From Convolutriloba macropyga (lineage: Eukaryota), in NCBI RefSeq assembly GCF_964194025.1, contig NC_134472.1:74648001-74712000 (forward strand): a DNA stretch of 64,000 bases, read 5' to 3'. Below, one piece after another: positions 1-64,000 of this stretch. The number at the start of each line of letters is the position of its first letter. Within the stretch, counting starts at the first letter, position 1. The notes beneath the pieces were generated by a model. That model did no database searches, was not told where the DNA came from, and saw only the letters and a program-made list of their open reading frames with translations. The translations under genes and the position numbers were made by a program.

Positions 1-1452
1 CTAAACAACACGACACCCACTGTACGAAATTTATTAAATGAGCACAAAAAATTTAGGTCAACAAAAAATTTGGCGTCACCAAAATTCCGTATAAACATGA
101 TTCATTCAAACTTTCAAACATCGATAAACTTTATGGAAATTTCAGAAATTCTCTTCTTTTTCGAAAAAGTTTTTTGACCATTTGAGGTTATGGCAATAAC
201 TCAGCTAGTTGCTTGCGATAACATACGTTCTAAATTCAAGATCGTGGAGCTCACACACACACACAAAAATAGTAACAAATCATCTTCGTTATTTGGAAGG
301 TTGATCAAACTGAATTATAAAGTAGTAAAAAAATATAGATTCCATTGTCATTGGGAGTTAAAATACAGCCATCTCGCAATTTAAAAACGTAAAATATTTT
401 GCTGAAAATGTCAATCATTAATAAACTCGAAACTACAAAAGTTTTCATCTGAAGTACAACCACTTGAAGCCAAAAAATTAAAGATCAATAACAGGAAATC
501 AAAACCCCTGACGTTGGTAAGCCTTTTCTATTAAACCAAATGACAAAAACCTAGAAAAACTGGACGAAAAAACCGCCAAAATCGATTGAGCATGTGTACG
601 ATTTCATCAAAAACATCTTCAGGTCAAAAACAGGTATTCAGGTTACGAAATATCAGATGGTAGTCACCATATACAGTGATTTCAAAAAGTCCAAATACCC
701 AAAAAAACAGGAAACGCAATTTGACGACCCAATTTTGAACTTCATACGCAGTATTGGCTCTCGAAAACACTGTCAATTACCTATTTATGCACAGTCGCCC
801 CCCAAAAAAACATTTTTACAAAACTGAAACGAAGCAATTTGATCCAAATGGTCATAAAATGGCTAAAAACTGTTTTCTATATGCGCTATTTTCTCGAAAA
901 ACGCCTTTCAAAGTCACAAGTCATTCACTCAACGCAGCGCATAAAAATTGCTTTTAGGAGAGCACGTAAATAAAAAGTACTTCAAAAGCTCAAAAAACCA
1001 ATACTCCTCATCGAATCGTTGGAAGACCAAGAAAGCCAAAATGGCCCCAGCTATCTTATAGCTCCAAATAAAATAAAGCCGAAAAACCAAAACCTAGAAC
1101 TAATCCTCAAGCTAACAAAAACAAGCAAAATCGACAAACGTTGGTTAAAACGCTGAACAATCAATGAGTAGAAGTGATAAAAATTTGCCTTGTCTTTAGC
1201 ACATCTGCAAACGTTAGCACATCTCGCAAACGTAAGATATTTATTTCATTGCCAGAACTTGGAAAAATATAAGACATAAAAATTGAATTTAGTACAGTTA
1301 GAAAGCAATTTAGTACTAATAAACAGTAGAAAGCAGAATAATCGTTGCACTAAGCTGGCCAACGTCAATTGATACCCATTTGGCAATAACGAACTATTCA
1401 AACCACACCACTTCAGGCTCAAAATCTCCAAAAACTGACCTCTTCACCTCAC

Positions 1453-1469
1453 CTTACATTCGGGCCTTC
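1453..1469 (-). CDS. Candidate 17-nt microexon (GRPECK) of PLAC8-like gene
   Basis: CTGATTTTGCCAG|GAAGGCCCGAATGTAAG|GTGAGG; phase-compatible with the 2673 donor. Confidence 0.4.
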
Positions 1470-2269
1470 CTGGCAAAATCAGTATACGTAGCAATTAAAA
1501 AATGCTACTCAGAATAATGCAACTTACTACCTGGGCTAACCAACTTTGTCGAATCGAACAAACTTTGAGCCTAAATTTTGTTTTGGAACTTGAGTTTCAT
1601 CTATAATCCATAGCGATCAGTTGGGAAGCAGCTAAATGTTCGCAAAGCACGATCGGCATAAAATGGTCGCCAAAAAAGAGTATCAAAGTTTTTCCACATA
1701 CAATTTTGGGGTGGATATTTATGCCAGGGGAGCTTTATGTTAAGACGCCTGGGCCCGATTTCTATTTATCTTTTGCGTAGAATTAGAAGTGGTATCGTAT
1801 CCATCTGGTGATGTAGAATTCTTACTTTTAGAAAATAAGGTTTGATTTGATTTCTTTGAATGCAAGTTTCGCAGTAGGAATAGTTGCTCTCATCAGATTT
1901 CTAACTAGAATAATCCCATGCATCTCGGGGAGAGTCCTGCTGTGAACTTTAATAAGTCAATATTTTTCATAAATAGCTGCCGTAATATACTCAAACGGCC
2001 ATCATTTAACGACACTTTTTTTACAGTTCATATGAGCATTGTTTTTCGTTTTACGTTGTTATGGTCTTGATTCACTCATTTCACTAATTTATCGAAAACT
2101 TAAATTTCCGGATTCAAGCGAATACAGTCAACGACAAAAATGAAATCAGATAAGGAAAAGAATTAGAAAAGTGAAAAAACGGTTAGGCGAAAAAAATTGC
2201 ATAAGACCAACACGTTTACAATAATTGCTATGAACTTCGTTTCAGAGTAATTAAAAACCACATAATTTT

Positions 2270-2492
2270 AGATAAATAAAACCACACGTAAATAAACCCA
2301 CACGGAAATAAACCCACACGGAAGTAAACCCACACGGAAATGAACGTTGATTTTTGGTCGGTTGTGATAGTTTCATGTCAAGCCCCACGGGCCGCTAAGG
2401 CATGGCCATGGCCCGCGAGGCAGGCCCAAACGCGCTAATTGCGCAGCTCATTAAAGGTCAAGTGGTGGTTTATTTCCATGGGTTTTTTCCGA
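2270..2492. mobile_element. Small foldback/MITE-like element with subterminal repeats
   Basis: Four tandem AAATAAACCCACACGG-type units (about 2273-2340), GC-rich core, inverted copies at 2461-2491. Confidence 0.5.
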
Positions 2493-2672
2493 AACGTCTT
2501 GATGCTATTTGATTTCTTCCAGTTTTGTCACTTAGTTACCATTGTTGCAATTTATCCATATGGCAATTTGTACATTTTGGAATTTTTTCTGCATTTTACC
2601 TAATGCCAGGCTATTAAATCACGGGTTGATTAGATCTGCTGGATAGAAATTTTGGACTGAGAATCCACCCAC

Positions 2673-2790
2673 CTCTTTTGAGGTTTATCTCGAATATCCA
2701 GAACACACAGTATGTACTCATCATTAGAAGTGTCACCAAGAACATGAGAGTACCGATGGCACGACGCTTGAATACCCAACCCACATAAAA
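2673..2790 (-). CDS. Transmembrane exon of PLAC8-like gene (not in the ORF track)
   Basis: TTGTCGTTTTAG acceptor; FYVGWVFKRRAIGTLMFLVTLLMMSTYCVFWIFEINLKR; GAG|GTGGGT donor; phase 0 continues ...CPCFAE. Confidence 0.72.
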
Positions 2791-3619
2791 CTAAAACGAC
2801 AAACCTCATTATTTCACACTATACATGCAGCAACAAATAAAATATTACCCGGCCGTTTCGGGGGTTCATCTCGCTCTATATTTAAACACACTCCGCAGAT
2901 TACGTAAAAAGCCTCCATTGATTCCCATGACCCCCCCCCCCGAATGGGATCGAAACATCATCGAGACAGAAAAATTAAAAAATTATTTTGATCGGATTTC
3001 GCAGTTAGGCACATCGTGAGAGGATACAGGGATTGGTATCAATACCAACAAACATTGGAAGCGGTAACTAAGACAAATAAGAACAAAATTCAGAAACCTC
3101 GCAACTGAACACGGTTTTCATCGGGGTCTTCATCGATTTATAGTATCCTCAGTATCCTTTGATATCGTTTTCCGATATTGACTCGTATTTTAGCTTGCTT
3201 TGCTGGTTTAAAACACTAGAGCAAAGAATTACATTCGCCTTCAAAGGCGAAATTGTGTAAACAGAGACAACTCTTTAACTAAAACTAAGTAAAAATAGAA
3301 GAGTCGTCCTTAAGTGGTGCATACTAAAAGTACTCTTAAAACTGAACAAAACAAAATCTTTCAATAAAACTGAAAATCGAAAACCTCGCACAAAAAGCAA
3401 GCAAAATAAGCAAAGCTTTTTGAAAAATGAACTGCCGGAAATAGTCAAATTGCAAAATTTCTTCATTTGTCATTTCGAAAAACCACGGAGGGCAAAAATT
3501 AAAAATCATGTGAACGAAATGCATTCTACCTCTTTAATCCACAATGCATGCAAAAAAACCAGTGATCCTAAATCACTGATATCGCCCAAAAACCTGAAAA
3601 GCAACAAAAACTTAATTCA

Positions 3620-6600
3620 AAAACACTGGGCAAGGGGTTTGCTATGGTAGTCGAAAGTTAAACTAAGGAAGCCATCTTTTCTAACTTGTTGGGGGTGGAT
3701 GGGGGAAACTACAGCAGGCTATAAGCGTGGATGGAAGGCTCCAAACCACAACGCAAAAATGCCTTTTACAACAATCACGAACGCCTATACAAACGTTGAA
3801 TTGCCTTTCACACCTAAATTTATGTTTACTCAGCAAATTCGATCAGTTGCATACTTATACACTATTAAAACACTCACGTGCACATTTTAAAATGCCGAAA
3901 GTCTGCAGTGCCAGAAGTCAAAATGCCAGAAGTTGCTACTTAGCCAGAAGTTGACTTTCGTCATTTTAAAACGTGCGCGTTTCGTGTTTTAAGCATGGTT
4001 AAGTGACTCTGCAGAAGTCACTTCAAAATTCTGACTTAATATCTCGAACCGATTCGCAGTTCTCGACAAACGCCAGAAGTTCTCAGTGACTTCAAGCAGA
4101 GTCACTTAACCATTACGTAAAGCACTTGATTACATGATCCCTGGAAACTTACAAGTGAACCAAAATTTAAAAAACCGACTAGCGTTGGGCGAATTTCTCA
4201 CATAACCGGGCGTAGTTGACTCATCAGTTAGCTAACTGCGGACAACTGAGAACAGCTTGGCTAAATTGAGGGCGGGGGTAGTGGTGTGAGGAGCAAATTT
4301 GGGGCGTGCGTGTGGGGTCACAGGATGCATTCAGTTAATTGGGGTTAAGTGCTAGGTGTCGGGAAGAGGAATTTGGACGAGGATGTGCGGCTGAAACCTT
4401 AAAACGTCATTTGCAAATAGCTTAATTGTAAAAACAAGTCATAAATCTAAAAACAAAACCCAAAAATTTACAGGAATCGTTGAATTTAGAATTTCACATG
4501 TTCCAATACTTAGCTTTCGAAGTCTATATCCACCATGCTAGTAACGAATTAGGAGCAGTAGAGGTAAAAGTACGGTTCAGAAAATCAAAACATAGCAACA
4601 AATCAAACGTTCAAAAAGCTTTACAATTTTTTTTAAAACGGACTGCAGTCGAAGCAATTTAATTCAGAGGGCTGGGCTGCAGCCTAAATTTTTATGACAA
4701 GGGAGTGGTTCCAACCTCCGACCTCAAACCTAAGAGAATCAAATATTAACCACTCGGTCATCAAGATAGCCCATATTTGCTTCAGCAAGACTTAAAATTC
4801 TGAATAAGAGAAATAGGTCAAACAAAAATCAAGTCCAGCGTAAGAAATTTTCATCGAAAGAATGTTCCAGAACAAAACGGTCAAGAGGTTGGCTATGGTT
4901 GTTGCTAGCTTAAAAGCCAAGGGAGTCGATCTTTGCTGACCTGGTTGGGGGGTGGATGGGGGGAAACTACAACAGGCTATACATACGCGTGGATGGAAGG
5001 TTCGAAAACACCACAAAAACGCCTTTTACAACTGAATTACGAAATCTTACACAACCGGGTTGAGTCGCCCTTCACATCTTCATTTCTTCTAAGCAAATTC
5101 GATCAACTTCAAACTTAGAGACTAGTAAAGCACTTAAAGAATTGCATGATCACCCGGGGCTTTACAAGAACATAAAGTCTTAATCGAGTAGCGTCGGGCA
5201 AATTGCTATCAAACAACGGCGAACCCTTCACTTAGCTTGCGGACTAGGGAGGCTAACTTGGCTAAAATGAGGGGGTGAGTAGGGGAGGTCTGGTGAACAA
5301 AGGCGGGCCCGGTGGTTTGAGGTCACAGGATTCAACCACAGGAGTAGGGATAGGGGTTAAGTGTTGTGAGTGGGGGGATTAATACGGGGAGCATGTGGGT
5401 GCGGCTAAGAACAATGGCATGTACAAGTAAATTTACTGTAACAAGTCTTCGTTCCATCGAAAAACGAACCCTTGAAAATTGTTGACAGCACCTTTGAATC
5501 TAGAATTGCACATGTCGTTCCAGTACTTAGCTATCGAAGCTTACATCCACAGTATCACTAACGATAAAGCCCAGTAGAAGCGAACAAACGTTATAGCAAC
5601 AAAATCAAACTTTATAGCAACAAAGCCTTACTATAAAACTTTGAAAAACCGCCCAACGTCAGACAAATTGCTCGCAAATTACAGGCGGAGCAATTTAATT
5701 CAGAGGGTGCCTGAGCTACAGTCTATATTTTTATGGTTGCCGAAAATTATGACAATGGAGGGTTAAAATTCCGACCTGAAGTATTAAAAACTCGGTCATC
5801 GTGCTAGCTAGCTACCTCATCTTCGCTTTAGCAAATTTCTGAATCGGATCAATATGTCAAGCAAAAATCAAGTCAAGTCTAAGAAAATTTCATGGAAAGA
5901 ACGTTCTATAACAAAACGGTCTAGAACGGTTGGCTATGGTAGTTGCTAATTTAAACAAGGCAGCCGATCTACGCTGCCTGGTTGACTGGATGGGCGGAAA
6001 CTCCAGCAGGCCATAAGAATGGATGAATGGTACCCAACCACAACGCAAAAATGCCTCTGCGAATGACTACACAACCAGTTGAATTGCCTTTGACACTTTA
6101 TTTACAGACTAGTAAAGCACTTAAAAGAATTGCATGATTCCTGGCGTGGGGGGGAGGTAGGGAAAGAGTGGTGCGCAGGTGGGGCAGGCATGTGGGGTCA
6201 CAGGAAACAAACACAGGAAAACTTAAACGGCCTTACAAGTAGATTCCTGCAACATTCTGCAAAAAATTGTCAACTGCAGCTTTGAATTTATAATTGCACA
6301 TTTAACATTTATAATTGCACAAGTTCTTCCAGTACTTAGCTATCGAAGTCTATATCTACCATGCGTAACGATCTAAGTAACGATTTAAGAGCAGTAGAAG
6401 TGAAAATAATATTCAGAAAATCACGTTATATGAAATCACACTTTATAGCAAACTTTCATAAACCGACTGACGTCGGAAATTGCTCTCAGGCAGCCTGAGC
6501 AATTCGAGGGCTGGGCTGCAGCCTAAATTCTTATGGATGCAGAAAATTATGACAAGTGTGCGAACCTCCAACCAAAGAGAATGAAGTATTAACCACTCGG

Positions 6601-7715
6601 TAATCGTGCTAGCTAGCTCATCTTAGCTTCAGCAAAAGACTAAAGACAAACCATGTTTGCCTTAGCAAAAGACTAACTTTAGCAAAAAACTAAAGACTTC
6701 ATCAAAAGAGTTTTCTAAGAAAAAAGCGGTCAAGGGTTTGGCTAAAGGGAGCTGCTCTTTGCTGTCTGTTTGTGGTGGATGGGGGAAACTACAGCAGGTT
6801 AAAAGCGTGGATGTAGGGAAGGTTCAAAACCACACCGCAGGAATGACTTTTGCAACTTTAATTACGAACGCCTACACAACCCGTTTAATTGCCTTTTACA
6901 CCTAAATTTAAGTCTCAGCAAATTCGATCAACTGCATATTAGTAAAGCACAGGAATTACATGATCCCTGGGGATTTACAAGTGAACCAAAATTTAAACAA
7001 CTGACTAACTTGGGGCAAATTGCTCTCAAACAACGTAGAGCCGTGACTTCGTCAGTAGCTAACTCCAGACTAGGGAGGCTAAATTCAGGGGAGTTGGTAG
7101 GGAATGTGTGGTGCGCAAAAGTGGGGCGAGCATGTGGGGTCACAATAAAATCAGTGCAGTGGGGTTAAAGGATCAGTTGTACGGATTGAGGAGATTAACT
7201 CCTTGGAAAATGTGGATGCTGAAGAAAACTCAAGTAGATTTACAGTATAAACGTTTTCGTTCAAACAAAACCTAAAAGCATCTTTGAATCATGAATTGCA
7301 CATGTTCTTCCAGTACTTAGCTATCAAAGTCTACATCGACCATGCCATTAACTATTTAAGAGCAGCACAGATCATACGTTTCATAAATCATACTTTATAA
7401 CAACAGATCAAACTTTTTAGCGACAAAGCTTAACTATATAACTTTCAAAACAAACAGACCAGACTGACTCGGACAAGTTGTTCTCGAACAACAGAAGCAC
7501 TTTAATCCAGAGGGGCTGGGCTGCAGCCTAAATAATTTTATGGGTGCACAAATTGACGACCAAGGAGGGGTTGGCGCCTCCGACATCAAACCTAAGAGAC
7601 TGAAGTATTAACCACTCGTCATACTCATCTTTAGCAAAGACTTTATTTCTGAATAAGCGCAAAAGGACAAGAAATCAAGTCAATTCCTCGAAAGAACATT
7701 CTATAACAAAACTGT
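3620..7715. repeat. Four diverged ~0.8-1.25 kb tandem units with tRNA-like heads; partial dispersed copy at ~23440-23930
   Basis: Recurring markers GGATGGGGGAAACTACAGCAGG (~3695, 4955, 5987, 6777), CCAGTACTTAGCTATCGAAG (~4503, 5520, 6329, 7310), GGGCTGGGCTGCAGCCTAAA (~4668, 5704, 6508, 7513). Confidence 0.85.
3865..4115. mobile_element. Double-hairpin MITE-like insertion in the first array unit
   Basis: Inverted repeats 3868-3903/3953-3990 and 3996-4022/4085-4113; absent from the equivalent site of the other units. Confidence 0.65.
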
Positions 7716-8236
7716 CAGGCCAAATTGCCGTCACGCAAAAGTTGAACAATAATTGCATCAAACTTCGTTCAAGAGCATACTTTTACAAATTAACAGAAAA
7801 AATTTCTCTCCAAATGCAAATTGGCTTTCATTTTACACGATGAAAGGTAAACGGCAGGAAAAAACGAAAACAAACTGCACCGCTTTCAAGCTTCAAAACA
7901 ATAGACACAATCAACAGCTTCCGTTAACTAAATAAAATCCATTTGCCTTCAACACAAACACTCAATTTTCAAAATACTAGAAATTATGCTCTATATATCT
8001 TTGTTGTCTTCAGATGTAAACATCGTCGCCAACGTTTACTATAGCTCAGACCTATCCTCAAAATAACACTTGAGCAGCATTTACGACGTTAGATACGTTT
8101 TCTGTTCGACGTATATTGTTCTCCGATTAAAAACGAACTTTTACATGAAAATTTCAAGGCTGCATTCGACAACGGCAAGAAATGGCAATTGTTTTAAGGT
8201 TAAAAAGGCTAGACGTATCAGGGAAGAGATACTTAC

Positions 8237-8439
8237 TTCAGCAAAACAGGGACAGATGACTGAAACCAAGGCCACCCAGGGTTCGGTCAAGAATCCGAAT
8301 AGCCCAACTGTAAACTCCTCCCCCTCTAATTTGTTCTGCAGCCCCTTCATTGTCCATCTTCTACCATTTACCGCGTCTTTCCAAGTCCACACTCTACGTT
8401 TTGTATATCTCGGCTGTTTCAGTTGTTTCGAAAGATGCT
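8237..8439 (-). CDS. Exon with the start of a PLAC8/cornifelin-like domain
   Basis: ...KLEGEEFTVGLFGFLTEPWVALVSVICPCFAE resembles PLAC8 'W/F-x-x-GL-x-x-C-x-x-D...CPC'; perfect GTAAGT donor; 5' acceptor (AAATTAG) less certain. Confidence 0.72.
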
Positions 8440-8696
8440 CTAATTTATTGTAATTTTAAATTCATATAGCTCGACAGAATGTGCAATTGTCTTACCCGCT
8501 GTGATTCCAATAATAGAATTTATTTCCGCAGTGATTACAGTCTTGCATTTGAAGACAGTCCGAAGTCTGAAGTAAATGGAAAACATCCTTACGATCACTC
8601 TTTAGCTCCATTTCATTCGTTTTATGTCCATGTTTATTAAATTTGAGCTTTGAACTTTCTCCAGTGTAGCGTTTTTGAAACCTGCCTTATATCGAG

Positions 8697-8902
8697 TATA
8701 GCGTGTCCCATAAAGTTGAAATAAGCGAACGTTTCAAAATCCACAGGTTATAGCGTTCAAAGTTCAATTTTAAAACATAGAAAAAATTGATGAAAGCTTA
8801 ATGGAAAAACGTTGACATTCAAATGACCAAATTGATGCTCAATTACACTTTTTTTGGCGTTTTTCCAACTTTTGGTTATTTCAGCTTTATGGGACAGACT
8901 AT
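8697..8902. mobile_element. MITE with ~30-bp TIRs and TA(TA) flanks, Tc1/mariner-like
   Basis: TATAGCGTGTCCCATAAAGTTGAAATAA ... TTATTTCAGCTTTATGGGACAGACTATA; near-identical family member at 11871-12078. Confidence 0.85.
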
Positions 8903-9419
8903 ATTTGTGCGACACGCTGTAGTTTGTACAGGCGTACGTTTGAAAATCGCCAAAAACTGCAATTGAGTATCAATCGCATTTGCAGAAATGCCGCACTTTA
9001 TTACCTTTTTGAACTTTGACCGTTTAACTCGTCAAAAGATTTAAATCATTCATTAATTCAATTTTAATGGATCACTTTTTCACATGGCAAATAGGAAGTA
9101 CTAACATAACGGACTAACGTTGGGCGAATAGCTCTCAAACGACCGGCGAGCGGTTGGCTTCGTTATTAGCTAGCCACGGTTTAGTGAGGCTAGCTTTAGC
9201 TTGATTCGAATTTTTTATATTATCAGTTGTTTGATTTATTTACCAACAAGGCTAGAAAAGTAAATCGAAAAGCTGATAATTTAAAGATTTGCAGAATATT
9301 GTAAATCTAAAAGAACAGCTTCCAGATTTCGCAGTGAAAATGCTTAAAACTATTTTTCTGTATGGAGTTATCTCAAGTAACCCATCTGCAAGACTTGAAA
9401 AGCTTCGTTGGCCAGTAAT

Positions 9420-10840
9420 GATCGTTAAACTCAAAAACATTAATTTTTAAAACAATAGCAAATTTTAAAATCTTGCTAAAATTTAAGATATTAAAATCTT
9501 CAACGCCATTTCCTTGTCTCGAGAGACTATCCAGTATCCCTATTTAAAGCTTTAAAAGTTTCACGGGCCCAAAGATCCAAAAACTTGAAACAATAATTTT
9601 CCGATAATTTAAAATTTTATAAAAAGTGTAAAAGCTGGAGTCATTAAAATACTGATAACCATTCCGTTAACTCTAGAAACTATGCGACAGCTTATCATCA
9701 AACCTTGTAGGTCTCTAGAACCCTGTTGCCGGAAAAAAATGATTAAAAAATGATAAAGAACTGAAATTGCGAATATTTTTTATAAATTGCTGATATTAAA
9801 ATCTTAAAACATTCCATTACAACTAGAAGCTTTGCAGTAACCTATAATCAAAACCTAGAGGGGGTTATGTGGCTCTTGAGGCTGGAGAAACATAAAAACT
9901 AGAAATTCAAAAAACTTCAAAAAATTGCAAGTTGCATAAAACTGCACAAAAATTTGTGATAAAAGCAAGCTGAAAACTAATCCATGGCCAAAAAACATTT
10001 TCCAGTAATTTATTATCAAACACTAACGGAGATTTTCTGTTAGGCCAGAAGAGATCCTCAAGGGTCTGATATTAAGTTACTGAAAAAAATTTATTTTCCA
10101 TGGAATAGCTTTCCATTTTTAATGACAAATTTTAGCGATTTTTTTTTATAAAACTTGCCATTGCCATTTTTTTAAGTTTTTTGAAAGTTTGTGAAAACTT
10201 GAAATTGCCAGTTGTATAAAAAACTGCTAAAATTTGTGATTATAAAAGTTGACAACTAATCCCTGGCCAAAAAAAACATTTTTCAGTAACTTATTATCAA
10301 ACCCCAACGGAGATTTTCTGTTAGGCTGAAAAACCTGAATGACAATAAATGTCAACAAAATTAAAAACGGCAAGTTTTGTAAAAATGCCAAAATTCGTGG
10401 TGTTGAAATCTTGAAAAACATTACATTTAGAAACTGTACAGTAACCTATTTTCAAACCCTTGAGGTTCCTCGGCTCTTCAGGCTGCAAAAACCTAAAAAC
10501 GACAAAAAAAATTTGACAAAATTTGTCATTTCAAAAAAATTGAAAGCCACTCCATGGCAAATTAATTTTTTTCAGTAACTTATTATCAAACCCTTAAGGA
10601 AGTTTTCAGGACCCTGCGTCTGGAAAGACGAGGATAATTAAACAAAAAATGTCAAAAGTGAAAAAAATTACACGTTTTGTCAAACGCTAAAATTCGTGTT
10701 GTTAAAATGTTGAAACCATTCCACTACCAATAGAAACTATGCAGTAACCTATTATAAAACCCTTGAGGAGGTTCCTTGACACCTAGGTCTGAAAAAACTC
10801 GACAAAAACTTTCAAAAAGCGTGAAAATTAGTACAAAATT
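9420..10840. repeat. Degenerate satellite, period about 150 bp
   Basis: CAGTAAC(C/T)TATTATCAAACCC-like motif near 9531, 9689, 9835, 10002, 10283, 10439, 10573, 10742. Confidence 0.7.
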
Positions 10841-11081
10841 GCGTGTTTTTAGTTAGCCATCGGTTGTTCGTCAGTAGCCACGGAGGGGGAGGGGGGTTGG
10901 GGGCAACAGTGGGGTTGGGGCGCTACCTGTTTATCCCGTTTTTGAGGACGAAAAGTCTAAAGCCTCAGACGAAAAATCGGTCAAGCGAAAAATCGCATAA
11001 AAAAAGTCCGACAGGACTAATATAATTGCCACAAACTTCGTTTAAGAGCAATTAAGAACCCTAACAGAACTACAAAATAAC

Positions 11082-11151
11082 CTTGGTCTTTACTTTTTTC
11101 CCAGTTGATGCCGTTCCAGGGGATTATTACAATTTTGGTTTGAAAATTAAC
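11082..11151 (-). CDS. Exon of PLAC8-like gene
   Basis: GTGTTCAG acceptor; VNFQTKIVIIPWNGINWEKSKDQ; AAG|GTTATT donor; phase 0->1 joins the 8439 exon in frame. Confidence 0.55.
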
Positions 11152-11195
11152 CTGAACACAGTTCTATTCAATTTTTAGAACATGCATCTTTCGAC

Positions 11196-11404
11196 CGCTT
11201 CAGCAAGGGGCATTTGACTAAATGATTCATCCAAATTAAGCGCTCGCTTGGACTCAGTCTCCAATTCACTTTTATCCATATCCATATTAGCAGACGGCAC
11301 CAATTTCTCCTTATCATCCATAATGGCAGCACCCGCTGTATCGTAGGAATCGTTGTAGGCGTTGATACGGTTGTCTACCAACTCCTCGTGGATAATATCG
11401 ACAA
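11196..11404 (-). CDS. Exon of PLAC8-like membrane protein gene (acidic N-terminal region)
   Basis: GC-richer open frame VVDIIHEELVDNR...IMDDKEKLVPS...PLAEA after a ~100-nt AG-free zone ending CCCCAAG. The 3' end needs a weak GTCGAA donor (44-nt intron). Confidence 0.65.
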
Positions 11405-11524
11405 CTTGGGGACACCAGTAAATTCGCCAGGTAAAAGAGCAACACAAAAGCAACAAGGAAGAATTGCAGCATGTTTTTAGTTTATCAATGATGGCAGACA
11501 ACATACCTGCCTATAGAGTAGCAT

Positions 11525-12600
11525 TATAGCCAGTCCCACAAAGTTGCAACGCTATCGAACGTTCGAAAAACGTAAACACATACAAATTAGCAGAATGTTC
11601 TCTTTTGCGAGCCAATGCTTTCTTCGCCACTCAGCTTCATCATTTTTGATCAACACGTTTTGATCAAATTTGACCACTAAACGTAGGTCAAGTGACTATT
11701 TGGAACAATCGCTTGTATAGTAAGTCCCCTAAAGTTGCAACGCAAGCGAACGTTCGAAAAACTCGAGGGATGCTAATGAGCATCTTTTGACCAGCTATCT
11801 GCACGTTTTAAAATTGACCTTTCACCTTTTAAACGTTCGATAGCGTTGCAACTTTATGGGACTGACTATATATAGCGTGTCCCATAAAGTTGAAATAAGC
11901 GAACGTTTCAAAAGCCAGTTAGAGTTCAAAGTTCAATTCTAAAACATGTAGAAAAAATTGATCAACGAAGGCTTAATGGAAAAAACGTTGACATTCAAAT
12001 GACCACATTGATGCTCAATTGCACGTTTTTGGCGTTTTTCGAACGTTCGCTTATTTCAACTTTATGGGACAGACTATAGTAAGTCCCATAAAGTTGCAAC
12101 GCAAGCGAACGTTCGAAAAACTCGAGGCATGCAAATGGGCAATGTTTTACTAGATATCTACATGTTTTGAATTTGAAATTTGACCTTTGAAACGTTTGAT
12201 AGCGTTGCAACTTTATGGGACTGACTATACTTCACAGCGATAAGATACCCAGAGATATAGTCAGTCCCATAAAGTTGCAACGCTATCGAACGTTAAAAGG
12301 TCAAAGTTCAAATTTAAAACATGGAGATATCTAGCAAAATACTGCCCATTTGCATGCCCCGAGCTTTTCGAACGTTCGCTTGCGTTGCAACTTTATGGGA
12401 CTGACTATACTTCACAGCGATAAGATACCCAGAGATATAGTCAGTCCCATAAAGTTGCAACGCTATCGAACGTTAAAAGGTCAAAGTTCAAATTTAAAAC
12501 ATGGAGATATCTAGCAAAATACTGCCCATTTGCATGCCCCGAGCTTTTCGAACGTTCGCTTGCGTTGCAACTTTATGGGACTTACTATATCCCATAAAGT
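11525..12600. mobile_element. Chain of about six related MITEs, including a near-perfect 180-bp tandem duplication
   Basis: TIR core GTCCCATAAAGTTG recurs in both orientations; units abut at TATA; sequence lines starting 12241/12421 and 12301/12481 are identical. Confidence 0.9.
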
Positions 12601-13062
12601 TATACAGTACCAGTAAGTACAAAAATGCCAACATATCCAAATGAGCATTAATGTGGTCATTTGCAATGTCCATGCCTTTTTTCCATTGAACAGAAGTTTA
12701 TTTAAGTTTTCCAAACTTGCGAAGAGCTCAGGGTCTCAGCTAAAAAGTGCTCATAAAATCAGACCCAAGGTATAATGACATGCAAATAACGCTTTTCGAA
12801 AGAATTTTTACGTTTCTAGTTTATTATAGCTGGACACTTTCTTTATAATTGCGTGTTGTTGAACACCCATTTATCAGCGACTACATTTCAAACAATGCCC
12901 GCAAATACCATGAAGATAAAAAACCGTTGACCACACTAATCTGCGCTGCGATTGAAACAGAAACAGTTAGATAAAATAAGAAATTGGCCCCCTAATTTTG
13001 TTTGTCAAAAAGTGCGCTCATTTCTTCTGCAAAAACAGATAATTAGTTGCGATGTGAATTCA

Positions 13063-13092
13063 CCTTTTAAATTGGAGAACAGCCAGCGTAAT
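13063..13092 (-). other. Candidate 30-nt exon (coordinates +/-1)
   Basis: Branch-like GCTAAC, TATTTAG|TATTACGCTGGCTGTTCTCCAATTTAAAAG|GTGAAT; in phase 1 it reads LRWLFSNLK. Confidence 0.4.
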
Positions 13093-13884
13093 ACTAAATA
13101 CCAGTTAGCAGCATACTCTAATGAAATATGATAAATTAACGCAATTAGTGTTTAACATTAACATTAAAAAGCCTTTCAGTGCCCGGGCTTTATTAGTTTA
13201 TCCAGTTTCACTAGATTTCGCCGTCTGAACTTGGCCGAATTTCAATAAATTTGCTGAATGAATTCAAATTCCATTCAATTGAAAAAGTGAGTGGGGTAAG
13301 TTACAAATAAAACGTGAAAGTACCTTAAGCAAAAACGTAAAACGAGATCAAAAAGTAAAGCAAATTTAAAAAATAGCCGGCAGATTGCCGGAAAATAACC
13401 GCGATAGACGCTTGTAGCCTTCCATGAATTGAAACAACTAAAGGAATAAGATAGACAGATTGACCACCAGTCCTTTAATAGACCACTAGACTTTTGGGTT
13501 ATATTCGGACTGTCATTTTTATGACACATAAGGTCTCTAAGGAAAAACCCCTAAAAAGGCTTTTTCAAAACTGATATTCGAGAATTACTCAAGAATTAGG
13601 AACACAAGAAACACTTAAAAATCAAAAACTCAAGACTAATACTCAAGAATTGGGGCATATAAGTTTGACACTACTTAGATGCACACTATTGATCTTAACT
13701 AGAAAATGTTCATAAAAATTAAAGTTCCATAAGTGAGTTCAGAAGTTATTTTTTTGAGAGCGGTAAGTCCCGCAATTGACCTAAAATCAGATATGACGTC
13801 ACGCACACAAACTTTAACTGCAAACCAGTAGAAGTCACTGAAGTCATCGAAAAAGTCAATTCCAAGAAGTCGATGGAGACGAAT

Positions 13885-15702
13885 TAAAAAACATAGTAGG
13901 ACAAGTCCTGACGTACAATTCAAAGAATTTTCATTGACTAAACAGAAAACTAGAACTAGAATGGACTATGAATGAATTAGAAAAACCATTTAGAGAAAAA
14001 TCCTATCCAAAAAATCGAAAAAAAAACAGAAAAAAATCAAAGCGAAATTGCCGCATGTGAACTAAAAACCACTAGCGAGAAAGCGAATTGTTGTTCAAAC
14101 GCCGTTTTCTCACTCTACTTTAAATTTAGAGCGAAAAATCTTCACGCCGCAAAACCACTCGCTTTTTCGCTTCACTTCCTGTTTCGGCGAGACCAAAATC
14201 ACTACTCCAATTTGACTTCAAAAATCATGAAAATGTGTTAACAGATCTTGAAAAAAACATAGCAAGACAAGCCCTGACGTACAATTCAAAGAATTTTCAT
14301 TGACTAAACAGAAAAAACTAGACCTAGAATGGACTATGAATTAATTGAGAAAATAATTTTTAAAAAAATGAGATAAAAAATAAGAAAACAGAAAATCAAT
14401 GTCAAAATGCAGCATGTGAACACAAAAAACCACTAGCGAGAAAGGAAAATTTAATTCAAACAAAAAACTAGGCCGACAATGGCTGTGAATGGATTGGGAA
14501 AACCATTTAGGAAAAAACCGATTCGAAAAATCGAAAAAACAGTAAAATCAGAGTGAAATTGCCGCATGTGAACAAAAAACCACTACCGAGAAACCGAATT
14601 TTTGTTCAAACACCGTTTTCTCACTCTAATTTAAAATTAGAGCGAAAAAAATTCACGCCGCAAAACCACTAGCTTTTTCGCTCCATTTCCTGTTTTGGCG
14701 TGACCAAAATCACTACTCCAATTTGATTTCAAAAGTCATGAAAATGTGTGAACAGATCTTAAAAAAACAGCGCCCCAATACAATTCAAAATCTTTGTAAA
14801 AAACATAGCAGGACAAGTCCTGACGAACAATTCAAAGAATTTTCATTAGCTAAACAGAAAAACTAGACATGGAATGGACTATGAGTGAATTGCAAAAACC
14901 ATTTTTTGAAAAAAAAACAGAAAATAAGAAAAAAAACAGAAAATCGATGTCGCATGTGAACGAAAAAATCACAAGCGAGAAATGAAAATTAAATTTAAAA
15001 ACTTGGCCTGGGATGAGCAGTGAATGGATTGAAAAACCATTTAGAAAAAAAAACTATCCAAAAAATCAAATAAACAGTAAACATCAGAGTGAAATTAGAA
15101 ACAGATACAGAAATGAGTTGAAAAAAAGTTATGGCGGCCACTTGAAACTAATTCAAAACTATAATTATATCATTGAGAGCATTTTTGCGTCAAAAAGTCT
15201 GAACAACGCAGAGGTTCCAACTCCAATCCCTGGCGTAAGAATACGAAGTATTAACCTATCGGCTACGTCACCTTGTTACACTTTATCTTACATTCGATTT
15301 TGTTCTCGCAAACGACAATTTATGAAAAACACTATCATTAAAGAAAATGTCGAGAAAAACCATTGAATGGATTGAAAAACCATTTAGAAAAAAAATCCAA
15401 AAAATCGAAAAAACAGTAAACATCAGAGTGAAATTAGAAACAGATACAGAAATGAGTTGAAAAAAAGTTATGGCGGCCACTTAAAAAACTAATTCAAAAC
15501 TATAATTATATCATTGAGAGCATTTTTGCGTCAAAGAGTCTGAACGACACAGAGGTTCCAACTCCAATCCCTGGCGTAAGAATAAGAAGTATTAACCTTT
15601 CGGCTACCAGTCACCTTGTTACACTTTATCATACATTTGATTTTGTTCTCGCAAACGACAATTTATGAAAAACACTATCATTAAAGAAAAATGTCGAGAA
15701 AA
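13885..15702. repeat. Tandem and dispersed repeat family plus a ~340-bp direct duplication (15024-15362/15364-15702); another copy at ~21460-22030
   Basis: ACATAGCAGGACAAGTCCTGACGTACAATTCAAAGAATTTTCATT near 13890, 14257, 14801, 21466. Confidence 0.85.
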
Positions 15703-16452
15703 AGTAATCATATTATTCCACTACAAAACCAATTATATTTTTCATTAATCATAATCAGTTCACGTAAAAACAAAAAGACCAGCAAGGACAGTTCAAACTT
15801 AAAAAAACAGTCAAACAGTCAACTAAAACAGTGTGCTAAATAATTAAAAATAATCAGTAGCTTTCAACTGAACCATGAATTAACTAATTTAAGCCTAATA
15901 GAAAGCCGTTGAGACCTGGGCAACAGGACAACTTGATTAATGGCAGAAACACTGATGAAATCAAAAGAATGTTCTCGAAGAACAGTCAACCAAAATTTTG
16001 CATAAAAAGACACGTTTATAAAAATTGCTTCAATCTTCGTTCAACCGCAATTAAACATACACTAATAATTTATGAAAACAGATTTTATGCTGCCCATTAA
16101 CGTCTGAAAAATGTGCTTAAAACTACTCGTTTTTTGCTCCTTTAAACACTCGATCGTGACCCAAAATCCCCACTCCAATTTGACTTCTCATTGACATAAA
16201 AAAGTCAAAAAAGTGTAAACATATCTTTTAAAAAGACAGCGCACCAATACAATTCAAATCCTTTGGAGCGTAAAAAGGAGAGCGCCTAAAATACCCTATG
16301 CGAGGCTGACGGCGGCTATCAACCAATAATCTAACAATCTTTTTGTACACTGCATTGTAAAGATCACGCGTCAATTCTCAGTATTCAGTCTTCATTATCG
16401 AAGAGTCGTTGTTGCCTCAAACAGACCGGTTAAAACGTTTAAACTTTCTCAC

Positions 16453-16480
16453 CTGTTCCAAATGTACACGTTCATATCGT
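16453..16480 (-). other. Candidate 28-nt exon; gene and frame unresolved
   Basis: Pyrimidine/UG-rich tract, then TTTCTATAG|ACGATATGAACGTGTACATTTGGAACAG|GTGAGA. Confidence 0.5.
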
Positions 16481-17108
16481 CTATAGAAAGCCGTCAAGAG
16501 CAACACAAAAGCAAATTGGACAAACAAATAAGTTAGTAGTGCTCGCTTAGTTACTCAGAAACAAACAGTCCCAGAGACACACTAAACAGTGCATGCAAAC
16601 CTCTTCCTTCAACACAAATGTCAAGTTTGTCAAAGTTAAATGTCACACTCTATTGATCAGTAATTACTTCTCATTTGAAATCTTTACATTATTCGGTAAA
16701 ATTTGTCTTAAAACACTGTCGTGTCGACAGGATAGTTTTAACTCTTTCTGAAAATTTTTGAGGGCTCTCTCGGGCACTCAGTTCAACAACTGAGCAAGAT
16801 TAGGCGCTATAGTAAATTTTCAATTCCCTCAAGTCTCTTATCTTTTTTTTTTGTTTCAGACGAGTTTGGCCATATGTGGGTTGCAACGTTACTTCACATA
16901 AACAACGAAGTTGATGCATTTTAGTAAACATGAAATTGAATCTCTACAATTCGCATCGTTTGTATTATTAGGTTGCATCTCAGTGGTTTGCTGACACGTA
17001 ATACCAACTCATAATTTTGACCCCCTCCCCCTCCCCCCTTCCCGCCGCTTCATATAATCAAGTTCTAATCTGCCGCTATCATTCTGTTATATCGCAGAAG
17101 CGACTCAC

Positions 17109-17334
17109 CTGTGTCTTGTTTTTCTGCTTGACATTGTGTTCCTCTTTGCAGGCCGAGTAGTACTTGTTCTGTCTGTCGTTCACCCTCTTCAGCTTGTCTG
17201 CCCAGAGATCCTGCGTGTTCTTGAATCCCTTCTCGATGTTTTTCAGAGTGTGACTCTTCTTGTAGTTGTCCAGCTGCCAGTCGGACACTGTCTTGCGAAC
17301 TGCTCTCAGGTTGTTCGCTATCTCCATATGGATT
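17109..17334 (-). CDS. PACSIN: PACSIN-like exon 3 (F-BAR continuation)
   Basis: TTGTTTTAG acceptor; (E)IHMEIANNL...WQLDNYKK...IEKGFKNTQDLWADKLKRV...YYSACKEE...KTQ; donor CAG|GTGAGT; phase 2->0, compatible with exon 2. Confidence 0.9.
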
Positions 17335-18699
17335 CTAAAACAAACCCCCCCTTAAATACAGATATTTTACTGCCATTTGAATTCTTCCGCAACACTTGTG
17401 GATTTGGTAATATGCCGAGATGCGATCATTCTACGCCTGAATATGCTATTATTCGATGAGTACGAAATGGGAGTACACATAGGGTTTATACACATACGGT
17501 CTAAATCCCCCGAACATCGAAAAGTGCGAATCAAAATATGATAACTATTTCAAACAAGGCGGCTCGTTAATGTGCGTTCGCACATGATGTTCCGACCCGA
17601 GCTCATCTACATTTTTGACTAAAATGTCAACCAAATCAAGAGATAACAAAAATAGATGTTTGAGTTTAAAACAATCGTTACACATTCTATCTACTAATTG
17701 AATTACTAATGCCATGCTTCATTACAGCACCAACGTGACCTGACATTGAAGAGACTAGAAAAAAAATAGCACCAACAAAATTTTGGCGGCAAAAAATGAA
17801 TATCTAAATTTAAAAGCACCTGGTAACAACGTCAAAATGCAGTCAGATAAAACCTTAACTACACAAGTTTACCTTTTACTAACTATACAGCAGATGAAAA
17901 GTTTTCTTAACGAGACTAGGTAACAAGCCGACAAAAAGAACGAACAGTGAGGCGAAACTTAAAAATTAATCAACATTTTTTGCACCAAGAAAATTCAAAA
18001 ATCTTAAAAAACATTGGTTTTTAATAAAAAAATCCTTGATAAATTACTAAAAAGTCATTACAAAACCAAAAGCACCCGTCTGTGGTCAGACTATGCCATA
18101 GAAACAAACTAAAGAGAAACTCAAAAAATTACAAACGATTTGCGAAAACACAAACCTTTGCTACCATTAAAATCAATACCTATCATCTGAATATGTATTT
18201 TTAATTCAGTTGTTATTTCTGCTATTTCAGTTGAAGGATTTATACTGAAAGATTAAATAAGTTTACTTGGGCCACATTTAAAAACCATTGGGATCTGTTA
18301 TTACGCGATTGTTCTGAAGGAAGAGAAAAAGAAACGCAAAAAATGGCCATTCAATAAACGTTCAGAAAAACGAAACAACAGTGGCACATAATATCAATAT
18401 ATATGTTATTTCTTGAAATACACGAAATTCGATGGGACATCTGATTGATGAATAGAAGTTAAATTTGACGAAAGGAACCTATTCGCTATATACTGAATGT
18501 TTCGAGCAACATCATTCATTCAGTCCTCAATTACAAGCCTATGAGATCTGTGAGCAATTTACGGCTACCTAAAGAACAAAAACAGCGAATTCAGGAAAAA
18601 AAATTGAGCGACAAAAGGGTCGAAGGCATTAAAAAATGAACTTTTCACTAAACACTCTTCAATTTTAAATTAATTTTTCAGGAGCAATGGGAAAACCTT

Positions 18700-20420
18700 T
18701 TTTATCAATATAATTTCAAAAAATCAACAAATATAAACAAATACATTAGACGCACGAAAATTGCGGGAAAACACGTATTATCAACGCCATTAAATTCATT
18801 AGCCTTCAACGGAAGCCAGTATATACAATAAATGATGCCTCGAGGGGACAATAAGTTTTTTTGCCAATCGTATTTCATCAATAAGACCTTACAACAAGTT
18901 AATGACTATGAAAACAACAACAGAGAGAGGCAAAAACCACAAATTCAGTAGAAAAGTGCCTGAAGAAAATGTCGAAGCAACTCAAATCATAAGCTCTTCC
19001 CTGAAAACATTATTTATGATCCGTTGAACTTCTTCCCTAAACCAATAGGGACTCTCAGCAGTAAGATGATGTGATAAGATTTCAAAAGGATCGAAAAACA
19101 AAATAAAGTACCCAAAAAAAATATGAATTCTCGTGGCATTGATGTTTTAAAACTAATAGGTAGAAGATAAAACCGCTAACCAGATTAATTTTGGCTATAG
19201 TAGAACGGAAATGGATTCTGTTAGAACCAACAATGACCAAGAGTATTCACGAAAAAAAATTAGGAATGGTTGAATTTCAAAAAAGTTTCGAAAAATTATT
19301 TTTAAACCCTTAACAGCCAGTAAACTCAATCTTTCATCGGAGCTCAATGACGATGCTCAGATATAACCCATAGGGAGGAAAATGATGTCTGTCATGCATA
19401 GATAGTTAAAAAGACATCACAATAAGTCTTATGACAGAAAACAATAACAAAAACAGCAAAAACTAAAATTCAGTAGAAAAATGCGAGAAGAAAGTGTCGA
19501 AGACAATTAAACCATTAGCTATTCTCTGAAAACTTTCTCTGTGATCCACTGAACGTCCTCTCTAAGCCAATTGGATTACAATAATCTTTGGATAATGTGA
19601 TAAAGAGTTCAAAAGTGACCAATAATTCAAAAAATCCAAAAAAAAAATTTAAAAAAATTGAAATCTTTGTCATTGAAGTCATATAACCAATAGCTAGAAG
19701 ATAAAACAGCTAAACAGAATATTTTTAGTCGCAGTAAAAAGCAAGTGGGTCCAGTCAATACTGAAACTCACTAACAGTTCAAGAAAAATTTAGGAATTGT
19801 TATTGTTCAAATAAAATTTTCGAAAAATGATTTTTATTTTAACAGACATTAAATTCAATAGCTTTCAACGGAAGTCAATAAAAACGCTCAAAGATGCCCC
19901 GGTGGCAGTACATTTATGTTTGTCATGCATAGGTATTCATTATGAGATCACAGTAAGTATAATGACTATTAAAACAACAAAAAAAAACAGGAGAAAACCA
20001 AAAAATCAGTAGAAAAGTGCAAGAAGAACGTGTCGAAGCCATTTAAGACATAAATTTTTGTTTAAAATTTTTATTGGTCATCCACAGAACATCGTTTTTA
20101 AGCTAATGGGAACTGTCAATATTTGGATAATGTGATAAGATTTCAAAAGTAACCAATAATACGTAAAAATCCAAAAAAAATTTTAAAAAATTGAAATTTT
20201 TTGTCATTGAAGTCATATAACCAATAGATAGAAGATAAAACCGCTAACCAGTTTAATTTTGGTTGCAGTAGGAAGGAAGAGGGTGCTCTCACCCCTGGAC
20301 TGACTTACAATTCACTATAATAAGATTATGATTCTTTAATATTCAAAAAAAAATTCGAAAAATTATTTTTTAAGTCTTAACAGCCATTAGCCGCCCCCTC
20401 AATGAAATAGACATGTTCAC
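18700..20420. repeat. Three diverged ~530-bp tandem units
   Basis: TCAGTAGAAAAGTGC near 18945, 19470, 20006; AGAAGATAAAACCGCTAACCAG near 19162, 19696, 20230. Confidence 0.8.
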
Positions 20421-22705
20421 TTAATGCTCATTATGGAACATATTGCACTGTTAGTCAATGAATCCCTACCATAGGACTCCAAAAAAATAGTAAAACTTCA
20501 AAAAGAAATTCAAAATTTCATTCAAAATTACGAAAACTCAGAATCGAAGCCAAAAAAAAACATGAGCAATTCCTTGAAAACGACGTTTTTTGTTCATTGC
20601 GCTTCATTCGACTATAAAGGAGTTTTGTCATTAATAGAACGTCGATATAAAATGTGACTTGTCTCTAGGTGACTTAAAAAAGCAAAAAAGAGAAAAGTTT
20701 TATTAAAAAAAGGGCTCTCAATTAGAGTTCGATTTTTTTTTGATAGTGAACTTCCCTATGAGACCAGAACTAGTCTTTCTATCGCCTTGCATTCAACTTT
20801 TACGAACTCAAAAATTATTCTTTTTATAGAAATTTGAATTAATGTTTTCGTAAAAAAGATCTTAGTTTGAAGAAAATTGTACTAAAAGTGAACAATCATG
20901 CTAAAGATCCCATTGTTCACACAAAACTTCAATCCTCGATAACTCCTCGAAAAAAACGAAATTCAAAAAAATCTTTTTACTTTTGAATTCTACGCTGGAC
21001 CAGCTTTTTAATGATACCACTCACATTTCTCTACGACGAATATATCGATCGGCCAAAATTCACTGAACAAAAAAAAAAAAACCCATTTGAGTATATAGTT
21101 CCTTCCCCCACAAGTGGGGTCGGAACAATTATCCTTAACTTCAAATCAAATTTCAGTCACTTATAAATTTTAAACACTTGAGTAATCTAGTCTGATAGTT
21201 ATCAAAGTTGAGTTCACTTTCCAAATATAAAATTTGATAAAATTGCACAAGTCATCTTCTTGAATGAGGTAGTTCATGTGCTATAAAATTCATACAGAGC
21301 TAAAATTTGACGTAAAAACCTATACAGAAAGCAGAAACGAATGACTTTACGCAACGATTGTAGTTATAGAGTGATAGAAGTTAGAGAAAAAGACTTTCAG
21401 CACTTTGACTTCTTGGCGCATGAACCAATGGTCGCAAGAAAAAAAGGAAGACAAATTAAAAAAAAACATAGCAGGACAAGTCCTGACGTACAATTCAAAG
21501 AATTTTCATTGACTAAACAAACAACTAGACCTAGAACGAACTATGAGTGAATTGGGAAAACCATTTCTAAAAAAAATCAGATCAAAATAAAAAAACAGAA
21601 AATCAATGTCAAAATGCCGCATGTGAACAAAACACCACTAGCGAGAAATCGAAATTTGGTTCAAACAAAAAACTAGGCCTAGAATAAACTATGAATGGAA
21701 TGGGAAAACCATTGAGAAAAAAATCCGATCCAAAAAAATCGAAAAAAACCAGTACATATCAACGTGAAATTGCCGCATGTGAACAAAAAACCAATAGCGA
21801 GAATGCGAATTGTTGTGCGAACACCGTTTTCTCACTATACTTTAAATTTAGAGCGAAAAAATTTCACGCCGCGAAGCCACTCGCTTTTTCGCTCCACTTC
21901 CTGTTTCGGCGTGACCAAAATCATTACTCCAATTTGACTTCAAAAATCATGAAAATGTGTGAACAGATCTTAAAAAAAAGACAGCGCCCCAATACAATTC
22001 AAATTCTTTGAATTGTAAAAAATTAGGAGCGCAATAATAGCCGCCTGAGATTGCTGACGTTGCTATTAATAAAAACAAGTACATTTCATTTATAGCCTTA
22101 TCACACAACAATTTTATTTGAAATCTTTCTTTCTAAAACCCGAAAAACAATTTCAAAAAAAAAAAACAAAAAATCTTCTAAAAGGCTATCGAAGTATTTA
22201 GTCCTATTTAAAGAACCTAAGGCTATAAAATTAACTCAATAATCAGTAACGCAAAACGCACAGCCATAAAGATGCGTATTACAACTACAAGCAAAAATCA
22301 AAAAAGCCTCCAATATCAATATCTTAAATGTATAGTTCTATAAAAAACAAAAAACAGGTCAAAAAGCGAGAAATGGAACGCATCAATTAGAAAAAGTACG
22401 TTATTCTTTACATTGATAACTTGAAAGTCCAATCAAAGCTGCAAAAAAAATAATTGGGAGAAAAAAATTAACAATGACTGCGAAATCGCCCATTTTAATC
22501 TTGAAGCTTATGATTGGGCTCCCAAAAACACTTTCATCAACTGCGGCTGGGATCAAAACTTATTTCTAAATGAAAATACAAATTACAAGTATCAAAATTA
22601 GCATATGGACAAAAAATAACCGACTTACGTCGATGAATTACTCTCGGACGTCAGGCGGGGGGTTTAATTTGGGGGTGTAGCTTAGAATTTTTTGGGTGCA
22701 AAACT

Positions 22706-22781
22706 TGAACCTGATAGGGGTTCGACCCTGCGACCTCCCTGATAGCAGTCAGACATCTTAACCACAACTGCGTTGTTACTC
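22706..22781 (-). repeat. tRNA-derived sequence (SINE head or tRNA pseudogene)
   Basis: A-box-like GCAGTTGTGGTTAAG, anticodon-arm-like TCTGA-CTGCTAT-CAGG, B-box-like GGGTCGAACCCC; no acceptor stem. Confidence 0.5.
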
Positions 22782-24000
22782 AACCGCTAACAATCACTTT
22801 TATATTACTCTTTATCACTATTTAACAAACTTCATTTCAGAACGAGAGCAATTGAAACCACTTAAAATGTGGAAGTGAATCTTGAAAAAATACACAATGT
22901 TCTAGAACAAAACGCAAAGAGGGCCAAGCAATTTTTCTTGTATAAAAAAGATACCAACACGTTTACAGTAATTGTTTCCAACTTCATTCGAGAGCAATTG
23001 AAAGCGGTTAGCCTTATGCCTATTCCTGTCGCAAAAAATATTAAAATTCATGAAGTCCTTAATTCAATGAAGCACATGGACAAAAATATTTGTCACTGAG
23101 CAAAAATCAGTTCACCCAACAAATATACTCACTTTTACTTTTAGATCAAAACTACACCAACTGAACACATAGTTCTTCCTCCTCTTTCGTAACACCAACA
23201 CCATTCTCACTTGAACACTTCTCACGCCATTAAAACGGTTGAACTCAACAAAAAAAAGAAAGAACAAAAAAGTTGTAAGGAACAAAATTAGCATGAAATT
23301 GAAGTTTGTTCCAGACTCTTGCCTATAATTTCGTGCTGTTCCGAATTGCATATAACTAGAATAAAACAAAATGTGACAGAGCATTTTGCTTTTAACAATG
23401 AATTAGCGTCATCTCACGAATCTCGGCGAAAAATTTCTATCGAAAATAACTAAGGTCGAGCGAGCGGTTATCAGCGTCAGTAGCTAGCTGCGGTTTAGGG
23501 AGGCTAACTTGGCTAAGAGTGTGGTGTAAGGAAGCGTGGTGAGCACGGGTAGGGCAGGCGCGTGAGGTCACAGGATACAATGAGGTGGAGTGGGAGATAG
23601 GGGTCAAATGGTGAGGGGTCGGGGAGTCAGGAACTCGAGGAGGATGTGCGTGCGGATGAAACAACTAAACGGCATTTATATGTAGATTTACTGTAAAAAA
23701 CTGCAAGTCTTTCGTTAAATCGGAAAACGGAACCTTCTGCAAAATACTTGTCAATAACATCTTTGAATTTGGGGTTTCACATGTTGTTCCAGTAGGTAGC
23801 TATCGAAGTCTATTTCCACCATGCGATTAACAATTTAAGAGCAGAGATAAAAACACGTTTCAAGAGAATCAAATCAAACTTTATATTAACAAAGCTTTAC
23901 CATTGATCAAACTTTCAAAACTTAAAAACATTCTGGTGCTGCAAGCGTGCGGGTTAGAATGAGGTAGAGTTGTGGTTGAGTTGTCGTGGTGCGGGTAAGT

Positions 24001-24112
24001 GGTACGGTGGGGGGGGGGGGGTGGTGGTGGGGGTCCGAAAATGTTTGTCTCTAAAACCGTTTCCGTGACGGTTTTAGAGACAAAAATTTTTTGACCCACC
24101 CCCCACCCCCCA
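24001..24112. repeat. Palindromic mini-element (G-run / long hairpin / C-run)
   Basis: TTTGTCTCTAAAACCGT-TTCCGTG-ACGGTTTTAGAGACAAA flanked by complementary G-rich and C-rich arms. Confidence 0.7.
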
Positions 24113-24695
24113 ATCGCATACTTAGAGAGTAGTATGCAGTAAGGCTCTCAGAAAACGTAATGCACTCCGGGCTTTACCCGTTTTATCCCGTTTCTAAGGA
24201 AAAACAAACGGTCAGACGAAAAAACTATTAGATGAAACATCTAAGGCAGCATCTAAGGCAAATAAAAGTTAAAATCGTCAGTTTTTTTGGTTTACGACCC
24301 AGAAAAAGTGCGCAAAACAGATTAAGCCACGGCCCTAAAAATACATTCAATGTTTAGCCTGAGAAAGAGGCGCAAATCAAATCACTTTTTAATATGCATC
24401 AAAATTTTTGAGCTGCAATGATCTAAATTAGTTTTTACAGTGTTCTGCAGCATTCAGAAAATGAACAGTCAGAACGTCAAAACTTAAATTTCTTTTCTTC
24501 CTTGGCAGAAACAACCTGAACTCCAGCAATCATACGAACAAATTTGTTTAAAATATCTTTCGGATTTAAAATCTCGAAGTGTTCGAAAACTTCCCGAGGA
24601 CACTTTTCATCAAGGAGGTTTTGAATTTCAAACTGACATGTGGTCCATCCAGAACTTTTTAAGTTAATTTTTGATATTAAGTGCATTGAACTAAC

Positions 24696-24904
24696 TCTCT
24701 GACAGCATCGGCTTCTTTTGTGAATGCGATCCATGCCTCTCTAAAATGTTCTTCCTCTGGGCCACTCTCAGCCGCCTTCTTCCAAGTCAGACTCCACTTA
24801 AAGAGCGAATCCGCATACGCTTTCTCGCACTGGGCCCGCTCCTCTAGCATCTTCTTTAGGGCTGTGAGTTGATTGTTACTGTTTTGAGATCTTTTCATTA
24901 CTTC
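24696..24904 (-). CDS. PACSIN: PACSIN-like exon 2 (FCH region)
   Basis: TTTTATTAG acceptor; EVMKRSQNSNNQLTALKKMLEERAQCEKAYADSLFKWSLTWKKAAESGPEEEHFREAWIAFTKEADAVR; donor GTTAGT; phase 0->2. Confidence 0.9.
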
Positions 24905-27795
24905 CTAATAAAATAAACATAGTTGGCAGATTGTCAGAAAATAGCCGCAATAGCTTCGTAGATCCGCATTTTAAAATAGTAAAAGAAACACCGAAATTTT
25001 TTTTTATCAAATGCTGAGATGTTATATTTTTTATTAAGGATTTGTTAATCCTAATGCTACCTCTATTCACTGCTCTCAAATAACCTTCAATTAAAGTGAC
25101 GAAAAGTCAATTTTAGAGCGAGAAAGTCATTTTTGAGAGTCAGAGTCAAGTGTGACCAAAAATTTAATCATGCAAATGAACAAAAAAAAATCGCTCCACT
25201 AAGAGCGAAAAATAATGTCACACACGCACTTCAGTTGAAATTGCATGAACGAAAAGCAGATTTGAAATGATTGTGACGTCATATGGTCGTAACAAAAATC
25301 TTGACGACAAAATAAAAAAACAGCCGGAAGAATTCCAGAAAAGACTCGAAGAGTCGTCTTCGTGAAATAATTATCTTTTAAATCAACTGGTTTCTAATAT
25401 AAAAATCAGTCGAAAGATGAAGATAGCCCATAAAACCAACTGAACTTAAAAATTACAATACTCCTATATATGAAACAAGCTAAATTTTAATACGCAATTC
25501 AAGGCATGAAAGTACGCGAGCAGAAAAAGTCAAGCCATGCTAATTTCCCAAAACATTAATTTAGAAGAAAAAATTGAATCTTGTAGAAATGCCAAAAAAA
25601 TTTTACGAAACTTATCAATTTCCTTCCGTAAGTTCTCTCAATTCACACACTATTTTAAACTCTAAAGACAGTAATCAATTTGTAACGAAATAAACTTTAC
25701 CGCTTTACCTATAAACATTACTTGTCGCTTTAAATCCCAATGAACGCGACAAAACCAAACAATGACCAAAAACTAATAGAATCTAATTTATTCATGAAAG
25801 ACTAAAGAGACAGAACAATATTCAAACGCAACAATTCGTATGTTATCAAAACGAAGCCCAAAGAATATTCACACAAAAGAGTATTGTTCAAAATTTGTAA
25901 AAATGAAGCTACGAAACCTCAGTGCCATATGTTCAATAAAATCAATCGCAAACAAAAAAACTTCGAAAAAAGACAAAAAATATTAATTCAAACTAAAATT
26001 TTCAATTTAATAAATGGGGGTAAACAAATACTTTGATGTCAGGACAAATAAACATGCTAGAATGTGGAGAATACATAAAAAGTGAAAAAGAAAAAAAAGA
26101 ATAAAACTAATTCGCTATTTCTGAAAAAAAAACTAAATTAAGAACTCTAAAAAAAGAAAATTGAAGTAAAAACATCGATTTATTGTTATTAAGCGATCGC
26201 GTTTTAAGAAAAAAACATAGCTATCTTCCTGTCTACGTAAGAAGTGAAAACCGCTAAATTGAGAAACAATCAAACAATTTGAAAAAATGTTCAAAATATG
26301 GTAAAAATTTTCACTTAATTTTTAAAAGTTATCACCAAAAACTATTCAGTTAGCAACAAAACGAAACCCAAAAACACCATGGGTGCACAAAAAATTTTCT
26401 TAGGGTAATTAAACTAAAAGTACAAACAGAAAACTCATAAAACTTCGGCCAAAATCGGATTATTGTGTACTATGTTTTAACACAAAAAAACCTCACATCA
26501 AAAAGAGGCATCCAATTCAGGAATTATCAAAAATACGTCGGCATATTTACCAATTTCGTTTAAAAGAGTCCGCTCAAAGAGCCAAAAAGAAGAAAATAAT
26601 GAGAAAAGCCAAATAATTGACAAAATTTAGAAATATGGGCCAATTTTGCACATTAAACGAATTACTAAGCTCTCAGAAACATTATGGCATATTTCAGATG
26701 GTTGCATATTCATACGGCATCGATCAAAATTTACTTCTATAAAAAACTTGACAAAATTTACTTCCATAAAAGTGGGACAAATTGACGAAAATACGGCTAA
26801 AAACTGTCATCTATATAAACATCTCTCAAAAACTGTTTTCAAAGTCAAAAAGTCATTCACTGAACGCAGCGCATGAACAAAAAACTTTTCTCGCTCAAAC
26901 ACGGCAATTTTACTCACTCTCACTATTAGGTCAAAACGCAGCCTAAAAAAACAGTACTTCCGGTTAAAAAAAACCTGAAGAAAACCAATACTCCTCTTCG
27001 AGTCGTAAAAAACCAAGAGAAGACCAATAATAGCATCAGCTATCGCTTCGCGGCTATTAATAAACATTGCACTCTCTCCCCTGACATTACTTGGTGGAAA
27101 AATTATGTTTGCAACTCCCATTTGTTTGCAATAATTTAGAGCAACAAGCTCAGAGTCAAGATGACAGATAAAATTGATAAACGTTGATTTTGTTCAAATA
27201 ATAGATCCAGTACTTTGCCTGTGAACAGCCGAGTAAGACTTTTTAAAATTCTCTCAATGCAGAAGAACGACCAGGTCAACTCAAATATCAATTTTTGATA
27301 GAGATATAACTGCTGATGGCATATAAAATAGTTGTTAATTATTTCCATAACTAGACTTTTGCGATGCTTTCAAGCTTTTTAGTTAAAACCATGATCTTTT
27401 ATAAATAAATAAAATTCGCAAACGAAAAAAGAGTGATAAAAGATGTCTCTGGATTTCAGAACACTGGTTTGATTTCACAATTGAATCAGGCGGTCAGTTC
27501 ACGCTTGTTTTACTTTTCTTTGAAGGGTGAAATTTCAAGAGATAAAATACCCAAATATTAGCTGCGCCTTCCTCCCTCAATATTAGACTGAAAGGTCTGC
27601 TGCATGTTTCAGAAACGCATCATTGAAAAATTTTCTTAAACATATAACACTAGCCGGTTAAAAATAGGTAAGAAATTTTAATCTGCCCCTGTCAAAATTT
27701 GACATTTATACCCCAGCGTGAACAGACAATAGGAATTGTGCGCCATGCCTTTCATAGCAATTCATAGCATAGGAATATCATCAGACGATGCTAAC

Positions 27796-27933
27796 CTTGT
27801 ATCCGTCTAATTCCCAGAAGGGTTTTGTGATGGGCCCTTTTCCATTTGCAACAGCACCGCTGCCACTCTGACCCCCATTGGGTACTCTATCTAACTGCTC
27901 GCTAGACGACAGTTGGGAATTGGAACTACTCAT
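27796..27933 (-). CDS. PACSIN: PACSIN/syndapin-like F-BAR protein, first coding exon (not in the ORF track)
   Basis: Hand translation MSSSNSQLSSSEQLDRVPNGGQSGSGAVANGKGPITKPFWELDGYK; FWELDGYK matches PACSIN 'SFWEVGNYK'. Acceptor AG at 27956-27955, donor GTTAGC, phase 0. Confidence 0.85.
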
Positions 27934-30900
27934 TGTAACCCGTTCTCTTTCTGTCTAATTTTCCTCTTTTATAAAAAAAAGATTAATATAAACACAAAAG
28001 CGTAAATCGAGCTCAAAACTCAAGCCATTAATAAATTTCACTGTTTCCTGAGTCTAATTACTTGCGTCAGTTCTTCGTTTCAACAGCAAAATATAGCAAT
28101 GTCGATAACAGCATACGCATTGACAAATACTGCCTTTTCATTGAGCAAAGCGTCGTAATGCGAAATTTGTCACTAATTTCATTTGCATCTGAAAATAGCA
28201 TTAAATTGCTTTCAAAAACAATTATCGGGGCTTCAAAGAAGCGCAAATACAAGAACAATTTTTAACTTCAAATTCCGCTTCTATTTTCCTTGATAATAAA
28301 CATTCTACGTTCATATAGCAAGCGGCGTAAATAATCATAATACACACAAAATGACGTATGGCTTGAAGCTTCATAAGAAAAGACAACATTATCTCAAACT
28401 GACAAAGACAATGGTTTGGGTGAATGTTGAGAAACAACTTCAAAATAGGATATTTAACTGTGAGCAAACAAGGCAAGGCAGAAACAGTCTCATAGTTTGT
28501 ACATATATCATTAGTTTGGCTGTCTGAAAGTAGAGGTAATTCATTATTGCAACATACGCAATAAATTCTTCATCTCTACGCTTTAACAAGTTCAATCATC
28601 GTACGTTTATTAGCGATGACCACTAATAATCTTTACAAAACGAAGGGTGACAGTTGATTTAAATTTTTGACATTAGACGAATTTATCACTGGTAACCACT
28701 GGCTAGATAGGCTAGCAGTTTCACTAAAAGTTTCTCTAAAAAAAAAATTCTTACAAAAAATTTTTTTTCACTAAGAACAGATAACCAATTGTTGAACAGA
28801 AACGTGTTTTCATATTTTTTTCATTGAAACAAAATTGACGCTGAATCTTTGGGTACCGCTGAGATATCTGTAAAAAAATGCTCAAACGATTTGGCGGGAA
28901 ATCTTGAAATTTCAATACTTAAGGATAGATATTTGTAAAAAAAAAACTCAAAGAAATTTGTGGTAGAAAAGTCACAAACTGGAAAACTGTGGTGACACTG
29001 CCAGCTGTTATTGTTTCTTATCCACTACCTTAAGATATGGCCAAAACAAACACGAAGGAAACATTATTACAATCAGGGATAAAATCGATTAGTACAAAAC
29101 TTAGCACAAAGAATATTGAGAAAAAAACGTCCGTCAACACTTTGAAGAACAATTCAAGCAAAGTCACAAGGATGCATTCTATTGAATGAAATCAATTGCA
29201 CACCCAAGAATTCAGAATGACACATGCTAGTATTTGGATAAACAGACTCATTGTAGAAAAAAAACAAAACGTCTACTTCGTAATTTTTGAAAATTAAAAA
29301 TCAAATTGAAAATCGGAGAACAAATAAATAGCCGCTAAATTGCCAGAAAATAGCCACCGATGATCCCCTTAAGAAATATTGGGATTGAAATACGAGATGG
29401 AAATTGATAGAATTTTTAACTGTCAAGAAGTGTTCAAATTTGGTGTTTAGTTTCAGATTCTAAACTTATTCTTATCTCAGCTCTTAAATCTGCTCCCTTG
29501 ACCTTGACGGAACTCACTACATTGCTTATTTCAATGAGTGAAACATCCATTCAGTTGAAACAGTGAATGAGGTAAGTCAGGAGTTAAACGCGAAAGTCGT
29601 GACTTATGCAAAACGAAGGACATGATCAAAAGGTAACGCGAACTAAGGAGAGCAAGGGCGGCTAATTAAAACGAAAAACAATGATAAATGACGTTACATG
29701 TTCCTTTGAATGATCGCTTGAAATAAGTAAAAAGGTTCTCTTACTGAGTCGCCGAGTTTGGATAACCAGAAATAACATGAAAAAATAAACACTTTAATGC
29801 CTATCAAATTGTGGTGGCTCCATTTGGACTCTGCGCCCGGTTACAAAAAGGATTGTACATGCAAAAAAAATCAAAATTAATTATGAAACTGACATTTTTG
29901 TTCGGGGCTATTTTTCATTGCTATCAGCTAATGGTTTGACTCTAATACGGAGAACTGAAACAACTAGTTATGCTGATATGCGAGTTATACTCGGTAATGT
30001 GCGATTGCACATAATGTTCCGGCTTCACCTATTCGCATTCTTGGCTCACCCTCCCGAGAAATTAATTAGAGCTAAAACTTTAAAATAAGTTAGTTCATGG
30101 TTTGGAAATTAGAACCAGCCGGCAACTATTACGCTCCTATTTTCCACATCTTCAGAAAACTGGATTGTTTTGGTACACTCATTTTTTCCTAAATGCGTTC
30201 AAACAGTTTTTGGACAACTTGGACCCTTGAAATAGGGAAAAATAAACTCACTGGTATTAAGCCATAAACAATTTTGTCTAACTTTCCGTTTACCGTGTAT
30301 AAAAATCAGTGAGCTGGCAAAGCCATTCAGGTAAAAAAAACTCCATGCAGACTTGAGCCCAATATGGTGCAGTTTCTGAGCAATATAAGCATTTTAATTT
30401 GTTTTTAACTGCTCGTTAATGCCATATTTTTTTCAGATAAACTTTCTAGTCACTTTACTAGGCTATATAATTCAACCGCCCATAATACTTAGTCTACGCT
30501 CGCATATTACACGCAGCACTACAAAAATACCTTTATTTTTTTCATTTTTCAAATAAAGAAAGTTCGTGTTCGTTTCGCCTCTTGATATATCTAAATAAAA
30601 AACTTCCGTTATCCCTCGAACTTTGTAGCATTTGGTAGGAAAAAACTCTAAATACGGTATCATCACGAATTTGGTTGAGATGATTGCAACCAATCATCAT
30701 GTCTCCGTAACCTTATCGTTGATTTGGTAGAAACTCAGCGCTGAAAAAATTGTTCAAATATCAGCACAAAATTTTGAACGTTTTGGTACAAATTGAAAAA
30801 AAATTGTCACAATTTCGGGGAACGAAATGCAAAAATTGTTCCGTGGAATGGGCACAGAAAAATTGTTAAACGGATATCTTTGTTGAAAACATGATGATCC

Positions 30901-33179
30901 TTTCCAATACATCTATCTACTATTTGGAAGCTCTAGAAAAAAGTAGGTTATTGTTCGACACTGGCGAAAGGTTTTCAACTAGTTAATATGGAAAAACAAA
31001 TTATTTAGTAAGACTGGAACGAAATTTTCGAAACATAACCGACTGAACGTCGGAAGAATTGCTCTCGAACGACTATGGGGAGCTCTAATCCATTGCATCC
31101 TGCTTCAGTCAGCGGGGGAGGGGGAGCCTAACTGGGACTAAGAAGCTCAATAGTGGGTTTCAAACAACCACATTAGGGGTTACAATATACCACTATTAAG
31201 ATTTAAAGTGAAAAAAGGCACCAGTTTCGGCGCAATTTTCATTTAACTTTTAGTATTAAATTGCCGCCAATTAAGTTCAGCTGCTTGAAATTTTGATTGA
31301 GAGAAAATTTTAGATGACGCGAAACGCAAAAAGTCAAGGGCGTAAAAGTCATTCGAAAAGCCAAAACCGTCAAGCGAAAATTTTGCATTAAAAAGACACA
31401 CACGTTTACAATAATTGCTATGAACTTCGTTCAAGAGCAATTAAAAATGTATAGCCTCATCGTTCAGTTGAGTTTGTTTCATATAACCAAACAATATGGG
31501 CCGAACAATTTTTTTCAACACCCGTTAGGCAGAAACACAAAGATCTTGATTCGAAACAGCGTACACCATACTGTTGTAACTACAAAGATTTAACTCGCAA
31601 AAGATTCAGCTGGCTCTGTAATGCATTATTCGCCACTGAAAAAAACCTGCAATTTGCTTTGACTACCACTCTTAACTCCGGGAAATTGAGAAATTTCGTT
31701 TTGTAAAACATTCTTAAAGCATTGGTGACAATAAATCCTTAAAAGACAGGCAATAGATCTTTATGCCGGAGTTCAAAAAAGTACCGATTAACTTTAAAAA
31801 AAATTGGTTCTCTGCTTCCATTTTGCATTCATTCTATGACTTCTGTAGGTCCTATACAATCGGAAAAACCTTATTTCAACAACCTAAACACCTGATACAA
31901 AAGCTGATTAAAAAATCCGAAATCAACGCTAACTTAAACTGAAAAATGGCGAAGTTAAACATAACAGTCCAAAGTTGTGGGAAATTTTTTACTAAAAGAA
32001 ATTAAAAAACTTAGCATATCAAAAATTCAGCATGCTGTATAAGAACAGCATGTCTGTGGATGTTTACCATATAACAAAACATTGCTCAGAAAGTGGCAGT
32101 TTATCCTCCAAGATAAAGTTTAGTAGCATGCAACGAGGACTTGAACAAAATTTTTCACAAATTAGTTTAGCAAAAAACGGATAGTCAGCAACACTCAAAA
32201 CCCTGGTACTGTTTAAGCAGTCCTGACAGCATCTTCTGAGGGTAGGTCTTGGCAGGAAAACGGAACTAGTCAGTTAAAATTGCCTAATTTATTGCAAAAT
32301 AGATCGGCATGATAAAAATAGGGAAATACTTAACAATTTAGTAAACCATATGGATATTTTCCAAAAATAACTAAACAGAAATGCCACGCAAAACGCTAAC
32401 TCGATCAATCATTCAAAATTGGGATCCATTCTGTTTCGGCCCCCCATCTTAGTGAGCATAAATTTTTCATGACCCCCAGGCGCACGTGCTATTTTCTTAC
32501 ATAGTAACGTCCTATATAACAACAAAAAATTTGTAACTGGGGGTGGAGTCATAAAAACACTGGGGTGGGGGGGGGGGGGGGCGGACAGAATAGATCCCAA
32601 AATTGACTGGGGCAAAATTGACTGAGATACAGTTTTTCCTTAAATATGTGGGTCGGAACTATTAGATACAGAAGAAGAAATACGTGTTCTAGATCATTAT
32701 AACTGATAACTCCCTTAATTCTTTCCCAGCCAAAAAAGTTTAACTAAGAGTACTACAGCTCAGCTGATAAAAATCGATCACTGTTTAATCACTCCATATG
32801 ATACAATTAGCAGATAAAGCTTAGAACCAGGCACTTTAATCTAAACAGAATGGTTAACATTTTCGCTCATTCAAATTAATGCCCAAAAAGTGCCTCTATA
32901 GAAGCAACTCAGACAAAATAATCAATCAGATTAATACTAGCGTTCAATTCACAGTCGGCTTTGTATTGCCAAAATTGGCAAGCCATTAATTCACGTGTCA
33001 TCAATAACCAAAACGGTCCAAGGTCTTTTCACAAACAATAGATATAAAGCATGAAAACTCGACAGCATCGAATCCATTTTTTTGTTAAAATTTGTATCAA
33101 CTTTGTTTTGGTATTATTAATCAAAATCTAAAAGGCAGATCATTATTAACTTAGTTCAACTCGAATAGATCGCACGTAA

Positions 33180-33629
33180 TTAAATTTTGTCGAGCGGTGT
33201 CACTCCAATAACATGCAAAGCATGTTTGAGAACCAAAATACCACATTGAAACGCAACTAGTCTGTTTGACTGTTTTTTAAAACAAGGCTCTGATACACAA
33301 GGCGCCGTATTATGTAATCGAGTCAAAGCTTTGCAGAGCTCATAAATATACTCTTTGAGGATGAAAGCGTCCAAAGCTTCGTAGCTTTCAAACAACACGT
33401 TTTCATAATTCGCCAAAGTTATCATCAAATCAACAACGCACGATTGAATGATTTCATTTTCTTCACTTTCAAAGGAGGGGTAATCAAAGGTCAAGTGTTC
33501 TGACTCGGGATCGATCCCCATCGTGCGGAATATTGAACGAACTTTGGCGTATGTCATCATGATATAGATGCCCGATTTTCCTTTGACTGACACAACTTCG
33601 TTCCAATTAAATTTGAAGTCACTCATTCT
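33180..33629 (-). CDS. RARS2: RARS2 last exon (DALR anticodon-binding domain)
   Basis: TTGTTTAG acceptor; RMSDFKFNW...GKSGIYIMMTYAKVRSI...ALHVIGVTPLDKI*. The three exons total 1626 nt = 541 aa plus stop. Confidence 0.93.
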   Translation of the reverse strand, partial: RMSDFKFNWNEVVSVKGKSGIYIMMTYAKVRSIFRTMGIDPESEHLTFDYPSFESEENEIIQSCVVDLMITLANYENVLFESYEALDAFILKEYIYELCKALTRLHNTAPCVSEPCFKKQSNRLVAFQCGILVLKHALHVIGVTPLDKI

Positions 33630-34329
33630 CTAAACAAGATGCAAGTTTAGCAGTTAACCGTCAATATTGTTAAACAGACCGATTACGTAATCTAACGAAA
33701 GTAATAACATTATCGTCATTACTTTATGTTTAATCAAATCATACCGTGTTGCAATCAATACTGTAAAGTGCAGTGACTGACTAACAATCAGACCATAATT
33801 ATCACTTTCTGATATAATTAAATGAGAACTTCTCAATTCTGATTTTTCATGAGGGCAGCTCCCATATGTCACAAAATAGAATTTAAAAGTATCTGATAAA
33901 TATTTCTTGGCCAATTAATTTCTTAAATGATCAACCTTTAGTTGAACAACGTACACAGAAACTCAGTGTCTTCTGTACTGAGCCACACAAGAAAATTTAA
34001 CGTATTTCATTTCGTCTACCTGAAACCATGATTGAGAAATAGTGACATCATTAGAAAGAAACTGAAAAAAGCTTAAAATGTTTATTTAAAGAGGTACACA
34101 ATTGACCAATTAGTTAATTAAAATATGGTCGAATGAAGCTCAGCCCATACATTAAACAAATTTTCGCCAATCAGAAGCATAATCCAGCGGAACACGCTCC
34201 CACAAATTTTCGTCCCACAAATTATTGTTGTCGACAAACTGCGTGAAAAACTAATTGCGAGAAAATTCTAGCGTGAAAAATTTTTTTCCTGCGTAAAAAA
34301 TAATTATAAAAACTGAAACAAGGCCTAAC

Positions 34330-35240
34330 CTTATAAGAGAAGCAATTGACCACCAAAGATGCGATAGCCAATTGCTCAGCCACGTGTTCAAACTGAGCAG
34401 GATCCGATTTGGTCGTTTCTCTCAGTCTCAACCTCTCAACTACCAAGTCTTTCGCATCGTTTAAAAGGGAATCTACGCTTAAAGTTTGATTCCTCCTAGA
34501 ACTCATTCCGATCACGCGGCCAAACTGTAAATGGGTCAGCTTCGTTTTCTTTTCGGGTTTTAGCTTGTCCAGAAAAAAGTTCAACTTTCGAAAATGTTCG
34601 TACTGGCCTTTATCAACTATATAGTACATGTGAGATAAGTTATCATACTTGTGGATACGTTCCATAGCTGCCGCTAAATCTCTTGTAAGATACGTGGAAA
34701 AAATTTTCTCTCCATTTGAGGTGGAAGCGAACGGGATCTTTGCTTTCATTTTCCCATAGACAGGTATTGAGAAATCAGTTTCAGAGCGAATATAGGGAGA
34801 ATCCTTAAGCAATTTCTCGGATAATTTTACAGCTTCTTCGCGATAGCTCGATTCGCCAGTAATTTGATCATATTCAACTCCAAACTTTTGGTTTATATCG
34901 TCGTAATACTCTCTCGTTTTCGCGCAAATTAATTTCCATAATAACATATGATATTCGTTGTTGTTTTCTAACAGCAGTTTAGTTTGTTTGCAACTTGTTC
35001 GAAAACTGAGGTCGGATTCGTGTAACAAATTTGCTTCTGAGTATAACTTCAACAGATCATGCACGCTTAAGATTTCAATTTGTTCAATAGCTCCATTTGG
35101 ATATTTCATCTTCAGGTATGAAACAAGGAGATTAAACTGATCGCCCCAATCTCCGATGTAGCTCAAGCGAGTCACTCTGTGTCCATGTAGCATCAATAGT
35201 CTTGATACTGTGTTCCCCAAAAGGGTTGATCTAAAATTTC
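34330..35240 (-). CDS. RARS2: RARS2 catalytic-core exon
   Basis: TTTGCAG acceptor; GNFRSTLLGN, YIGDWGDQF, GESSY, STYLTRDLAAA, YIVDKGQYEHF, HLQFGRVIGMSSRR (mitochondrial-type KMSKS equivalent); donor GTTAGG after SYK; 911 nt, phase 1->0. Confidence 0.95.
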
Positions 35241-37904
35241 CTGCAAACATTAGATTTGTGCAGGCTCTCATTTCATTAGCTAAACGAAAAAATTGTTTGT
35301 TGAAATTTTGGCCTTTTGGTTTTAGATGTTTCAATTTCTTAAATAAAATCAATGAAATTCAAGCTATAATTTTTTTGATAGCGGAAAAGGATGATCGTGG
35401 CAACTCTTTACGGTGGCTATTTCAATAAATGGGAGTCTTTACACCAAACAATTATTAAAATAAACCGTAGAAAAACTGTACGAAATTGTAACCAAGAAAC
35501 ATTTTCAGAGCCGTAGATGTTTAAGGAACAATCTACGAACTCTGCCTCTCGTCCAACATTTACTTTAGAACTGCAAATTTTAGCAAGTACTTAGATTTCA
35601 GAATAACATAACCCAGTAACGTAGAGTGAATTGCTCTCAAATGACTGTCGAGCAGTTGGCTTTGCCAGATGCTAGCTGCGCGTCTTACTGAGGCTAGGCT
35701 TTAGCTGATTGAGGTGGGTTGAAGTGAGCACGGGGAGGAAATGGCGGAGAGGAGGGAGTTAAAGGGGGAGGGGTCAAACTCTGAAAACCACCCTTCATAT
35801 CATGAATTTGTCTCTTAAACTTATACGGTGAATAGCATACTTAGATACTAGTGAGCCATAAAGAACTTAATGACAGCCTAGCTTTACCTGTTTATTCCGT
35901 TTTTGAGAACGAAAAGTCAAAGGGGTACGACAAAAAATCAGTAAAGCAAAAATTGCATTAAAAACATTGGCAGTGGAATACCGGAAACGACTCGAATATA
36001 ATCTCTAAACAAACCTTACCTTAATCAAAAAGAGATCAAAGAGAAAGAAAGAGAGAGCGATACAAAAGCAAATGCCTAATAAAACAATAGAAAGTACAAC
36101 CACATCTTTTAATTTAGGTGTATGGAAGTTGGGGGCAGGGTAATGGGGGCTGGCGGTTTCGGTAAGGTAATGGGATCTGGTTGGGGGTAGTTAGATTTGG
36201 GGTACAAGTAGTTGCGGGAATAGGTACTCTTGAGTGATTGGGGTGGCTACAGCTAGGCGTGAAGGGGAATGTAGGTGGGTGATTCGTTATTTAAAAAGGG
36301 AGGAGGGACTTAGGCGCAGAAAACTTTTAAATTGAGCTTTAAATTTTGAGCTTGAATTTCAACTGCAGTTCCTAACTACTATGTATTGGTATCTAAGCTA
36401 CTTTTAAAGTCAAAAGTTTGAAAACAGACGTCATGGTTCAAAAAAAGAAAGGTAAAGACTGAACAGTACTAATTTTAACGCTTAGTTGCACAGCTCTTTG
36501 TTCAGATTGTTTATCATTCAACTTATAATGAGATGAACTTATGGATTTCGCGTTTTAGTTGTAGATGTGAGAACTGCATAAACGCAAAACTACCTAATCT
36601 TAACCAGTGACGGCAAACTGTCTCCGAAAAAATTTTGCAAACTTTGATAAATTGTCCTTCACAGCATGAAAACGTAGCCGGCTCAGGTCGGGCAAATTGT
36701 TTTCAGTTTGTGTGTCGGTGAGGCTGGGTGCAACGATGCATTGAAAACTCTGCACTTGATCAAAGAATTTTGCTTTCTTTGCGAAAATTTTTTCACACCT
36801 ACTTTCCTCGCTCTCTCAAAAATAGTATGATCAGAAAATCACTGTGTTCTCCTCGATTCGTTCAACCGTTGGACCTAAATACTTAGTTAAAACGTAAGGC
36901 ATTGACGTTTAGATTCTGTTTTAAATACTCCAAAAATTATCGATCAAAAAAGACTCCGCTAATACTCATCACGTTCAAGACGAAAAAAGCTGTAGATTAA
37001 CAATACTCCTTTTTCCATCTTAAAAAGAAAACAGCCTTAATATAATTGCTAAAAACTTAACTTGAGAATAATTAATCAGTACGTCTTCCTATTTTTAAAC
37101 TAGAGAATAATTAATCAGTACGCCTTCCTATTTTTAAACTACAGAAACAAGCAACTTGTTGGGAAAGCTAATCGGCATAAAGCATCAATGAACCCCAATG
37201 TTATTAACCAGGTCAAAACAGAATTTAGTTTCCATTTTTCCTCAACGCCTCAAACGTTAGAAATTTTAAAAAGACATGCATCAGATATGGAGGAGTAAAA
37301 CGAAAGAGCTTTCTACAGTAGTATTTTAACACATAGAAACTTCATGAAAAACGGTCGATGAAAAATGGGGATCTACTGTATCCCGTGTTTTTATTTACTA
37401 TGTATAAATAGCACGTGCGCCTCGGGGCGTAAAAGTTGTATGCCCACAAAACTTGGGGGGTTTAGAATGATCTAAAATATGCATATAAATAAGACGTCCT
37501 GTTCGTTCACTAATTGCTATAAATGTCATTTAAGAACAATTGTGCTATCGGCAGTTTTGGTCACACCGTCCAGTTGGAACAATACAGCTCGAAGAGAACT
37601 GCCTAAGGCAGTTCTGTAAGCCGAAAACTGGATAACGACAGTGCTTGAAAGCACTACCACTATCCTATCTTTCGGAACACAACAATAAAATCGGCCGGAC
37701 AAAAAAGCGCAGACATACGAAAGTGCAACACGAAGGAGACCAATACTTCAAATTTTGTCTCGCGGCAAATAAACATACCTTAGACCTATCATTATTTGAG
37801 TAAAATCAATAAAATTGTTAAACAAAGTGAGGGTTGTATAAAGCAGAAATATTACAACACAATTCAAGTTTTCCGTCCTAACAGAACCAAAAAGAGCAGC
37901 ATAC

Positions 37905-38169
37905 CGGGATGAAAAGGCTTCGCCACATTAGGAGATCCTGCTTCAACTAAAATATTCTCCTGACACTTGGATGTATGATATCCGAAAACATTTCTTGTCG
38001 TCCAGCTCTGTAATATACTGAAAACAACATCCTGTTGCATTTCAAGGCACGTGGAATTGGATCGATCCTTCTCCGAGACAATTTTAACAGCACGTTTGTT
38101 TCCTTTGCAAAAAGCAAAAGGCCTTGCATGAAAGCACCCAATGATTGAGGCAACAGTTTTAGAAACCAT
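37905..38169 (-). CDS. RARS2: Mitochondrial arginyl-tRNA synthetase, first coding exon (acceptor AG 38181-38180, probable ATG 38169, donor GTATGC after 37905)
   Basis: Translates MVSKTVAS...ILVEAGSPNVAKPFHP(G), matching the ArgRS 'VEFSSPNxAKxxHxGH' motif. The phase-1 donor joins the next exon in frame. The start codon is inferred; an upstream coding exon is not excluded. Confidence 0.88.
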
Positions 38170-38222
38170 TACAATGCACCTGAAAATGGAAAATATCAGC
38201 ATTAGATCTTAGCAGTAGAGAA

Positions 38223-41200
38223 TATTCTTAAAAATAAAAAAAAGGCCGTGTACACCATCCGGCATCGATGGATGTAGGTCGAAAAATAGGGTATGATGAG
38301 TAGCACTTAGTAGCCGGATGCTGCACTCCAAGCTGTTCCCCTCCAGACAGTGTAAAGACGGCCCAGTCACAAAAATAAATAACAAGTGGAGAGGAAAGCA
38401 CCTATATATATATATATATATATAGCACACATAGGGAACTAGAATGGAAGGAATAAAATAAAAATGGACCATCAAGGAATAAGCAAATGAATAAAGATAA
38501 GCAGCCAAACACTCAGTGCAGCCTTCCCTCCTCCACGACGGCGCTAATCGAAGTCTCACTGAGAACACGAGGCTTGAGGGCACGACATCCCCTCAAGCAG
38601 AGAACACAGCTCCTCAGAAGTGCGAAGCTGATTTTCGTTCGGATGTAGCTTATAGTGTCGGCGTACGGCTCTCCGCGTTTTTCGCTGATCTTGGTTGCGA
38701 GTTGTTTCATAACGCGCGATGCTGATGGACCTGGACCACCCGAACAAGCAAAAACCAGTGCATTGAAGCTGCTGTGTTCGGTTTCGCGGATTCGCTCTTC
38801 GTACTTATTTCGCTTGATGCTCTCGTGATATTTGTATGCATCTTTTATGGTCTTAGGGCAGCTCTTCGCATGAGGGTTGAAAATCTTCACATCGAAGAAA
38901 GTGCGATTAAAGCGGGAGCCCCACAGACCGTTTGCCTTGATGTCCAGTCGAGCGTCATCATCAGTGGTGGTGGAATTACTCGAGAAAATTTCTCCATCGA
39001 GCGACTGAAGTTTTGGCTCTATCTGTACATCGTGGCAAACGTCATCCATCAGGTTTGCAAACACATCTCTAATTTCGTTGTGTCGTAGGTGCGTATAACC
39101 GCCTTTGGCGCAATGGAGGGCATGGGTGAGGCTGAATTCTTTCCCGCATGGGCATATGGCTGGCGTGTTCTTCGCTTCCCAGGTGTAGCGAAGTGCTATT
39201 CCATCACGGAACTCAGTCTTCGTGAGGTCAAAACCATGTTTTGACAACGGAAGCGCGTTAAGCCAGCTTGATGCTCCTTTCTCCGAGGCCAGCTGGATGG
39301 TATACTTCATTTCTGGTAGATTGTTTTCGATTCTGGATTTTTTCGAGATGAGTTCACGTTGATTGTCTGCTTTCTGTCTGAGACTGATCTTGGTTTGTTC
39401 TACTTCACATTGTTGAATATTATTGAATGACGCCAATGGTCTTGAGAGTTCAACTGATTGCTCAAGATTTTTGTGACGATCTTGTGGGAGGGCGATGTTA
39501 AGCCCACCCATTTTGAGAGGGAGAGAAAAAAGTTCTCTTTCCTCTTGGATTACTTCTTTGCCGACGATGTTCGGTATGACTCGGCCAAGCCGCTCCTCCA
39601 CCTTGTCCAGAACCCCCTCCATGGAAGGTGTAGTACGCGAAAGGAAGCTCAACTTCTGTTGAACCCCCTTCGTCAAACATGCATAGGCATTCTGGGAGAG
39701 GTGAGAGCAAATTGACCAAGTCTGTCTAAACTTTTTGTGTATTTATTTTCTGCATCTTTCAGGAAATTTTTACTGGCCTCAGAGCTTCCGATAACTGATC
39801 CCAGGACTCGAGCGCCCTGCGTGATTTCCACATTTGTGCCTGCAAACACAGTTGACGCTTGGCGCTCTCCTCCTGGCTTAATTATCAACTGACACTTCGG
39901 AGGATTGACAAGATATCCATACTAGGGACCGAGCTCAGTGAGCTTGTCGAAGAGTGCCCTGATATCTTCTAACTTACCGACGACGCTACTATCATCAGCA
40001 TACCATTTTTGGGTCAAAGAGTCATTATGAAGTCTTGTTATTAGGGGTAGGATTACGATTTCATACATTGCCATCGCAAGGGGATCGCCTTGTGTCGTAC
40101 CTTCCTGAGACAGTATGGTGGACTTACCGATGTAGAGATGAGACGGGTGGCTATAGAAATTCTGTAAGGCAACATGCAAAGATGGGCATAAGGCTTTCAC
40201 GTTCTCTAAAGCTGTTCGTCTATTGAGCACGTTAAAAGCGTTTTTGGCATCAATTAGAAGAATTGCTTCGTTTTCGGGATCATCAAAACTGTGGCGAAGC
40301 GAATGTATGGCATGTTCTATGCCACATTTCTGGCCCAGGCACAGTTGCATGTTTCCACCGAGGAATGTTAGATCTTGCCTGATGCAGTCGACGATTATGC
40401 GTCCACTGATGCGACGCATTACTTCACCAATACCAATATGTCTCACACCTGGACATTTATCCAGGGCCACTAGTCGACAACCATTGTATGCAATCAAATC
40501 ATCCGGTGCTATTATGGACGTGGCAAGCCTCTTAGCAAACTTGGCAACAAGCTTGCACAGGTTCGTGGATGTTCGCTCTGAATGCAGTTGGGCTCCAAGG
40601 GTTGACCTTCAGGATGTTTGTCGCGTAAAATCTCGAGGACCGGTCCACCGTCTATGAGATCGGTAGGTGCGAGCACGCCGCCTTTGTGCTCATCCGAAAG
40701 AACGCGAATAGCATTACTGATCTTACCACGAGACATGAAATCGTTGAACATCTTGAGGTCAGAGTGCTGCTGTTTGTTCCTTGAATTCATTCTCATTTGG
40801 ATTGCCTTCGCTTCACAGAACAGTTCTGAGAAGTTGCAGCTGTACCATGCTTGCAGTCTACGCTTGATGGTCTTATTATTCGATCCATCGTCCGTGTTCT
40901 TTGTTCGACTGAGGGTTAGGTGCGGAAGTATCATACAGAGGGTCAGAGATATATCGGATCTATCCGTGTTTACGGCAATCGGGGAGAGGACACTGTGAAG
41001 GGCTTCGGCGAACTGTTCCCCTGTCTTGTTCTTACCGAGCGTGAAGAACGAGGGCTTCCAAGTGACGACCTCGCGGTATATTTGGCGCACTGTTACCACG
41101 TGATGAGGCTGGAAGTGGTCCCAAAAATTATTCGATGCTGCGGCGACGGAATGTTCGGGGGCGTGCGATGTTGCAGGATCTATGAGTGCAGTGTCGGGAA

Positions 41201-42322
41201 CGATCAAAGCGTTGTGTGGTGCCGGCGTTGCGATTGCTGTTTCGGTGGCTGCGGTGATCTCAGAGCAGTTTTTGCAGCTGAAGTTTTCGGTCCAATCTTT
41301 CGCTGCGGCTAGACCACTGCATTTCACGTGCAAATATTTATGACATGTATGACACCAGACGCCTCCCCACGTAGGGGACCCTTGCAGAGTGGACAATGGG
41401 TTTGATCAGCCATCAAGCTGCGGGCTAGGAGTTGGGAAGGCTGCACTGAGGGGGACTAGATTAAGTTAATTACAGGAGAGTAGTAACAGCAACGATATTT
41501 AAAGTATTGAATGATGTTAAACAGAATAATAGTGAAAACATACAGAACAGGTTAGGTTGAAGAACATTTCTAAATGAGGGTGAAACAATAAACAACTTTA
41601 GGGCACAAGAATCAATATAATTATACAAAGCGTAGTTAAGGGCACTGATTTTCTTATTTATGAGGCGATTACAGCTGGTGGGTATAACTTTGGGAACAAT
41701 CAAATTATTTGGGCTAAATTTAACAATAATCAGCTGAATGAGGAATTTCCAATGCTCTAAGAAAGTTTCAATACTACTACGGTGATCATTGAAGCCGGCA
41801 ATTACTTCAACAGTGTTCAGCTTCTGGTCTGGGTATTTATTGATAACATCACAGAGATCTAGCAGTTTAGCACCTCGATAGTAGTGAACACAACCCTTTA
41901 CTTGACCCTCGTCTACATATTTGGTACGAGAAGTACCCAAGACCAAGTCCGAGCAGCTGGGGGGAAGAGGGTAGGCATCAAAACGTCCCATTCACAGAGT
42001 CTGCTAACATTCAAAACACAAAAAAAAATGCTCTGAAAATGAAATCAATTAGAATGCTACGACCTGATGTGATGAAGGAAGATGGTTGGCATCAAAACAT
42101 CCCATTCACGGAGCCTGCTAACATTCAAAAACACAAGAAATTGTTCTAAAAAAGAAATCTGTTAGAATGATACGACCTGATGTGATGAGTCGGACCTTGA
42201 CTCTAACGAACCATACCCGAACCTTGCCTCTAAAACCCTCCCAATGGAGGTCCCCAGTACAAGGATTTTGCCTTAACAAATCTATTTAATAAGTTTATCA
42301 CAACAATTAGGCTAATTGTTGT
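38223..42322 (-). mobile_element. Full-length, decayed RLE-type non-LTR retrotransposon (CRE-like): SGNH-like ORF1 (41991-41470), ORF2 PHD-RT-CCHC-RLE (41413-38513); 11-bp TSD
   Basis: TSD GCAGTAGAGAA at 38212-38222 and 42323-42333; empty site visible in the paralog at ~57823-57833. Motifs CPLC..WCHTC..HVKC..CKNC, DAKNAFN, QGDPL, WYADD, CPCG..HALHC..RHN, RLDIKANG..FFDVK. Frameshifts, a stop and an internal deletion near 40560. Confidence 0.92.
42282..42312 (-). other. Putative spliced-leader exon copy at the 5' end of the CRE-like element
   Basis: GCCTAATTGTTGTGATAAACTTATTAAATAG; 30/31 identical to 53501-53531. Confidence 0.7.
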
Positions 42323-42374
42323 GCAGTAGAGAAGAACGTAATTCGATGTAACAGAATAATCAGTTGACAATTCA

Positions 42375-42541
42375 AAGAAACTGAAGAAGAAACTCATTGA
42401 ATACATGTGGAGCTATTTGGAAAGGAACTGGAATGAGCAGAATCCTTGCACATGGACATTCATTTGTATCTGTGAAAACTGTCGTGCACATCCTAGAACC
42501 TAACAGCGGGAATAACATCCCGGTGGCATATCCACGAAGTC

Positions 42542-42594
<53 letters not shown>
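42375..42594 (+). mobile_element. Extremely 5'-truncated CR1/L2-type copy with (AAT)n tail
   Basis: Encodes KKLKKKLIEYMWSYLERNWNEQNPCTWTFICICENCRAHPRT*, the same C-terminal CxW...CxCxxC motif as the CR1 at 44520-44620; absent from the paralog near 57875. Confidence 0.8.
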
Positions 42595-42596
<2 letters not shown>

Positions 42597-42667
42597 TATA
42601 GCCCCTTTTCAAGGCAATGCTCAGAAAAAGCTTCGGTGAATCAGTGAAAAAGCTCCTAACATATTGT

Positions 42668-43106
42668 TTAAAAGCGCCAATTAACTTGAACTAGTAAAAA
42701 GCTTTCCGTCCTCAACAGCCTTCCGTCCTCAACAACAGCTTCAATTGAGCCATCATCAATTTCTCTCCGTCTTAGTGTCATAGGGCTTCGAATGCAGAGA
42801 ATGGAGCTACATAGGAAAGCGAAGCTCATTTTTGTTCTTAGATACGACATGTCAGCGTAGTTGTCCTTTTTCACGCAGAGAGCTTAGATATGCGCTGTTC
42901 CACAAGAGTATGCAGACAAGTAGACAAACGTTGATTTCGCAACATTCATAAATTTTGTTCATTTTTGTTATGACAGATTCGTGATTCTTGTAGTCTTTGC
43001 TACTGCTATCAGCGCAACCTTTCGCTAGCAGCTTGGAAACTTTTAATTGAAATGTTTCGTCAAACCCGGATTCCCACAGTCCGTTGGATTTGATGTCTAA
43101 TGCATC
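42668..43106 (-). mobile_element. Old RLE-domain remnant of a CRE-like element; second copy at 57950-58376
   Basis: ALDIKSNGLWESGF and SYLRTKMSFAFLCSSILCIRS...EDGRL, homologous to the C-terminus of the 38513-39676 ORF. Confidence 0.8.
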
Positions 43107-43271
43107 AAAAAATTATCGATCAAAAAAGGACTCTCCGCTAATGCTCATCACGTTCAAGACGAAAAAAGCTGTAACAATACTCCTTTTTCCATCTTAAAAA
43201 GATATATGTATGGCTAATCTTAAATAGATAAATGTATGGCTAATCTTCCACGATCTACCTAATTTAATTCC

Positions 43272-44686
43272 AAGCCCTATTAGTCTCTTATGTAGCGTCT
43301 CAAAAGTATTAGAAAAACTAATTTTCGACGAACTATATGAAATTGTCAAGACAAAGCTAGAAGAATCACAACATGGATTTAGAATGCATAGATCAGTAAT
43401 AACCCAGATGTTGCTTTTCCTAGACCTGTTGTATAATGAATTCGACGAAAAAGACAACGAAATTTTTGTACTTTACCTTGACTTCAAAAAAGCGTTCGAT
43501 ACAGTCCCTCACGATCTTCTGATTAACAAAGTGGAGAACCTGGAAGTAGGGGGAAATTTCTTAAAGATTGTAGCCAGTTACCTATCAAATAGAAAACAAT
43601 ACGTGAAAGTAAATGACTCAGAATCTGAAACTGTACCAGTAACCAGTGGTGTCCCCCAAGGATCTCTCCTAGGTCCCCTACTTTTCACAATATATATAAA
43701 CGATCTTCCACAACAAACATCAAAATGCTCTGCGTTTGGATACGCAGATGATTTCAAGCTTGTATCAACAAATCCAGCAAATATACAAAGTGACCTGGAA
43801 AAAATCAAAAAATGGTGCCATAACAACAATATGCAACTCAATGAAAGCAAATGCACATCCTGCCGATTAAAGTAAACGAAAAAAACTGGCACTCCTTTAT
43901 ACTTAACTCGAAAACTCTCTCAAATAAAAGTGAGCAAAAAGATCTAGGTATAATTATGGCTACTAAGTTATCATGGAAAGCGAATATAAAGAAACGTTGT
44001 AGCAAAGCCTGGAAAGCGTTTTATTTCCCAAAACGAAACATATCAAACCTTGCATCGCAAACAACAAAACTCAATGCATATGTCGGCTACGTTATACCAG
44101 TCATAAGTTATGCCTCACAAGCATGGTTCGCGAATAAGACCGAAAGCAAAGACATCGAGCGCATTCAAAGAAAAGCAACGTCGTGGATAATCAGTAACTG
44201 GGAAATTAGTTACAAGCAAAGACTGACCACACTGAAGTTGCTGCCATTGTCATATTACTTTGAATTGCATGATCTATTAATGCTCCTCTCACTGCTTAAA
44301 GGATCTTACAATATAAAAATACCCATTAAAACAAACAATAATGAAGGGTTGTTAAGCACACGTCAAAACGAGCTAATAACAATTAATAAAACAAGAACAA
44401 GGAAAGCTGATGAAAACTTCTGGAAAAGAACCAGTTATTAACTAAATATAATACGAAAAATAGGGAACGTCGATCTTGATCAAATTGATAAGAAATATTT
44501 AACAAAAATATACTGGAACTACTTCTTCAAAAGTTATTCAGAAGTCAACTTATGTTCCTGGGCTTTCAACTGCAGCTGTGGACATTGTAACCCGGTGCAG
44601 AAGCTCAGCTCAGTCGTTAAATGAAGGATGCAAACCCATGTGGAAAGACCCACAGAAGCCTAAACTCTCTCTCTCTCTCTCTCTCT
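43272..44686 (+). mobile_element. 5'-truncated CR1/L2-type LINE with (CT)n tail
   Basis: PISLL, QHGFR, YLDFKKAFDTV, SGVPQGSLLGP, YADDFKL, C-terminal CSW..CSCGHC; (CT)n at 44664-44686. Confidence 0.92.
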
Positions 44687-47600
44687 GTCAAATGTGGAGC
44701 CCGCACAAAGCTAGTCAAGGATGCTGACCAATCTGGGATCGGGTGTTCTTCATGTGACAAAAAGTTTCAAGGGGACTGTGTCTCGCTGTCCCTTAAAGAA
44801 GAACGCTGGCTGGGACGTAAATCAAACATTCAATGGATTTGCGATGTCTGTCTGGCTGATAACAACACCTGCGTGAATGCCCCAACTGAAGCTAAGTTAA
44901 ATTCTTTATTTGTTGAATTCCAATCTAAGTTGTCCTCTTCTATCTCTGAATTGGTACCTCAACTCATTAAAGATTCAATTCCTACTATGCACGATAATGT
45001 CAAAGAAGCAGTCACCAGCGCGCTTCCGTCTTACAGCGATATTGTTACTGGAAACCAGAAGACCGCGCATTCGAATGAACTTCAATTTGTGATAACAGGT
45101 TTAATTGAAACTGAATCCAAATACTTCAAACAAGTTGAGAAAGACTCGGCGGATGTTAGTGACTTATTTCAACATATGCGCCTCCAGGCTGGTGGAAAAA
45201 TCTTGAGTGTCCGGCGGCTTGGCAAGATTGCGAAACAACAAAACGATAATATTCCTTCTAGTCAAATCGTTGTTGTTCTATTCTTGTTACAACATCAAAT
45301 TCTAATTTTATGGAAAATTGTTTTGCCCGAAGTCTTTATTTACAGATCATAAACATCCGGTGTACATCAAAAAGTTCTCATCTTCTTCAGATCGTCAATT
45401 GGAAAAAGCCGTTTTGGCTAAACGTTACCATATGGTCACAGTTGAGGGAAAGGATAGACAAGACTTTCAGATCAAGAACTTAAAATTGTACTACAAAAAT
45501 TTGCTACCAATTGATATAGCAACCAATTGACTACACACTCATAAATGTGCTCTCATAAACTTTCAATCAATATGCTCTCTAGATAAACGCTACGAAATTT
45601 TGAAACTATTCGCGTCGAACTCTGTTTCTCACTGAAACTTGGTTAAATACGGACACCGTTAACTCTGAAGTATTTTTGGGTTCTTTCTTCAATATTGTTG
45701 CCAGATTAGATCGTAATCGTCGCCAGCATGGTGGCGTGCTGATTGCACAATCGTCTAACTCAAGCGTCAAAGTTTTTGATATTACAATTTCTGACTTCGA
45801 TTATGCTATTCCTTGCGCTGTATTATGTAAGAAACTCTCCTTCTTTGTGCTTATATACAACCCGCCAAAATCATCAAACTATTCAGTAGACATCTCTAAC
45901 TTATTGGCTTGTATTTAGTCCTACTATACTAAATTCGACTTGTTACTGGTTCAATTTGGTTTTGGTTGCGATTATGATGTTTATATAATAGGGGATTTCA
46001 ATTTCCCTGGTATTGATTGGGCAAACTATTGGTCATCCTTATATCACGAATGTCGATTCCTTGAAATGGTCATTGAAAAAGATCTGACTCAGTTCGTCGC
46101 TGGACGTTCACATAAAAGTATCAGCATCCTTGATCTTGTTTTTTCTAACGTTGCTAATCTATCAGTTACGGTAGCTAAGCAACTTTTCTCAAACTATTTT
46201 CCCATTTACTTCTACCTTAACTCCCCGGAGGCGCCATTATCTTTACGGAACGTTTATTCAAATGCTTCCTTCAATGCTCCTTTATTCAATTCTAATCTTC
46301 AACCTCTTTTTACGGTCACGTCGCAAGATAATTCTATTAATTTTACTTCTTCTGACGCTTGGTACAGCCTAATTTTTGACGCTTTCACTAATGCAATTAA
46401 ATTGAATTAAGCTGTCCGTCTTAAATCTCCATTGCTTTATTTATCACATACTATTCATCTCATTAATCAAAGAGAAAACACTTTTAAGCAATTAGGAAGT
46501 GATCTTTTTTTTTACCCGCCTTAAAACTGAGAGAACTCAACTTATCAATTTCAGATTCTATAGAATTAGATAATGAATTATTCATCAATCAGTTTGGTCT
46601 CTCTTCAATACGACAATGTTACAAGCTGATGAGAAGTTTTGGTTTCAACTCGTCATTTCCTCCTGTTATGTTTCATGGAAATGAATCCTATTTCAGCGAT
46701 TCAGAGAAAAACCTTGGGATTCAACAAATTCTTTGCTTCGGTCTTTCTAGACAAGAGTTCCTAACTTGTTCCAGATCAATTGAAAGAGTCTTCCATCAAA
46801 TTGATGAACCTTGATTTTTCTTTATCTGATGTTCTCCTCCTCTTGGAGTCGTGTGATGATTCTAGTGCCGCTGGTGCCGATGAGTTACCCTCATTCCTCC
46901 TTCACCAATGTGCGAAGATTCTGTGTACGCCAGTTTTTGAGCTTTTCTTCTGGATTGTCAAAACCCAATATTCGCCTGATCTTTGAAAAATAGCACACGT
47001 TACTCACTTACATAAATCTTGTCCTCATAATGATATTTCTAACTACTGTCCCACTAGTATCCTCCCTTAGTTTTCCTTGTTACTTGAAAGATTATTGTTC
47101 AATTTTATTTACCCGAAGATAAGGCATCAGATCAAACGTGAACAACATGGATTTAGAAAGTCACGTAGTACATTAAGTCAGATAATAATGTATCTTGATT
47201 CGTTTATTCAGCTCGTGATACCAATTCTCCTGCCATTTCTATCTACTTCGACGTAAGAAAAGCTTTTGACTCTGTGTCCCATCAAATACTTTTGTCTAAG
47301 CTTGTGAATTTTGGTTTCGACTCAGCTTTTCTAAACCTTTTTAAAGCTTATCTAACGAATCGTTCTCAGTATGTAAAAATTAACCAAAAGGTTTCTTCTC
47401 GTTTACCCGTTACTTCGGGAGTTCCGCAGGGCAGCGTGCTTGGTCCTTTGTTATTCATTATTTTGGTTAATGACATTGCTGATGATGTGACCAACAGTTG
47501 TTTTTATCGTTTTGCTGATGACCTGAAACTTTTCAGCACCTCATCGTTCTCCCTTGTGCAAGAGGACATCAATTCCTTATTTAATTGATGTAATTTAAAT

Positions 47601-48460
47601 GGTCTCCATTTCCACCCATCAAAAAACGTTAATTTTGGTGGCCATGATTCTGCTAAATTGTTTCTAGGGTCGGACTACTTACCTTTCAATAAACGAATTG
47701 AAGATTTGGGTTTTATTGTGTCTAGTACGCTATCCTGGAAAGCTCACCCAGATTCAAAGCTTCTAAAATGCAACAGAATTTTTAACTTCCTGAAGCGTAA
47801 TACCCCCTTTTCAGTTTCGGGTCACAGGAAAGTTTTGCTTTATAGATCCCTTATTCTGCCTATTTCATTATACGGTGCTCCTGTTTTGTCTCCGTCCTTA
47901 ACTATGCTAAACCAACTTGAAAGCTTCCAGTATAAAGTCCTTCGTTGGATAATACGCTGCTAATCAAATGTTTCAGGCTTAGAATCCCTTCAGTTACTTC
48001 CTGTGTGTTACAGCTTATTCAGAGATGACATTGTTTTCCTTTGGAAGCTTTACAACGGGGCCCCTGACGTACAAAGTAACCTTCATTTTACATCTTTGCC
48101 AACACGATCTTCCTCGAATGGACTGTTTCGCGTCCCTAGAGCACGCAAGGTCTCTTCAGAAGACAACTTTTTCATCCGAGCAACTCGAGCAAACAAGCTC
48201 TTCCGGTTAAAAAACCATTTCATTCGAAATGCCTTTAAAAACTCTGAAAAATTACCTCATCAATTACCTGAAATCCAGAACATCAAATTACTATGATATG
48301 AACAGTTCGTGTTCACATTTTGTCAAGTGTTATTGTACATTTTTTCGTGCATAAGTCATACATGTGTGTTTTCTTAAACATTATCTTAAAAGGAATTAAG
48401 CCTTTTAGTACTACTACTGTTCAAACACTTAAATTCCATAAAGAAATAAAGGAACAATGA
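44687..48460 (+). mobile_element. Near-full-length decayed CR1/L2-type LINE (PHD ORF1; APE-RT ORF2)
   Basis: GCSSCDKKFQGDC...WICDVC; TETWL, HGGVLI, GDFNFP, LDLVF; KAFDSV, SGVPQGSVLGP, FADDLKL; many stops and frameshifts. Confidence 0.92.
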
Positions 48461-48464
48461 CAAT

Positions 48465-51400
48465 AATTACAAACAAGTTAAAAAATGCATATAAGTTTGA
48501 GCTTATTTGCGTTTATGTAATCCAGGAAATGCTGTTTGACAAAACTGTTGAAGCCGGATTTAGACTCTTTTCGCTTTCTGTCGTAAGGTGATGTAGCTCA
48601 TGTTGTTCCTTGAGCAATCTTTTTCAGGTTGATCCAGCCACGTCTTGCGTTGACCCCCTGGAGATCGTTCAGCAGAACTACATTTTTCTGTCGGCTCCCA
48701 GGTGAAAGCTCGGAGCGCTAGACGATCGTCAATCATCCTCAGGACATGGCCAAACCATTTCAGCCTTTTGATCATGATCATTGCAGAAACTGTCGACATA
48801 CGTGATCTAGCCAGTACTTATTCATTTGTCACCCTCTCCAGGTATGAAAAACATAGTATCCTTCGCAGACAACTGGTGTGAAAGCTGTCAAGTTTCTGTT
48901 GCGTTGATTTATTCATGGTCCACGTTTCAGAGCTATATAAGACCACTGATAACACGAGAGCTCTCTATAACTTGCATTTGAGGGGAATACAAAGTTGTTT
49001 GCTCTTCCAAAGCTTCTGTAAGCTCGCGAATCGCTGTCTCCCTTCCGCCAGCTTGACATTGATTTCCTTTAGGTCACAATGTCGCAAGCTCGCGAAAGAA
49101 CCGAGATACTTGAAAGCTTCTACATTTTCGAACTCCACTCCATCTTGATCGTGGACATTGCAGGAGAAAATGCGAGATCTTCCAGCTTTTTCTCTGCCGC
49201 AGTATCGTGACTCGTGAATTCGTCGGCCTTTCACAGTCGCGAATTTCCTAGTGCACTTCTGACAAGTGACGCTTTTCTCTAGCCCAACAAACTTTGACGC
49301 GCTGTCTTTGACACTCTTCGAACTCTAAGACTTGCAGAATCTGGCTTCATGCACTTTGCAGCCTTTTGCAGTGTCGAAGCGACGTTTACAAACTGAACAT
49401 ACACAACTCTCGTCATCAGAGACAGGATATGATCTGTTTTTTGCCGTAGACAACAGATCAGCAACCACTGACCTCTCGTCGCTGCTAACTGTCACAAGCT
49501 CAGCCTCCGCTGAACTTTTCAATCTCAGTTTCTCACCAGCTAGTGTCTCGAACCAGCCCGCATTCTTCTTCTTAACCACCAGCACCTCCCTGCCAATGAG
49601 TAGTCGGAATTGGTTTTCGGCCTCAATGAGAGTCCCAAAACGGCCTTTGTGGTTTCCTGTAAGAACATCCACGTTCTTTTGAGCAATGGGTACACTGGCT
49701 CCGGGTTTTTTTTTGCATTTAACACCCATAATCTCTGTCCTCCCAACATTGATCATTTCGCCAACAGCCTCGGCCAAAGATTCAATTCTGTGTAGATTTG
49801 CTTGAACTTTGGAATCAGAGACGCCCAATAGGGTAAAATCATCGGCGAAGTCAAGATCAGCAAGACAACGTCCAATGTCCATTCTTCCTTGAACTGAATT
49901 AGCCAACACATAGTTTATCACAAGGCCAAAGAGAATAAGCCGACAATACATCACCCTGGCGAACACCAGTTTTTACGTCGAACATCTGGCCCTTCTCACC
50001 TTCTGCCTTGACGCAGCACTTGAAGCCTTCGTAACTGTTGCGGATGACAATCACAACTTTTTGTGGGAGCCCGTAATGTTTCATTATATTGTACATCATC
50101 TCGCGGTCCACCGAATCGAATGCAGCGCGGAAATCAATGAAACAAAAACTGACGTCCAATTGGAAGGCCATGCATTTCTCTAGTATTTGCCTCAACGCAA
50201 ACAATTGGTCAGTGCAGCCCCTGCTCTTTCGGAATCCGCATTGTTTTTCTCTTAGCACTTGATCAAGTGCACCTTTGCATCTATTCAGGATTATTGATGC
50301 AAACACTTTTCCAGGTACCAAGAGCAGTGAAATTCCGCGATTGTTCCCACACTCCGATCTTTTTCCTTTGTTTCTGTTTAGAGCGACAACTTCTGCTAAC
50401 TTCCAGTCTTGTGGAAGGTTTTCTTCAGTCCAGCACTTGTTGACAATGTCCCACAGCCATTCAGTGATTCCAATATGCGACTTTAGCATTTCGGCAGAAA
50501 TATCGTCTGGTCCACATGCTTTACCGTTTTTCAGTTTACGCACGGCATATAGAATTTCATCAAACCGAATTGGACCTAGGTCTATTTCAAGACTCTCGGG
50601 CGCTTCCACTATGCTCAATACAGAATTGCCGCTTGTCGTGGTTGGATTTAACAGATTCTTAAGGTGCTCGGTCCAACGTTCCAGCCTTTCTCCTTTTGTT
50701 TTCAGAGGCTCGCCTGTGGTTGAAACTAGTTGACTTATATGAGGACTCCACTTCCAGCATAACAGTTTTGACTCCCCGAACACTTCATTCAGGTCCCCTT
50801 TGTCTGAGTGATCTTGTATTGTTTCACCTTTGTCTTTCAGCCAATGTCTTTTGTCAGATCTTAACGCTTTTCGTACTACTTTGCAGCAACTAGAGAACAC
50901 TAGCAGCGCCTCCGCGCTACTATGCTTCCTCAACTGTAACTCGGCCCGTTTCCTAATCAACGCCAGGGTTTCAATTGTAATCCAGGGTTTGTGCAAACGC
51001 TTTTCGGGGATAAGTAGTTTTGTTGCCGCTGCATTAAGAACCGTTCGAAAATTTGCCCAAGATTGTTCTACGCCTTCATCAATATCGCTCTATCGTTTCA
51101 TTTCTGCGCAGAAAGCTTCACGCGTTACTTCATCGTGCAACTTTGCAGAGCAGACTTTCGGTTGACTGCGTTGCTTATGTGCCCCTACTTTGAACCGCAC
51201 TTCAGCAATGACCATTTAGTGATCGGTGAGAGTGATCTTTCCCCTCCTTTTCCTAACGTTGTGCAAACAACTCCTGTATCGAACCGAATAAGATATTATC
51301 TAACATCTTCTTTTGCATCTGTTGGTCAGGTGGGTTAAATGTACACCGGTGCACTAACCGGTGTCGAAACCAGGTTCCACCAATCAACAGGTCATGAGAG

Positions 51401-52167
51401 ACACAAAAGGACAACAATTCTTTTGAAATATCATTCTCCTTGCCCATTCCAAAGGAGCCTCGGAAAGGCACGTTGACATCAGATTGTCGACCAGGTTCCG
51501 CATTGAAGTCTCCGACGAGGCAGACTCTCTCCCTCTGTTTGAAACTGGATACCAAGCTGCTAAACTGATTCAAAAAATTGTCTTTCGCTAAGTCGTAAGC
51601 TTCATTTGTGGGCTCATAACACACAATCACAACAAGGTTAGCTCGTTTCTGAGCTGCAGACTTCACATACGCCACTCGCTCACTAACAGCAACTTGCTCA
51701 GTTATGCTACCGGCAAGTATTTTTGTCACTGCAATACCAACTCCAGATTGTCTCGCTTTTGCGGTCGATAGCCAGGAGTCAATGAGAAGGAGCTTGTGGT
51801 CGCCAAGATCTATTTCCTGATCATCCAATCTTGTTTCCTGCACTCCCAGAACGTCCAAATTGTACTTCTTCAGGTCCATTTTCAGGCTTTCTAGTGAACC
51901 TGATTGAGCCAGTGTCCTGACATTAAGGGTTAAAATTCTGGTGTTTGTATTCCACTGGAGATCCTTCGCACCCCTTAACCGGGACTCGGGGCCATTTTTG
52001 TTTGAACTCATTGCATTGGGTTTTCAGGCTAATATAAAACTAGTCGCGCCACCAACTAGAGGTCCCTTGCCTCGTTAGCTCGGTGGTACTATGCATCTGC
52101 CCTACGGGCAGCTGCTGCACCACTTACCCCAGGGGACACCGCGGGGAGGAGAGGTTGGATTTTGCCC
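48465..52167 (-). mobile_element. Full-length decayed RTE-clade LINE (single APE-RT ORF from 52011)
   Basis: LTLNVRTL, GVQETR, GDFNA; GKACGPDDISAEMLK, QCGFRKSRGC, FIDFRAAFDSV, GVRQGDV, DLDFADD, FKYLGS, WFGHVLR. The 3' boundary is approximate; the 5' end abuts a gap. Confidence 0.93.
52070..52167 (-). ncRNA. HDV-like self-cleaving ribozyme fold in the RTE 5' end
   Basis: Order P1 (..GGGC/GTCCCCT), P2 (CCTC/GAGG), P3-L3 (CC-TCCCCGC-GG), GG for P1.1, long P4 hairpin, J4/2 GCTAA. The first bases of P1 fall in the N gap. Confidence 0.65.
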
Positions 52168-53496
52168 NNNNNNNNNNNNNNNNNNNNNNNNNNNNNNNNN
52201 NNNNNNNNNNNNNNNNNNNNNNNNNNNNNNNNNNNNNNNNNNNNNNNNNNNNNNNNNNNNNNNNNNNNNNNNNNNNNNNNNNNNNNNNNNNNNNNNNNNN
52301 NNNNNNNNNNNNNNNNNNNNNNNNNNNNNNNNNNNNNNNNNNNNNNNNNNNNNNNNNNNNNNNNNNNNNNNNNNNNNNNNNNNNNNNNNNNNNNNNNNNN
52401 NNNNNNNNNNNNNNNNNNNNNNNNNNNNNNNNNNNNNNNNNNNNNNNNNNNNNNNNNNNNNNNNNNNNNNNNNNNNNNNNNNNNNNNNNNNNNNNNNNNN
52501 NNNNNNNNNNNNNNNNNNNNNNNNNNNNNNNNNNNNNNNNNNNAAAATTAATCAGTACGTCTTCCTATTTCTAAACTACAGAAACAAGGAACTTTTTGGG
52601 AAATCTAATCGGCATAAAGCATCAATGAACCCCAATGTTTTTAACCAGGTCAAAACAAAAATTATTTCCCGTTTTTCCTCAAAGCGTCAAACGTTAGAAA
52701 TTTTAAAAAAGACATGCATGGTGCTTCTTTCAGAAGTTTGCATCATTAAATCAGATATGGAAGAGTAAAACGAGAGAGCTTTCTTCAGTAGTATTTTAAC
52801 ACACGGAAACTTCATGAAAAACGGTCGATGAAAAATGGGGATCTACTGTATCCCGTGTTTTTATTTACTATGTATAAATAGCACGTGCGCCTCGGGGCGT
52901 AAAAGTTGTATGCCCACAAAACTTGGGGGGTTTAGAATGATCTAAAAATTGCATATAAATAAGACGTCCTGTTCGTTCACTAATTGCTATAAATGTCATT
53001 TAAGAACAATTGTGCTATCGGCAGTTTTGGTCACACCGTCCAGTTGGAACAATACAGCTCAATGAGAACTGCCTAAGGCAGTTCTGTAAGCCGAAAACTG
53101 GATAACGACAGTGCTTGAAAGCACTACCACTATCCTATCTTTCAGAACACAACAATAAAATCGGCCGGACAAAAAAGCGCAGACATACGAAAGTGCAACA
53201 CGAAGGAGACCAATACTTCAAATTTTGTCTCGCGGCAGATAAACATACCTTAGACCTATCATTATTTGAGTAAAATCAGTAAAATTGTTAAACAAAGTGA
53301 GAGCAGAAATATTACAACACAATTCAAGTTTTCCGTCTTAACAGAACTACAAAGAGCAGCATACCGGGATGAAAAGGCTTCGTCACATTAGGAGATCCTG
53401 CTTCAACTAAAATATTCTCCTGACACTCGGATGTTTGATATCCGAAAACATTTCTTGTCGTCCAGCTCTGTAATATACTGAACACAACATCCTGTT

Positions 53497-56400
53497 AGTA
53501 GCCTAATTGTTGTGATAATCTTATTAAATAGCTTTGCTTGCTGGGTAGCCCTTGTTTGAAAGAGGATTTTAGTGATCTGGCTAATGATAGAGTTGGCTAG
53601 CGTATTTTTCTGTCTCAGCAATATTCTTATTGAGCCGCACAACCAAATTGAGTTGCATCAGCTTTTTTAACGATTATATATTCTCAGCGACAATCTTATT
53701 TCTCGATTTTCGTTCTGAGTCACACCGGACAGCGGTTCGGTGAGTAAGGTCTGATTTAATAAGTGGCTCCTTTTACAGTTGTTAGGTGCTTGGGGCTTAC
53801 TTAGTAATCGTAGTAAAAATGCCTACTCGATCTCAGTTATCAAAGGAAGTAATGAAAAGAGAAATACCTTGCTCCAGTAAAGATTGACCTGCTGTTACAA
53901 AGGTGCTGTTACCAAGATTTTTGACATAAGTCAATCCTTCTGTTGTGGATTTTGCAGTGCGGTAAAAAAAACCAAGCCCAAAAGTTATGCCAACATCTTC
54001 GTCAATAACCTTAAAAAAGAGAATAAAGCCAGGTCCTGCATAGTTCAAAAAATTTAACAAGAACCGCTTCAACAAGACAGCAAGAGAACAAATGATTTTA
54101 TCTAAGGCTCCGTACCATCAAACGACAGCAATGACCTTGATCTTATTAAGCAAATTGCCGAAGAGATCGACGTTACCCTGAACAAAAGAGATTTTGAGCC
54201 GAAGCGTATAGGTTATGTTAACGATTTCACCTGTCGACAGCTCCTACTTGTTAGGTTTCTGTCCGACTTAAAAAAAAGAGTTTTTGAGGAAGTCTAAGAA
54301 CCTGAGATCCTCCAACAATTTTTCTCAGATTGATGTTGGTCCTGATTTAACAAAGTCAGACAGAGAGGCACAATTTCAAGTACGTCAAAAAAGAAGAACA
54401 CTTCAGAGCAAATACCCTGGGAAAATTTTTGTGATTAAGAGTGGACGAGTGGAGGAAAGAAATGACAAAAACTTTCCCAAACAGTCGAAAGAACAATTGT
54501 TAGTGTATTATTTTTCAACGTGCAGAGCATGCTCTCAATTGAGAAGCGTTTATCTTTATCAACGCTCTTCGGTCAGAAAATGCCAAGTGTTATAGAACTT
54601 GTTGAAACGTGGCTTGATTATTCTGTCACTGACTCCAGTTCTGCGGCTTGCCGTACTCCGTTATTGCAAGAGCCGTTGGAGGCGTAAAACAACACGGTGG
54701 TCCGCTGATAGCTTTCCACAACAATTTTTGAAACAACGCTGATATTCTAGACACTTAGGTAGAAAATTTCCACTTGAGCTGTCTGATAAGATTGCCATCA
54801 ACCTACCTCGCTGTATTACTTATGTACCTTCCTCCAAAAAGCTCTAATTTCTTTGTTTCTCCTTCATTTTTTCAATCCTTAGTTACTCGCTTTTTTCTCA
54901 AGTACTTGGAGCACTGCTCTACGGATAAGCTGGAGATTTAATTCTCGGTGACCTCAATTTTTCCAATATCAGCTGGGACTCTCCGATCGCTTCAAACTCT
55001 CATTATCAACGATTAATCGGTTGCCTTACACTAGATTACCTGCTTGATCAAATCGTTCGCATTCCTACACATAAACATAGTAAAATTCTCGACCTGTCTT
55101 TTGTGTCACAGCCAGAAGCATGGGAATGTGAAGTATTAGAAGCCAAATTGTCGGATCACTTTCCTCTTATTCTAAATTACGAAATAGATAACTTCTTCCG
55201 TTTTGAGTCCCAATCGGACTTTAGTCTATGCGGTAATGATTTCGAAGCTTCTCAACTCCTTGTTTGCTCTAGTTTTTGTGTCTGTTTGCTTTTAATTGAT
55301 TATCCGGCTTTTTGGCTAAGTAATATAAGAATCGCCCTCTCTGCAGGTTGTAAGAAAAAACGTAAACGAAGACAAATGCTGCCTTTTTTCTACAGCTCTA
55401 TAACAGTGCACTGCCTGAACATGCTAGAGTCGGCCAGGCGTCGTAGAGCATCGTTTTCAGCTCTATTGAAGCTTGAAACGGAGGTGTATGACTTCATTGA
55501 GCTGGATAAAGCCTGCTTCCTTGACTCTTGCAAACATTTTGCAATAAACGAGGCCAAGATTCTCAGGAGATTGATTGGACGGAACACCTTTCCCAAGGAA
55601 AAGTTTTGGAGAGATTGCCATGCATCTACTAATACAGAGAAAGCGAATCTGTTAAACAAAAATTTTCAATCAGTTATCATCGATTCAACTTGTTCAGCTG
55701 GCAACTTACCGCAAATGGCAAATCCTGTGGCAGAAGTTATATTTTCAGTGAACCAAATAACCAAGTTCCTCGAGATTGTGTCTTCTAGCACAAATATGAC
55801 TTGTGATGGTGTACCATCATTTGTTTGGAACAGCTGTCCCAGTACTCTGGCCGGATATGTATGCTCTCTCTTCTCATATATTAATAATACCAATGAATGG
55901 CCGAACTTTTGGAAGTGCGCATACGTTACTCCGATTTTTGAAAAGGTTCCAAAAGCGATGTAGAAAACTATAGACCGATCTCTATCCTGGCAGGATTTTC
56001 TTTTGTATTGGAAAAAATTATTTTTGATTACCTATATTGCGTTTTTCGCTCACAGCTGAGCGCTTGGCAGCACGGATTTTTAGTGGGAATGCAACCATCA
56101 ATTAAATTTTAGTATGCCTCCACGATATCTATGAGAATTTTGATAGTAATTCCGAGCAAATAAAAGTTTACCTTGACTTTTGATACTGTGAATCATAACA
56201 TATTACTTTGCAAATTGGCATACTTTGGACTAAACAAAAGTTTTTTAAAACTGATAAAGACTTATCGCACTAACAGAACTCAAAGAGTTCAGATCGATGG
56301 ATGTCTGTCTGACTGCGAGTCTATTTCAAGCGGTGTTTCAAAGGTAGTGTTCTTGGCCCTCTCCTCTTTTCAATCTATGTAGATGACATGCTGGCTTTGC

Positions 56401-57383
56401 CTTCTTCTTCAACTTGTTTTTTTACGTCGACGATACGAAGTTGACATGCCCGTCTGAAAATATCATTTTCAATTTGCAACATTTGCAACAAGATCTTGAG
56501 CGTCTCTCAGAGTGGTGCAGAGACAATAGCATGATGTTCAGTTCAAACAAATGCGTCTTTTTACATCTCTCAGAGAAGACAATTGGCAGTCTTTTTTTAT
56601 TGACGATTACCAGCTCCAGAGAGTTGATTCAATATCCGATCTTGGATTACAAGTATAAAAAACACTCAAATGGGAAGCCCACGTACGTGGTAAACTCATG
56701 AAAGCGCGACAGAATTTTAATTATCTCCGACACTCTGTGCCCTATTGCGTTCCTTCTAAATTAAAATTCAACCCGCGTGCGTGATGTTCTTGCTTCTCTA
56801 CGCTTCTCCAGCCTGGCATGCTGACGCTACTCATGTGCGACTCTTGGAGATTTTCTATTGGAAAAGGCTATGTTGGTGTTTTGGTTATAGTGAGTATAAA
56901 TCTATTTTGTGTCTCTCAGAGAATCTCCCTATTGCCTATCAACTTATTGATCGTGATTTGAAGTTCTTCATCAGCATTGTTTAAGGCAAAAGTTGTGTTC
57001 CCTTCAGTCAGTATTTCAGTCTTGAACGATCCGACAGATGTCTCCGCAGCGGTCAAGCAGTTCATCTCGTTGTCAATACATGAGCCAGGAAGCTGACCGC
57101 CAAGTCGTACATTAACCGCATTTAAACTGTTGTAAATTATTTTAATGATGTGAGTGATTTAGATTTACTCTATCCTCCAATAGGTTGCAAAAATCGCTTG
57201 CTAAAATTCTTTATTGATCCGCGAAACTGCAAATTTGAATGCAATCAAACCGGTACGTAGTAAATAAAGTGTCCATGTCCTATATGTGTATCTTACTATC
57301 CCTTCTTTTGTGCAGTTTTTTTTCTACTCAGCTTTCTGTACATATCTTAATTTGTTAATGCTAAAATTCCATCAGTTTGGTAA
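53497..57383 (+). mobile_element. Full-length decayed CR1/L2-type LINE inserted in the duplicate RARS2 exon; tail in the gap
   Basis: ORF1 from ~53819 (PDLTKSDRE); APE VETWL, GDLNF, SDHFP; RT ENYRPISIL, FDTVNH, YVDDTKL; C-terminal KCPCPIC. Confidence 0.9.
53501..53531 (+). other. Putative spliced-leader exon copy at the 5' end of the CR1 element
   Basis: GCCTAATTGTTGTGATAATCTTATTAAATAG begins 4 nt after host homology ends at 53496. Confidence 0.7.
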
Positions 57384-58376
57384 NNNNNNNNNNNNNNNNN
57401 NNNNNNNNNNNNNNNNNNNNNNNNNNNNNNNNNNNNNNNNNNNNNNNNNNNNNNNNNNNNNNNNNNNNNNNNNNNNNNNNNNNNNNNNNNNNNNNNNNNN
57501 NNNNNNNNNNNNNNNNNNNNNNNNNNNNNNNNNNNNNNNNNNNNNNNNNNNNNNNNNNNNNNNNNNNNNNNNNNNNNNNNNNNNNNNNNNNNNNNNNNNN
57601 NNNNNNNNNNNNNNNNNNNNNNNNNNNNNNNNNNNNNNNNNNNNNNNNNNNNNNNNNNNNNNNNNNAATTGGATCGATCCTTCTCTGAGACAATTTTAAC
57701 AGCACGTTTGTTTCCTTTGCAAAAAGCAAAAGTCCTGGCTTGAAAGCACCCAGGGATTGAGGCAACAGTTTTAGAAACCATTACAATACACTTGAAAATG
57801 GAAAATAGCAGCATTAGGTCTTAGAAGTAGAGAAGAACGTAATTCGATGTAACAGAAGCATCAGTTGACAGTTCAGATAAATAGCCGCTTTTCAAGGCAA
57901 TGCTCAGAAAAAGCGTAGGTGAAAAGTAAAAGTGCTCCTAAAATAGTGTTCAAAAGCGCCAATTAACTTGAACTAGCCAAAATAACAGCCTTCCGTCCTC
58001 AAAAACAGCTTCAATTGAGGCGTCTTCAATTTCTCGTCGTCTTAGTGTCATAGAGCCTCGAATGCAGAGGATGGAGCTAGATAAGAGAGCGATGCTCAAT
58101 TTCGTTCTTAGATACGACATGTCCATTTTCACGCAGAGAACTTAGATATGCGCTGTTCCACCAGAGCATGCAAAGACAAGTAAACAAACGTTAATTTCTC
58201 AACATTAATCAATTTTGTTCATTTTTAGCCTGACAGATTCCTGATTCTTGTAGTCTCTGCTACTGCTATCACCGCAACCTTTCGCTAGCAGCTTGGAAAG
58301 TTTAATTAAAAAGTTTTCTCAAATCCGGATTCCCAGTGTCCGTTGGCCTTGATTTCTAATGCATCATCATCAGTTG

Positions 58377-61370
58377 ATATGAAATTAAAAGCCAATCAAT
58401 CTAATTCTAAATATAAGATCGAACGTTTTCTCTATAACTAACATCGTCAGGAAATCAATTTTTTATGAGTGATTTCAACGAAAAAGGAAATATATCAACA
58501 ATATTACAAAGATCAAATTTTTGAGTTCATGCAAATTGATCTACTTCTTTAAATCGAAATTTCGAAAATCCTTGGTTTTCAACAATCAAAATATGTCGCT
58601 ATATTTTCTCCATTTCTGAAAAGTTGAGAGACTATTTTCCGACAGCAGCGTAATTTTTCAATTTTTTGCATACATTTTTCGCTAAAAATTTTTTGAACAA
58701 GCTGACTCACATAACAAACTAATAATTGAGGTTCAGCTGCCGCCCACTGTATTCGACGCACTTGTTTACCTTCGGATTACATTGCCCTGTTTGCTATGCC
58801 ACCACGGTGATCAATTTCTTAGTGTCGTGGCACTGGTTAATGATTCGCCAATTAAAAGTTTTTGACGAATTGCAGCGGTCGCTAACGTGCTGACCGACCG
58901 TTGAATCAAATTTTTGGGTCTCTGTCAATCTCGTGGTTACTTGACGTCAAGTCTCGACATACGTGGATTCACAATCTTTACATGAAAAATTATCAAAAAC
59001 CACGTGAGGTTTCAGATTTTGTATTGAAACTCGACTTAAGTGAAAGCAAGCAAGTTTTCAGTTTCCTATTTGTAGAAATAATATTTGACCGAGATGTTTT
59101 CTATAGATCTTCTTTAAATCGCACGCTTAAATTGCCTCGTGATTGCGTTCAAAAGGTGGGGATACCAGTTTCTGCCAATGGTATATTTGTTTTGGTGTTT
59201 GAGGTTTTTCAGTTCCCTACAACACGTGCTTCGAGAGCTTCGCTTACAGATTTCGCAATCCAACATTCAGGGTACTGGTTTTTCAACCATATATCTTAAT
59301 TTCTTATAAGTGCTACGTCAAAATTTTTTCAACTACTTGTGCAACGATAAACCTATGCACAGTGCCTTGCACTGTATTTCTCCTACGATGCAATGGGGCA
59401 AAACTACAAAAATTTAAATTCTTTAGAGGTATCAGTAGGCTTTCGGAACCATTTGCCTACAAATATATATTAATATCAAGAAAAGCCAGTTTGTCGTTTA
59501 CATTTAGATTTCGTAACGTAAATTGAAGATTTTTGAGCAATGTGTTAACGTTTTCGAGCAAGTGTTCGCTTGTCGATTTTGTTGGTACACACAATATCGT
59601 CAATATCTTGCGCTAAAAAACCTTCTCATTTACTTGAGATCTGTTTTTTTTGGTAATTTATTGCAGTGACTATAGCACCATACAAAATCCTCCAATACTT
59701 TGTATTCGTCATTGCTTTTTCTGTCACTTTGCATAAAACCATTTTAGCGAATCGTTCACATTATACTCTTGTACAATTGCAAACTAAATTTCTTGAACAA
59801 ACTAGGCATATCTCACTGAGATCTTTCTCCAAGCCCGGATCACGAATACAACTTTGGTTTTTAGGTTGCTCTTTGATCAATTTCATCGAAATCGTTGTCA
59901 AGATGACCAGTAAAGATGCGCCCACTGCTATTCCGTCAACTTGGCAGCACCATCTATTGTTACAATTGAAATGTTCATTTGTAACAACCAATTTGACCAG
60001 AGGTTTTTATGTTGATCGGGAGACTGGTCACTTGATTAAAGGAATCTTAGAGGTACTTCTATCGCTTCCAAAAGAGTCACATTTGTGTCGAAACTTTTCA
60101 CGTCTAACGAGACTATCTGTTCGTTGTCATCAAGCACAAATAGCTCAAGTTCTTTACGTGCATCAAGAGTGGATGTTTCAAAATTTGCTCCGGGTGACTT
60201 CTCAAAAAGAGGCGTGAGAAATTTGTTTAAGTTGTGGTAGCTACTCCCAGGAATCGATAGAATTCGTCTCAGTGGCGTGTCTATTTTAAAAGAAATTGCT
60301 AAACATTTTAAACGCAGGATGAGTTCCTGTTGTTTGGAATCTGCGGTACATTCGTTCAAATCCTGTTTCCTCATTTCTACCGAGGTGCTTTTTTTAGCTT
60401 TTACAATTTTATTATCGTTCTCAGTTTCAATTTTTTAAAATTGCCGACAATAAAGTACCACGAGGAGTTTCTATTGCTTTTCCTTCTTCATTACGCAATA
60501 ACCACTCCCTTTGTCAAACTGCACAGCCAATGGTTTGTTCTCCTTGATGTTTTATCTACCTTGAGAAGGACGCGGTCAATGGGTGTCTCTCTCACGTTTT
60601 TGGAATACCATTTGGTCGCACACTCGATTTTGCAAAGTTTTCATCAAAAGTTCCATTTTTGCGTATTAATTCGACAGGTGCATTTACATCCAGCAGAAAA
60701 TGGATCTCATTGAATTTGCCGTGGACTGGATGTTTTGGGCCATAAGAGAGCATTTCTTTAACAAAAACATGCAATTTGACATCATCGAGTGTTCTTATTG
60801 CAAAGTTGTTTGTCGCACGAAACGGTTTATCTTATCAAATTTTTCTCCAGCTTCAAAAGCGTTTTAGGATTTTGTTCTATCAAAAGGGATTGATAATTGT
60901 TGTTTATACTAAAAGTAATTGGTAACAACCATTGGTAAAAACAATTGGTCTCAGCGTTTTCTCTAGCATTTTTGGGCTCTTCAATTAACAATTTTAGATG
61001 AAACTTATGCACCGCTTGCTCAGAAAGAAACATTCGTTTTTGCAACTCAAAACTTGAGAAAATTGGGAATCAAATCATTTTTCAAACAGCGTTCCAGAAA
61101 AAATATCCTCAATTTTGCTTTCACGCGTTTTTCAAAATGTTTCGTGTGTTTTGAGTACGCCTTTCATTTTTCATGTTTTCGTAGCGCAAGTCTCATCCAA
61201 TCGACCGGCTTTATTTGAGCAGACAGTTGCATCTTGCACAGGAAGTCCACCAGAACTACGGACAACACCGTTCTTAAGTAACCGCTTGGCTTCTTTAGCA
61301 TGACGCTTTTGTCTGGCTTTTTGCTGTTTCCTACCTACTTTCCGTCTACCTCTACTTTTGCTCAATAACC
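58377..61370 (-). mobile_element. Decayed Penelope-like element, copy 1 (RT + GIY-YIG)
   Basis: PLRRILSIPGSSYHNL, VSLDVKS, QVDGIAVGASL, DIDDI, RKPTDT, and relict VV..FSCKDCESTYV..T.R.V.TRL.E GIY-YIG motif near 58925-59010. Confidence 0.88.
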
Positions 61371-61406
61371 CGTTGACCTTGATTTCTAATGCATCATCAT
61401 CAGTTA

Positions 61407-64000
61407 ATATGAAATTAAAAGCCAATCAGTCTAATTCTAAACTTAATATCGAACGTTTTCGCTATAACTAGCATCGTCAGGTTATCAATTTTTTCTTTGA
61501 GTGATTTCAACAAAAAAGGAAATATATCAACAATATTACAAAGATTAAATTTTTGAGTTCATGCAAATTGATCTACTTGTTTAAATCGAAATTTCAAAAA
61601 TCCTTGGTTTTCAACAATCAAAATATGTCGCTAACTTTTCTCCATTTCTGGAAAGTTCAGAGACTATTTTCCGACAGCAGCGTAATTTTTCAATTTTTTG
61701 CATACATTGTTCGCTAAAAATTTTTCGAACAAGCTGACTCACATAACAAACTAATAATTGAGTGTCAGCTGCCGCCCCCGGTATTCGACGCACTTGTTTA
61801 ACTTCGGATTTCGGTGCCCTGTTTGCTATGCCTCCACGGTGATCAATTTCTCAGTGTCGCTGCACTGGTTAATGATTCGCCAATTAAAAGCTTTTGACGA
61901 ATTGCAGCAGTCGCTAACGTGCTGCCCGACCGTTTAATCACATTTTTGGCTCTTTGTCATTCTCGTGGTTACTTGACGGCAAGTCTCGACATACGTGGAT
62001 TCACAATCTTCACATTAAAAAATATCAAAAACCACGTGAGATTTCAGATTTTGTATTGAAATTCGACTTAAGTGAAAGCAAGCAAGTTTTCAGTTTCCTA
62101 TTTGTAGAAATAATATTTAACCGAGATATTTTCTGTAGATCTTCTTTCAATCGCACGCTTAAATTGCATCGTGATTGCGTTTAAAAGGTGGGATACTAAT
62201 TTCTGCCAATGGTATATCTTTTTTGGCATTTGAGGCTTTTCTGTTTCCCTCAAAACAAGTGCTTTGAGAGCTTCGCATACAAATTTCGCAGTCCAACATT
62301 CAGGGTACTGATTTTTCAACCATATATCTTAATTTTTTATAAGTGCTTCTTCAATATTTTTTCAACTTTTTGTGCTACGGAAAACCTATGCACAGTGCCT
62401 TGCACTATATTTCTCCTTTGATGCAATGGGGCAAAACTACGAAAGTTTAAATTCTTTAGGGGTATCAGTTGGCTTACGGTACCATTTGCCTACACATATG
62501 TATTAATATCAAGAAAAGCCAGTTTGTCGTTTACATTTAGATTTCGAAACGTAAATTGAAGATTTTTGAGCAATGTGGTAACGTTTTTGAGCAAGTGTTC
62601 GCTTGTCGATTTTGTTGGTACACACAATATCGTCAACATCTTGCCCCAAAAAAACCTTCTCATTTACATGAGATCTGTTTTTTTGGTAATTTATTTTAGT
62701 GACTATAGCACCACACAAAGTCCCCCAATACTTTGTATTCGTCATTGCTTTTTCTGGCACTTTGCATAAAACCATTTTTGCGAATCGTTCACATTCTAAT
62801 CCTGTAAAATTGCAAACTAATTTTCTTGAACAAACTAGGCATATCTCACTGAGATCTTTCTCCAAGCCCGGATCACGAATACTACTTTGGTTTTTTGGGT
62901 TGCTCTTTGATCAAAGTCATCAATATCGTTGTCAAGATGACCGCAAAAGATGCGCCCATTGCTATGCCGTGAACTTGGCAGTACCATCTATTGTTACAAT
63001 TGAAATGTTCATTCGTCACAACGAATTTGACCAGAGGTTTTTATGTTGATTGTTTTATATCGGGAGACTGGTCACTTGAATAAAGGCATCTTAGAGATAT
63101 TTCTATTAGTTCAAAAACAGTCACATTCGTGTCGAAACTTTTTACGTCTAACGAAACTATCTGTTCGTTGTCATCAAACACAAATAGCTCATGTTCTTTA
63201 CGTGCATCAAGTGTGGATGTATCAAAATTTGCTCCGTGTAATTTCTCAAAGAGAGGCGGGAGAATTTTGTTTAAGTTGTGGTAGCTACTCCCAGGATTTG
63301 ATAGAATTCGTCTCAGTGGCGTGTCTATTTTTTAAAAAACATTTGCTAAACAATTTAAACGCAGGATGTGTTCCTGTTGCTTTGAATCTGCGGTACATTC
63401 GCTCAAATCCTGTTTCCTCATTTCTATCTAGGTGCTTTTTTTAGCTTTTACAATTACATTATCGTTCTCAGTTTCTATTTTTTTAATTTGATGACTATAA
63501 AGTACATCGAGGAGTTTCTATAACTTTTCCTTCTTCACTACGCAATAACCATTCCGTTTGTCAAACGGCACAGCCAAGAGTTTGTTCTCCTTGATGTTTT
63601 ATCTACCTTGAGAAGAGAAGGACGCGGTCTATGGGTGTCTCTCTCACGTTTTTGGAATACCATTTGGTCGCACACTCGATTTTGCAAAGTTTTCATCAAA
63701 AAATCCGTTTTTGCGTATTGATCCGACAAGTACATCTACATCCAACAGAAAACGGATCTCATTGAATTTGCCGTGGACTTGATGTTTTGGGCTGTAAGAG
63801 AGCTTTTCTTTGACAAAAACAAGCAATTTGATAGCATCGAGTGTTCTGACTGCAAGGTTGTTTGTCGCACGAAGCGGTTTATCTTGTCGAATATTTTTCC
63901 AGCTTCAAAAGCGTTTTAGGATTTTGTTCTGTCAAAAGCGATTGATATTTGTTGCTTATACTAAAAGCAATTGGTAACAGCCATTGGTAAAAAAACAATT
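61407..64000 (-). mobile_element. Decayed Penelope-like element, copy 2 (tandem, period ~3.03 kb, runs off the window)
   Basis: Colinear with copy 1 from 61371/58341 onward; roughly 85-90% identical by eye. Confidence 0.88.
61443..61488 (-). ncRNA. Minimal type I hammerhead ribozyme motif; degenerate copy at 58413-58458
   Basis: UUGAUAAC-CUGACGA-U-GCUA-GUUA-UAGC-GAAAACGUUC-GAUAUUAA: core boxes, 4-bp stem II, palindromic stem III (AACGUU), stem I with 7/8 pairs. Confidence 0.72.

What the first reader, a model, noticed from the sequence alone, without database searches (positions are those of the whole stretch)
42282..53531. Two unrelated retrotransposons start with the same 31-nt leader: candidate SL trans-splicing-dependent retrotransposition
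Seen: the RLE-type CRE-like element (minus, 42312->42282) and the APE-type CR1 (plus, 53501-53531) share GCCTAATTGTTGTGATAA(A/T)CTTATTAAATAG (30/31 identical) and no other evident homology. In both, the motif lies within 4-10 nt of the 5' insertion junction, which is defined independently by the TSD and by empty paralogous sites. It ends in AG and is not followed by GT. Known: SL exons in trans-splicing animals are short, AT-rich, often AG-ending leaders; CRE/SLACS and NeSL elements insert into SL RNA genes; dinoflagellate retrogenes carry relict SLs. Inference: the element RNAs were trans-spliced and then fully reverse-transcribed. The integrated leader ends in TTATTAAATAG, similar to this genome's AT-rich acceptors (AAATTAG, TTTATTAG), so it could itself act as the next trans-splice acceptor. 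That would let a promoterless LINE be cut out of a host read-through transcript, capped and regenerated at full length each cycle. The CRE-like copy is co-oriented with and just upstream of the RARS2 first coding exon. Caveat: similarity may extend 2 nt 5' (TA) and weakly 3' (xTTTG), so the limits are approximate.
Basis: partly seen in the sequence, partly recalled or inferred. Interest (0 to 1): 0.92.

Follow-up and report, generated by a model that had tools for sequence, protein, structure and literature searches.

The report
Spliced leader copied onto LINE retrotransposons
The 31-base motif that heads two unrelated jumping genes in this window is the animal's own trans-spliced mRNA leader, so these elements were spliced like host mRNAs and then copied back into DNA with the leader attached, which happens at about a thousand places in this genome.

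Summary
Observation confirmed. The 31-mer lies at 42312->42282 (-) and 53501-53531 (+), 30/31 identical, and is the only significant similarity between the two elements.

It is the published spliced leader (SL) of the acoel Symsagittifera roscoffensis (PMC9911081). Bona fide SL RNA genes exist: about 1,400 copies, mostly in arrays on C9. They have a GTAAGT donor, an Sm-like site, hairpins, and interleaved 5S rRNA genes.

About 1,100 further leaders are dispersed. In a sample of 30, at least 25 head LINE-like elements of many families.

- **E1:** RLE-type, with an 11-bp TSD and an empty paralogous site.
- **E2:** APE-type. An empty paralogous site fixes its 5' junction; its 3' end is hidden by an N gap.

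Neither target held a leader, so the leader arrived with the insert.

Within families, short and long 5' variants differ exactly at AG acceptors. Tandem leaders also occur, one pair made of two different SL variants. So trans-splicing followed by full-length reverse transcription is recurrent.

The idea that the integrated leader is itself the next acceptor for promoterless LINEs stays plausible but unproven, because no RNA data were reachable.

Precedents exist: relict SLs in dinoflagellate retrogenes, six SL-TE loci in Schistosoma, and SL on Hydra TE transcripts. First readers of this scan noted the same leader on LINEs in at least five other windows of this genome.

The parts
42282..42312 (-). 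Retro-copied spliced leader (A variant) at the 5' end of element E1
   Evidence: Exact match to the published SL and to the SL RNA gene exon.
42313..42322 (-). 10 extra nt (ACAACAATTA) between the TSD and the leader. They are the reverse complement of leader nt 4-13 (a snap-back).
   Evidence: Similar inverted leader pieces occur at L038, L014 and L022.
38223..42322 (-). Element E1, an RLE-type non-LTR retrotransposon of 4.1 kb. ORF1 is at 41473-41991, a PHD-like zinc finger at 40515-41405, RT at 39925-40608, and a C-terminal endonuclease region at 38516-39742 with motifs at 39154-38879.
   Evidence: Pfam RVT_1. CCHC/RHN/D/DVK motifs. The family has at least 165 candidate copies at 90-99% identity.
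42323..42333 (-). 5' copy of the E1 target-site duplication, TTCTCTACTGC
   Evidence: The paralogue at about 57800-57845 has a single copy.
38212..38222 (-). 3' copy of the E1 target-site duplication
53501..53531 (+). Retro-copied spliced leader (T variant at 53519) at the 5' end of element E2
   Evidence: The T variant is also encoded by about 13 SL RNA genes on C9.
53497..53500 (+). 4 extra nt (AGTA) between the end of the paralogous flank and the leader
   Evidence: Alignment with the empty site at 38036/38055.
53497..57383 (+). Element E2, a decayed APE-type LINE. The APE remnant begins at 54929. RT pieces lie at 55942-56109 and 56387-56698. The 5' UTR carries a roughly 60-nt internal deletion relative to family copies. 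The 3' end is lost in the N gap.
   Evidence: Pfam. Family copies L062-L070.
57384..57666 (.). Assembly gap that hides the E2 3' end and any TSD
52168..52543 (.). Assembly gap flagged by the scan's program. It lies outside both elements, between a third LINE and duplicated block B.
57667..57877 (+). Paralogous block B, which holds the empty site for E1
   Evidence: 93% identical to 38055-38222. Alignment.
37280..38222 (+). Paralogous block A, which holds the empty site for E2 at 38036/38055
   Evidence: 96% identical to 52750-53496. Alignment.
33183..38208 (-). Arginyl-tRNA synthetase gene exons, co-oriented with and just downstream of E1
   Evidence: tRNA-synt_1d at 7e-40 and DALR_1 at 2e-10.

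Best explanation
The 31-mer is the spliced-leader exon of this acoel, Symsagittifera roscoffensis or a very close relative. Transcripts of LINE retrotransposons from unrelated clades, RLE-type E1 and APE-type E2, receive this leader by SL trans-splicing as about 30% of host mRNAs do. When such an RNA is reverse transcribed to its very 5' end during target-primed integration, the leader becomes the first 31 nt of the new DNA copy.

Shown here:
- the identity of the leader and the existence of SL RNA genes;
- that the leader arrived with the inserts;
- that the leader ends at the exon boundary;
- that junction variants obey the AG rule;
- that successive SL additions occurred.

Inferred: each family's retrotransposition-competent RNA is normally SL-capped.
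For: 1. **Identity.** The motif is identical to the SL reconstructed from transcript 5' ends (PMC9911081).

2. **SL RNA genes.** There are 1,394 loci with leader + GTAAGTATTAAC, mostly in tandem arrays on C9 interleaved with 5S rRNA. The transcript has a stable fold and an AUUUGA Sm-like site.

3. **Dispersed copies.** 2,503 leaders in total leaves about 1,100 dispersed. Of 30 sampled on C1, at least 25 head LINE-like ORF1/APE elements of many families that do not align at the DNA level. One heads a sulfatase ORF.

4. **The leader came with the insert.** The TSD and the empty paralogous sites show that the targets held no leader.

5. **E1 family.** 34 of 36 5'-complete copies carry the leader at the identical junction.

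6. **AG rule.** In four families, short-form junctions fall exactly after CAG, TAG or AAG of the long forms.

7. **Tandem leaders.** Six tandem leaders are joined at AAATAG|CCTAATTG. One pairs an A-variant with a T-variant leader, which means two independent additions.

8. **Variant sampling.** T-variant leaders are rare both in SL genes and among dispersed copies, as expected if dispersed copies sample the SL RNA pool.

9. **True RNA 5' end.** Snap-back inverted leader pieces at 5' junctions fit the leader being the actual 5' end of the template.
Against: - No RNA run held these stretches, and the runs laid were DNA contigs. Trans-splicing of these particular elements is therefore inferred from DNA.
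- In the young E1 family, one capture followed by inheritance would give the same uniform junction.
- The E2 3' end and TSD are hidden by a gap.
Confidence: 0.88

Rival explanations
1. The leader was captured once, or rarely, per family and is then simply inherited as the first 31 nt of the 5' UTR. Master copies would be transcribed from an internal promoter that starts at leader nt 1, perhaps with the SL exon itself acting as an initiator element, as reported for a nematode SL RNA gene (from memory, Hannon et al. 1990).
For: The junction is uniform in 34 of 36 E1 copies. In that young family the leader is no better conserved than the adjacent body.
Against: Many APE-type families have only 6-15 nt between the leader and the ORF1 ATG, which leaves little room for a promoter. 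Families that do not align at the DNA level all carry a leader identical to today's SL genes. Junction variants at AG acceptors occur inside single subfamilies. Tandem A/T leaders and 5' transductions show that transcripts start upstream of the integrated leader.
Confidence: 0.2
2. Co-transcription. Master elements sit inside SL RNA genes, as SLACS, CZAR, CRE and NeSL-1 do, and are transcribed from the SL RNA promoter. The leader would then be target-derived rather than trans-spliced.
For: RLE-type elements of the CRE/NeSL group are known to target SL genes (established knowledge). A first-reader note reports one such insertion into a leader-like motif elsewhere in this genome (s1-200734, unchecked).
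Against: E1 and E2 sit at non-SL targets whose empty sites lack the leader. The leader is complete and ends exactly at the splice donor position. APE-type families, which are not site-specific, show the same leader. Multiple AG-obeying junctions per family would need many precise insertions. The SL gene units inspected are intact.
Confidence: 0.05
3. Template switching of the LINE reverse transcriptase from the end of the element RNA onto SL RNA or onto other SL-bearing mRNAs, as in U6-L1 chimeras.
For: Partial direct and inverted leader pieces upstream of some complete leaders (L001, L014, L022, L038, E1) look like template jumps or snap-backs.
Against: A switch onto unspliced SL RNA would also copy its intron part, and a switch onto mRNAs would copy mRNA body. 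The dispersed leaders instead stop exactly at the exon's AG and abut element sequence at AG acceptors.
Confidence: 0.03
4. A chance match, or a small DNA repeat shared by recombination.
For: None beyond the shortness of the motif.
Against: No matches in 100 shuffles. There are 2,503 genomic copies with no hits for the control pattern. The motif is identical to a transcript-derived leader.
Confidence: 0.01

Closest known systems
Relict spliced leaders on dinoflagellate retrogenes (mRNA recycling; PMC12014239, PMC5585692, PMC8045281; original description by Slamovits and Keeling 2008, from memory)
   Same: The SL is reverse transcribed with the RNA and fixed in DNA at the 5' end of the retrocopy. 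Re-transcription and re-trans-splicing at an AG inside or at the start of the old leader give tandem, slightly truncated leaders. Here that is AAATAG|CCTAATTG, six loci.
   Different: There the cargo is host genes. Here the great majority of sampled leaders head autonomous LINEs of several clades, in a bilaterian animal, and the leader is the constant 5' end of whole families.
Genome-encoded SL exons fused to transposable elements in Schistosoma mansoni (Boroni et al. 2018, PMC5832876)
   Same: [quoted passage not shown]
   Different: That was a passing note on six loci, with assembly error offered as an alternative. Here there are about 1,100 dispersed leaders, TSD and empty-site proof, family-wide junctions and AG-rule variants.
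SL on Hydra transposable-element transcripts (Genome Biol 2025, PMC12220107)
   Same: About 30% of TE Iso-Seq reads carry an SL, so TE RNAs use the host trans-splicing machinery.
   Different: That is an RNA-level observation. Fixation of the leader in the genomic copies, or its role in the element life cycle, was not reported in the passages read.
SL-gene-specific RLE retrotransposons (SLACS, CZAR, CRE1/2 in trypanosomatids; NeSL-1 in nematodes; established knowledge)
   Same: RLE-type non-LTR elements associated with spliced-leader sequence at their 5' side.
   Different: In those, the leader piece belongs to the target gene and transcription is from the SL promoter. Here the target sites have no leader and the whole exon is carried inside the insert. 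APE-type LINEs show it too.
5' HDV-like ribozymes of R2, RTE and L1Tc elements (PMC3185411, PMC4035085)
   Same: Functional analogy. Both are devices that release a defined element 5' end from a host co-transcript, so the element needs no promoter of its own.
   Different: Those use self-cleavage and leave an uncapped 5' OH end. Here, if the model holds, the spliceosome would add a capped leader. No ribozyme was looked for here.

Membership tests
Spliced leader / SL RNA gene | The same short sequence is found at the 5' ends of many different mRNAs and is not encoded at their loci | not testable with these tools
   No RNA runs were reachable. This feature is taken from PMC9911081 and its preprint, where an identical leader was reconstructed from unmapped transcript 5' ends and 30.2% of genes are trans-spliced.
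Spliced leader / SL RNA gene | Genomic loci where the leader is followed by a GT splice donor | tested here: met
   1,394 loci with leader + GTAAGTATTAAC at up to 2 mismatches.
Spliced leader / SL RNA gene | SL RNA architecture: donor in stem-loop I, single-stranded Sm-like site, 3' hairpin | tested here: met
   MFE -34.4 kcal/mol, z -4.8. The 3' half of the exon pairs with the intron. UUUAUUUGA lies between the hairpins. No Rfam SL family matched.
Spliced leader / SL RNA gene | Tandem arrays, often linked to 5S rRNA genes | tested here: met
   Arrays at C9 23.14-23.78 Mb and about 62 Mb, with a period of 1.06-1.8 kb. Two 5S rRNA genes lie in a 3-kb unit.
RLE-type non-LTR retrotransposon (R2/CRE/NeSL group): E1 | Reverse transcriptase followed by a C-terminal CCHC plus PD-(D/E)XK-like endonuclease, with no N-terminal APE | tested here: met
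   RVT_1 at 5e-08. CPCGKEFSLTHALHC, RHNEIRD, RLDIKANG and FFDVKIF were seen by inspection. No APE hit in the upstream ORFs. There is no Pfam or PDB model hit for the endonuclease itself.
CRE/SLACS/NeSL clade specifically: E1 | Site-specific insertion into SL RNA genes; clade placement by RT phylogeny | tested here: not met
   This copy sits at a non-SL target with an 11-bp TSD, upstream of an ArgRS gene. No phylogeny was made, so the 'CRE-like' label is unverified.
APE-type LINE (CR1-like): E2 | APE endonuclease N-terminal to the RT in ORF2 | tested here: met
   Exo_endo_phos_2 at 9e-06 from 54929, then RVT_1 pieces at 55942-56698. The copy is heavily decayed.
CR1 clade specifically: E2 | CR1-type RT phylogeny and 3' end (short repeat, no poly-A) | not testable with these tools
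   The 3' end lies in the N gap 57384-57666. No phylogeny was made.
SL-tagged retrocopy (recycling type) | A complete leader at the 5' edge of a TSD-flanked insert whose empty site lacks it | tested here: met
   E1. E2: the 5' edge only.
SL-tagged retrocopy (recycling type) | Tandem or relict leaders from repeated rounds | tested here: met
   None in the window, but present in the genome. L063, an E2-family copy. Six exact junctions. A/T-variant tandem at C7:12430638. L001 and L032.

The most novel reading that the evidence does not exclude
LINEs of several clades in this acoel have given up their own promoters. The DNA copy of the leader would be a portable 3' splice-site module. It has a branch-point-like CTAAT 25 nt upstream, an A/T-rich tract, and a terminal AG that is often backed up by an adjacent TTTCAG. 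Any host read-through transcript, for example the ArgRS transcription unit around E1, could then be trans-spliced at the old leader. That would regenerate a capped, exactly full-length element RNA in every cycle. SL trans-splicing would then be an obligatory step of the retrotransposon life cycle, playing the role that internal promoters or 5' ribozymes play elsewhere.
Probability: 0.4. Interest if true: 0.9.

Novelty: new variant of a known kind. Interest (0 to 1): 0.72.

Why it matters
How LINEs regenerate a complete, translatable 5' end at each generation is a core problem of retrotransposon biology. The known solutions are internal promoters and 5' self-cleaving ribozymes.

A genome in which about a thousand LINE copies from unrelated clades begin with the host spliced leader suggests a third solution: borrowing the host's trans-splicing machinery. 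Many of these copies have almost no other 5' UTR.

Two practical points follow:
- It gives a built-in molecular tag for full-length retrotransposition events and for retrogenes in an early-branching bilaterian.
- It warns annotators that genome-encoded leaders will confound counts of trans-spliced genes based on reads. The published figure of 30.2% rests on reads that contain the leader.

Tried and rejected
- **RNA evidence.** Two run searches, on the E2 5' region and the E1 5' region, listed only runs of one study with no record as RNA. The one read-laying run showed DNA-like contigs. Flank depth was about 90x, element depth ran to thousands, and the leader bin was the highest. E1 was present in three samples, with no contig joining its two flanks. 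This says nothing about transcription.
- **Exact-protein look-up of an E1-family ORF1.** It returned only another DNA assembly of the L025 locus.
- **PDB sequence searches** with the E1 C-terminal region and the E2 APE region: no hits.
- **ESM Atlas look-up** of the E1 C-terminus: only unnamed clusters, no help for clade placement.
A plain-letter version was sent instead.
- **Reading CACAACA upstream of E2 as a snap-back.** Rejected, because it belongs to the host flank and is present in the empty paralogue.
- **An early impression that most E1 copies lack the leader.** This came from comparing coordinates with the list of exact 31-mers, and it was wrong. 34 of 36 have the leader's 3' end.
- **A statistical test for leader 'refreshing' in the E2 family.** Three independent copies with no leader mismatches and one with a single mismatch, against 5-11% body divergence. 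This is suggestive only, with joint probability about 0.015 under a crude star model. I do not rest on it.

Full report
**1. The observation**

The 31-mer GCCTAATTGTTGTGATAA(A/T)CTTATTAAATAG occurs exactly twice in the window. One copy is at 42312->42282 on the minus strand (A variant). The other is at 53501-53531 on the plus strand (T at 53519). None were found in 100 dinucleotide-preserving shuffles.

Both copies end in AG and are followed by AT and CT, not GT. A sensitive blastn of the two whole elements finds no other significant similarity.

**2. What the two elements are**

*E1* runs on the minus strand from 42322 to 38223. It carries:
- an ORF1;
- a PHD-like zinc-finger region;
- an RVT_1 domain;
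- a C-terminal region with the motifs CPCGKEFSLTHALHC, RHNEIRD, RLDIKANG and FFDVKIF.

That motif arrangement is the CCHC plus PD-(D/E)XK-like layout of R2-type restriction-like endonucleases. No APE domain is present. E1 is therefore RLE-type. I did not test whether it belongs to the CRE clade.

*E2* runs on the plus strand from 53497. It has an APE remnant followed by RT pieces with many frame breaks. It is a decayed APE-type LINE. The CR1 label was not tested.

A third LINE, with APE and RT on the minus strand at 49325-52011, lies between them and is not part of the finding.

**3. Junctions, and the gaps**

The window contains a direct segmental duplication.
- Block A is 37109-38222, then E1, then 42323-43107.
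- Block B is 52546-53496, then E2, then 57667-58366.

Each block is the empty site for the other's insertion.

For E1, the 11-bp TSD TTCTCTACTGC flanks the insert at 42333-42323 and 38222-38212, and block B has one copy. Ten extra nucleotides, ACAACAATTA, lie between the TSD and the leader. They are the reverse complement of leader nt 4-13, which is a snap-back.

For E2, homology to block A ends at 53496. Four nucleotides (AGTA) follow, and then the leader.

The gap named by the scan's program (52168-52543) lies outside both elements. Block B starts right after it and the third LINE abuts it on the left. Continuity across it cannot be judged, but it does not touch either leader. I did not try to fill either gap.

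Neither empty site contains any leader sequence, so the leader came in with the inserts.

**4. What the motif is**

A full-text search for the sequence finds one work, the S. roscoffensis genome paper and its preprint. There the same sequence, plus a trailing A, was reconstructed from the unmapped 5' ends of transcripts as the spliced leader, and 30.2% of genes are trans-spliced.

My inference is that the genome is S. roscoffensis or a very close relative.

In the window's own genome the leader occurs at least 2,503 times at up to 2 mismatches. Of these, 1,394 are followed by GTAAGTATTAAC. They lie mostly in tandem arrays on C9 at 23.14-23.78 Mb and near 62 Mb, with periods of 1.06-1.8 kb.

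The 106-nt transcript folds with the 3' half of the exon paired to the intron. It has a UUUAUUUGA Sm-like stretch and a strong 3' hairpin (z -4.8). The array units also carry 5S rRNA genes. These are bona fide SL RNA genes.

The T variant is encoded by about 13 of them, and about 7 dispersed copies carry it, E2 included. The T at 53519 is therefore most simply a copy of a minor SL RNA rather than a later mutation.

**5. The phenomenon is genome-wide**

About 1,100 leaders are dispersed. In the first 30 on C1, what follows the leader differs from locus to locus.

Clustering and domain scans show LINE ORF1-like proteins and, about 1 kb further on, APE domains (L009, L013, L014, L019, L028, L030, L038). 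There are also PHD-type ORF1s and E1-like RLE elements. At least 25 of the 30 are LINE-like, from many families that do not align at the DNA level.

One locus (L027) carries a sulfatase ORF, which may be a host retrocopy.

In several APE families, only 6-15 nt separate the leader from the ORF1 ATG.

In the young E1 family (at least 165 candidates at 90-99% identity), 36 copies retain the 5'-terminal 33-mer. Of these, 34 have the leader fused at the identical junction.

Contig depth shows the usual 3'-to-5' copy gradient of a LINE. The highest depth is at the leader bin.

**6. Signatures of splicing and of repeated cycles**

*Junction variants.* Within four families, copies differ in where the leader is joined. 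The short-form junction always falls right after an AG of the long form:
- GTGTTTCAG| in the E2 family;
- TTGTTTCAG| in a nine-member cluster;
- TTTCAG| or TATTAG| in the MSQRGM family;
- AAAG| in E1/L025.

Both forms occur within single subfamilies, so the events recur.

*5' transductions.*
- L025 carries 156 nt of foreign sequence between a leader and an E1 body.
- L001 carries a new leader, about 30 nt of flank, and then an older 5'-truncated leader.

*Tandem leaders.* Six loci have two leaders joined at AAATAG|CCTAATTG, including an E2-family copy. This uses the (T)AG formed at the 5' edge of the integrated leader. At C7:12430638 the upstream leader is the A variant and the downstream one the T variant. 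That excludes a local duplication and shows two successive SL additions.

Together these results show that integrated, leader-bearing copies are transcribed from upstream, trans-spliced again and retro-copied again.

**7. Mechanism and its rivals**

*Best supported (0.88).* LINE RNAs are SL trans-spliced and reverse transcribed to the end, so the leader becomes part of the element.

*Co-transcription from SL genes (0.05).* This fails on four counts: the empty sites lack the leader, the exon is complete, the junctions obey the AG rule, and non-site-specific APE families are involved.

*Template switching (0.03).* This would bring in SL intron or mRNA body, which is not seen. It may, however, explain the partial and inverted leader pieces upstream of some copies.

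*Simple inheritance from an internal promoter (0.2, as the main route).* This cannot be excluded for young families. It fits poorly with the near absence of any 5' UTR and with transcripts that demonstrably start upstream.

It is consistent with all of the above and with three further points:
- A CTAAT branch-point-like motif lies 25 nt upstream of the terminal AG.
- An adjacent TTTCAG follows the leader at 270 dispersed loci.
- E1 lies in sense orientation immediately upstream of an ArgRS gene.

This event leaves no DNA signature, and I could reach no RNA data.

**8. Comparison with what is known**

- Relict leaders on dinoflagellate retrogenes are the closest mechanism.
- A Schistosoma mansoni study noted six genome-encoded leaders fused to TEs and suggested trans-spliced, retro-transcribed elements.
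- A Hydra study found leaders on about 30% of TE transcripts.
- The S. roscoffensis genome paper does not mention dispersed leaders or LINEs in the passages found.

What is new here:
- the scale of the phenomenon;
- proof from a TSD and empty sites;
- involvement of both RLE- and APE-type LINEs;
- leader-only 5' UTRs;
- the recycling signatures in a bilaterian.

I rate it a new variant of a known kind.

First readers of this scan independently noted the same leader on LINEs in at least five other windows of this genome. Those notes are unchecked and do not count as evidence.

Noticed in passing
window 37109-43107 and 52546-58366: A direct segmental duplication, 84-96% identical, that includes the 5' end of an arginyl-tRNA synthetase gene. 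Each copy has since received a different LINE (E1 in A, E2 in B), so each serves as the empty site for the other.
   Followed up: yes
window 49325-52011 (-): A third LINE with APE (51253-52011) and RT (49899-50996). Its 5' end runs towards the N gap at 52168, and no leader is seen. An earlier first-reader note calls it an RTE with an insert in the RT.
   Followed up: partly
L040 (G000:C9:23137727-23140753) and neighbours: SL RNA gene arrays are interleaved with 5S rRNA genes on the opposite strand. Two kinds of sequence lie upstream of the SL genes. Repeat periods vary between 1.06 and 1.8 kb, with larger interruptions.
   Followed up: partly
genome-wide, e.g. L013, L014, L018, L020, L024: The leader is followed directly by TTTCAG at 270 dispersed loci, about a quarter of all dispersed leaders. 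ORF1 often starts 0-2 nt later. This could be a tandem acceptor or a conserved 5' module. It is unexplained.
   Followed up: partly
L027 (G000:C1:73052167-73055197): A complete leader is followed 884 nt later by a sulfatase ORF (Pfam Sulfatase, 2e-32). This is a candidate SL-tagged retrocopy of a host gene.
   Followed up: no
L019, L021, L023, L025, L008, L038 (5' flanks): Just upstream of retro-copied leaders there are short tandem duplications of the flank, or hairpin-like inverted repeats (22 nt of inverted leader in L038). The base at -1 is A in 31 of 36 copies and at -2 is T in 26 of 36. The real SL RNA may therefore start 2-3 nt upstream of the published GCC.
   Followed up: partly
L063, L064, L066-L070 (E2 family 5' UTR): Right after the leader comes CTTTG and then CTATTTAATAAGTT, the perfect reverse complement of leader nt 18-31. 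This forms a hairpin that mimics stem I of the SL RNA. The window's E2 has lost most of it through a deletion of about 60 nt.
   Followed up: no
window 43384-46410 (+): ORFs with a weak PHD-finger hit (44621-45352). This may be part of another LINE-like element next to E1.
   Followed up: no
window 58340-60941 and 61370-63993: A direct repeat of about 2.6 kb at 91% identity.
   Followed up: no
L034 and L039 (G000:C2:54.17 Mb, C8:54.18 Mb): Solitary SL RNA gene-like copies (leader plus intron) lie outside the C9 arrays. They may be dispersed genes or retro-copied unspliced SL RNA.
   Followed up: no
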